A stretch of DNA of 64,000 nt from Tubiluchus corallicola (taxonomy: Eukaryota; Animalia; Priapulida). Below the pieces are notes generated by a model. The model saw only the letters and a program-made list of their open reading frames with translations. It made no database searches and had not been told where the DNA came from. The stretch lies in assembly GCA_030141605.1 (NCBI GenBank), contig JAQGDQ010000017.1:682001-746000 (forward strand). Reading direction: 5' to 3'. A program made the translations under genes and the position numbers. Positions 1 through 64,000 of the stretch are shown here, in pieces; within the stretch, counting starts at the first letter, position 1; every line of letters begins with the position of its first letter.

Positions 1-309
1 TTTACTTTGCTGTGTTCTCTTATAAAGAATAATAGAAGATTAGCAGTCAAACCTGAAATTGTCAATGCTATTTGTCCCTGGTGATCCTACTTATATGTTG
101 TTTTGTGGACCACTATCATTTCATCTTGACTTGAGTAATTGATTTATTCAGATTACCTTTCTTCTAATAACATTTGGAAAATAGACTATTGCTGTATTAT
201 TATAGTTAATTCTATTATTTATATTTATAATATAAAAACAATGTGCTGTCGTCTGTAAATTGGATAAATTTAGGACAGCTTATTGAGTTTTTTGTAAATT
301 CTAAATTTA

Positions 310-1260
310 GGTTCAGAACAGAAACCTGTGCCTTATGCACCAGGTAGACATACCAAGTTCTTGTTGTATGCAGTACTTAAAGAAATACGTCTTAGCCAGT
401 GGAGTTCGCCTTGTTTTCTGTAGTTGGGTAATGTTTCACTGAATGATAATAAAAGAGCACTTTGGAATTACTTGTGTAGTGACAAATGGTGACCAATATT
501 GGTCAAGGGTACAGTTATAGCAAGAGCAACTGTGAAACAATTTCACTTGATGGTGCACACTGCGCACTTTCTTGCACGTTAGTAAAGGAAAGGAAAGATT
601 TGGTTGATATTACAAAAACTTCGCTTTCCGGCTGAAAATCTCAGCTCTACCTATATTACAAGGTACTTCACTTATGGTGATGGTAATTGTGGTCATCCTT
701 GGCATAAATGATTTATTAATTGCTCTTATTGTGTTTTCAACTGAAGGGAATAAGTGCTTTACTTTTCTCTTGTATTTTGGAGCTTACCCTGATCAATGCA
801 TATAAAAAGAAAAGGCATACATTGATAACATTCTCTACTACTCTGTCCATTCTCAATATCGAATTGCCGTTACTTATTTTGCATGGAATTGTTGTCACTA
901 TAATCGTGTATATTCAAAAAATGTATACTTTTTAACAGAATAAGAAAAACATCATTTTTCACAATCCAAGATATTTTGCTAGGGATGTAATATAGCAGCA
1001 TTTCTTCAGATAGATGGAACCAATCTTCCACGAGATACTGCAAAATGTACATTTGGTGGATTTTCATTGTAGTCATGTTAAGCTGGTTATATCTGTATGT
1101 TGGCTGTGTTGACAAATACTCACACTGTAGTTTTCTGACACTCTCATCTTTTTGTGATGCTAAGAGAAATGATGGCCTGTTCGTACAGAAAGGGTTTTTA
1201 CAGAAACCTTGTAAAACACTGACATTGATTCTGAACTTGAAAAGTTGTGGTTGAAATGGT
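310..1260 (+). pseudogene. Degenerate upstream part of the IR/iGluR-like locus (S1/M1/M3-like remnants)
   Basis: Hydrophobic M1-like LPLLILHGIVVTIIVYIQK (~865-920). In-frame TAA near 988. M3-like WWIFIVVML (1054-1080) continues after a +1 shift as AGYICMLAVLT (compare iGluR [21 protein letters not shown]). Confidence 0.45.
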
Positions 1261-1341
1261 TGACAACCTACCTGTCACGATGTTTGAGGATAGTCTTATT
1301 TTAACTTACACACAACAGTAGTCTTTGTGGTAACAGTTATA

Positions 1342-1723
1342 AGCCTTTTCACAGCTCCAGAGATAGATAATGATCGTTAACAGGTCAAAGGTTAAGTGTA
1401 CCAGATAACACATATAAGTACACTTGACAACACCTCGCAGCCCATGCTATTGTAATAGTAACAATTTTAACATTTAGCTAGGCCATACCTACTTAATTTT
1501 TTTCTTGTTCCCAAGCAAGATTCTGCTAGTAACCCTAAATCACTCTACACACAGACTAATGCATAATTTAGTAAAGTCCGCATAAAACAACTGAACTACT
1601 AAACTAATGCTTTGCATTACGCACATGTCATATGACGATTGTAGTTAAGACGCATTGCTGTGGTACACTCAACCTTTGATCTACAGCAATTACACGTGTG
1701 CACAACGAAAGTATAAAAAGGCT
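1342..1723 (+). mobile_element. Family D TA-flanked MITE
   Basis: TA|AGCCTTTTCACAG ... AAAAAGGCT|TA. Homologous to ~8205-8587 and inverted 28309-28692. Confidence 0.7.
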
Positions 1724-2785
1724 TATTGTCTTAACTTGATTGTAATACAGGACATTCAGAAACATGGCACTGAATTTTAATTTGCTGCATGGGTTGTGTC
1801 CAAAGTAAGTCCTTACACAGAGATTTTTAACCAACGATTCTTGACATTTATGTAGAGCTCTCTTGTGCAAGTAAGAGTTGACACTTTACTAAAGAACAAT
1901 GGGAGCAATAATTTATTACCACCTAAGCAGCGGGCTAATTCATACTTTAGATTTTACTCATCTTCATCCAGCATTTCTGTTTTTGCGATCAGTTAGTGCT
2001 TTCTTTGTGTTCAGTGTTAACTGAGTGCATATGCTCTAACTTTATGAATGAACAAAAAGTCGTTTTATGAAAGTCCAGTAGCATCCTTTAAATGCCTGAC
2101 CTACACTATCTTGTAATATGGTAGAAACTAGAAGGCATGCAATGTCTTCTCATTAATGTAATTTGCACATGCCTTTTTGTTATGTTAATCCTTTTTAATC
2201 TTTATAACAAAGATTACCTTTCAATAACAACATTAAATTTTAGTCACTGTTGTATTTTACCAGTGTGGTATTGCTGGTAGTTTATTAATTTGGTAATGTA
2301 ATTTAAATATGTTGGTGAGTATTAGTTTTTGTGTTTGAACTGGTAGACCCGCTTACAAATAAATAGTCGTTAGGTTTTATGGCAAAGTTGATTATGGTGC
2401 ATCAGTGATTATGCATATTTTGCCAAAATGTACTACACTATGTTTTCAACTTGATCAATCATTGATCAATATTTCAGTTATCTGAATTAGTGAAATGAAA
2501 CATTTGTGCGATTCTTTATGATATTATATCAGTTGTCAGCATTGGTGTCAATGCAAGAGACGTTGCTTAATATAATAACGATCTTTTCCACATTATTTGT
2601 AGCCTATTATATATAGTACAAAACACTTGTTTAATTAATGTAGCTGTAACACCCTGTGTCTATTTTTGCAATGGCCGAGTTGCTGATGTTTACAGTATGA
2701 TGAAAAATTAATTACGTTACCCATTCAACATTACCTGTGTGCATCAGTGCCTCTCTCACAGTTTTTAAATGCTCTTAGTTAATAG

Positions 2786-3069
2786 GTCTCATTCGAATAT
2801 GTTTCAAAAGTGGCTATCCTGGTTTGAAGGTCTTTAGTCACGGCTTCTTGAAAATGGCAGAGACTGGACTTCTTCAAGCAGAAATTGAGGATTCCTTAAA
2901 AAGGGACGGTCACCATTGTTTAGAACCACATAATAAGCAGACAGTTGGATCAGAATCATTAAATCTCGCTTGCTTAAGTGTAGTATTTTTACTTCTTCTA
3001 TCTGGTATAGCACTTTCTACTGTTCTGGTGTTGATTGAGTATGTATGCTTTAAACTCAAAAAGCAATAA
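2786..3069 (+). CDS. Terminal exon of an ionotropic glutamate receptor-like (IR/iGluR) gene: end of S2 plus M4 helix; possibly part of a pseudogene
   Basis: Acceptor aatag|GT at 2785/2786. Frame reads GLIRICFKSGYPGLKVFSHGFLKMAETGLLQAEIEDSLKRDGHHCLEPHNKQTVGSESLNLACLSVVFLLLLSGIALSTVLVLIEYVCFKLKKQ*. This fits the IR/iGluR pattern F-K-x-x-P...LKMxETGLL...C...L-x-L-x-x-L-x-x-VF-x-L-L-x-x-G-x-x-L-S...E. Confidence 0.7.
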
Positions 3070-3156
3070 ATAAGTAAATAAATAAGCAGAATTTGTAAAT
3101 ATGTGCTTTAGTGCACCAACCTCTTCTGGGATGGTTGAAGTTTGACATCTGACGCG

Positions 3157-3230
3157 CTGTTGTCAGTAAAATTCTCTGATGCACTGTTGTCAGTAAAATT
3201 CTCTGATGCACTGTTGTCAGTAAAATTCTT
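3157..3230. repeat. 27-bp tandem repeat x~3
   Basis: Repeats of CTGTTGTCAGTAAAATTCTCTGATGCA. Confidence 0.9.
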
Positions 3231-3240
3231 TCTGTTGACA

Positions 3241-3728
3241 TTAAAGGAAGACAGGATGATTTTTCATATACTACCTCATTTTCAAGTCCGATAAAAACAA
3301 CTAACACAATTAATATTGCAAAAATGTTTCTGATTATTAAATAATAGATTAAAACGTAATTAGCTGTGGGAAAGCCCAACTGTTGATGACATCACAAACT
3401 AACATAATTTTCAACAGCAAAAATATTCCACGAGCGTGTTCCACGTGTTTGTGAAAGCGCAAATTGAAGTACAGTGCTACTGTAAGAGATTCAGCGTGTT
3501 GTAATAGAGCTCGGCAAGTTTTAAAATAAAAATTGAAATTTCAAATTTACCGCTGTGCTCAGGCATGAACAGTCGAAGGTGTGCAGTTTGTTACAAACTA
3601 TCACATATGAACTGAGAGGTACAGTACCGGTTTTTGTGCAAAATGCAGGCGCTAGTGCCCATCTAACTAGCGAATGGCAAAATACATTTGGGTCCTACAG
3701 TTTAACATTGGGTCCGGTTTTGCTTTAA
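3241..3728 (+). mobile_element. Non-autonomous DNA transposon family A (TTAA-flanked, Kolobok-like), internally deleted copy
   Basis: Begins TTAAAGGAAGACAGG and ends CCGGTTTTGCTTTAA (imperfect TIR). Homologous to 14396-15019, 41868-42430 and 48536-49010. Confidence 0.75.
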
Positions 3729-5385
3729 AGTTGGACCAAATGATTAGAAAGGTTCTTTATTTCTTTAATGTATTTGTAACAGTAGTTAATCCAGCAAAGA
3801 ATTGTTGTACATATAAATATGGCTGTTTCTGGATGTTTCCCTCCTACTGGTTCAATAAAATACATATGTTGTATATATTACTGTAAAATATACTATACTA
3901 ATGATACTATAAATAATGTACTGTAGAGTTGTACAAAAAATTGTACAGTGTGGCCCAGATGTCTCACTTTTGATGGGACTGAACCTTTCTTTTTGTACAA
4001 GTCCTGCTATCTTCGCCAAAGTGCTCTGGTGTGCTAAAAAAGTCTCGTTTTTAGCAATTACATGGTAAAATATGAGGCAGATATGCAGTAGTTACAATTC
4101 TATATCTTAAAATTATCACTACACACAACTTAAATTTCGGTAAACTTCAGATTGTTGCAAGTCAAACAAAAACCAACGCTGTACGTTATGGAATGTTTGA
4201 CATCACACCTGTAAGTTATGTCAAATTAACAGGTGACATCATACTAATAATATGTCCTTATCTTGCAATTCAAAAAACCTGGCCACCTATTTTATATCTT
4301 ATTGTCAAACTATGTTTATTGTAATTGCCACTATAGAGATATTACCACATTTTCTGTTTAGATGACTAGCTGTTATGCTGATTTAAAGTAAATGCTTTAC
4401 TGGTCTAAATAAATATCCCATTACTCAGCCAAACGCTGATAACATTTTAGTTTTTAAAGCTTAGATTTATTTCTTATGAATTTTAGTAAGAAATAGTTAA
4501 ATAGTTTCTTTTTTGAATATATAAAATTTAGTGCACACTTACGCAATAACATAAGATTGTATTAAAATAGATATTCCACCTATATATGTCAGTATGGCAT
4601 AAAGATATTGATTGTTGCTTACAAGATAATAGTGATAGTTTGCAAAATAAGATTTGTTTTTATTACGTCACATTAAATCACATTAACTATGTACACATTT
4701 TCTGACATAATTATAACAGCATCTGGGTATTGTAACAACAGCTCCCGAGTAAGCGTACCACCATATTTTAAAATAGCATAGTGCATTGGATGACCTCTGT
4801 AATGCTAGTGTTCGTACAGTGGCGGGCATTTTGTGCATATTGATACACATTTTCTTATGTCCAACAACTGAAGAAGAAGGTTACTTACTAATAAATCATA
4901 GATTTGTTTAGAACCCGTGACAACTATGGTACATTATCTGCCATTTGGCATAATCCCTTTCTGCCTTGTAAATGCTTTCATTGGAACTGGCGTGGTAAGC
5001 GTTGCTTCTGTGATAAGAAAAGACAATTCCACTTGTGCGATACAAGGGCCTGTTAATAATAATGGAATGATAATGCCAGTCATAGATGCAGTTGTGTTAT
5101 GATCAGACATTTTCACGTTCAAAAGTGAAGAATAATATATGTTGCTGCAGCCTGTTTCTTAGGCGAGGAATTTTACACTTTGCTTTATTTTGCTATTGAA
5201 ACTGGTACTTCCATTTTGAACCTTGGCAAGGCTGACTTACTCATTCCTTATCACCTACTTATGGTTTAACACAGTAAACTATAATGTATACCATTTCTAC
5301 TTGTGTTGTGGGGTTCAGCATGAAGTATATTAGTCAAGAACAAGAACAGTTACGGGTTGTAACTAAAATTTCTTCAGAAAATTTT

Positions 5386-5838
5386 TAGCCATTGTTTTAA
5401 TACCGTGTAAAATGAAACAAACACATGTAATTTTATTATTGTAATTTTAATATGAAATAATTTACTATGAAAGTTTATGCATAAACTTGATAAAATCCCA
5501 AAAAAAAATTTTTTTCTTAAATTGTCACAGTTCAAGCTTGATTCATTTAGTAAGTACGTGACAACTAACAACAAACTGTGTGAGCGACAGTACTTTCTCT
5601 ACCTTTACTCAGACATGTGCACATGGCCCCATCTGCACAACAGCCAGACACTACATTGCTGGAGCACACTGTGCTGGGCTGTGAAGCAAACAGTACTACC
5701 CTTGCATGTTCTGGTTGCATTCAAAGTATAAGGAATGAAATAAAGAAAAAAGACTTATTATATTGAATATTATTGATAATATTGAGTGGAAATAGAGGAC
5801 GCTACAATTCACAATACCTATGCACGAACCACCTCTGA
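5386..5838 (+). mobile_element. Family C hAT-like MITE (partial)
   Basis: Shared blocks GCCATTGTTTTAATAC, TGTGAGCGACAGTACTTTCTCTACCT and CTCAGACATGTGCACATG; ends CCACCTCTG. Confidence 0.65.
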
Positions 5839-6950
5839 ACAAGATCACAAACACTTTGAGCATTCAGTGCTCTTATCCTCATTTGTGACGTCAATTTGTT
5901 TGTGTAAGTCTTTTAATCTTATAAATGCTTTTCTTGGACATACAGAAAAAAAGCTGTATATAAAACACACAGTTACTGAGTCCCTTTTTAAGTTGTGATT
6001 TTGCCCTCGGGTATAGTGTACATTGCATTGGTTACAATGGTCAAAAGTCGGAACCGATAAAAATACACCAAACGGCAGGTTTAGTGTTTGACGTCCGTTT
6101 ATTTTAAGATAAAACACTTTTCTGACTTGGCTGTCCCAAACATATCACTATGATAATAGATGACTTTTCCAATGAGCCAAGTTTGCCAAACTTAGAAGCA
6201 GTTCAGAAGTCTACCTCACCAGAGACTGAATGTGAGCTAGTCAGAGAGTTTATTGAGTGACGGCCAGTGAGTTACTGAGTGTGTCAGCTTTTGCGTTATA
6301 TTTTTTTAACAACCAATGCTTTACTACATCAGGAAGCTTTTTAACTAGGTGACGTTTCTGGTGATCCGGCTTGTACCAACAGTTACTAGATCCGTGTCCT
6401 AATTGTAAGCTTAGTGTTAACAAGTAACAAGGAAAGGTACTTTTCGAAAAAAATCAGTAACCCTATAACAACCTAATGTTGGATATTTTGCAATATTGAT
6501 TTAATATGTAGTTAGATTTCACTTATTTAGAACAGTACTTACATACTAAAAAGGGCTGCATTGATTATATTTAGAATGCAAATGAATTACTTTAGAGGTA
6601 CCAGATTTTTAAAAAGATGTGATATTGCTCTACGATTTGATAAAGGTGCATGGACAACCCTCAGTTGTTATTGGTTAGTCGCACATGTGACAAATCATGA
6701 AAACAAAAATCGAATTTTTTTCCAGACGTTTTCTTCACATTTTTTGCGAGTTGGTCACTTCTAGATAAGGCAATTGTTGTTTTCACTGAGTATTTGTAAT
6801 GCCAGTCATCTATAAACATGTCAATAGCAATCTCAGGTTTTGAGGCATTAACTCACATTCTACATTACACACCTCAATTCCCAAACAGGTCCGTTGGTGT
6901 ATAGCAAGGTGAGAGCGGCAGTGGGCAATAGCCCTAGGTGAGAGGGCGCA

Positions 6951-7245
6951 AAATTCTTCTAGATTTCACTGACTGTTTATTATTAAGTACTAATCAGACA
7001 TTTAACAAAAGTTTTCAAACTACAACAAAATCGCCTAGTCAGAAATCATCATAGCTGACTTAGTTAATTACTACATACAGCCTAGAAAAAAGGCTTTTGT
7101 TCTTACTAATGTAGTAATGAATTAAGTGACTACAATGATTTCTGACCTTCATTTTTTGCTGTAATTTGGAAACTTTTGTTAAATGTATTGTTTATGTCAG
7201 ATTAGTAATTAATAATTAACAGTCATTGAACTCTAGAAAAATTTG
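6951..7245. repeat. Long imperfect inverted repeat (~290 bp hairpin)
   Basis: Left arm TCTAGATTTCACTGACTGTT...TTAACAAAAGTTT...TCAGAAATCAT...ATTACTACA pairs with right arm TGTAGTAAT...ATGATTTCTGA...AAACTTTTGTTAA...AACAGTCATTGAACTCTAGA, around a ~35-nt loop. Confidence 0.8.
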
Positions 7246-7716
7246 TGGTTTAGCAGATTGATAATTTTGGGAGAAACAGTGGCATTTCTCTAAGTGCCCA
7301 TTGTATTATTGTGAAACCTGTGGTAATGTATCTGTCATAACTTTTGCATGTTTTAATGCTGGAGCTGAATATTTCAGGGCTGTTGTGTTACACACAAGTA
7401 ATGCATAGAGAAGAGTTATTTTGGTGCAATGCTGCAAATTAAACTCAGAGTTATTCTTAGAAAAAATTGTTTACCTTTATCCAATCATGTCGAAAAAGGA
7501 AAGTCGAGCTCGAAAACTTGCTCAATTTGTGGCTTCACCCACGAAACAAATGATCAACGCATTAAAAGGTTAGGGTGCCAGAAGATTTTTTGCCCTCGGG
7601 TGCCACAAGCACTTGCTGTGCCACAGATATTTTTTCTTGTAATTGTAACGTCAGATGTCAAGACATGTCCACGGGCGTTCACATCTCTGATTTTTCATAT
7701 TTATTATTGATACCAG

Positions 7717-10700
7717 ACGTTGGAAGGGGGATGTGAGGGAAAATCAACGATCAACAATGAAATTGCTCAATGCATCAGAAGACTGCAAGCACATATTGTC
7801 ATCTATGGAAACTGCAAAGTGCCATGTTGATTCATTGTATGATGGAATTGATTTTGAGGCAAATATTTCCAGGTATGTTGCGTGCTTTCTAGGTGCGTAC
7901 ATGACTAACTTGGTGGGCTAAAAAGGTACTTGGTACAGGAATTTGAGGTAGCATTTTATCACTTTTTGTATATGGTATCTATATTTATATTGCTTATAAC
8001 TGGACATAGCGACTTTGTGACTTAGATCTTGCCAATACACTCATTTATCATACTAATTTTGTACTGTCAAGTATAGCTGCAATTGTTTGTTTGTATTTTG
8101 CTTTTTTAATGGATGGCTCCATGAGAATGCTTTTTCTCAGTTTAGTTTAGTTTTTATATACCCTTTTAGCACTGTGCTTACCATTTATCCAGTTAAGCTT
8201 GCAATGCACCTTTTAACAGTTCCATCGATTGATGATGATCGTAAAAAGGTCAAAGGTTAAATGTACCAGACAATGCATTTGTGTACACCTAACAGTATCT
8301 TGCAGCCCCTGCTATTTGTAATAGTAACAGTCTTAACAGCTAGCTAGAACCTTATATAGTTCATTTTCCCCAAGCAAGATCCTGCTAGTAAATCACTCTA
8401 CACACAGAATAATGCATAATTAAGTTACAACCATGTAAAACAATTGATGTTACTGCACTGATGATGCAGACGGCTTTGGTTTACCCACATGTCACGTGAT
8501 GGTTGCAGTGAAGACACGTTGCTATGGTATACTTAACCCTTGACCTACAGCAACTTCGCTTGAGCACAACGAAACTGTAAAAAGGCTTACTACGTACTCC
8601 ATTAGTCTTTTGATAAGTTTGACATGGAAGTATTGCAGTATTATGAATGCAATACTGTTGCAAATTATTTAAATAAGGAATACATTTACAAAAATGAAAC
8701 AATGCTGTCAGTAAAAGATTATGGTTTCTTTAAAATTATATTTGATCTTGGGACCTTGGTTAAATTGGTTTGCTAGTTATTGTATGAAACACTATCAGAT
8801 GTTGAACATCAGCAAGTATATAATATATCTGCTCTTTTTTGCAGAGCAAGATTTGAAGGAATGTGCACTGCACTTTTTCAGCAAGTGACAGCGCCTATCT
8901 TGATGGTGCTGCAGAAGTCTGAACTAGCGGCAGAAGACATACGCAAAGTATGGTGTTGAATTCTAGACCTGACAGCTACTCTAATTTATTTATTAATCCG
9001 TTTATGTATAGTTCACGAAATCCAAGATTTAGTTGATAGTGTTTCTGATTTGTTGCTTTTGGTGAAAACATTGTGAAATCAGGTTTTTCAAAATTCAACT
9101 TTGAAAGATGAAAAAACTTCTGTAGTTTTCTCTCTCTCTCTCTCTCCCTCCTTCCTTCTGCATTTCCTCCCACTTTTTTTCGTGTAATTCCTTTTTTATT
9201 CCTTTATTCTTCTTAATACTTTTATCTTGAATTTTTATCGTTTAATATAATTTATGCGCACCAAACTACAAATTTCATCTTCTTTTAAGTTTACTGGATG
9301 AATGTCAAAGTTCACTTTCGTTTTTGTGAATTGTAATCATAAGGAAACTGTCAACTCTGGCTAGGTACTTGCTATGTCACCTGTGTAGGTAATTTTAAAC
9401 ATAGAAAATTAACAACTTGGAATGTCTTTGAGGAAAGAAAGAATCTGGTAGACTAAAGGATATATTGTTACGATTAACTTAGCTAAACTTGCTATGTTCC
9501 GATTATTACTAGTATGGCAAATGCGCAGCACGATCTTCATGTTGTTCAAATTTTTCGCATATTACAATAAGAAAAGAATGATTTTCTAAGCCATCGACCT
9601 TTATGTCACGTGTACTTGTCCAGACAGCATTTTGCAGTTCTGAAAGCAGATAACTGTAAAAAAATTACTGTCTCCCAACAGGTGGTGCTGGTGGGTGGCT
9701 CATCCCGCATTCCAAAGCTCCAGTCTCTCATTAGTGAGATGTTTATAGATTCTGTAATTCTAAACAGTATACCTGGGGACGAGGTTATTGCCATTGGTGC
9801 TGCCACAGAAGCCTCTCTTCTGACAGGCAAGGATTCTGGTGATGTGGAGCATCCAGATACTGAAATTCCCTGCTGCAGCAAATCGATTATCGTGAAGGTA
9901 ATCTCCATTTTTCTGTTTTCTACAGGGTGTTTCAGAAAAAACAGTGCAGTAATTATTCTTATTAAATCACTTAGAAACATTGTTAATCCAAGACTTAAAA
10001 AAATACGTTTCGTATGCTCAGTCTGGTGACCAATTTTTACCTGTTCACGTGATAGAGGAGACCTTGTGCTGACTGCACTAATTTTCAGGTGGGCCTTGTA
10101 GGTGGTACGGGCCCATACATACACACCCCAAAAGCCCTTGTAACACAAATCTTGCGCATGGCAAGCAAGAGGCTATTCAATGTTGCATCCATGTTAGACA
10201 TTGAACATTTACTTTGTCTAGTGTTGTTCTACAGGTCACTTGTGGTCACTTGCTTAGTAGTAGAAAAAAATGAATGACCCACAATGGCATACTGCTCAAA
10301 AAGCTATCCCATCTCTGAATAGCCCAAAACATGTTTATTGAGACCTTGTTTATTTTTCCTAGACTACTTTTCTTACTGTAAGTTTTTATCTATACAGTGT
10401 ACTATTCTTGACATTGCTGTATAAAATTCCAGTATCAGTGGCTACTCAGAGTGGGGAAGTAGATGAGTACGGTGCATTTTGTGAAGCGACTCCCAAAAAG
10501 ACATGCTTGTGTAAATGTACTTATGCTCAAATTAATGTTTTTTATTTTCATTACACTCCAACATTACACAACTTACTCACAATAGTGCAATCTAGATAAT
10601 CACAGTGATTATTATAATAGTACAGTTCATCATTTTTGTTGGGCAATTATGGCCCATTACCATTAGTCACAGAGTGTTCCCCCTCCCGTTCAACTATAAC

Positions 10701-13700
10701 CAAAAATATATTAATATCAGACATATTGAATGTTAAGTCATATAGTAAGGGATTATACTACAATAACTATTGGAAGTGTTCGCCATTAACTTGCAGATAC
10801 AAATGGGAGCAATTTGTTATGAAAATACTCTCAAGTTCATCGAGTTGGATGTTTTGGATAATTTTGGAATAGAGTTGCTATTTTGTCCAAAATGAAGCCA
10901 ACTCCTGCAGTATGACATCATAATGATGTAAAAATAGCTATACAGTAGGCGCCACTTAACAGACTCACTTAGGGATTGACGTGTTTTGACCCAGTTAACC
11001 GAATGAGCCTTTTAACCGACGGGTGTAGTATTACAGGTATAGAAGTATGAGTCATCTCCTTACTATGCACTGCAAAGGTTTTTAATGACTTTTAGAAATG
11101 GAGTAATTCCTTTGTGCAGTTAAAAATTAGAAAAAATATTTTAAAATATTAACTTATATAAGTGAATTAGCAATAGATTAAAAAGTGTACTTTTCTAAAT
11201 CACAGACTTTTCTAAGTCTGTTTATTTGCAAAAATTACAAATATTCCTTCAAAGTCGGTTGCTTCATTTTCTCACGAAAAAGTTGGCCCACAAAGTTCTC
11301 GTAATTATAAAAATGTTGAAAATCTGTTGTTGTGCGTGACTAAAACAGTTCTGAATCATCTGCTCACTTACATTGCTGTATGATGTTTAGTCTTGTAAGT
11401 CACAAGGAATACCGCTTATCAAGTGTTTAAATGTTCAGCTTCCAGAAATTCTTTGGGTAACAGTGGGCATTAGCGCATGGTAAACGTACCTGTTTGCAAA
11501 CAAAACAATACTTAACATGATTGTTTCTGTATACATAGTGCACAAAAGGGAAGTAAAGATGTGATAAAAGTAGAAAAGACTCTTTGGGCACATACAAATA
11601 TCTTATTTTAAGCAGGTGAAGGAGAAATATTGAGTCAATTAAGTGGAGTTATTTGGGTCAATTACCGATAGTTTTTATGTTCATTTGATTATAAGCGGCG
11701 CGTTCCAGGCGTTTTTGAGTCATTTAAGCGATTGAGTCTATTAAGTGGCGCCTACTGTATTTGCATAATTTTGTTTTCTACCGTATAACCTGCAATACAT
11801 GTAATTTATCACATTTCTTCTTGAACATCCCGTACTTTTGTTAATATGATTTATGTTGCCAAATCTAGCCTGCTTGCTGTCCAGATTTCCTGTTCAGTGG
11901 TCAGACATGTCTGTCCAGCTTAAATGCTTATAGGATAACCCAGTTTTGTTATTATGTTTCGTGTTTATAGGCTAAACACGAAAATGGTCTTGTCGTGTCG
12001 AAGACGGTAATCCCGGAACAAACACCTATTCCCGTACGTAGGCAGCAAAAATTTATCCTTGAGCCTGAGGAGACATCCTTACAGTTTGAGATTTTGGAGG
12101 GAGATGAAACGGAAGGCGAAGATTCTTCACAAGTGTTATTAGCCAAGGTAAACATGTTGAACAAATACATAAACAATGAAAACTCAACACAGCATGTTTG
12201 TATTATAAATCTTTCTTTTACACATGTAAGTCTTACACATATATATACATGTGCGTGCGAGCGTGTGTATGCATATCTATATGTGTGTGCATTGTTTCTA
12301 TGTATATGTATATATGTATATGTATATATATATGTATATATATACATATACATACAAACACGCATGCACAATATATACAAACATACACACACACACTATA
12401 TATACATATTACATTCCTGTAATATGATTCATCTTATAATGAAATTCTTGGTAAGTCTTATGATTTTATCATGTCCCTGCCAAGGTTATAATAAAACCTA
12501 TGTAATCACTTATGGTTAATATGAAACTTGTTACTACGAAACCCTATCTTTCACTATGAAGATATCTGTACAGTTGAATCCCGGTAATATGATTTTTGTC
12601 AGACCCAGATATATTTCCGTATTCAGCAAGTTTCGTACTATCCTATATGTACATTTCTATTAACTCCTAATGTTATTTCAAACATAAAATAACAATTATA
12701 TGAAGCCTGTTGCCTGTAGTTTATAATTGTTCATGTTTTACTCAGTGAAAGTAATTTAAGTTTGTTTAACCCACATTTCCCACAAGCACAAATTACAAAC
12801 AATTATATATTGTCAGTCAGCCTAATGCAGTAAAAACAAGCCTGCAAGCAAGATGGTTAGTGGTGCCAGAGAGTCTGCGGTATGTGACTTTTTGCTGCTT
12901 TAGTATTACATGTGTAATTGGATACCTGTAAGCAGTGTGCAATAACAAACACAAGTGATTTAAACTACATAATGGCAAATTACTATCAGAGTAGGAAGTC
13001 GAAGTCTTTCCTGGAATTAATGATTTGGCTGGTGGCATTTAAAATCTAAACAGTTGGCTGAGTAAATCAACAGTAGGCCTAGCAATTATACTATGCATAC
13101 ATGCATTGCACTACGTGGTGTAATGAGTTGTAAAAACGATCAGCTAAGCTATGGTCACCGTTAGCAACAGGTGAAGAGTGTCTAGATGAAACGGGCGACA
13201 GCAGAAATTGCATTACGAGTGGTTTTTTTATGTGGAACTCGTATTAGCAGGACTTTGAGAAATCATCCTACAAATGGGTTTTCGTAGTAATGAGTTTCGT
13301 ATTAACCATAAGTGACTACATAGGTTTTATTATGATCATGGCAGGGACATAATAAAATCATCGTACTACTGAGAGTTTCATTTTAAGCCAAATCGTGTTA
13401 TCAGAATTCGACTGTAATATTATGAAAAATAAATTTTTCATTTTATTTCTGCTGTGTTGAACTATTCTGTTCCTTGAAATAGTAGCACTGAATGTAATCT
13501 ACAATGGTAGAAGCAAGCCTGAGAGGTGCTTGAATAGGATATGTGGCTGCATCCATAACTGCTGGTAACATTTGTCTGGGAATAAGATGCCCTCTGTCTT
13601 GAACAAGAAACACACCTAGACAACATCTCAGCGCAAAAATCTCACAATTATTATCCTTAACATGATAATTCCCGTAATTTTCTGTATAACTTCCGCCTTC

Positions 13701-16700
13701 AAAAAAGTCCCACGCTCGTTTTACAGTGACTGATGGGTCATCTTTTTCATGGATACAACAGGTTCCCGAAAGTTTTACTGCAGCATCGAACGATGAGCAT
13801 CCATACTGGTACCTTTTTATAGTGCCACCTTGAAGGAACTCATCCAGTGTACTAAGTGTTACGCCGGCTGTCGCTTTCGATAGCTTGTAATTGGCAAATA
13901 TTGAATAATTTGATTCTTTGCTACCCGAGACTGTAGTAGATCCAGTAGAGTTGCAGCTTCCACTATTACTAGATCCTGAAATGGAAAATCCAGTGCCCTC
14001 CGCAGGTCCTGTGAAATGTATGACTAAATCGTTGCCAACGTAGATGCCATGGTGGGCATAAATTACATGCCTCCATACGTATATATGATCTCCAGGTTCT
14101 AGCTCATCCCTAGAAAATTGGCATAACTAATTAAGCTATATTGATAATTACAGATTTAGTAATTAATTATGTGGAAGAAAACTGATACATAAAGTATCAT
14201 AATATTTTCCTGAATTAGCTGGCAACTAACGACATCATTACAATTTTAATTAATTTTTATAATCTTATTGTCAAGATTATTATTAATGATCTTACTAACT
14301 TTCAATTATTTAAATTTTGATACTAAACTTAAAAGACAGAAAATTTAAAAAAAGTGGGATGCAGCCCATTGGTTGGCTAGCTAGTGGCATGAACTTTAAA
14401 GGAATACAGGATGATTTCTCATATACTATCCCATTTTCAAGTCCAATAAAAAGTATGCATTCTAACACAATTAATACGGCAAAAGTGTTTCTGATAATTA
14501 AATAATTGACTAATACCTTAATTAACAGCAGGCGAGCCCAAATATTCATGACATCACAAACTAACATAATTTTCAATAGCACAAATATTCTACAGGCGTG
14601 TTGCATGTGTTTGTGAAAGCGAAAATTGAAGTACATTGTTACTGTAAGATATTCAGTGTGTTGTACTAAAACTAGGCAAGTTTTAAGATAACAATTCAAA
14701 TTTCAAATTTACCGCTGTGCTCGTACATGAGCTGTCAAACGTGCGTAGTTCGTCAGAAACTAACGCATCTGTTACTGATATGTACAGCGCCTGTTTTTGT
14801 CTAATGCATTTCCGAAATGCAGGCGCTAGAGCCCGGGGAAATGCATGTAACAGCGAGGAACTAGTGGCGCAAACGTGAAATTGTGTGTGTGCGCGCATGC
14901 GTGCGTGGTAATACTTCTTTCACATAAGTCATTTTTGAAAAAATAGCGTTCCATTTCAATATTTTAAACAGTAGATTATTTTCACCTACAGTTTAAGATT
15001 GGGACCGGTTTTGCTTTAAATGAACTTTAGACTGCCTAGTGGCATAAGGCATCTGTAATATCAGCTGAAGGTTACGCGTCCAAAACCCTGACAAGTGTCG
15101 CCAGTTTAGATGCTGTGATGCTGCAGCCCAGCTTCTTTACATTTCCTGTCTTTCAAGTTTGGCATGAAAATTTAATTAATTGTGAGTTTTTGTAACATCA
15201 TTAATAAAAAGTTAAAGTATCACATATTATCTGTATAAAGCACTGAGGCTCTTTTAGTTTTAATTAAAAATGAGATTTCGTATCACCTGTTTTAGTCTAG
15301 TTTATTTCAGGCTTACTAGCTATAATCATATGCATAGGACATATGAAAGAACAAGTTGACCACTCAGTATGTTGGCTTTATTTTACTGTTATCACTTAAA
15401 TTTAGAAAAATATAACAAAGAAATTTGCAAAAAATATTCTGTAAAGCATAAATCTAAAATATATTACACCCGAATAGAAATTTTCACGCATAGTGGTTGC
15501 CTCCATTCGTTTGAAAATTATGACGCAACTGGGGGAATTCGTGACTTTTCATAAGCGCATCGTGGCTTTCCGCTAGAGCGCGCGCTGCTCAAACTAATTC
15601 AAACTTCTGCAGCTTACCTAGTTCATGTAAAGAAGTAGGGGAACTCGCGACTTTTCATAAGTGTGTCGTGGCTTCTGTGAGAGCGCACGCTGTTCAAACT
15701 AATTCAAACTTCTGCAGCTTACTTAGTTCACGTAAAGAACTAGGGGAACTCGCGACTTTTCATAAACACGTCGTGGCTTTCTGTGAGAGCGCACGCTGTT
15801 CAAACTAATTCAAACTTCTGCAGCTTACTTAGTTCACGTAAAACTGTTACGCAATTAGCTATCTAATGTTTTTAATGTTTTTGTAAAAACTTATTATACT
15901 TTTGACGAAAATTCACAATGTGCTAGTTTTCTTCAAGACGAATGACGTCATTGGAAGAAGAATGAGCATTCAAAATCGGAGCGCGCAAACATGAAGTGAT
16001 CGCGACTGTAAAGTGATTTTACTAATTACACGAGGCACTTATTGCAGTTTTATTACTAAATCATTCTAACATTTTTTGGGAACATGGAAAAAATAAGTCT
16101 AACTTCCCAGAAGGCTTGGCCTTTCCTTTAACCTAATCTAGTTGAGTGCAGTCAAATCCTATCTAGTTTATTAGTGAGAAAATTGTTGAGATGCTTACCT
16201 TTCTATTGTATGAAACAGAGACATGACGAACTATTTTCTAACTGTGACACATAGCAGCATTTAGATTAACTTCAAAGCTGTTTAGCATTTCCTGAAATTT
16301 TTAATTGTGTAAGCAAATTGGTGTCAAAAATGATGTTTTCTTTTTACATGTACGATAAGTAGCTCTAAAAAACGATTTTTGACATCAAAGCACCTGTATT
16401 TGTCTTATTTTAGCTTTGCTTTTCAACGAGAGTTGAAATGAACGAGAGTTGGCAGGTCTCAGGTAGGGGAAGGATAACATGCTTTACAGTCCTCCTTCAT
16501 TAGCATTTAAACGCAGCGTTTAATCAAAACTCGAAATCATTTCAGTTTTTTTCTGCCAAAGCTAGTAATCACCACAAATAATAGTTCTCTGTGTTTTTGC
16601 TTGCTCGTATTTACAAGTTCTTGCACTCACTTGAAAAACACAGTTTATAACCTTAGAAAGCAGCATTAAAACAAAAGAGTATGCAACAGTTAACTTGCGT

Positions 16701-19700
16701 ATTTCACACTTTGAATTGCCAAATAGTTATTAAACACTACCAATTTGAGCTGCCTGGCACAATATCCTGCTTGTGCTATTTATAGTTTTTGTTGATATAA
16801 CTCTGAGCTTGAGTTTAACCTAGGTAATGATAATTCACTTTTGGTTTCGATTTTGCTTCTAAAGAACTTCCCCGTTTGAAAAGTTTGTTTAGTCTAAGGG
16901 GTGTGGGTAAACATTGCACCAGATAGGCAGACACGTTGAAAAGTTAATCTTCCCATATCTCCGCATGGCACGCCTTATATTTACGAATGTGCCAGAGTAT
17001 AACTTATGCTTTATTTTACAAAGAACATGTTTAACGTCTCAAAGTTCAAATGTTGCTCGGTATTTTAATTGTACTCTCTACCCTTACAAAGCTGTAGTAA
17101 GCAATACTTGATTCTACAGCGAGCAAAGAGGATCCCAGATAAATACAGTCAATAGTTGTGAATTTGACAGCCACCGTGTATTTTGATAATTTATTTTATA
17201 CGAGTTTGAAACATACCTTAACCTGTATGCCAAATATAAACTTTCTAGATTACCCCAAAGCTGAGAAATATTAGCAACAGACAGACGGTTAGGACCAATA
17301 TTTGTATAGTTGCCTAGTTTGTTCCAGCGACTATAATTAAATTGTAATTCATAGATGAAGTAAAGCAGAGATTTCTTTATTGCACTTTTTGTTTTTACAT
17401 TAAATTTTAACAAAAACAGGATAAGGATTTTGCTGATACATATATAGAAAATATGCGTCTATCTTTTATGAGTAGCACCGCTACCATTTGTCCTAGCTTA
17501 ATAAAGTTGACAAAAACTTTACCTTTGGCGAGGGGTGAATGGGTTTGAATTATTCTGTTTTTCTAGTCGTGTATTTATATTTCTGTCTTTTTACTCTGGT
17601 CTAACCTAGGTTGCCAGATTAGAAAATTAGAAATACTGGACTGAGAACACTCTTAAAATCTCTTTCTATATTACTATATTTATAAATTCATACAAGCCTA
17701 CACAATTAAATGGCGCTATTACACTTTCGCACCGCCTAGCTTTTTCTAGGTTATTACTCGTTTTTAGGCTCGTACGTCATCATTCTATTATTCTTACGTC
17801 ATCAGTGAATGTTTCCGTTAATCTAATTGTAATTTAATCATATATTTAGGTATAATTACCAATAATTACGCTGTATTCACAGTTCTACACCTATACAGGG
17901 CGTAGCGCCATCTTCATTGTGTGTGTAGTCACGTAACGAATTTCGTACTAGTTTATGCATTATCAGGGCCTAGCTTAAAAGCACGTGACACACTTTCATC
18001 TTCACCGCATTTACGAAATAAAGAAAAAAACTTTACTTTTTTTATAATCTAATAGTAATAATATACAGTAATAAATAAAATTAATGATAAATAACTGTAG
18101 TCGTCTAAAATAATTTCCTCGTATATGCCAGCTTGGGTCCCGTGGTTTCAACCCTAATAATCATAAATTATGCGAAGAAACAGCGCCCAATTAAACTAAT
18201 GTATTATATAAAAGTGGAGACAAGTTAAAAACATACAGCAATGATTTTAGTGGGTTATGAGGAAAACCAAAGTGAAATCATTTGAAAATATTTATTTAAT
18301 GCAGACAACAGAGAACTATTAGTATTATTTAATGCAGGCAATATAGATAACTAAAAGAAATTCTGAGAGAGAGATTTATGTATAAAAATATGTTTTTATT
18401 ACAAAATTTGAAAATGGACTAAATACGGGACATTTGAGTGTTCCTGAAAGGTCAGTATGGCACAGGGCGCAAAATTATCAAATATGGGACATGACCTGTG
18501 TATAAGGGACATCTGGGAACCCTAGTCTAGCCCCTTACATTGAGTTGCCATAGACCTTGTTTGGGCGTGCAGTGGTATGGTGAGTTGTTGAGGTGGTATG
18601 AAAAATGCTAAGCTCGGTGAATTATAGTATACAATGTGACAAATAAAAAGTAATGTATTCTCAATTTGATAACTCGTATTTTTTGCCATGCCTTTCCATC
18701 TTGGTGATTTATGTAAGAATCGTGTGTTTTTTGTGCCAGAGGTAAATTATACCGGAGATAATAAATGATTTGATTCTGATAGCAAGTCTCTGTTCCTTAT
18801 TTTGGTTGTCTAGGGTGCAATGAAGTCTTTGCCAACTGAAGCTACAGTTATTGCAATTTTTCACTTGAAAGGGTAAGTGGATAAATGTCAAATTGCTTGC
18901 AACTATTCATTCAGTTTCACTTTTCATTGTAAATGCCTAATTGCTTTGCTGCTTACTAGGAATTTTACGTGACTTTTATACATTTGTTTGCATTTGGCAA
19001 CTTTGTGTTCATTGGCAGCTCATAGCTAAAATTGCCAGTGGTACAGCTTCATAAAAATTTCAGCCATTGTTTTAATACTGCGTAAAAAGAAACAAACAAT
19101 TATGTAACTTGTAAATGTAATTTCCAACGGACAAATATACGAAAATTTATACGTAAACTTGATAAAATCTTAAACAAATATTGTTTGGTTACGAATAGCC
19201 CAAATTGTCACAGTTCAAGAACATGCCGGTACTTGACGTTTAAACACGTGACAACCAACTGACAACACACACTGCGTAAGTGACAGTACTCTTTAACCTA
19301 AAGTGGAGTGCCTTGCGCGCATGGCCGCATACGTACAACAGCCCAACACCACGTGGCTTGCGCTGTGAGTGCACTGTGCTGGGCTGTAAAGCAAACAGTA
19401 CTCTCCTCATGTGCTCTGGTTCCATACAAGTATAAAGAAAGAACTAAAGAAAAAGACTTACTCTATTGAATATTATCGATAATTCCACAGTACCTATACA
19501 TGGCCAGTTGTTAGTGTTCAGTTTTTTACACTTTGTGCAAAATCCTTAAAAGTGAAAGGTAATTAGGACTACACGAACTGCCACTGTTAGTGTTTTACAC
19601 TTTGTACAAAATCTTTAAAAGTAAAAAGGTAATTAGGACTACACGAACTGCCACTGTTAGTGTTTTACACTTTGTACTAAATCTTAGGGATCTTCTAAAA

Positions 19701-19879
19701 ATCTACTAAATCTTCTAAAAGAACTGTATTTAATCTTTTGCTTTAGGGATGGAACTCTGTTTGTTAGCTTCACAGAGAAGTCAAGCAATAAATCTTGCAG
19801 TTTCACAGTTGAAACCACAGAGAGCTTAGAAGTATTCAAAGAGGAGACAAATGGAGAAACTTTAGTCAGCGAAAGTTAA
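7717..19879 (+). CDS. HSPA14: Heat shock 70 kDa protein 14 (RAC subunit), 3' six coding exons
   Basis: Exons 7717-7872, 8845-8947, 9682-9897, 11971-12147, 18814-18872, 19747-19879, all GT-AG and phase-compatible. Peptides include DVRENQRSTMKLLNASEDCKHILSSMETAKCHVDSLYDGIDFEANISRARFE, VVLVGGSSRIPKLQ, LNSIPGDEVIAIGAATEA, TPIPVRRQ and VIAIFHLKGDGTLFVSF. The C-terminus is short with no EEVD, as in HSPA14. 5' exons were not found in the window. Confidence 0.9.
8205..8587 (+). mobile_element. Family D MITE
   Basis: Shares GGTCAAAGGTTAA, CAAGCAAGATCCTGCTAG and AATCACTCTACACACAGA; right TIR CTGTAAAAAGGCT. Confidence 0.68.
10943..11757. mobile_element. Tc1/mariner-pogo-like MITE (family E)
   Basis: TA|CAGTAGGCGCCACTTAA ... 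TTAAGTGGCGCCTACTG|TA. Related sequence at ~34910-35460 and a terminus at ~56160. Confidence 0.8.
12235..12410. repeat. Compound (TA)n/(TG)n/(CA)n microsatellite
   Basis: Dinucleotide runs just after the HSPA14 exon ending at 12147. Confidence 0.9.
12571..13414. mobile_element. Tc1/pogo-like MITE immediately downstream of the nested gene's stop codon
   Basis: TA|CAGTTGAATCC ... GAATTCGACTG|TA, with repeated TTCGTA(C/T)TA subterminal motifs. Confidence 0.65.
13443..16224 (-). CDS. LRAT/NC-domain (permuted NlpC/P60) acyltransferase/hydrolase-like protein, ~230 aa, nested antisense in an HSPA14 intron
   Basis: Exon 1 16224-16199 (ATG TCT CTG TTT CAT ACA ATA GAA AG|gtaagc) joins exon 2 14109-13443 (ttttctag|G GAT GAG...AAA TAA), which is open for 222 codons. 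Protein: MSLFHTIERDELEPGDHIYVWRHVIYAHHGIYVGNDLVIHFTGP...TLDEFLQGGTIKRYQYG...KLSGTCCIHEKDDPSVTVKRAW...YGNYHVKDNNCEIFALRCC... Confidence 0.88.
14396..15019 (+). mobile_element. Family A Kolobok-like MITE, near full length, inside the intron of the nested NC-domain gene
   Basis: TTAAAGGAATACAGG...CCGGTTTTGCTTTAA, with the shared internal block TGACATCACAAACTAACATAATTTTCAA. Confidence 0.78.
15531..15845. repeat. ~106-bp tandem repeat x3
   Basis: GGGGAACTCGCGACTTTTCATAAG...CAAACTAATTCAAACTTCTGCAGCTTAC units at ~15531, 15638 and 15742. Confidence 0.9.
17607..18524. mobile_element. hAT-like MITE
   Basis: Termini TAGGTTGCCAGAT / ATCTGGGAACCCTA; 8-bp TSD gtctaacc / gtctagcc (7/8 match). Confidence 0.7.
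19010..19509 (+). mobile_element. Family C hAT-like MITE
   Basis: Shared blocks AAATTGTCACAGTTCAAG and CACTGTGCTGGGCTGT; degenerate termini. Confidence 0.65.
19510..19685. repeat. 70-bp tandem repeat x~2.5
   Basis: AATTAGGACTACACGAACTGCCACTGTTAGTGTTTTACAC at 19561 and 19631. Confidence 0.85.
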
Positions 19880-19963
19880 TGTCGGTTGCAAAAAGTCTAG
19901 TTACATTAGCATATCATGTTGTAAAAAGTTACACAGGACTGCATCGTACAGCACAGCATAGGT

Positions 19964-20462
19964 CAGGGTTGTGCAAATTGCGGCCAGCGGTCCACTTGCG
20001 GCCCGCCGAGAGAATTTGTGCGGCCCGCGAAGAGATTTGTCAACCTAATGAAAGTGCGGCTCGGGCGATTAATTGAGTGTATCCAGCTGAAGTCCATGCC
20101 ACGATCCCAAAGATAGTGCGGGTAGTTTTTTCTACTAGATCGGATGCCATTATCCCTTACAAGACGGTTGTAGCTTAATGTCGCTGTACTACACGGACTG
20201 TGTGATACACATTACTAATATGCATTCTAATGAAATTACCACTATCTGTCCTGAAAGTAGAAATATATGGTTTGTAATATAAATTTTAATAACTTCCAAA
20301 ATAGTTTCTTGAGCGTAGTAGTAATGATGTACGCAGGTTGGATGCAAAAAAATCGTATTAGGCCTTTCTGTACTTGGCTCCTTGATCAAACTGCCTGTGG
20401 CCCACAGGAATTGCAGGAAAGTTTAATGTGGCCCGGCTAGTCAGATAATTTGCACACTCCTG
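19964..20462. mobile_element. hAT (Charlie-like) MITE in the putative HSPA14 3' UTR
   Basis: CAGGGTTGTGCAAA ... TTTGCACACTCCTG with a perfect 8-bp TSD GCATAGGT and GCGGCCCG subterminal repeats. Confidence 0.85.
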
Positions 20463-21246
20463 GCATAGGTGATGTATGCCATGCTGCCAGCATGCAGTCA
20501 TAACTTGGAATTTATTTTATTTCATGTCTGTTTTCAAGTCCAGATTGGGCTGCTATACATTTCTATTTGATTTTTAGTATCAAGAAGTCCTGCTTGAGCT
20601 CGGCTATGACTAACAATGCAATTAAACAGAGGAAAATAGAGTACTTAAATAATGCATAATTTTTATTATTTCTTAAAAACAATCAGTACAAACAGTATTC
20701 CATAACTTGTAAGCAATATGTTACATTTCAAATAAATTATATACTATATAGAAATTATAATGTGCTTTGATACTGTAATTGCGGTACAGTACAATAACTC
20801 CTTGTTTAATGACAACAGTGATTTTGAACTAACCCTCAAATAAACACTGTTAAATAAAGAACTAGTAATGTCTCATTTCAAAGCCCTTATTCATAGAATC
20901 ATATAAGTCAAACATTTATGAGTTGTTCTTATATTTATATGTAACATAAAAAAGCACTTGTAAATTGGAGCACAACAGTGACTAGACACAAACTAGACAA
21001 AAAGTAATTTCGTAGCTGCTTTTTATAGTGTCTAATATTGTGTTAAATTTCAAATTTTAAATGTATGTTTCCAGTGTCAGTGGTAGGACCATTTGCTCAT
21101 TTTGTGATTTCTGCTAGCCGTTTATACAGTATTGACCTTTATGAAATTCTAATTCAGATAAAGAATATAGTACGATGAATGAGACAACTAATAACTTTAA
21201 ACCATGAGTGGGAAATCGTTGGTACAGGAAGTTTTTCCTCAAATAT

Positions 21247-21508
21247 AGGTTATTCATGAATGCTGAATACCACAGGTTATTCATGAACGTTGAATACCAC
21301 AGGTTATTCATGAATGTTGAATACCACGGGTTATTCATGAACGTTGAATACAACAGGTTATGAACATTGACTACCACAGGTTACTCGTGAACATTGAATA
21401 CAACAGGTTATTCATGAACATTGAATACCACAGGTTATTCAAGAACATTGAATACTACATGTTATTCAAGAACATCAAATGCCATAGGTTATTCATGAAC
21501 ACGAATAC
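21247..21508. repeat. 27-bp minisatellite x~9-10
   Basis: Units of AGGTTATTCATGAACATTGAATACCAC. Confidence 0.92.
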
Positions 21509-22052
21509 ATTTGAAGGCCTAAGATGGCTAGCTAGCTGCTATAAGGCTTCAGTGGTGGTTTTGCTAGAGCAACAATTGTTCTTTTAGCAAGTGTTTTTAG
21601 TCCGTTGGCAACAATCTGTGATGACAGGATGGTTTAATAAACATCACATAAAATCATATACAATTGACTGTGTTAAAGTTGCCATTGATTAGTATCCAAA
21701 AACAAGAACAATAACGAATGGGTGCTCAATCTCAGGTGCTAAATCAGTTACAACATTGCAGTGCCATCTATTGTAATTTATGTAAATTATGATTAATGAA
21801 CAAGTTCACATCATTACACAATCTATAGTGTAAAGTTAACTAGCTATGCGCAATACTTGGGTGGTGTAAATCTCACTTTATAATACTTCGCTGACAGACA
21901 ATCTTGGGATCTACCAAACCAAGAAACAAAAACGTAAAATATGGTACACTGACACTATCAGTACCCTTTTTAGAACACAGCACATAATCTTTTGATGCTT
22001 CAAATAATGACAAAACTTTTTGGTTAAAATGAAATACTAGTCTTGTTTCAAG

Positions 22053-22615
22053 CAGTGGTGGCTCGTAGCTAAGATTAGTGGGGGTGCTGCTTCATTTACC
22101 ATTGTTTTAATACTGTGTATTAAACAATATGTATACGTATTTCTTGGGGATGCAAGGAGGCCATGATTACATTATTTAAATTTTCTTTAAAATAAAATGA
22201 CCAAGAAACTAGGAATTAAATAGAATAGCTGGAAACATGATAATCATCTAATTCTACACTTTAATACATTCAAGAATATAGTGCACAGTTTTTAAGCACA
22301 ACATACGCGTCAAAAAGAAACGCTACTTGCACAACAGGGTGTCGGTACTGTGTGAGCGACAGTGCTTTCTCTACCTAGCATGCAGCTTCTTATCTCAGAC
22401 ATGTGCACATGACTGCATAAGCACAACAGGCAAACACTTCAGCACAGGAACTGTGAAGCGCACAGGTCCATCACGTGCTCTGGTTGCATACAAGGATTTT
22501 CAAGTATGTACAAGTATAACGAAAGTATTAAAGAAAAAACTCATTATATTGAATGTTATCGATTGAAAATAGAGGGCGCTGCAGTTCCACAGTGCCTATA
22601 CATCAGCCGCCACTG
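22053..22615 (+). mobile_element. Family C hAT-like MITE
   Basis: Termini CAGTGGTGGCT / AGCCGCCACTG with a degenerate 8-bp TSD (gtttcaag / atctcaag). Homologous to 5386-5838, 19010-19509 and 29167-29563. Confidence 0.7.
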
Positions 22616-23608
22616 ATCTCAAGTAAAGAATATGTGGCATAGCTTCATCGCAGTCAGAAAGAGAGGTTACATAAAGAGTTACAGCAAGGACTTACTGTAA
22701 GTTATATTGATAATTGCACAATCTTGCTATTCATGATACATAAGATTCTACAAAGCTGTAATAGAACAAACTGCTTTGGGCAACAGCTGGACTGAAGAAT
22801 AACATAATAAGCGAGACTTAATGCTGAAATATGGAAAAATATTAAAAAGCATGAGACAAATAAAGCGAAATGTAAGACTTCGCAAGTGTGTATAAAATAT
22901 AACAAAATACAATGCTAGTCTCATATAAAATTCTAAAAAAATTTACCATCCTAGTTACAGAATAAGTTAACATAAACAAGATGTTACATGCTTAAAGAAG
23001 TACATCCTTAAAAACATCTTGGAAGACGTATAACTTCCCCATAAAACAAATGCAGAAAAATTTCCCTGCAACGGAAAGGCATCATTTGAAACCACACTAT
23101 AGTAAAAAATTATGCTCCTTGAAAAATTATTTATCTGCGACTAATTGTTTACGGACACATGGTAAGAAGTGGACACAAACTACCTGGAATTTAATTTAAC
23201 GAAAAGAAAGCCTGCGACAATGTTCACAGTGCTGCTAGATAGTGCTAACCAGCAGCTACACAGGTCTTGGGATTAAGCACTAGAATTGCGTCACAGGTGC
23301 TGCCGTCATTAAAGTAGGTGACAAATCAGACTGCACAGATATTATACGATCCGCATAAAAGTGTAGAAAACATGTGAAAGATGATTTAAGTACTCCTGTT
23401 TTTAGCGTAAAAGAAGAAACCCTGTTTGAAGACAAATAATGAAAAATTTGTAAAAACTTTCGCAGAAGTTTCGTTCTCTCTAGAATCTAAATCACTCTAT
23501 CAGTGTCAAATACTGACTTAGACTATATGGCAAGCGATTTATCCCAAGTTCATCGCGATGCGACGTTTTTCTATGTCCTGGACATCGACTATTGAGTGAT
23601 GGGCGCCG

Positions 23609-26600
23609 TTACTCAACATAAGCTTCTGATTCGCTGTCTTCAACAATCACATCAAGTCTCCGATCATCATCATCATCCGTTTCCGACAACGAGTCCTCGC
23701 TGGACGAGTTGCCGTCATCATCACCGCTGGTGTGCTCCCGCCATGCTGCTGCTTCGGCCATGAGGTCCGGCTCAATGTCCTGCAGACAATAAGGCAGGTC
23801 ACAGCCGACATAAGCTCTGTGCTCGATGGCATAGGTCAACAAACTGCGCCAATAGGAGTCCTGAAAACAAACAGAAAGCCATGTAGACGGATTATTTTTT
23901 ACAAAAAAAAACACGCAAAGCTTGATAAAACTGCAGTATTTATGTAATAATTAATTTAAATTAGTCAATCATCAATCAAGTTTCTAGTTATCATAATTAT
24001 ACCACATGATTTCTTGTGTTATAATAACAGTCAGTCCGTGTAAATGTGCTAGAAAAGTGATGCTGCCATGCTAATGATTTGTGAGCAACGCTAACTACCT
24101 AATTACTTCTAATTTTTATGTAGTTAAGAGAATCCAGCAAGGTGTACTCATTATGTTGATGACTGTATTGTGGCAGAACTGGAATGTAGCTCATCAAGGA
24201 TAAGCTGATGAGATAAGACACGTATTGTATACAGTTTTTCTCAATGGCAGAAAATAGCAGGCCCATCAATACTCATGTGTGTGGGCGAGCACACTCCATG
24301 ACCACATTGCTCTTCTCCTCCCCTGTTGCCCTGAACATGATCTTTAACTTTATTTTCTAAAGCACTGTTGTTACAGTGTGCTGGCACTGTATCACAGAAT
24401 GACACAATGCTGACCCATTACAGTAATGTTTGCTGCTAGTAACAGTTATATAGTCTGCCATTTTCACTAGTCCTGTGTGCATTGGCTGTGATTCTGACAA
24501 CCCACTGGCATATGAACATCTGTTGCCTGTTTGATTAGCTAGCTTATTTATTTGCTTAGAAAGCACAGTTCATCCGTAACCTGGACAAGACTTGAGACGG
24601 TTAGGCTTTTTAACAATTGGTTAACCAGCTAACTGTTCCTGATGACGTCTTACATATAAGAAAATATCGAATACACATGACTTGCACGAGTAAGGGATGC
24701 AGTTCAAATATGGCAGCATCCTGGTAACGTATGCGAGTGAAATTTTTTTTGCAGTTTACCGTATAGATGCTTCTTAGGTAACAAGATTAATTGAAACAAT
24801 GTTGCAAATAGTACAATTTTGTCTAAACAGGAAATTGCTAACTGCATATGCCAAGTCAGAAAAGATTCAAGGTTTCATTAATATGGAAACATAGAAAACT
24901 TGGATAAGAAATGGTTAAATGGTTAACCTTCTCAGGCCTTAATTACCATACTTAATTAGACCCTAGAATACCTCAGTACCTTAAGAAATGCAAAGCTCGC
25001 ATTACCAGCTGTGTACACAAGATGTTTATTTAATGTTTATTCTATTTGTTCATTTAATATTTCTTCATTTTATTGATTTGTGCCATAGTTTTTTTAATGA
25101 TACCTGTATGAGAACATGAGGATTTCCAATGAAAATGAGAAGTGCTTTGGCTCTTGTTATGGTTACATTAAACCGCTTCCTGTTGCTCAAGAAGCCGAGG
25201 TTATGCTTTAAATCGAAGCCAACGTGCTGCTCGGTTGACCGCACCTGGAAAATAAGAAATGGTCAAGACACAGTCAACAGTCCGTTAAAATGGGGACTTT
25301 GCAGACCCTTGGGTGTTTTTCAGTGAAATTTGTTTGTAAAATGTCAATCAACCATACACATGAAGACAACAAGGACCCATGGACTGTTCTATGCAACAGC
25401 TTGTTTAACTTATAAATAAACACAAATCTGCCATGATGCATTACACAAGATGGCAAGTCACCGTTTCCCCATACTTGCTTTCAAATAGCTGCTTTCATTT
25501 TCGTATGCTATTGATCACACTTTCACTTTCATCAATGTTTACTAAGCAACATGGGAAATCTTTTGTGTAATGGTGGAAGCAGAAGGCTTTCGAGTAAATT
25601 GGACATTTACACATTATACACTGAAGCAATATTCTTTAGTAATTTTAGCTACATACAATGGATTTGGTGAAAGACCGAAAATTTTAAAGAAAATTGAGAG
25701 AAATTTATGAAGAAGAAAAATTACGGTTGATACGATGATGACTAGACGTTCTTGCCCTTGAAATTCTTCCACTGACCCGACCTTGACTTCGTCGAGTTCA
25801 AAGGTGTTCATCAGCAGACGTATCTTTTCTACCTGTAATGTGCATTTATGTTTACTTATTTTTTATATATATTATATTAATTCTTTTCTTTGTCTTTAAA
25901 ATGGTTCACTCATTATAATAAAATTGAGTAAGACTTAATCTTTATTGAAAATAACGAACAAAAGTTAGTTCCAATTTTCACTACTATGTATATAAAATCA
26001 ATATTTTTCTGATTGCAGTTGACTCTGAATGCAGTTTAGATTAAGTAACAAATTCATGTCTTTTGTTTTATTCTAGCTGCTGCTAGGCCTTGCTTACGAA
26101 AATTACATTTAGATTTAAATTACTTTATTTGCAATTAGCAAATTTTGCTTTTGCAAAAAGTTGTTATTTACTAGTATTATAAAAGGCATAATGGGATTCA
26201 AGGTTGCAGGAACCACATGACACAAAACTTATTTTTACATCTAGCTGAGATACCAAAGATAATTTAATCGAAATCATATTATAAATTCTATCACAATTAG
26301 TATGTTATGCAGTTTTGACATTTCTTTTGACGTGCTTAGAAAAGAACGTTCGTGCAAAGATTTCTGGCATGTATTTTTGGGATCCACACTTTGTAGGAAG
26401 AATGCGTATCTTGTATTTACTTTTAATAACATGTAAGTAAAAGAACAGTGCTTGTTCATGGTGTCAAACATTCAAAAACATTCAGTTATGACAAAAAATA
26501 CCTGTTTCCTATAGGGAGTAATGACGCCTATGTCATCAGCTTTAACAGGATGGGTGGGGCTGTGTAGAAGAGCCTTAAGATATTTTACGACTTGTACAAC

Positions 26601-29600
26601 TTCCACCGGATTGAACCACGATGGACTGTTGCCCTCTCTTAGATCTTGTCCCTGAAACAACATGGCTAGACTTGCAACACTGACTCACTTTCATGATTAG
26701 TTTACCAGTGCGATCAGAACAATGAATATAAAGGAAAATTACTAAACATCAAAGGATTAAACAATAGAGAACATAAAGCAAGCAAGAAACAGAAAGCACA
26801 TTACATTAAAAATTATTATGGAACACAGGTTTCAAAGTGTCTCAAAGTTAAAGTAACTAAGTTTTATTACCATAATCTTAGTGACACAAAGGCATGTAAA
26901 CAGTATAAACAATTTTAGTTTTTCAGTTAAGTATATGACAAACTGGTAAGCAATTTTGCTCTTTGGAGTTTAAATTTTCTGTTACAGATATGAATACAGC
27001 AGAGAAAGCCTTTGACATTGTATGAATATTATTGCATACCCTATGTGCTCGATAATGCTGTACCATTTGGGTACAACTGTATTCATATTTTCTCATTTAT
27101 AGCATAATCTTTAATCTTACATACGAGTAAAACACCAACACATAAGTAAAAACGCATATGTATCAAGTACTGAAAATAATTTTTATACTCAAAATTATAA
27201 TGGGGTCCGCTACTTCTATTTCTTAATTTGTGTGTTAGCGTTTACTTAATAATCCGTCCAACATAAATACGTGTGCTTGCATAGCAAAATCGTCCGTAAG
27301 TCGGTAATTAACCTTTTCTAGCTATCCACATATCCTGAATCTCCACTTCATAAGGATCATTTTGATATCAGGCTCTATGTTATCTCTAAGCTGAGATAAT
27401 CAATGTTGAAATTGAGGTGCACGCTATGATCTTGAGAAAACAATCAAAAACAAAATCTTGAGAAAAGCACTGTTAACACTGTTAGCCACTGTTTTTTTGT
27501 CGCGTTGCTACAGAACACTTAGCAATCGCACAAATGTTGGTTGGATTTTGCAAGAACACATGGAAGTTATGCTTAAATCCAGCAGATGGCACTTTCTGAT
27601 GAAGATCTGGGCTTGGCAACAGAAAAAACCCAAAGCAAAATGATTGCTTCCATTAGCTACTACCTGTGTTTGAAAATACAAGTTTTTTTACAATTGTGGT
27701 ATTAGTTTTTAGACTGAGAAGTGGGTACAGGATTATAAAATTAGATTTTTAATATTTTTGAACACTTCCCTAATAATTTGAAGCTAGAATATAAAAGTTC
27801 AATTTATTTAGTATTTGTTTGTACAAAAAACAAAAAATTGACATTTTACCAAATTTTTTGTGCATTCTACTTTGAAGCACCTTAACATACTTTTAATTAT
27901 ACTGACTTATGGACAATTTTGGTTTGCAAGCACACATATAATGTAGCACATATTGCTATAAATCAATACACATTAACCTTTCAATCAAATCACTTATCTC
28001 ACAGCTTACCCTAACACCATGGAAGCACATGGGAAAGCCCGTCTGATTTGGAAGAAGTGGCCAATCGCACAAGCTCTCCCTCATCTCCTTCTCCGCACAT
28101 GGCCTCAGCTCCGCACTGTAGAATGTGCGGGACGGTAAGTTAAGCAGTGCGGGATGGGATCGGTAGTTATTGACTAGCTTGGTGACCTGCAAAGTATGAC
28201 GATTATCATTATTTCAGAAGCAAACAATATAGCAAGCACCCAAGACATTAGCTGGCAACTTGTTCAAATCATAATTATCTCAGTATAATGGGTGTAAGCA
28301 CCATAATAAGCCTTTTCACAGTTTCTTGTGCAGACGCACAGTTGCTGCAGGTCAAAGGTTACGTGTGCCACAGCAATGCGTCTTAAGTACAATATCACGT
28401 GACGTGTGAAGCAAAGCCGTCTGCCGCATCAGTTCAGTAATGTCAGTTGTTTCACATGGACTTTACTTAATTATGCATTAGTCTATGCTATGTAGAGTAA
28501 TTCACTAGCAGGATCTTGCTTGGTAACAAGAACGAATGAACTAGGTAAGGTTCTAGATAGCTGTTAAAATTTTCAGTATTATAATAGCTTGGGCTGCAAG
28601 GTGTTGTGAAGTGAACACAAATGTGTTGTCTGGCAAGCTAAACCTCTGACCTTTTCATGTTCATCATTCATTCCTGGAACTGTGAAAAGGCTTATTGGCA
28701 AATTTGTTTAATTGCATAATTAATCAAAAACTTACCAGCAGTGGGTCATAAGCACCATGATCGGAAAATTTACTCTCGTCTCTACAGTAAAGTTTTCTAT
28801 CACACAATCGTTCCAGCAGTGAGAGTTCTAACCCCAAAGTCTTTGCATATCTTGACCTCAAAACTGGACCAAGCTGCATCGGATCACCTGCTAAAACAAC
28901 CTACAGAAAAACATAGAAAATCTTTAAGAAATAGTCTAGTTTAGCTTAACTTGGATTAGATCAGATTAAGCTAGATTAGATTAGATTAAAATAAGCTAAC
29001 AGAATTAGATTCACAAAAGAGAAGAATGATTGTTTGTGATTCCCTTCTCCACAAGAACAAATGTGACAATTTTTACAACAATGTTTTATATAACTGATTG
29101 CCAGTAAAGCTGCTCAAGCAAGTTAGGCGGGTATGGTCGTCGTTGAAAACAATCTTTAGTCACAGACAGAGGTGGCTCGACTATAGGTACTGTGGAACTG
29201 CAGCACTACCTATCTTCACTCAATATTATCAATAATATTCAATATAATAAGTCTTTCTTCTTTAGCTCTTTCTTTATACTTGTACGGAACAGAGCGCATG
29301 AGGATAGTACGTTTGCTTTAAAGCCTCGTGCAGTGGTGTATTCTGTTGTTGTGCGCATGCTGCCATGTGCACATGTCTGAGATAACACGTTGTATGCTGT
29401 ACGCTGCACTGCTAGGCAGAGAAAGGTATGTCACTCACACAGTTTGTTGTCAGATGTCACATGCTTAAAAACCTCACATAGTTTGTTGTCAGTTGTCACA
29501 TGCTTATTAAAACAATGGCTGAAAAGCAGCATCCGCACTAATTTTAACCACGGGCTGCTACTGATTATGAAAGCTCTAGTAAACAATGGCAATTATAATT

Positions 29601-32600
29601 CTGTACAAACGGATCACCTATCAACAAACTGCGTTAACAGAATTACGTTTCATGATCATTTCCAGTAAGTACAGCAAATTATAACGTTAATTAAATGCCA
29701 TTTTTCAATATGTCATCTGGACCTAAAAGAAGACGAAATTTCATTACTCTATATATTACAATGACTTGTTAAAGCTAACAATTATGTTTTGTACCTGGCC
29801 TCCAGACTGGGCCGCCATGCTGATAGGTATAAGGCACTCTGGTTCAGTAGCCTGTCCGGCTTCATCTACAAACACATGTGTAAAATGATCTCCGGGTAGG
29901 GAAAGCTTATACAGTAGTCCGCAGGTATTGCAAGTGCAAACGACAATTCTGTGATGAACAACCTCAAACAAGTCCTCTTCTTCACCTGGTTAAATAAAAA
30001 TTGTCAACCTCCGAAACGATTTTTTCATTCACCGTTGCTTTGAGATCAACACACTGGCGTTAATTTTACAAGAGTAAAGAAATGGAGATCTAACATTACT
30101 TGTTATTTTGGCCTATAGAGGGCACTAGGTATAATGATTTTGAAAGGTCTCACCTGTTGTACAAATAGTTTTGGTGCGAATTAAGTTGTCTAACTTTTGC
30201 GGCTTAATAAATAAATACCGCATAATTCTTTCAATCTTAATTAGCAGTTTATTAGCTCAAGATAAAAAATGGTTTGTCAACAATTAATACAAACTTTGCT
30301 TTGTTAACTTACGATCATTATAATTCAATTCAACTAGATAATTTTAAAATGAAAATTCATACACTCATGTTCTGCTACGTTGAACCAAAGTACTTTTCAG
30401 TATCTACTGTTATTGTTATTATTTGCATGTCTTCCTTCTAACATGCTTAATTTGATCTTGTTCAAGAATAAATCTATCGTCTTTGTCGGTTATCATTCCG
30501 TATGGTGATAATTTAAAAGCACGGGTGCTAATTAAAAAAGCAAATATCATTAGAATATGCAAAGCACTTTTTAGAAACTTAAAGCACACATGATAACAAT
30601 GCTTCCACATTCTTGTCAAAAGATGGTGTTATAGTACATATTATATCAATATTTATATTACTCGCCTTACTACTTACTTAAATTATTATTTAATAGATTA
30701 ATATTGATGTATTTTATGCATATAACAGTTTTTAAGCAAAGACTGTTAACATTCCTACACAAAGAACCTAAAACAATATTGACATCTACTGAGCAAGAGT
30801 TATTTTCGAAAAAATATAACTTCAACAACAATACTACGGACCTCTGCTACAGTAGGGCTGAATGCAGGCAGGATAACTGTCTGACGTCCGATAGAATGCA
30901 TTCAGCCTTGCCATGTCAGACACTTTGACTAGACCACTCTCGTGCAGGCGTTGTGCGATCAGATCCGCAGCGGAGTTGGATGGTGTGCAGGCGAGAATGC
31001 GACTGGACGGGAGACGGCGTAACACCTGCAGTATGGCTTCTACTACAGTAATTGTTTTCCCCGTACCTGGAAAATATAAAAAAATAAAATTAGAATTTCA
31101 TACTCACTTTAAAAACTTGAAGAATCACATCGCATTGAAAAATGAAAGATATACATAGGATGTCAATATTAATGAGAAGATGGTGAACATATATACTTCA
31201 CTGAGAATAGTCTCAACACTCACTTAAAGCTAAATATCACTAATATTCATTAGTAATTGCAATTAGTTTCACTTAAATGGCTTCGACTAGTATCCTTATT
31301 TATTATCGGAAATGTGTTAAAATCACTTTAGTAAGTCTGAGCAAATTTTTTAACCCAAGGCTTGTAAAGTGCATAAAAACGATAAGATGAAATATCTTGT
31401 ATAAAAAATCAAGACGTCAATTATTAAGAATAAAATATGAAAATAGAATAATTTAAACTGCGTACACACCAACCCACGCCAAGCTGACAGCATAGATGTT
31501 TAGCAGCAAAAAATGCCCATTTTTACATTTAATTTCAAAAATCAATTAAACTGCAAAGAAAAGTGTGACGTAGCGTAGCATTAGTGATCAGAACTGATAC
31601 AAAAATCGCGATACGATTTCGATAAACAATAAGGATTTGCGAAACGATTTCAATATAAACAGTAAGGATTTGCTATATATTTCGATAAACAATAAGAACT
31701 TGCTACACGATTTCGATAAGCGTTTTACAAAATTGTTCTACAAGTATTGTACACACTGTACTACACAGTGCAAACTGCGAAGTATCATTTTATGTAATTA
31801 ATGCTACTAGGTTTTGAAGTTAATATCATGATAATTTAAACTATTGTTCTCAATGTGTTTATTATTACTAGGGCATACACATTGACATCCACACTCCGAT
31901 TGTATCGATTTTCTGTAGTGATAATCATTTATTTTATCGAATCGATAATAGATAAAAAAAAATCTATTTTGTTTTGTATCGATTCAAAAATCGATAAAAA
32001 AATGGATTTTCTGCCGATAAGACAATAATTGATTCCCATCACGACGCAGTTTTAGTTACACCTTGCACAAACCACAAATTAAAACAAGAGATGTTTTAGT
32101 TAGCACACCTGGAGGGCCAAAAACAATGTAAGGCGTCGGCCGGCTCTGTCCCCCCAGGATCCGTATGACAGCAGCCTTCTGTCTAGAGTTGAGACAGTCG
32201 TTGAAGAACTCAAATCCTGGTTTTGTTCTAATCGCAGGTGACAATGACTTGCCGGAGCCGGACTTCAGTGACTGTTTCCGTGGCGTCGCAGCCAAGTACT
32301 GAGGTAATTGAACCTCCAACTGATTGGGAAATAATACTGAAACATAAATGAATATGTGAATTCTGTTTTTGTTTTACTGTGAGGAACACATTGTTGCACA
32401 TAATTCTTTGATAAACACTGTAACCCAATGTACTCCCGAGCTTTGTAATTTAACTGCTAATAATGCATTGACGCATCTCATGCAATCACGGCACATAACA
32501 TTTAAATGATAACTGCAAAAGTTGTTCGCACATGTCAGTGATATAACACGACATAATTGTGTATCTGTGACTTTGATCAGCCATGTTGTTAGCCATACAT

Positions 32601-35600
32601 CAGAATAAATATCTATCTACAAACACTAGCCATTAATAAATGCTGAATGACCAAAACATTTGTGTTACTGTACACAAGCATGCACACATGCACACGCACA
32701 CACATACATACACACACACGCACACAAGAGCACGAAAACACACTGGCCAGTCACCCCACTGGCCAAATTTACTGTACTAAACAAAACATCAGGTCAATGT
32801 AATTCAAGACAACTAAGAACATGGAGTAGCTGCTTTCGACACATGATTGTTCAACTAAAAATGCAGCTGTGCTAACAAAGTAGTCAGACGTATGTAATGC
32901 AACATTTATTTTTGCCTCAACGTTATATACATTGTAAAAATGTAGCAATTTAAAAAACTTTAGCAACGAAGTATCAAAGTACACGTGAAACAAAAATGAT
33001 CTGAATTCATGTTCCATTGCACTTATATGTTACAAATGTTTTACACATCATTTACAGATGTTAAGATTACAATGTTAAACAAAGGGAAAAAATCAGTCAT
33101 AAATAGCCAATCACAGAAAGAATAAGCAAACAGCAAGAGACCTAAAAAAATAGTCACGAAGTGGTATTGTAGGTTAAACTTTATGCTTGTATACAGGCAC
33201 ACATCAGCTTGGATAGTTTTAGATGATTTCTTAGCTGGTGCATTTACGAAAGTAAACTCCAGAGAATGAAGATCAAAATGTAAGAAAACCAATGCAACAA
33301 GAAAGTAAAATTTGATGTGTTAGTGCAAGAAGGAGAGAACTGTATAGGTTGTTTTGCGAAAATGACGAAAAAAGGTTTTGAAACAATTTCGAGTGAACGA
33401 CTTGACTATAAAAATCAAAGAAAAATCTGAGTGCTGCTAATCTAAATAAATAGTGTGTATCCAGCTGCCATATGACTAATCACTGCTTTTATTCGAACTG
33501 ACAACCTAATTCATGACAAATTAATTCTTTTTCAAATGAAACCTTATTGCATACTGGCATTTATCATTGCTGCTAAGGTAAACATGGGTTCCATTTGCCG
33601 GATGACTCCTTACTTACGCTTTGAAGGACTATCATTTTCTTGCAGACCAGTATTAGAAGGATTTTTTATTTTTACTATAGCATTTTAATTAATATTTGTC
33701 AAATGTTAGCGAGTAGTGTTTTAACACAAGGCTGTACTGAGACGCAGAGACCTATCCTATAAAGTTATTATTTTGAAACTTTCTGGTTACTAAAATACCA
33801 TCCACATAAAAAGATATCAAGTTTTCGGCTGATTTCGGGGTCTAACTACCTTGTGTTATAATGGCGATATCATATGCTGCACCACCACCCATTATACTGA
33901 TATCGATAAGACACTGATGTAGCTTTTTGTACATCATCTTCTGCCTCTTGCCAAGAACAGACATCAACATCACTTATGTTAATTAATGAGAAACCATCAG
34001 CGGATTCTACTGGCATCGGCAGTTGCAGCCCTAAGGGGTGAGGTCAGATATTGATATCATAATTAAATCACCTACCTAACTTACGTTATAAAGGGGTCAT
34101 TACGTCTCTTGCTACCTACCTACCCTGAAATTGATATATGGACAGCCTAAGCTAAATTTAACAAAAACAGCTGCTTCGTACATGCGTCAAGGAAACAGAA
34201 AGAGTTTGCCTATGAAAGAAGGCTTCAATTTTCTCCAAATGACACTTTTTTACAGGGTCATAATAGCAATTCGCTCCTAGTTGTGCAATGCTCTTACTTC
34301 ATGTAAATGCAGGAATGGTTGCTTTCTGCACATTGCTTTATTGTCAAGATCAGTTGGTATCTTTGGAAAATGCTTTATAACTCTTTTTCTTTTAAATATT
34401 TTTAAACGTTATTTAGCAGGAATGTAAACCTTGATAAAATGCACAAGTTAGACACTATAGCTTAAAATTTACAAATTTAGCAATTGGTACTTTCTTGCAC
34501 TAACAACTCAAATTAATAATAACTAAACACACTACTAGATGACAATTGCAGCTTAGTGACATTTGTAACTAATTTTGGTCAATCACTGCACCACCAAATC
34601 AAACATTTGCCCCTGATCAAACCAACTATATACCTTGAACACCAAGATTGGAAGAAAAGCGGGTAGCCTGATGAAATCGTCTGAGTGGCGTCCGGTTGAA
34701 CATAAATGCAACGTTGTAATCCTTGCCGTCAAACCTGCTATGAAATTCTGGATTGAACTTTAGTAACACTTCCTCGCTCAGTACCTGAAATGTTGGAAAA
34801 GTAATTTAAAAAACATTCTTCTCAAAAGATGGCACTGCAATCGAAAATGGCAATATGCAACTATTCAAAAAGAAATGGTTAGGCACCATTTATAATATTA
34901 ATATTATAAACAGCAGGTGCCGTTTATAAGACTCACGGTTAATAGACTTAATTGGCCCAAAAACGCATGGTACGAGCCGCTCCTATTCACAAGTATGCAA
35001 AAACTGTTGGCAAATGACTCAAATAACTATGCATCATTGACTCAACATTTTTACTTCAGGTGCTTAGAGAGACTTGTTTGTGATCAATGAGGTTTTACTA
35101 TTTTTATGTCATCTTAGTTTGCTTTTGTGCTCTATAATATGCGCTAATACGATAGCCTAGCGGTTTTGCTTTGAATTTGTTACACGCTCGTCCACAGAAA
35201 TTAACCTCGTTACCAAAGAATTTCTTGTCTAATGGTTTCTTTTTGAAGCTCTGATTGAAAATCCCGCTTTCACGCTTAATCAATTAACAGTCAAGGATAC
35301 AGGCATCATACAGGTACAGATAAAAGTACAGCCTTTGCAGTGCATACTAAGTTGATGATTCATACTTCTATACTAGTAATACTACTTCTGACAGTTAATA
35401 GGTTCAGCCGGTTAATTGGGTCAAAACACGTCTGTTCCAAAGTGAGTCTAATTTATTAGCCAAGAAATATCATATCAACTATTAAATGAGGTTTAAGTTA
35501 AAATCATTTCTTTTTATTTTGTCCCATGATGGAAATATTGATAATACAGTCGTGAAAAAAGCAATCGTAAGTTTTGCAAAACAAAAACGGAACAACATAC

Positions 35601-38600
35601 ACCAAACACTAACTTACTTACTAATCAGTGGCGTAGCTGACATGGGGGGGGGGGGAATGGGAGCAACCGCAACATTTTTCAAATTAGCACCTTTTGAACA
35701 ACCCGAATTCCGTGTTTTTGAAATGAGCCTGAATTTATGTAACTCATATGTCAAGGCTGAATGATTGAACTAAAGATCAAATTGTCCAAAATCTAATTAT
35801 TATAATCTATTCTAGTGGCATAGACAAGCATGCAATTGCTACACGTATCACACCGCCTTTTTTATGTGCTTGCTCCCCCTAACTTTAGGACATGGCTACG
35901 CCCTTGTTACTAATATTAACTTAATATTAATATTAATATTAGCGTTGTATCATTAACTTACTTCATGAATGTAACCTTCGTGTACTGGGCCTTGTTCCTC
36001 CTCTCCAGGGATAGTCAGTAGCACCCTATCTCCGACCATTAATGAGGGTCGCCCTTCCGCTAAACCAGGCACAGGTAAAGCAAGGTATTCTCCCATGGGT
36101 CGCATGAACACCTGAGAAAAAACATTTAAACGGTTACAGCAAACACAAAATTACAGTTATTGATCAAATGTCTTTCCACTTAATGTGAAACAAAATGTCT
36201 ATCATCCAAGTTCTGCTTACTGCCAAATCAGAGTGCGTATTTTTGACACACCTGTACAATCTACAAGTGGCTGTTCTTTCAGGACATTACCCACAACTGT
36301 GAATTGACGGTATATGCTCAGCTTTTCATTAGTTTGCGGGGGAGAGACACCTGCCTGATTCTAGATTTTATTACAGATTGTTAATTGTCTGTATTGTCAA
36401 TTGACATTGCAAGTGAATTAGTGGAAATGTGTAGTCTAATTTCGTCTTTTATAGAAAGAAATGCACAACACTTACGTCTATCAGTTGCTGATTAAACCGT
36501 TTTGCTATTAATAAAATATGCAGTTTAGTTTAAATTATAACTTTGCAAGTTAGACAAAGACAATTATTTGATTAACTTTAAAAAAGGACAAATTCTTTTA
36601 TAATAACGACCCATTATAATAATGTCTCAGCATTTTGTAGACCTTTGAAACTTCGAATCTACTTTCTGCTTAAATGGTAAAGTCTCTTTACGGCTACTGA
36701 AAGTTTTCACTTCTTGTAAAAGTAACTGCAAATTTTTGTGTATGAAAATGTACAATCAGCTTATGTGCTGACTAGACATTATAATTATCATGTTGTCTAC
36801 TAAAGAGTTCAGCATGAGCTCAAGTACCGAATGCCACTGAGCATGCTTACATCACAACGGAAGCGGAGCGATAGACCAATATGGTTGACGTCAGTTGCGT
36901 TAATGAAAGTTCACTATTAATGATAATTTGTTTAAACTTAGCATTCGGCAAAAAGAAATAAACTAAACTGTTTACACCATTGGAGATGTTACAGTATTTC
37001 CTAAGAAAATTAAATATAGCCATACTCGATCTAAATCAAACTCTCGCATTTCGATCTCCATTTGAATCTCTTCAAGAAACAGCAAAGAGCCAAAGCGCTC
37101 CACGTAATTGGACATGTCCAACTGTTCTTGAAGACATGGCCGCAGCGCTTGAATGTCCTTACGATGCAACACAGCTTCCTGAAGATCGGATGGAAGCGGA
37201 AATAAAGGCAATCGAGATGGCAGCTGTGTCGGTCTCTTTAATCTATGACATGGAACAAAAATGCAGTGTTAGCATACTTAGTGTAAATGTGATAAAAATA
37301 GTAATAGCCAGCCAAATTTAATCAGGAAATAGAAGACAGAGGATGACAAAATAGTGACCTCGCATACTTTTAAATTCTCACATGCAAGTAGTCTAACTCT
37401 TGTCCACTGATGTTAATAACAAATAATTTCTAATAAAGCTCAAATGCCATAAACTCTAACTTTGTACAGTTATAGCTACATCATATTACTGATGTAGTGC
37501 TGACATCTACATAAAGTCTGCGACGTCATCATAAACATTGTGCACCTATACCAAACAAGTTATTTTTAATCTAATAAAGCTACTTTTTTCACTTGTCTCT
37601 TATTTAGTCATTGTTTGCACAAACAATAATTTAGAAGACCACAGTTAAAATCCAGGCATGTAAAATTTGAGTTAATAAATCTGAAAAGACTGTAAAATTA
37701 CCCTCAACTTTCTGCCCACCCTGTAAAATCAACAAAACTAAAAAAGGAAAAGAAATGTTTGCTTACCTGACTGGCTTCTCACCAGGCACCACCCATCCAC
37801 TCACGGAGTTCAGCAGTTTCAGCTGGGCTTCGCGAGGATTGCGCCACGCACGCTTGTCGAATGGCGCAAATGCGTCCACGCTGCGTTCATTTGGATCCCT
37901 GACACACACTCTCACATGCCGTCCAATCTTGAAGTTGGGGAATTCGAACAGTACAAGCTGTGTGTTTTTGCCAACAATGCTGAAACAGTATACCATTCAA
38001 ATACCCCTTTTCTAAGAAGCTAGATAATAATGCAACTGCCAAACATACATCAGAAACTGCTTAAAATCATGCAAGTTGCCCATTGACCAAGCAGCACTGA
38101 TAAAATACTTCTACTTAGGACAAGGACTGCAAAATAGTTTAAGTTTAAATATAGACAAATTTGCAAGCAGTTATGCAGATGAAAGCAGTAACTGTACAAC
38201 CTATGTTTACATTATCAATCAAACTTACATGCCTGTACAGGTTATGTTCACATAACATGACTGCATAGGACGCAACGGCAACGGTTCACCAAGTTTAGGA
38301 ACGAACGTTTGCTTAGTCTTCTCCAGCAGTATGGTTGGCTGACTTATCGCTAGTTGTTCCTGGGTGGCAGAAGCAGCACGAACTCGCAACAAGTTGCACG
38401 ACTGCTTGCCGGTATTCCTGCAAACATTTACCAGTAAATGTACATATTAAGTAAGTGAACTAGCCACACTTTATTAATCAGTATTTGCATGTATTCTGGT
38501 GTGATCAATGATCTCATCGTATAATGGCTTGCAACTGTGGAACAAATTACAAACTAATATCTGTAGCATTTGCCTTTCCGAATCATAACAGTTTCAAAAA

Positions 38601-41600
38601 TCTGCAAAAATTTAAAATTCCTTACAGACAAGAAATGGATTAGGGTTGGGGTTGAGGTTGAGGTTACTGTTACAACTGAGGTTAGGATTAGGGTTGTATT
38701 AGCATTAGGTTTAGCGTTAAGGTTAGTTTAGGATTAGGATTAGGGTTAGGCTTATTTGAACTGTGTGGGGAATTGTAAACTCCTCCCCTTTTTTTCAGAT
38801 TAAGAAATGTCTGTATGAGTATTTTGATACTCGTCTCCATAATATAAAATAATTTGCAGCGGATCTTTTTAGTTAACATGTACTTTACGGATATATTATT
38901 TCACAATGGAAAATTTACATGCAAACTTTAAACTTAACATTGTAAAGTTTCTTTACATGCTCAGTATTTATATAAATTATAGACATTTGTTATCATCATA
39001 CGTTCCAGTATGCAATCACCTGCTGGGTTTATTAGTAACAAAACTGTTTTCAAGTTTAAAAGACGTTTAACAGGAACTCACTGTTTGTACAGGAAAACAA
39101 TGCATTTTATACCACTTGGTAAGCAATCATGTTTAAACATTTTAAATAAGGTCAAATAAACTATCACTAACGTGTCAGAAATGTAGAAAACAGCAATACT
39201 ACTTATACACTTAATATTTTGTCAATGAAGTATGTTTTGTCTCTCATCATGTAACACTCAAGCCTGTAAAAAAGCTCTCAGATAGACTCACCTGACCCAA
39301 GCAGTTAAGTACACTTTGCTTCCCAGGTCAATTACACCAAAATCAAGAGGACTTGTGACCTTGACCCCATCCTTGTCCTTTAGTAGTTCCGCCAAAAAAC
39401 TATGCTGGGTGGGTGAAACTTGAATTGTTGGTAAATTTGACCTTCACAAAAAATGAAACAGCCGGTAAAAACAAAGTATGATGCAAGTCAATCAGAAATA
39501 AAAACTACACTCACTTCCGGCCATATTACACTCTCACAATCTCACATGTAGTTGACACAATAAACCACTGTTGGTATTCACTACACGTAAGTAGACTACC
39601 TTTCTGATGGGATTTTTTGGGAGATGGCGCAGTGGCAGAACAGCTCAAGGTTTAAAACTCACTCATGTTCTGGGTACGAATCCCATAGTTACTACTCAAA
39701 CAGAAAATTTGGCCGCTTTGCCAGGCCTGCCCAGTAAAAATGGCTGAACACTGTGTCAACCAATAGTCCTAGTATGCTGAAATTTGTAATCAGACACCAT
39801 ATCATGCCGATCCCTATTCCCTATTCTACGTCAAGATCACGGGACCACTCTTCTACGCCTTATTTCAGATCTTCTTCATGTAAATTTTATGATTTACCTC
39901 AATTTAATATTTCCATGGCAAAAATATTAAACACATGCATCATTTATGGCTCAAATTAATATTTAAAGTTTGATTCAAATGAAGAATTAATGCGATTAAT
40001 GGAACTCGCAAACTCGGTCTTTCAAAACAAAGCCAAACAAAATAAGACAAACAGCCTGTAACATTCAGCTAAAATAAGACAGGAAAATGGAGTAATAACC
40101 ACTCACAGAAGAGGAAACTAAAATACCTCCAGTACAACAAACAACTGCTATAAAGCACAAGTTTTAATCAATATTTTTTATCGCTTTTCTTTTTTTTAAA
40201 AAATTGATATGCCTTTGCTATTTCTTTCTATATTTATCTATATTAATTAATTGACAACTATTATCACCTTCCCACTTCTGAAGTTTGTGCTCCTTTCAAT
40301 TTCAGAGAGATTGCTCTCCAACGTAGCTGCCCTCTTTTGGATTCTATAGCTACTCCGGTCACATGGTCGCCCATCCTAGGTCTGTAACCATTCTCGGCGG
40401 CAGACAGATCAAAACCAACATCGTTATCGATTCTCCCATACGTCTGCCTGAGCCAAGTGATCTTACCATTGAATGTGCGCTCACGTAGTGGCGCAATGGC
40501 CGTGGCTAGCCGCCTCTCCGACTCCACATCGGACACTACTGTAGCTGTCACCCAGTCGCCACAATGTGGTCCTCTTGCACCGAATCCAGTGCAATCCGCA
40601 ATTTGGAAGATAATATCGTAGTTCAACCAGCCAGTTTCAGCGCCATTCTCTATTTCAGTAACACGCGCCACTACATCTTTGGACTTTACTACCGAGCATT
40701 CAGAATCAACACCCGTTGACTCTTGAAGATTATCGTCCAAAACAAGAGGATCCGCTCCAGAGGGCCTGTCCTCTGCATTCTTCTCCACAAAACCTTTACA
40801 AGTGTTACTAGCAGTTTCACACTGTGCATCACGAGTTCGTGTGTCTGTAAACACGTTTTTTGACGAAGTACTTCGTTTGTGAGCCTGGGTATCATTGACA
40901 TTTGAATCCCAGGAAGGCTCACTAAATAAATGAACACGATCGGCTATCCATCCGGCTTCGGAATGATCCCGATGTGCGGTTCCTTGTACCTACAGTTAAC
41001 GGAAACTGCACATTAGAATAAAATAAAATAAGGTAAATTGAAATAAGGGAAGAGATAACAAGGTAAAGCAGATATTAGGCAAAAAAGATAAGTTCTACTA
41101 CCTTTACATAAGCTAGTTTCTTAGGTCTCTAGCGAAATGTATTGTAAATTTGTATATTAATTTGTTAGTATTAACCTTGTATTAACCACACATGTGATTT
41201 ATAATAACATAATTACGAACATTGTTTATATGCCAAACAGTGATTATACTACATTCAAACTCTAAACTTGAAACTCTTTAACTGGCATAAGTAAAAATAT
41301 AAGTTAAAAACGTATTGCGTAATGTACATAAATACAGTAAAACTCTCCTGTTTTTAATTTGCTGAAGTTAATTTCTCAATATCTGCATGTGTTGTGTATT
41401 TGTGTTGTATATTTTTTGTATTTTGTAAATTTCTTTATTATTATAATAAGTTTATATTTTTAATTTTGGTCTTAATGATTGTACATTGTGTATTTGTGTA
41501 ATTTTTGTTAATTTTTCTATTCATTTGTATGTACTTTTAATTTAGCCTTTAAATGTGTTAGTTTAAATGTGTCAGCCTACTAATGATGACACTACTGCTT

Positions 41601-43804
41601 TTATCATTTCTTTATTATCTGGTTGCATACAAATTTTAATGTAAATGTGATACAATTTTATGTTTGGCATTGCATATAACTTTTTAGCAATAAAGAATAT
41701 TAATAATCAAATAAATAATAAGCAAAAATAAATGGATTGAACTAAATCGAAAAAGTGAGTTGATAATGTAAGAAAGTAAAATGAGAGATAATGTAATGTG
41801 AGACGCACTAAGCTAAGGTGAGTAAAGACTGGAAAAGAGACAGCAGTGCAGAACAAAGCAACATGTGTTAAAGGAAGACAGGATGATTTTTCATATACTA
41901 ACCCGTTTTCAAATCCAATAAAAAGTATGCATTTTAACACAATTAATACTGCACAAAAAGCTATCTGATAATTAGATAATAGATTAAAAACTAAATTAAC
42001 GGTGGGCAAGCCCAGTTATTGATGACATCACAAGCTAACATAACTTTCAAAGGCAAAAATATTCCACAAGCGTGTGGCACATGTTTGCGAAAACGAAAAT
42101 TTAAGTACAGTGGTTTTGTAACATATTCAGTGTGTTGTACTAAAACTAGGCAAGTTTTAAGATAAAAACTTGTCAAATCTACCTCTGTGCTCACACTTGA
42201 GCTGTTGAATGTGCATAGTTCGTCACAAATTAACACATCTGAACTGAGAGGTACAGCACCTGTTTTTTGTACAATGCATTTCTGAAATGCCGGCGCTAGT
42301 GCCCATCTAACTAGTGAATGGCGTAATACATATAACAGCGAAGAACTAGTGGCACAAACGTGAAATTGTGTTTGTGTAAAAATTCTTTTAGGAAATTCAT
42401 TTTTGAAAAAATAGTATGTTTCCTTTCGATATCCGGTTATCCTTTAACTATTGGTGTGACATTAAAAGAAATGCAGAGATTTTCTATTTTTTCTGAGAAA
42501 TTAACTGCTTCTGAAAAAATAGTTATTTCACTACAAGTCAAAGACTTCCATAGAAAACAATGTAGAAGCATCAAATACATTCGAGGGTCAGGACTCATAC
42601 AATTAAATGGCTTTACAAGTTTTGTTTACATTTGTAGATTATTTGTTTACCAAGTGGTAAAAGTAAGTATTTATCCTAAAGACACTGTAGTAGCTACACA
42701 ATTTGCCTGAAATAGTAAATAAAATTCTGTGTTTAAAACACAGAGCATTTACCTCATCGCCCACCGAAGGACGAGAAGACCCATAAACGGAAGAAAACTC
42801 AAAAAATATGTTTCCATTAATCATACCATACTTTGGTAGAATGCTGGTAACTTTGCCTTCAAAATTTATTGTCTCTGGCCCACTAATAGCCTTATTTGCA
42901 CTGCCAGTTTTGTCATCTAAAAAAAATCTCTAAATTAGTGCAGTATTCAAAATTTTCTTTTCTACCAGGTGTTTCAATAGTCACTCATTATTTTTAAAAA
43001 TTTCTTGAAAAAGCAAAATTTTACAAAATTTCAGTAGTACACTAAAACAATTCTGAACTATGGAGTAAGAGTTTACCGCAAGGCGAATTACGCTGGTTGA
43101 TCAGGTATAAAGAAAACTGAAAATCAAATTAGTATGAGGGACTCTTCAAACAGTCAGTTTTTCTCATTTGTTATTTTTAATGGAAAAGAATCAGTTATAA
43201 TTAATTTAATAATTAGCTAAAAAGTACCACAACTTTTCAAGTATGAGTTTAGTGCAGACATTATAGTCTCGTGGTAATGCGTCTGCTTTCCAACTGGAGG
43301 TCATGAGTTCGAAACTGAGGTCAGGAATACCATAGACTTTAACCCTGTTGTTACTCTCCCTGGCATGTGGAATTTAGGATAAAAGCGGGGTAATAATAGT
43401 TTCTGATACGTAGTTGTACAAATGTTATTTGCAGCTGGCAAAAAGCTCTTTGAATGTATGTTAATTGTTCATCCAAAAGCCGACTTTAAATAAAGATCAT
43501 CGTTACTATATTATATTATTATTATTATTATTATATATAGTTACATCATCAGTATGATGAATAATTTAGCTGAATTATTCTTCTTCTTGGTCCTGTTTAG
43601 TGACCTACAACCCAGTTTTCTAGCAGCATAAAACAGAAAAGAAATATTTATTTTGGCCTAAGTTGAGATTCATTAAGGGCCTGTATAAATTATGCATTGA
43701 TTTATAACGACTAATAAATAAATTAAACTGAATTGCATAAACTTACCTTCAGTAGCATCACTCTTCCAAAAGTATGCTGAAAGTTTCCATAAGCTGCTTA
43801 ACAT
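23609..43804 (-). CDS. MOV10L1: MOV10L1/armitage-like SF1 (UPF1-like) RNA helicase of the piRNA pathway, ~1216 aa, 18 coding exons
   Basis: Exons 43804-43747, 42916-42753, 40989-40268, 39441-39292, 38417-38229, 37979-37767, 37242-37026, 36111-35962, 34784-34634, 32336-32109, 31066-30842, 29985-29795, 28900-28736, 28186-28010, 26651-26502, 25832-25725, 25244-25104, 23860-23609; all GT-AG, 3651 nt in frame. N-terminus [13 protein letters not shown] resembles MOV10L1, followed by OB/S1-like repeats. Motifs: [71 protein letters not shown]. Confidence 0.93.
28309..28692 (-). mobile_element. Family D MITE, inverted
   Basis: Perfect TIR AGCCTTTTCACAGTT / AACTGTGAAAAGGCT flanked by TA. Confidence 0.75.
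29167..29563 (-). mobile_element. Family C hAT-like MITE, inverted
   Basis: CAGAGGTGGCTCG...GGGCTGCTACTG; reverse complement of family C blocks (CATGTGCACATGTCTGAG). Confidence 0.65.
31610..31722. repeat. ~32-bp tandem repeat x~4
   Basis: Units of CGATTTCGATAAACAATAAGGATTTGC. Confidence 0.75.
34910..35460. mobile_element. Family E related MITE, degenerate and inverted relative to 10943-11757
   Basis: CAGCAGGTGCCGTTTATAAGACTCAC start; GGGTCAAAACACGTC is the reverse complement of sequence at ~10978-10992. Confidence 0.55.
35626..35906. mobile_element. hAT-like MITE
   Basis: CAGTGGCGTAGC ... GCTACGCCCTTG with a perfect 8-bp TSD TTACTAAT. Confidence 0.8.
38638..38752 (+). repeat. Degenerate TTAGGG-like hexamer array
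   Basis: TTAGGG/TTGAGG/TTAGGA variants in tandem. Confidence 0.75.
41868..42430 (+). mobile_element. Family A Kolobok-like MITE, right end truncated
   Basis: TTAAAGGAAGACAGGATGATTTTTCATATACT start; colinear with the other family A copies. Confidence 0.75.
43250..43540 (+). mobile_element. tRNA-derived SINE-like element
   Basis: A-box-like TAGTCTCGTGG and B-box-like GAGTTCGAAAC (~43263-43313), an unrelated body and a (TTA)n tail at ~43505-43535. Confidence 0.5.
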
Positions 43805-44789
43805 TTTGACGCATTATATTCTCGGATAAGGTCAAGAAAGGTCTGAAACAAAAAATACCATGCACTAGTTGATGCAGTAAATTGAATTCAAATATGAGCG
43901 TGCTTTACATCAATTAAAAAAAGCTTATAAACCTCTGATTGCTCGTGAATATATCTAATCTGATCCTCCACATTGGAATGGTAGCAACATAAAAGCAATC
44001 AAAAGCAGTTTAACAATAACAATAATATTGCTCATTCTAAGTAAGATATATTTTGTTGTGTGTTTTGTTTTGTTTCTCTCTCTCTTTTGCCAATCAGTCC
44101 TGTTAATGATAGCTTCTTTTTTCCTCTTTATTTGAAATTGCTGAGCTTGGTCTATTTTCATTGGCACCATTATTATCATTTTACAATTTTACACTCTGCA
44201 CTTATGTTTTGCACATAATAAATTTCATTATTATAATAAACAACAAACTGGGCAAGCACAAACATAGTTAGCATTAAAATATGATTAAAAATATCAAACA
44301 TCAAAGCTTAATTAGTTACGCCAATCACCAATTTCCGATTAGACCCTTGACTTTTTCTGCTGAGTGAATGATTACAGATCACTACTTGATCAGATAGATC
44401 ATGCACCTCTTTTTGCAATTTTACAAAAATGGTCATTCATCCTCAAACACTTTTCAAAATGAAACAACTATTAATCGTGTAAAATTTGGTAGCTGTTTCA
44501 TTGACAAGGAATAATGAACTGCAGCAAGAGGCCCACTTAACAAAGATGTATTTGTACTTTGTGACTATGATGTGCGAAAAACCCCTTGCAATGACACATA
44601 AGCCAGGACAGCAAAGCGCCACAAACTTAGGAATAAGTTTCCTACTATGTGATATCATAACATATCATATAATAGTACTAATAAAACGTTCATTACATAA
44701 TCGCCACCCTAACGCGAAAAAATGGAACGGAGTTTGCAAGACTTGGTGGCAGTAAGAGGGTCGAAGTTGGGATACGTTACCTGCCATAC

Positions 44790-45310
44790 AAGGCACTGAC
44801 AAGAGTTCACAGGAAAGTATAACTTGTAATGTAAATTTTAGTAATTAAAATAAAAACGCAAAAATCCAAAATCAACACTGACAACAGTGTCACTGTCATT
44901 ACTACATGCGACAATTCATGAAACAAAAAAAGTTGACGATTTTTTAGATTAATGGCGGTAATTTAATTTATTTTTTATCAGCGGAATTATAAAAACTGTT
45001 AGCTTTACTTTCAAAATTAACTTTCACACAAAAGTTCACACAAAACATATTACAAGGCAGTTTGTTTACATTTTACCAATGCGCGGCCATAACGTGATGG
45101 CGCACCTGTTGTTGTGCCCGCTAGATGTATGATCCTTAAACCACAGATAAAAATTTTAATCGGTAAAAGACTATAATCCGGCACGCTCACAAAATTGAAA
45201 AAAATTGAATCTTTTTGAAACTCTCGACTGATGATGAAGCATTGATGGCTTATGATGGAAGATGATTTCAGGGTTGAACTACAGCATGCCTGAAGAAGTG
45301 CACGTGAGGT
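44790..45310. promoter_or_regulatory. Putative bidirectional promoter between MOV10L1 and ARIH2
   Basis: Lies between a minus-strand donor (CAG|gtaacg, 44781) and candidate plus-strand donors near 45303-45310. Locally CpG-richer, with YY1-like ATGGCGG (~44952), CGGCCAT/ATGGCG (~45084-45102) and CCAAT (~45076). Inferred only. Confidence 0.45.
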
Positions 45311-47149
45311 CTGGTATTTGTTTTAGCTAGTTGCACAATTATTATGAGGAAGTTAAGAAGATCCACCGCGGCATTATACAATCCCTTCTGCATTTAATAA
45401 GTTTTCGCCTCAACTAACTAACTAATTAAGTAATTAATAATAATGATAATACCAATAAAAATAACAATAATAATAACAACAACATAATAATAAATATGTA
45501 ATTAATATTGTCATATTCTTATAGAGAAGTTCAGAGTAGGCTTCCCGACACCTGCATAGACATAGTCTGATAACTTTGCCAATTTGCTTAATTCTTATTA
45601 ATTTTGTTGAAATAATGGCATTCTTAGTTAGTTCTCGTATTCTATCCCTTAGTGCCAAAAATTTTGATATATATGTATGCGATATAACTTTGTCACGTTT
45701 GAAAAATATAACTTATATGTTCAAAAACGGCACATAGGATTATGGCAGGTGTTACATTAATGTACAATATACATCTTATTGCATTGGTTATTCAAAAATC
45801 ATGGAGATCAAGACACGCCAAAGGCTTTACTTTTATCAAAAAAGATACGCTATATCTGAACACCTCACTTATAATCGTGATTACTTACAGTATTAAACTT
45901 CCATAATTCTGTACATTCTGCATGATTTGCTTAGGAACAAAAACTACAATTAAGAAAATAAATTAACAGAGAATGCTTTTAAGAACACGACTCAGAGAGG
46001 AATATTCACCTTGGACACGTTTTGGCAATACATCTCTTAGTGGATTGAAGATTAAGCAACAGAATTCAGCTTGCAGATACAATATTAAATAACCATTAGC
46101 TGATAAAAGGCAGAAATACAAAAGTAATACAAAATGTTAATAAAAATTGTTTCTAAGCAATGATCTTGGGAGCACGTAATTTTTTACTACATTGAATTAA
46201 GGTTTACATCTGATACTGCACCATACTGGTTTGATCAACCGCCTCGTACTATAATTAATTTTAAAAAAATGATAAAGTCATTTTAGCTAGATGGACATTT
46301 GAATCTTTCACATATTTACGTTATCTTCAATTGGTATTTTTATTTCGTTTTTAATATTTTTTTATTTAATATTTTTTATTGGTTTTTTAATTTAATAAAT
46401 TTATTTTGTTTTATTTTTTAATTCATGTTTATGTATTAAATTTTTATTTTTTTATTTATGCAATAAAAATTCTATTTTTTTCTTATTTTTGGATTACAAT
46501 ATGATTCACTACGTATTCCCATATATAATAATTACTTACTCCGTAATTGCGCCTGATTGCGGCCAATCCCCATTTCTACAATTAAACATTTCCTCAATAG
46601 AGGACGCCACAGTAATTGCGATAGTCAATTTCCGCACAATGTAAAGTATTTCCGGATTTATTCTTGGAGGCTCGATTTGGTAAATACATTTTGGTCACAA
46701 ATTAATACTTTGCATTTGTTTATTTTTACCTGTTATAGCTGATTTCAGAAATTCGCCATATTTTAGTTTGCCGAACAGAACGCATCATTATTATTATGAT
46801 TAAATTTAATAATCGTATTACAATAGGACTTACAGGTGCCTGCTCTGTAGGTAGATGATCACTTTCTGGAACCATCTGTTCTCAGATTGTCACTGTATTG
46901 ATCTTGAAAGATAGCATTTTCAGACTTGCCATATCTCACGTAGACCTGTCCCTCTTAAGAGATGCATTTTAGCTGTTGCAGCACTTACCAGCTTGCTAAT
47001 TAATAACCCCATTATTATATTATGGCATTAATTCTTTATTTTCCTAGGAATTTTAAATGCTGTAACATGTTTTTTTGATCAACAGATTGCATTTTGGCAA
47101 TATTTCAAGATAACTTGTAGAGTAACAATGCTGTCACTTTTTAGGTACA

Positions 47150-50100
47150 ATGGCAGCGGCTGTGCAGGACACTGATAGTGACTATGACGACGGTGATGCT
47201 AGTAGTGAGATGGATTTTGACGATTACTATGGAGGGGATGACATCGACGTTGACCAGTCAGATCCGTTGAAACACGATCTAGAATATTTTGAGTTTGAAT
47301 GCTTACAGATGGAAGATGTTGAACGTCTGCTGAACGAACTTGTTGAAGCTTTGAGTAATAGTGCAAAAGTACGGAGAATTGTTCTTTTTCGTCTTGTTTT
47401 CTTTACTACTGGATCAGGACAAGTTGTCTTGTGTAGACAAGATTGTCACCAATCATTTGTTAGTGGCATAATCTCATTAAGAATCTATTTTATTTATTTG
47501 TTACTAAAATAGGTGTAAAATAAATGTTTATCTTGCTCCTGAACTGTAAGATATGGTAGCAGAAAAATTATTAGCCGTTAAAGCTGTCACGTATAAACAG
47601 AAGCATTTAGTTTATGCCCCCTAAACGTTTTCTGATTTTTGTAAATGATAAACGCTTTCCCTTCGGCTTACTTCTGAAATGATAACTACAATAATGTTAT
47701 GACGATATAAAATGCACTTACAGTTGTTGGTTCAACTCGCTTGTAAATTAAATTGATAAACTAAGCCGTGGTCAGGCTGCTGCTGTTTGCTACTCCAAGG
47801 CTCACCCGTTATAATTAATGACTAGCTGGTCATAATTTTCCAACCTGGAATGTACATTGTCGTGGAGGGGGGCGGGGAATTTTTGCATAAATTGGTTCAT
47901 TAATTTCACATAATGAATGAGAATATGCCAAAAAAGCAGTTTAAAAAGCAATGACTGCAAATTATGAGATGGATCAATGTAAGTCTTAACATAATATCAG
48001 AAAAACAAAACAAGTTTAAAGCCTATTTCAGGTAATTATAGTAGTGATCCACCCAGGTGAGGTTACTGTAACTAATAGCTAATCAGTCCAGTCACTGTGG
48101 TGGTAATTAATTACAGCATCTAGACTCTACAGTGACTGTATTTCAACTAAATTATACAGATGAAAGCACCTGTAGTCATATATCTAAGTCACTTTAATTA
48201 ATTGCGACAGGTAATGAATATATATTCCCCCACTCAGACCGTATTTTATATCTCCTCTGCGCGTATTTAGTACCTGAACATCTCGTAAATGGAATCATTT
48301 TGTTTAGCAAGCATTGTGTAACCGTAAAACAAACTTAATAAATAATGCAGTCCTATTAGGTGTTAAGTTATTATTAGAAATCAAATGTTACGTTTTTCTT
48401 GTTAGAAAATTAAACATTTTTGTATAATTGCACATACCATAACTGAAATTGGAATTTTTACAACAAACCGAGTGGCATTTTATACCGTGAACAACAGTTG
48501 CCAATGATTTCACTGATCTGATTTCTCTATTGATATCAACTATTGATGACATCACAAACTAACATAATTTTTAACAGCAAAAATATTTCATGAGCGTGTT
48601 GAGTGTGTTTGCGAAACCGAAAATTGAAGTACAGTGCTACCATAAGATATTCAGTGTGTTGTACTAAAACTAGGTAAAAGTTTAAACATAATAATGCAAA
48701 TTTTGAATTTACCGCTGCGTTCACGCATGAGCTGTCGAACGTGTGTAGTTTGTTTCAAACTAACACACCTGAACTAAGAGGTACAGCACCTGTTTTTATT
48801 CATTGCATTTCCGAAATGCAGGCCCTAGTACCCGTCTAACTAGCGAATAGCGAAATGCATGTAACAGCGACAAACTAGTGGCGCGAACGTGAAATTGCGT
48901 TTGTGTGGTAATGAAGTTTTCGCGTAAGTCATTTATGAAAAAATAGTGCGTTTCCTTTCAATATTTTAAAGAGTAGATTGTTTTAACCTATAGGTTAAGA
49001 TTGGGTCTGGGTGAATACTAAGTATCACCACATTTTCTTCTACACTCGAATTTAAAATTTTAAGTCAAATCATCCCACCGTCCTAAGTTTAGTCATTCGT
49101 GCTAGGTTCTATAGCTGCTTACTTTGCAATTTTTTTGTATTTTCCTTTGTCCATTCCATTGGTTGAATTTTTTTATATAGATATGTCCATCATTAGCTAA
49201 GTTACTGCTGCATGGTAGCAAATGGCGACTGGACGACGTAATTGACCGTTATCACCGGGATCCAAACAAGGTGCTCGTTGATTCACGAATCAAAGCGACA
49301 GCTGTGTTCAAACCGCAGGTATTTGTCATTATATTTATATGATTTTATGGCATGCTACTTGAATATGATTTGAATGCTGTTATGTTGTGTCATTGTAGCT
49401 AATTACAATTTATTAACTAATTTATTAATATGAGATGGTGTATTAAGCCTCATCCAGCCTTATCCAAAGCAATAAGGACCTAGATGGTGACTACCGTATA
49501 TACTCGCATATAAGCCTACATCGCATATAAGCCGACCCCCTAAAACTGCCTTAAAATGGCCAGTTTTTGCAAAAACCCGTATATAAGCCGACCATCAACT
49601 TGTCTAATTTTACTCCATACCCAATCAACAAAATTGATCCCTTTTTGTCACATTTTGTTAATTGGGTATTTTTGGTTCATAGAAATTTTTTACTATAGAG
49701 ATGTAAAATGCTTACTTTTATGTTACATACTAGAAGAAATAGAAGAAATTATACATTTTGATATGAGTAAAGAAGAAAATATTTTGTTTTCTATTTATTC
49801 ACAAAAAATTATAACATTTCTGTTTATAATTTAACGTAGTGTTCTTAAAAATAATTAGAAACCTTCAAAATCATTGTCACTACCACCCTCATTGTCTGAC
49901 TCACCAAACAGCTTTCTCCATTCCTCTTTTGTGTACTGAACATTGTCATCATCCCACAGTACCTCATCTGCATCATTCTGTGGCCGCGTGCTCACGTTTG
50001 CCTCAGTTTGCCTCATTGGTTTGCTGTTCCTCTATAAGCCACGTGACCCTCGTCTCCCCACGCGCTGCCTACCAATTGGCTGATGACGTCGGCTTCACCA

Positions 50101-53100
50101 CTAGCTCTAGCTTGGTTACGACTCGCAACTGGTGACACACAGTGGTGTATTGCTAAATAAAAAGTAGGTGGGCGGCTAGTCTCAAGACTTACCATTTTAC
50201 ATTCACAAATTTGAAAGAAATTGACATTATTTAAAACCGTTTTTTGAAAAAATGAAAACAAGTAGATTTAATATTAAACCCGTGTACATTTTTAATATTT
50301 TTTATCTAATGAATACCAAAAGCAGACGTTTATTGAAATGTGAATTTTTTCTAAAAAAAAAGTGGGTGGACGGCGATCCCCCACGATCCCCCTCCAATAC
50401 ACCACTGGTGACACACAACCAAATAAAGAGTCAGATAGCGATGAAAATGTGTGACTGGAAAATTGGCATTAGTGTCTGTCCTTGTGTTCATTTTGTTTCA
50501 TGCGCATATAAGTCGACCCCCTGATTTCAGTATTGTATTTTATAGTTCTAAATTCGGCTTATATGCGAGCATATACGGTATCTGTAAACGGTCCTCTCTC
50601 AGATGCCTTATGAAACTGTCAACTGATGAAGCATTGATGGTTGATATTAAAGATGATTCGATGGTTGAACTACGCATTGCCCAAAGAAGTGTGATCTGAT
50701 GTTTGTTCTGGCTGATTACACAAATAAATTAGATAATAACCACAAAGAAGTCTGTGAGGCTGGAAAAAGTCTGTCTCTGTCAGAACTGTGTTTCCACTAA
50801 TTATTTTCAAGCAGTTCACAAGGTCGACAGTCTCATGCCTTTGCTCAAGAATAGAAATTGAAGTGGGATCCAAATCAATAGCAAGACGAATTCACCTATC
50901 CTGTGTTCTTTCAAGAGCATTCTTTTAATATACAGAGTAGCATACCGTATTGTGTATAGTTATTTTATTTTCATTTATGTCGCGCATGAAAATGGACAAT
51001 ATATATAACTTACTTTAGTTATTCCCTGTACTGGTGAATAAATGCTAACTTAAGAATGTTAGCAAATAAATACAGGGTTTGTGATGACAGTAATGCTGTG
51101 TAAAACATGTAAATTTAAACTCCTGCGATGACCATTTGACACACCCATTTTGATGATAAGTTATATGAAACAAGTTTTGATAAGACTGAGTAAAGTTTGA
51201 AAAAATAATCAAGGCATTCGTCTCTAACTAAGTAAAATTTTAAATTACAGTATTTTGCCAATAAGATTAAAAATACGTTTTTTGGTTAGTGGGTGGTGCA
51301 CCCTGGAGGTGAGTCAATGACATGTTACCAGTAGGTTAAAACGTTTTAAATAATTAATAATTTTCTTTTCTAGTTACATAAGTCTTTCAAGTAAGTAAAC
51401 AAAATGCTAAGTAATGTGACGTTTCATGGAAAGTTTTTGAGACATAATTTCACATTTCCTTTTCTGCCCTCCATTTACGTTGTGCGTATATGACGTCATG
51501 TAATGTTACCATCAGAACAATTTTGCCAGGAAATTTAAAATGCAAACAAATCAAAAATCATTTAAATCCTTTTAATGCGAGTATGATATAAGCATAGAAC
51601 TGCTATAAAGTAATATAATTTTTTAAGGTGATTTTTCTGAATCCTACTTATACGCATAGAACTGCTATAAAGTAATATAATTTTTAAGGCGATTTTTCTG
51701 AAACCTGCTTCGAGTACCCCTTTTCTTGTCCTTTAACACCATTGAATTTCTTGTATTTCGGTTGCATGACAAACAATAAATCAAGCATGAAATATAGCGA
51801 TTTGAAATTGTTATTTTATATGGCTTTACGTGCTTAACACACCTCTGCTGATATTGTGCTTTTATATTATTAGGCTGCCAAAGGTTCACAGAAAGGGACA
51901 TACTGCAACGTATGTATGACACGATTCAGCGGAGAGCTGTTACAGAATTTGGCGTGTGGCCATTCATTCTGCAATGACTGTTGGGCCATGCATTTTGAAG
52001 TTCAAGTAAGACAGGGCGTATCAACAAGTGAGTAACATACATTTACACATTTCATTTAAATCATGCTGTTAATATACTTGTTGATCATGTGATGTGCCAG
52101 TACTGATGTAATGTCCTTACTGCATGTGCCATTTTGTTTTGCGACTGTTGGACATTTTCCTCTGCAAAGGAGGTTGTGTTTTCATTGCCATGGATTTGTA
52201 GTTTGTTCGTTAACATAATTACGCAATAGTTACTTCATCGATTTCCGTGAAACTTTCTGGAGGGATGAAGTATGGTATAAGTAAGATTGCTTTCTGTGAT
52301 GGCAATGATCAATTAAGAATTGGGACAGAAGATCAAGTGTATGATTGTATGGGAAAATTCGATGTGGCATCATAATACAGCATGACAGAAAAATTGCAGA
52401 AAGCAAGTGTGTGCGTCATGTATCTTGGAATGTGAGAACAATTGGTTATATTGTAACCTCAGCTGCTGTGCAGTTTGGTAAATAATTACATTTACATTCC
52501 ATATGTCTTGGCGGAGATAGGAACCTCATTCTGATTCTAATTAATTCCCAGATTCTGTTCTGGAGCCAACAAAATACTTCTGTTTCCGTCTAATCGCCCG
52601 GATAAATCGCACACCTGGCCAGGAATTTTCCAATTTTTTTGTATTTTCATATCCTTGCTCGATGCAGTCATATAAAGGCGTATTTTTAAATTTAAAATGT
52701 AAAACGCAATAATTGTTATAACATCCTTCTTTCGGGGAACGCAGGACGCGGCCAACTCTCGGCCAGGGTTGCCCCGTTTTTATGATGCTCATTATAAAGG
52801 AGGCTAAAAAGTATGGAATTTTTCGCCAAATTGGTGTATTAACGGCCAAACAGTGTTGCAGCTTATCCCTTAATTATCAACACATATGTGCGTTCACGAT
52901 ACAAAAAAGAAACTATACAATAATCAATAATTATTCGTTAATTTAGTAATGCGAAACTAAAAGACAAAAGCGTGAAAAAATGTGCATTGAAAAAATTTAA
53001 AGCATTACTGCTAACCAGTAAGAAATAAACAAACTTTGATTTCAACTGATTTTAAATACTCCACGATTGAATACTCCAGAAAAAAGATGTTGCAGAACAA

Positions 53101-56100
53101 TGGTCACAATGTTTTCTTGCCGTTGTTTCAATGTTTTAACATTGTTTACAAATTATTCCAGTGATGGAATGCATGGCAAAAGACTGTCATCTGCTGGTGC
53201 CTGAAGATTTTGTTCTCGATCATTTGGTGAAGTCGGACCTACGTGAGAAGTACCAGCAGTTTGCTTTCAGTGATTACGTAGATAGTCACCCGCAACTCAG
53301 GTTCTGTCCTGGACCAAATTGTACGGTTGTGGTGCGAGCCAAAGAGCACAAAGCCAAAAGGGTTATGTGCAAACAGTGCAAGGCTACATTCTGGTAAATC
53401 ACTTTATGAATTAGATTTTTTAGAAGACTAACATTTTATTCTTATTACGTTGTCGCTATAGATTTATTTCGATATATATTATACAGAATTATTGGTGCAG
53501 TCGTTAATATTTGTAAGTTAAAGATTCCAAGTCTTCCTATCTACCATATACTTTTTAAGTTGCCACCTAAGGGAGCTGAATGGGTGATACACTGATAAGT
53601 CGTGGTATATGTTGAACAATACTAAGTTTGATCAGCAAAAGAATGGGTGACTGGCACGAAAACTGCCTCTTACGCTGTTTCTGCTGCCATATTGTTACTT
53701 GCTGTCAGCCTCTTTGATGGAGAATAAGACATATATTCGAACCTGGCTTAGACAGGTTAAATGTGCAATCATATCGGATAGTGAGCTGGATTTCAGTCTT
53801 GCCATAAGTGTCTACATTAAGCCATTTTGCCTTTGAGAGCTGGCACCTGACTTGTGTAGTGTGCCAAAGTATATATATATATATATGAGGTAATTATCAA
53901 CTTTATGTATATATATATATAAAGGAAGAAGCCTTTTTTGAACAGTGTACTATAACTATATGGCATATTGTCCTTTACATTTAATGGAACTGCTAAGCAT
54001 ATATTAGAAAAACTGTTTTTTACTCAAATTAGGAGTTCTCATACATAGTCTTTGTTGCTCAAATGAAGCACCTATCCTGGTTCAGTGGCTCACATGAGCC
54101 TTCATTAATGGCTAGGTTATAGTCTCGCCGCAACCATCCAGTTTGAGTACAACCTGTCGTTGAATGCTAGATTAAACCTCTAGCACTGTTTCAAATTATA
54201 TAAAGAAATTATAAAAAATTAAAGGAAAGCCAAATGGTTGTGTAGACATTAGTCCAAAATACAGTATGCTCTAAAATATTGAAAACTGCAACAGCTTTTT
54301 AAAAATCAAAGCTTAGATTAAAGAATAATTAGCTCGGATGGTTAAATTTTGTTAAACTTTCAAAGCTGTGCGTGGCTCAGCGAATCCACACAGACTGGCA
54401 ACGGCACATTTTTGTCACATTCGCTTTGCCGACAAATAGGCACGGTACCGTGATAAGCATGATCATTAACTGCAGTGTTCGTCTGTGACGTCAATGTGAC
54501 ATAAAGCTCATTTCCTTGTCATCACATCAGCATCCTATAGCAAGTTCTCTTACGCCAACGTGCTTGACGTACAGGGAAGATGTCTACCATTGCACAAACT
54601 GTAGTTAGTTTGTGATGTAAGCGATAGCTGTGTTCAGTTACCATTAATTAACTTTCCAATGTAATTATTCAAATATTAGAAACAATTAAAAACAAACACA
54701 AACATATTCTTTTTTGTTGCAGCTTCAAATGTGGCATGGACTACCATTGTCCTACAGACTGTGACACTATCAAACGGTGGATAACAAAATGTGCTGATGA
54801 TTCAGAGACTGCCAATTATATTTCTGCCCATACCAAAGATGTAAGTATATTCGTTATGTTGCAGAACAGGTATTTACGTTTAGAAAAATGTTTATATAGC
54901 AAACTTTCTAAGGTAATGTAAAACAGATTGTATGGCAAAGCAGTTATATTATCTAATGAGAGAATTTGGGTGTGTTACTGAACATTTTGTGTTCTCCTTT
55001 TTTAAAGCAGCTAAAAATTTGCTAAGGAAAATATATAATTTTTCAAATTGTTCGCTCTTGCACAAATTGTCATGGAAAATAAAATTATTTCTTTGCAAAA
55101 ATATTGTTGAGATTTTAATGTAAATGATAGCAGGCTAATGTCTATTATCCTTTAAAATGTCACAGACAAACTCATTAGCCAAAAAGTATTTCAGACACAT
55201 TTTTTCCTATTTATTTCAGTGTCCAAAGTGCCATATATGTATAGAGAAGAATGGAGGTTGTAATCATATGGTAAGCAAACCATTTTTCTGTTTGAGAGTT
55301 TGATGAAATGGTGGCTGTTTAAGCTTCTAATGCAAAATTGTCTTTGAAAGAAAATTGTCTCTGCTATAGTGGTATTTGTATAATTAGGATTTTGGATACA
55401 TTTATCCTGTGTTGCAACTATGTGCTGTTCCTTGCTAATGTTGTTTGTTCTTTTCTCTAGCAATGTTCTAAATGTAAATATGACTTCTGCTGGATGTGCT
55501 TAGGAGGTGAGTTATTGTTACAATTTAAAAAATCAGATTTTTAGTTTAGAATTTTTGTCTGAAATCTAAATTTGTCAAGGTCTTTGCAGCAAAATTGTTT
55601 AAAAAGTTTTTTATCATTTGACTATGCTTCTGTTAAGGCGTACTTTGTTTTTTTATTAGAAATTTCCTTTTATTCTTTTGAAAGTATTTGTTTTTTAGTC
55701 ACTAATGCCTGTTGCACACAAGATAAACTCTGTATGCAACAACCTTTTATGACACAGATTTTTGCTTGTGTGCATCCTTGATAAATGCTGTTTTTCCACC
55801 TTCACGTTTACAGAATTTTGTTAAACATGGTTAAATTTCTGTCGTATACAAACCCAGTCTCCTGTCATGTGTACGCTGTGTGCAGCAACAATCGGCATCA
55901 TGCAAAACCGGATCAGAACAATAAGAAGCTCTCGCTTTGTATCAAATGTTTACTGTGTTATGAGACTACCTGTTCTTCCGGTTTCTTCATACGAAAGCTG
56001 CTGTGTGCGTGTAAATTTTGTTTGTGACAGTTTACTGCATAGAGTTTCTTTGCCGCGTGCAACCAACATTATACACTTATTTCTCAGTTTGCTGCACAAA

Positions 56101-59100
56101 TGCGTGGAGATGTCAGTCCGAATTTGCCGATTGTCTGTATTAACCAATACTAAGCTGATACAGTAGGTGCCGTCTATTAGACTCACAGTAATGTAGAATG
56201 AATCGCCTAATTGTCTAAAAAATGTCTGTATGTTTGTATGTCAGGGCAGCTCCTGACATACAAACTGCACACGTATTGTTACACGCTGCTCAGTTGCACT
56301 GATATAATTATGTAAACAAAGTGACGGCCTGCCAACTAGCTGTCACCTCGCAAAACAATGGACTGTGTCCGTAGTACGCGGGACTTTTAACGGTCCATAT
56401 TTTGTCCGAAAAGCAAGATATGTGTTTAGTATTTTTATAACTATACCCCTTTGTTCATAATTATTGAATTCCACATCTTAATTTTGAGATTGAAGTTTAC
56501 ATGTTTTCCAAGTATTACTCATGCATAATTGGCACGTTGTTTAACTTATTATTTTGTTAGTTGTGACACTTGGGTATTTATTTTATTCTAGATTGGAAAA
56601 CTCATGGCAGCGAATATTACGAATGTAGTAGGTATAAGGAGAATCCAAACATAGCCAATGAATCAGTACATGTTCAAGCACGAGAGGCACTAAAGAAGTA
56701 TCTCTTTTATTTCGAGAGGGTATGCATTACTGTTATTATGTGTTTTGTATGGATAATGAGATTATCTTTGTGTAAGGCCAGTGGCTTTGAAAAGTAAGGA
56801 CTACAGTGAAAAAACTGAAAAATGCAGATTCGGGAAAATAGAATTTTTAATTTATCTACTAATTAAATAGAATTGATTTATTTATCTACTAATTAAATAA
56901 AATTAATTAGTTTATCTGCTTATTAAATAGAATAATTAATTTATTTACTAATTAAATAGATTAATTTATTTATGTACTAGTTAAATGAAATTAATTAATT
57001 TTTCTACTAATTAAATAGAACAATTAATTTAGTAATCATCAGAGGTACCTGTTTATAGTCTTCATGAAGTATCTGAAGTTGTGAGTAACGAGAAAGCAGT
57101 CTTCCGGCAAAGAATTCCACAGATATGAGGCCCGAAGATAAAATTGAATATTAAGGATCTATCCCACTATTGTCTAGGGAAAAAATATGAGAAACAGCAG
57201 AGTACACTGAGCAAACAGCTCTTTGCATTTAAGAACCAATCTAGAAAGCACTTAGGGGCATCTCCCGTGAAGTAATGATAAAAGTTTCTTATCGTAGAAA
57301 CAGATTTTTGATGAGCAAGACATTGCAGGATTGCCACTGAATGAGACCCTACCATATTGACAATATAAATGCAATATATGAGCTTTTCCACTTTTTTTGT
57401 TACATTTGCGTTGCCGACAAAAAGGCACGTACCGATTTAAGCATGATCATTAATTGCAGTGTTCGTCTGTGACGTCAGTGTGACGTAAAGCTCATTTTCT
57501 TGTCATCACATCAGCATCCTATAGCAAGTTCTCTTACGCCAATGTGCTTGACATGTAGGGAAGATGTCTACCATTGCACAAACTGTAGTTAATTTGTGAT
57601 GTAAGCGATAGCTGTGTTCAATTACCATTAATTAACTTTCCAATGTAATTATTCAAATATTAGAAACAATTAGAAGCAAACACAAACATTATTCTTTTTT
57701 TACAGCTTCAAATGTGGCATGGACTACCATTGTACTACAGACTGTGACACTTATTAATGATATCAAGTAAAAATAGGGATACAGCTCTGCAGTGCCTATG
57801 CACGAGCTGCCACACAGGAAACTGAAATTCAGACATGTTTTACAAATTTTGCCTTTAATACTTTGTTATTTTAGTGGGAGAATCACGCGAAAAGTCTAAA
57901 GTTGGAAGAGGTTACACTACAGAAGATACAGAACAGAATACAAGAGAAGGTTAGAAAGAACGAGGGAACGTGGATAGACTGGCAATACTTACTAGATGCC
58001 GCTGCACTTCTTGCTAGGGTATGAACATTTGTAATGTGTTCTCATATTCCTGTTATGCTGTTATACCCAACTGACAACTTGGCTAATGGTACAGTGAGTG
58101 CGAGAGACATTTTTATAAGTTATTATAGGAGAAACAGTTGTGTATAAGCTCTGTAACAGCTGAAGCTTTGAAGGTTAGCTCAGACATGTAGAAATTTGGA
58201 ATTCTCATTATTTCAAATGAGAATGCGGAACAAAGTGATGTGAGTCTTAAGTACAACAATTTTTACATATTATTGTTACTAACTTGTTTTAGCTCTGGAA
58301 GTTAAGTTGCAAATGTAAGATTATGTTATTATTTTGTGATTAGTGTTCAATTGGCTATGGTAGTGTAGTGCATTTGGTTCTGTTTATTCAATAGTGACTG
58401 TCTTACTACTTGAGTTATTTACTTAAGTTAAATGGCTTGTGAAAACTGTGTGATCAAATGTAATGAATTCATTTGTTTACTGTTTGCAGTGCCGGTACAC
58501 TCTACAGTATACATATCCATATGCTTATTACATGGGTAGTGGATCAAGAAAACAATTGGTAGGTTTGCCGTAACCCTACAAACTTGTTCTTCAGTTTTTC
58601 TTTATAACCAAAATGCATAAAGAAATTAATGACATGTTAGTTACTAAAATTCGGTGATTGAAAATCATATATTTGCCTTTTAGTATACTGTCTTTCAATC
58701 AAATATAGTTTTATGGTTGTTTTATATGTTTTAGCTTAGTTAGACTAAATTAGATTAGAAATTTCTTAGCTCCTATAAGAAGATTATGTTGTTTTTCGGA
58801 CTACTGTGTTAATAACATTTTATAATGGCTGATAAAACCCCTTATATCATATAGTGTATTTAGTTATAATAATGATAGATGTGATCCATTATGATAATGT
58901 AAAAACAAGTCACTGTGAAATGAAATTAAATCAAACTTTTCTTGGAGTCGATTTTTACTTAAAAATTTACATTAAGTGTGTACACGTTTTTGAGACTAGT
59001 AGGACTGCTTGGTTTTTGTGTAATTTTAAATTTAATATCATTATTTAGGTATTCAATAGTTAGTGAAAGCATTTTGAACAGTATTACTTGGTAACATTCT

Positions 59101-59676
59101 TAAATGGTTGTTTATTTAGTTTGAGTACCAACAAGCTCAGTTAGAAGCAGAAATAGAGAATTTGTCTTGGAAAATCGAGAGAGCTGAAACTACCGACCGC
59201 GGGGTAATCAAGCTATTATTTTTAACTTGTACTAATGGTCATTTAAGTAAATACTAATAGTGGTTAGCGGTTTGGTTTCAACTTGAAATTTAATTTCTTG
59301 ACAACCATTATTGTTACAAAATTACTACAAACCAAAGTTGTTACAAAATTTTTTCAGACTAATAATAAAATTGATACTAGTGATTTTGTATAGTGCTTTT
59401 CTGACGGCAAAAAAACACCACTTGTCTTTCCACTATGCTGTAGCTAGCTTACAAATTCTGTCGTGAAGAAATCTCTTTTTTAGGATTATTACAGCAAATT
59501 TGCTGTCAAGTTGTAATTAGTGGTTTAATTTGATGTAAAATTGTAGTTTTATGAGATTTCTGACACAAGTGAACAATTAATCACTGTTTGATGTCCCATT
59601 GCAGGATCTAGAAAACCAAATGGACATCTGTGAGAAGAGAAGAAATACTCTACTGCAAGATTTTCTACAAGTATAA
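47150..59676 (+). CDS. ARIH2: E3 ubiquitin-protein ligase Ariadne-2 (RING1-IBR-RING2 plus Ariadne domain), ~484 aa, 12 coding exons
   Basis: Exons 47150-47368, 49181-49318, 51874-52027, 53162-53393, 54723-54840, 55220-55270, 55461-55506, 56592-56719, 57875-58018, 58490-58558, 59120-59203, 59605-59676; 1455 nt in frame. Acidic N-terminus, RING1 [100 protein letters not shown]. Confidence 0.95.
48536..49010 (+). mobile_element. Family A Kolobok-like MITE, left end truncated
   Basis: Starts at the GATGACATCACAAACTAAC block and runs to TTAAGATTGGGTC. Confidence 0.72.
49494..50578. mobile_element. pogo/Tigger-like non-autonomous DNA transposon
   Basis: TA|CCGTATATACTCGCATATAAGCC ... GGCTTATATGCGAGCATATACGG|TA, with internal CGCATATAAG(C/T)CGACC repeats. 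No transposase ORF. Confidence 0.85.
54219..54690 (+). mobile_element. Family B MITE in ARIH2 intron 4, ending just upstream of the exon 5 acceptor
   Basis: Starts TTAAAGGAAAGCC. Reverse-complement homology to 62195-62668, e.g. GTGATAAGCATGATCA and CAGTGTTCGTC. Confidence 0.72.
56845..57030. repeat. ~30-bp minisatellite (TTTATCTACTAATTAAATAGAATT..) x~6, probable LINE 3' tail
   Basis: Units start near 56851, 56881, 56911, 56942, 56970 and 57000. Confidence 0.8.
57040..57390 (-). mobile_element. 5'-truncated CR1/L2-like LINE 3' end
   Basis: Minus strand gives [22 protein letters not shown] and, in a shifted frame, [17 protein letters not shown]...FMKTINRYL, typical of a CR1 ORF2 C-terminus. 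Followed by a tandem-repeat tail. Confidence 0.65.
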
Positions 59677-59989
59677 TTCCACATTAGACAGTGAATGATT
59701 TATGATATTTCAAGGTAACCTCTTTGACTTAAAATTTAATTTCTTGGCCATTATTGTTACAGAATTATTACAAACCAAAGTTTTTACTTAGTTTTTCAGA
59801 CTAGTAAAATTCTTTAGAATTCTTTAGAAAATTTTTTACTTGTGTGGTAAAGTATTTTGCTGTAGTTGTAAATCAAGAAATTATGGCTTTTTGTGCAGAT
59901 TGACCCAAATAACTATTTAAGGTGGCGGCTACAGTTAAAAATGAGATTGTCAATAGAGGTCCAGAAAAATAGAATGTTTTTAACTACAT

Positions 59990-60700
59990 GTAATTTACCA
60001 GTGAATGAGTGTGTCTGTTCGTGTTGTTCTTAAAGCATGTGAGTGAAACAATTTTCTGGTAAAGAATTCCACAGTTAAGCGGTCCTAGGGAAAACAACAT
60101 CTTTAGTGATAGCTGTACCAGTTCAATGTTTCATGTTAGAGGATTATATTTGATAAGCTACAGTCCCATCAGCCACAGTCACCCACATTAAGCAGACTTG
60201 CTTTTGAGTAACAGAATCCGGTTTAGGGAATGCCAGACTATGTGAAGAAGAAAAATAACCTGGGCTGCTGACAGCTTAAACCTGAAATATGACGAATTTG
60301 TAATCAATGATACCTGCTGTATTGATTGCATGATAGTGCGCAAACCAGTCTGTACAAACATGTAAAGCGTCAAAAACAGGACCCTGGGTTCTAGGATGAG
60401 CTACTGGGACCAGGAGGCATTTCCAAAATGGCGGTAGTAGAAAATGGATTGCTCTATCCTGCAAAGGTGGAAGTTTAGACTGTGTCACCATCAATATTTC
60501 TTTCATCATACCTATTCTAGGACAACAACCAACCAATGGTGAAGAGCTATTGCCAGTCAAAGTTAGACCTTATAGGGACCCATCTCTAAACTGCTTATCC
60601 ATGGGGCAGTTTAAACTCCACTGGATGCCAACTGAGTTTTCTGATGTTGACAGTTATAGCATAATTGAAATCCATCTCATTGCCAAAACTTATTATCAAG
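59990..60700 (-). mobile_element. Degenerate CR1-like LINE fragment
   Basis: Minus-strand VFPRTA*LWNSLPENCF near 60050-60100, with decayed ORF2-like frames upstream. Confidence 0.5.
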
Positions 60701-62107
60701 ATATCTTCTCATAAATTGAGTATGTTTGTTTTTTAAAACATACAAAGTGAAATTTTAATTTCAGGTTGACGAGGACAAAGTCACCAACACCTGCAGGTAA
60801 TGTTCCTGTCTGATGCAGATTGTCACAGAGGAATATTAGTGTGATACCTTTGTCATCACCAGTTAATCACGTTTATTGTTATTGGAACTGGTTGATGCTC
60901 TCTGCAACATTATGTACGGCTTAAATTTTAGTGCATTCTATTGTATTATTCAGAATTGTGGCGCTGGTGCTGATTGATGAATATTAATTACTGTGAATTC
61001 CTTATTAGTGTTACAAAATTTGCTGTAGGTTGGTTCACACCACTTTGCTCAGTGTGCTTTTGCGTATTTGATTTTGCCTGATGTGACAAACCTGAGGGCA
61101 GGACTGGAACCTTTCATTTATTTCTGCTTTAGAAATGCAAGACATCAATAAGTTTTAAATGACATGGGAGGCTATAAGAGTATACAGGCATGTATCATGA
61201 CTTCTGTTATTTGCATCCTGTGTAGCTTTTTAGAACGTGGCTAGACAGTATCCAGCACTAAGCTACTGTCTAGGCTGACAGTGAAAAACTACTAATGGCT
61301 GCTGTTGAATGGTTGTGGCACGACTGGAATCCAGTTATTATCAAGGTATAATTTTCTGAAACGAACTAACAAATTTTTATGCGCCTTCCTTGATGAATGA
61401 ATAGCCGTTTTTAATATGCTTACCCATTTGTTTTCAAGCCAGGCTTAGCACTGCTTAACTATGCAAGCCAAACACACTGTGAGCAGTTTTTTTGCAAAAT
61501 AAATAGCAAATGAGAAAGGCCGATGTTTTTGGAAAGTTTATTTGAAAACACCTTATTTGGAAAGTTCAACTTGTTTTCTTTTTGGACTTTTGCATTTTAC
61601 CCAAATGCAAATCAGTTAGAGTCGCATATACTTTGTGGCTTTCTTAGAATTGCAGATGGATAGAGACTGCTTTGTTTGTATTATGTTGTTTGTAATTAGA
61701 TTAGTTGACAATGGCACCATTCCATGTATGAAACTGTTTATGTTTATATTGTTAATTTTGATCAGTTAAGGCAATTGTAACATGAATGTATTACATGCCG
61801 TATGTGTTTAAATTTATTGCTTAATCTAAAAAGAAGTGCTTACATTTGAAAAGAGAGAGAGCACATGTCAGGTAAACCTAGCACGGTTAAGACAGCTTGC
61901 TATTTTTAGACTATCTACCTCATTGTTGTTTTCATGGCTAACATTGGTGATGTGTGTTAGAAGAATGATACCTGTTTGGTGTTAATAGTCTGAGTATGTT
62001 TGCATACAAAGTCCCTTCTTTATATTTAAAATAAACCGAAACCTCCCGGTACTTCAAGTTATCTTCTCACACCCTGGTAATGTTTCATCTTAGTCAGTTC
62101 CAAATGT

Positions 62108-62668
62108 TAAGGAAAACCGGACGATTAATTAAACTTAATCTCATTTTAATTTACTGTCCAAAATATACATTTTCTTATCCGTAAAAGTTACCAATTGTTT
62201 CTAATATTTGAATAATTACCATGGAAAGTTAATTAACGGCAACCAAATAGCTATCGCTGACGTCACAAAACTAACCACAGTCTGCGCAATGGTAAGCATC
62301 TTCCCTTCACATCAAGCGCGTTTGCATTAGCGAAGACTGCTATAGGACGCTGATTTGATGTCACTAAAGTGAGTTATACATCACACTGACGTCATGGACG
62401 AACACTGCAATTCATGATCATGCTTATCACGGTGCCATGCCTATTTGTTCACCACGCGAATGTGCCAAAAAGGTGCCATTCGTTGGCAGTCTTAGTGGAT
62501 TCGTTGAGCGGAGCTTAGCTTTGAAAGTTTAACGAAATCTAACTATCCGAGGTAATTACTATTTAATCTGAGCTTTGATTTATAAAATGTTCTTGCAGTT
62601 TTCAGTATTTTAGAGGATATTTTATTTTGAACTAATGTCTACTACACAATCGTCCAGTTTTCCTTTAA
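62108..62668 (-). mobile_element. Family B TTAA-flanked (Kolobok-like) MITE, full length
   Basis: TIRs TTAAGGAAAACCGGACGATT / AATCGTCCAGTTTTCCTTTAA. Inverted homolog of 54219-54690. Confidence 0.75.
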
Positions 62669-64000
62669 AGTATATGTTTTTTCATTTTACAGTGCGAAAG
62701 TGTGAATAAATTATTGTGAAATTTATTATTTCATTAAGACATCTCAGTACTGATTTTATTTACCAAATTTGATTGCTTTAAAATTAGGCATTCAAGCGTC
62801 ATAATCAGGTGATGTCTATAATAGTGAATAGAAGCTCTTTTCTTGATGTATCTTTACAATCCTTTTAACGAACACTGAGCCTTTTCCATGTTTTGTGATA
62901 GCTTAAAACAATGTCTGAATGAAAAAAAACTGTATTTTCTGCCTAGCTGATAATATCTTTTGTAATTCATGAACACTGTAATCAAGAATGTGATGTAAAG
63001 TGATGACTCAATTTTAAACCTATTTTTGTTAGTGATTAACACTAAACGAATGTAATGAAGGCGATTAACATTTCCAGTCATTTGTTCCTTTTTCACCTAT
63101 TTGGAAGGGTGAATTTCTGAATGTCCCCAACTGTTACATTATGCTGCTGTAGATCAATGTGTTGTTGGCTTATGTAAAATCAATCCAATTTTGTTGTTAT
63201 GGTTTATGACTGTGTAATAAGCATTACATAACATTCATTTGCAATGATGTTGCAGTTATGATCGATATTGGTTATTGTGTTGTGAATTTATTTAATGAAT
63301 TTGATTCAGAAACAAATGGATTTTTTTAATTTGCTGTTTTTTACGTACAATGTGAACGTTGTTTTTCTTAGTTTTAAGTATTGTGAGTAAACCCAAGAAC
63401 TTGTAGTGGGTTAGCTATTGAGCACAAAGTGTAGAATGTTTTGAACTAAAGAATGAAGATCTTTCAATTCTTAAAGAAATGATCACAGAATTTAAATAAT
63501 TTTAAATTCTAGACGACAATTACAGTGAAGGGGAACTGAATTTTTTTGAATAGCAATTTATCAGAGTAGCATTTGACCATGTGGTTTTGTGACGTGAAAC
63601 TAATGTGAAAAGCGGAAGAGTAAAAATCTTTTTGCTGTTTTTTTCTCATTAGTCTCCGCTCACGTGACCACATTTTTCTACTTCCATCATTACCTCTTAA
63701 GCTCTCGGTGAAAGCTGAAGTGACGTTGTTTCATCAACTTTGGCAAATTAACATGAACTGGAATTTCCAAGTTAGTGGGCCAGGTTCTACTAATACCGAT
63801 TGCCTGTGGCTCATTTAGTTCGCATCAGTTATAAACAGTTGAGTGCAAAACCGTAAACAGTCATGAATGTGTGACTGTGCCGGTGGCAGATTGGGGCTAA
63901 GCTATTATAAATCGATCGAGCAATAGATATGGCTTCAGAACCAGTGAACTGGAACTTCGAGCCGGCTTCAGCCATTGAGATGTGATATGTTAGGCCAACC

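What the first reader, a model, noticed from the sequence alone, without database searches (positions are those of the whole stretch)
13443..16224. Hidden intact LRAT/NC-domain gene nested antisense in an HSPA14 intron
Seen: a 26-nt ATG exon (16224-16199, strong gtaagc donor) splices in phase to a 667-nt stop-free exon (14109-13443). The ORF track misses it because the start codon is in a micro-exon. It lies wholly in the intron between HSPA14 exons 11971-12147 and 18814-18872, on the opposite strand. Established: HHGIYVG...VIHF...NNCE are the His-His-Cys catalytic motifs of circularly permuted NlpC/P60 LRAT-family enzymes (phospholipase A/acyltransferases). Inference: a functional, probably unannotated lipid-modifying enzyme gene.
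Basis: partly seen in the sequence, partly recalled or inferred. Interest (0 to 1): 0.85.

Follow-up and report, generated by a model that had tools for sequence, protein, structure and literature searches.

The report
Plant-type LRAT enzyme inside Hsp70 intron
An invertebrate animal carries an intact two-exon gene on the opposite strand inside an intron of an Hsp70-family gene; it encodes a 230-residue LRAT-family protein that likely cuts or transfers fatty-acid chains of membrane lipids, and it belongs to a little-studied branch shared with plants, sponges, acorn worms and ciliates, so the gene is real but its layout and family are ordinary.

Summary
A 26-nt ATG exon (16224-16199) joins in phase to a 667-nt exon (14109-13443) to give 230 aa. 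Pfam LRAT scores 65.9 bits (cut-off 24.3). His28, His40 and Cys164 are intact, and the predicted fold matches PLAAT4 best (Z 13.5). Homologues support the micro-exon: it ranks 1 of 229 candidate donors. The Hsp70 host continues past the gene, so the coding part is nested. The protein is not of the PLAAT/HRASLS type. It has HHGIY instead of HW, no transmembrane tail, and a 'GTC' insert. Its best named hits are plant PSE1/NC-domain proteins, but the same branch occurs in sponges, hemichordates and ciliates. The tree keeps it outside the plant clade, nesting in core plants is rejected (p 0.0017), and its intron is not at the plant position. Its sister group is unresolved. Most likely it is an old, patchily retained lipid acyl-hydrolase/transferase; activity and transcription are inferred, not shown. 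Opposite-strand nesting is common in animals, and 'hidden' only reflects an ATG-based ORF track. New member of a known family; interest 0.25.

The parts
16199..16224 (-). Exon 1 coding part: ATG, 8 codons (MSLFHTIE) plus 2 nt; donor GTAAGC follows
   Evidence: best of 229 candidate donors against homologue N-termini; 6 of 9 residues identical to P0002
14110..16198 (-). 2089-nt phase-2 GT-AG intron, filled with dispersed repeats and a 3 x 106-nt tandem repeat (15527-15842)
   Evidence: very high summed contig depth over 14265-16370 at 85% likeness in run X1
13443..14109 (-). Exon 2: the whole LRAT (permuted NlpC/P60) domain, a Ser/Gly-rich low-confidence loop, the GTC insert, a C-terminal helix and the TAA stop
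14052..14054 (-). His28 codon, predicted general base (first His of HHGIY; aligns with the His of the PLAAT3 HW motif)
   Evidence: PLAAT3 triad Cys113-His23-His35 from PMC4624172 (passages)
14016..14018 (-). His40 codon, predicted third triad residue, 12 residues after His28 as in PLAAT3
13644..13646 (-). Cys164 codon, predicted nucleophile in NNCEIF; a second Cys lies 7 residues on, as described for LRAT
   Evidence: PMC3142127 (passages)
11971..12147 (+). Host Hsp70-family exon 5' of the nested gene (likely HSPA14, name recalled)
18814..18872 (+). Host exon 3' of the nested gene, closing the 6.7-kb host intron 12148-18813
   Evidence: rank 1 of 205 by a slim margin; no Pfam hit alone
19747..19879 (+). 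Last host exon with stop codon; aligns to the end of the Hsp70 substrate-binding beta domain
   Evidence: no relevant hit alone

Best explanation
This is an intact two-exon gene on the minus strand of an Hsp70-family intron, encoding a 230-residue LRAT-family protein that likely works as a soluble or loosely membrane-bound phospholipid acyl-hydrolase/acyltransferase and was likely inherited vertically from an old eukaryotic branch. Shown: gene anatomy, family, triad residues, a predicted PLAAT-like fold and the lack of a transmembrane tail. Inferred from PLAAT/LRAT chemistry: His28, held by His40, would activate Cys164; Cys164 would attack a phospholipid ester to form an acyl-thioester; water (phospholipase A1/2) or an amine or alcohol acceptor (acyl transfer) would release it. 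Inferred: it is transcribed from its own minus-strand promoter, and the nesting is a genomic accident with no functional link to the chaperone. The branch (HHG box plus a roughly 15-residue insert ending in G-T-C) is shared with plant PSE1/NC proteins, hemichordates, sponges and ciliates.
For: Pfam LRAT 65.9 bits. AF2 model pLDDT 78, pTM 0.73; the top 10 Foldseek hits are all PLAAT-family structures; VIA Z 13.5, rmsd 3.5, 110 aligned to PLAAT4. Constraint pattern against the closest relative P0002: 30 of 36 identical in the H-box and 69 of 84 in the core, but 22 of 45 in the loop. P0002 and P0003 are full-length proteins with matching N-termini. Named non-plant members: Saccoglossus and Glandiceps (3 proteins), Amphimedon and Halichondria (3), Tetrahymena (1). 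G-T-C is present in 3 of 3 of the window clade, 3 of 3 hemichordates, 2 of 2 ciliate-type and 20 of 22 named plant rows, and absent in 2 of 2 PLAAT-like rows. A profile built without the window clade scores the window protein 161 bits and the PLAAT-like repeats 39-46. The plant clade (99/97) excludes it; nesting among core plant rows is rejected, p-AU 0.0017. 30 plant-like genomic loci among 59 examined (many near-identical) break right after HHG and are continuous at the window's intron site. GC3 is 0.33 against 0.41 for the host exons.
Against: No activity has been shown for this branch in what I could read; PSE1's biochemistry is open (PMC4973742, PMC11231376, passages). The membrane anchor that PLAAT3 needs for activity (PMC4624172, passages) is absent: best 19-residue hydropathy is 1.08, and the C-terminal helix is not unusually amphipathic (196 of 2000 shuffles reach it). 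Vertical descent is not shown: the sister group is unresolved, and AU tests reject none of window+hemichordates (0.48), window+all plants (0.34), window+animals (0.27) or window+PLAAT-like (0.42). By pairwise score, plant proteins (97-117 bits) match as well as or better than hemichordate ones (84-99). In sponges the G-T-C is degenerate. Only two relatives besides one two-domain plant protein reach E 1e-30 among 1.84 billion representatives, and both are unnamed.
Confidence: 0.6

Rival explanations
1. The gene is real and catalytic, but its substrate is not a phospholipid ester. It would act as a protein deacylase, a lipid amidase or an isopeptidase, as other permuted NlpC/P60 families do.
For: No transmembrane tail. 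The GTC insert and long loop sit where PLAATs differ. Permuted relatives include lipid amidases (C92) and deSUMOylases (C97) (PMC10318531, passages), and these folds appear at Z 5.5-7.0. PSE1 is cytoplasmic (PMC4973742, passages).
Against: Sequence and fold both place it with LRAT/PLAAT (Z 13.5) well above C92 and C97. HRASLS5 lacks the tail and is still an N-acyltransferase (PMC4624172, passages).
Confidence: 0.2
2. The gene came horizontally from a non-animal eukaryote (not from within flowering plants), landed in the Hsp70 intron and later gained its own intron.
For: Best named hits are plants. Few close relatives. The sister P0003 is of unknown origin and lists the same 1792-nt contig length as P0158, which may mean two intron-poor paralogues side by side. 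Window+plants as sisters is not rejected (p 0.34). The coding domain lies in one exon.
Against: Hemichordate proteins share the M-x-L-F-H start and GTCC, and sponges hold many members, so patchy loss explains the pattern. Nesting in core plants is rejected. It lacks both the plant intron and the plant CxxC pairs. No close viral, plasmid or prokaryote relative was found.
Confidence: 0.15
3. It is a silent or recently dead copy, or a misassembled insert, and makes no protein in this animal.
For: No transcript evidence is in hand, and no promoter was identified.
Against: Intact frame, canonical splice sites, an intact triad, and a micro-exon 2 kb away that matches homologue N-termini across a repeat-filled intron. 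Identity to P0002 is concentrated in the core.
Confidence: 0.05

Closest known systems
Plant H-box/NC-domain proteins, e.g. Arabidopsis PSE1 (LEAD-SENSITIVE 1, At5g06370; PMC4973742, passages)
   Same: HHGIY box, GTC insert, NNCE-x-FA box; about 35-41% identity; best named database hits.
   Different: Outside the plant clade. No CxxC pairs in the loop, whereas 108 of 118 plant-type hits have two or more. Intron after codon 8 rather than after HHG; two coding exons rather than PSE1's three.
Uncharacterised hemichordate proteins (Saccoglossus LOC102803117 and LOC100367656; Glandiceps LOC144438841)
   Same: M-x-L-(F/L)-H start, GDHIYVW, HHG box, GTCC, NNCE; 34-35% identity.
   Different: Shorter (151-160 aa), without the Ser/Gly loop and the long C-terminal helix. 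Sister relation only weakly suggested (SH-aLRT 80 in the quick 87-row tree; absent in the careful 44-row tree).
Vertebrate PLAAT1-5 / HRASLS (PDB 7zot, 4dot, 4dpz)
   Same: Permuted NlpC/P60 fold and His-His-Cys spacing.
   Different: HHGIY instead of HW[AG][LIV]Y; NCEIFA instead of NCEHFV; extra insert; no C-terminal transmembrane span; only about 19 bits in sequence search.
Vertebrate LRAT
   Same: H-x-GIY context close to LRAT's HYGIY (PMC3184775, passages); second Cys at +7 (PMC3142127, passages).
   Different: HHGIY, not HYGIY; no hydrophobic tail. No LRAT sequence was compared directly.
Opposite-strand nested genes of animals (PMC12274878, passages)
   Same: Protein-coding gene in a host intron on the other strand.
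   Different: Nothing special shown; no call or listed paper showed this host-guest pair elsewhere (listing had no HSPA14 occurrence in its 20 rows).

Membership tests
LRAT-like family (Pfam PF04970, permuted NlpC/P60) | Score above the curated Pfam cut-off | tested here: met
   65.9 bits against 24.3
LRAT-like family (Pfam PF04970, permuted NlpC/P60) | Circular permutation: two His near the N-terminus, catalytic Cys near the C-terminus | tested here: met
   His28, His40, Cys164
LRAT-like family (Pfam PF04970, permuted NlpC/P60) | PLAAT-like fold | tested here: met
   Predicted model; Z 13.5, rmsd 3.5, 110 aligned to 7zot. Triad distances were not measured.
LRAT-like family (Pfam PF04970, permuted NlpC/P60) | Cys-dependent acyl hydrolysis or transfer | not testable with these tools
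   Needs an enzyme assay
PLAAT/HRASLS subfamily | HW[AG][LIV]Y context of the first His (PMC3184775) | tested here: not met
   HHGIY
PLAAT/HRASLS subfamily | NCEHFV motif (PMC4624172) | tested here: not met
   NCEIFA
PLAAT/HRASLS subfamily | C-terminal transmembrane span (PLAAT1-4) | tested here: not met
   Best 19-residue Kyte-Doolittle mean 1.08, and it lies at residue 167, not in the tail
PLAAT/HRASLS subfamily | Groups with PLAATs in a tree | tested here: inconclusive
   Not grouped in the best tree, but the clade is not rejected (p 0.42); only two long-branch repeats of one unnamed protein stood for PLAAT
LRAT proper | HYGIY context (PMC3184775) | tested here: not met
   HHGIY
FAM84/LRATD | NSE box in place of NCE (PMC3184775) | tested here: not met
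   NCE retained
Plant-type H-box/NC branch (PSE1-like; features defined here from my alignments) | HHG box plus insert ending in G-T-C | tested here: met
Plant PSE1 clade proper | Inside the plant clade; CxxC pairs; intron after HHG | tested here: not met
Opposite-strand nested gene | Whole transcript within one host intron | tested here: inconclusive
   Both coding exons lie within 12148-18813; transcript ends unknown, and a possible acceptor at 16242 hints at an upstream untranslated exon

The most novel reading that the evidence does not exclude
The gene marks a so far unnamed, deep eukaryotic subfamily of tail-less LRAT enzymes with their own substrate (plants, ciliates, sponges, hemichordates), and this animal lineage acquired its copy horizontally from a microbial eukaryote and domesticated it inside the HSPA14 intron with a newly gained ATG micro-exon.
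Probability: 0.15. Interest if true: 0.55.

Novelty: new member of a known kind. Interest (0 to 1): 0.25.

Why it matters
As a nested gene it matters little: the arrangement is common. Its value is as an animal handle on the plant-type NC branch of the LRAT family. The papers I read treat animal LRAT-like proteins as LRAT, HRASLS and FAM84 (PMC3184775, PMC10318531, passages) and leave the plant members without a known activity (PMC4973742, PMC11231376, passages). My searches listed no paper on this branch in animals; subscription papers and the 2003 NlpC/P60 survey were not available, so it may be described there. A tail-less, single-domain member would be an easy protein to assay, and its activity would bear on what PSE1 does in plants.

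Tried and rejected
Expression: no RNA holder listed, so no evidence either way. Runs X1 (kind unknown) and X2 (guessed RNA, next to none of the words) were laid as contigs; no joint at 16199/14109 was among the rows shown (15 of 158, 2 of 2). X1 has no cover over 13257-14162 (exon 2) or 12653-13105 at 97% likeness, with 20 of 30 bins covered, and no contig joins across the hole; the run holds only 0.27 of the words, so I draw nothing from it. No whole genome is held, so paralogues, synteny and dN/dS were not tested. Host taxon: a search with the S1-like exon found nothing. Recent plant-to-animal transfer was my first lead; I dropped it. Caveats on those trees: rows were hand-picked (87, then 44, from 378 proteins and 63 loci); long-branch rows L024, L004, P0266, P0274, P0275 and 38 others were left out of the second tree; only 133 columns; the sponge row P0215 was cut short by my motif rule (seen); the AU groups were named after the trees were seen; one search is a quick tree. 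Prokaryote, viral or plasmid donor: 3 distant loci from 61 pattern matches, 1 from 20, none from 9 and 5, none in plasmids; these are pattern-limited searches. The first exon-1 test was one residue out of register and is void; one search replaces it. A single viral Hsp70 did not single out host exon 18814-18872 (not in the top 8 of 111) and aligned only up to the exon before the nested gene; the 69-sequence profile did single it out. An amphipathic membrane helix is not supported. The atlas returned only LRAT clusters of mixed taxa. Earlier findings near this place, by sequence and by words: none. PMC151301 is not held. No supplements were read.
Full report
Observation. The minus strand reads ATG at 16224, eight codons and two bases, then GTAAGC. 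A 2089-nt GT-AG intron follows, then a 667-nt exon that ends in TAA at 13443. Joined in a script, the two give 230 residues with one stop. Such a stop-free frame is expected 0.003 times by chance in this window. The frame upstream of the acceptor is closed and has no ATG, so a separate first exon is needed. I scored all 229 stop-free phase-2 GT/GC donor candidates between 14110 and 18813 against the N-termini of five homologues. The micro-exon is therefore supported by independent sequences.

Nesting. The plus strand holds Hsp70-family exons (Pfam HSP70). Five exons from 8845 to 19879 have canonical edges and join without a stop. A single viral Hsp70 aligned only as far as exon 11971-12147 and could not pick the next exon. 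A profile of 69 Hsp70s aligned through both downstream exons, gained 11 bits from them, and ranked 18814-18872 first of 205 candidates, by 1.7 bits. So the host continues beyond the nested gene. The host ends right after the beta part of the substrate domain, which fits HSPA14 by my recall; no call returned that name. The ends of the nested transcript are unknown. AATAAA occurs at about 13447 and 13331, and a possible acceptor lies at 16242.

Family. Exon 2 matches Pfam LRAT at 65.9 bits, cut-off 24.3. The first His of HHGIY aligns with the catalytic His of PLAAT3. His28 and His40 are 12 apart, as His23 and His35 are in PLAAT3 (PMC4624172, passages), and Cys164 sits in NNCEIF. An AlphaFold2 model of exon 2 from an 87-row alignment has pLDDT 78 with a low-confidence Ser/Gly loop. 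Its top 10 Foldseek hits are PLAAT-family structures, and the best of 48,161 chains is PLAAT4 at Z 13.5, rmsd 3.5, 110 aligned. Against its closest relative P0002 (69% overall), identity is 30 of 36 in the H-box, 69 of 84 in the core and 22 of 45 in the loop, the pattern of a constrained protein.

Subfamily. It is not a PLAAT by the published signatures (PMC3184775 and PMC4624172, passages): HHGIY for HW[AG][LIV]Y, NCEIFA for NCEHFV, and no transmembrane tail. After two unnamed Logan proteins, the named rows among the 120 listed (of 215) are plant NC-domain/LEAD-SENSITIVE 1 proteins, and 10 of 10 top representatives that I looked up were plants. Lower in the list were non-plant sequences. Of 10 looked up, three had taxon names: Saccoglossus, Tetrahymena and Amphimedon. 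A profile search added Saccoglossus, Glandiceps, Halichondria and Amphimedon among 120 listed of 1122. These share an insert ending in G-T-C (degenerate in sponges) that PLAAT-like and short prokaryote-like rows lack.

Origin. In the careful 44-row tree the window protein, P0002 and P0003 form a clade (96/95), and the 17 plant-type rows form another (99/97) that excludes it; the sister is unresolved. The quick 87-row tree put it weakly with hemichordates. AU tests reject nesting among 11 core plant rows (p 0.0017) but not sisterhood with all plants (0.34), hemichordates (0.48), hemichordates plus sponges (0.27) or the PLAAT-like outgroup (0.42). These tests rest on 133 columns, hand-picked rows and groups named after the trees were seen. 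Gene structure also differs from plants: 30 plant-like loci of the 59 examined break right after HHG and run unbroken through the window's intron site. The window protein lacks the CxxC pairs found in 108 of 118 plant-type hits. Recent transfer from flowering plants is thus unlikely. An old branch with patchy retention is the simplest reading; transfer from another eukaryote is not excluded.

Mechanism. By the chemistry established for PLAAT and LRAT (PMC4624172, passages), His28 would deprotonate Cys164, which would form an acyl-thioester with a phospholipid chain and pass it to water or an acceptor. With no tail and no clear amphipathic helix, the protein is likely cytosolic or peripheral, like HRASLS5 and PSE1. 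This step is inference: I found no activity reported for the branch. I put a lipid acyl enzyme of vertical origin at 0.6, another substrate at 0.2, horizontal origin at 0.15 and a silent or artefactual copy at 0.05.

Novelty. Opposite-strand nesting is common (567 pairs in C. elegans; PMC12274878, passages). The gene was 'hidden' only from an ATG-based ORF track. Whether it is annotated cannot be checked; the window's own protein was not listed. Earlier notes on this genome describe an unidentified invertebrate, probably not an arthropod; I did not test that. Verdict: a real new member of PF04970, of a little-studied plant-type branch; interest 0.25. Papers were seen as passages (PMC4973742, PMC4624172, PMC10318531, PMC3184775, PMC3142127, PMC11231376, PMC12274878, PMC12994826, PMC10884005) or as search listings; no supplements were read.

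Noticed in passing
Proteins P0004-P0121; alignment: 108 of 118 plant-type hits carry two or more CxxC motifs between the second His and the NCE box; none of 10 non-plant members tested does. This could be a plant-specific metal site and a testable lead for PSE1's role in lead tolerance.
   Followed up: partly
PDB 8iuf chain E7: A subunit of the Euglena respiratory supercomplex matches the model at Z 10.9 (rmsd 4.3, 136 aligned), second only to PLAAT4. If chain E7 is NDUEG7 (inferred from the name), it may be a co-opted LRAT-fold protein; the main text of PMC10884005 has 0 occurrences of 'LRAT'.
   Followed up: partly
Proteins: Sponge-type members are very numerous, often with two tandem domains; the Amphimedon protein P0215 has Ser in place of the catalytic Cys and a long N-terminal extension.
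   Followed up: partly
P0003 and P0158: Both list a single Logan contig of 1792 nt, so they may be neighbouring intron-poor paralogues; their organism is unknown and matters for the origin question.
   Followed up: no
L010-L012, L014, L016-L020, L022, L023: Short, intronless metagenome ORFs with the same HHG and NNCE boxes but no GTC insert; the four in the careful tree group with the ciliate rows (94/79).
   Followed up: partly
window 15527-15842: Three copies of a 106-nt tandem repeat (90% matches) inside the nested gene's intron.
   Followed up: no
window 12460-12547 and 13274-13361: Two inverted copies (88 nt, 89%) of a dispersed repeat just downstream of the nested gene; one holds an AATAAA that could serve as its poly(A) signal.
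   Followed up: no
window 23609-40989, minus strand: Exons of a likely MOV10L1-type RNA helicase gene (Pfam S1-like at 40264-40989; name and helicase motif near 32100 recalled), convergent with the Hsp70 gene.
   Followed up: no
window 47126-47512, plus strand: Acidic first exon that resembles an Ariadne-type (ARIH2) E3 ligase by recall; no Pfam hit.
   Followed up: no
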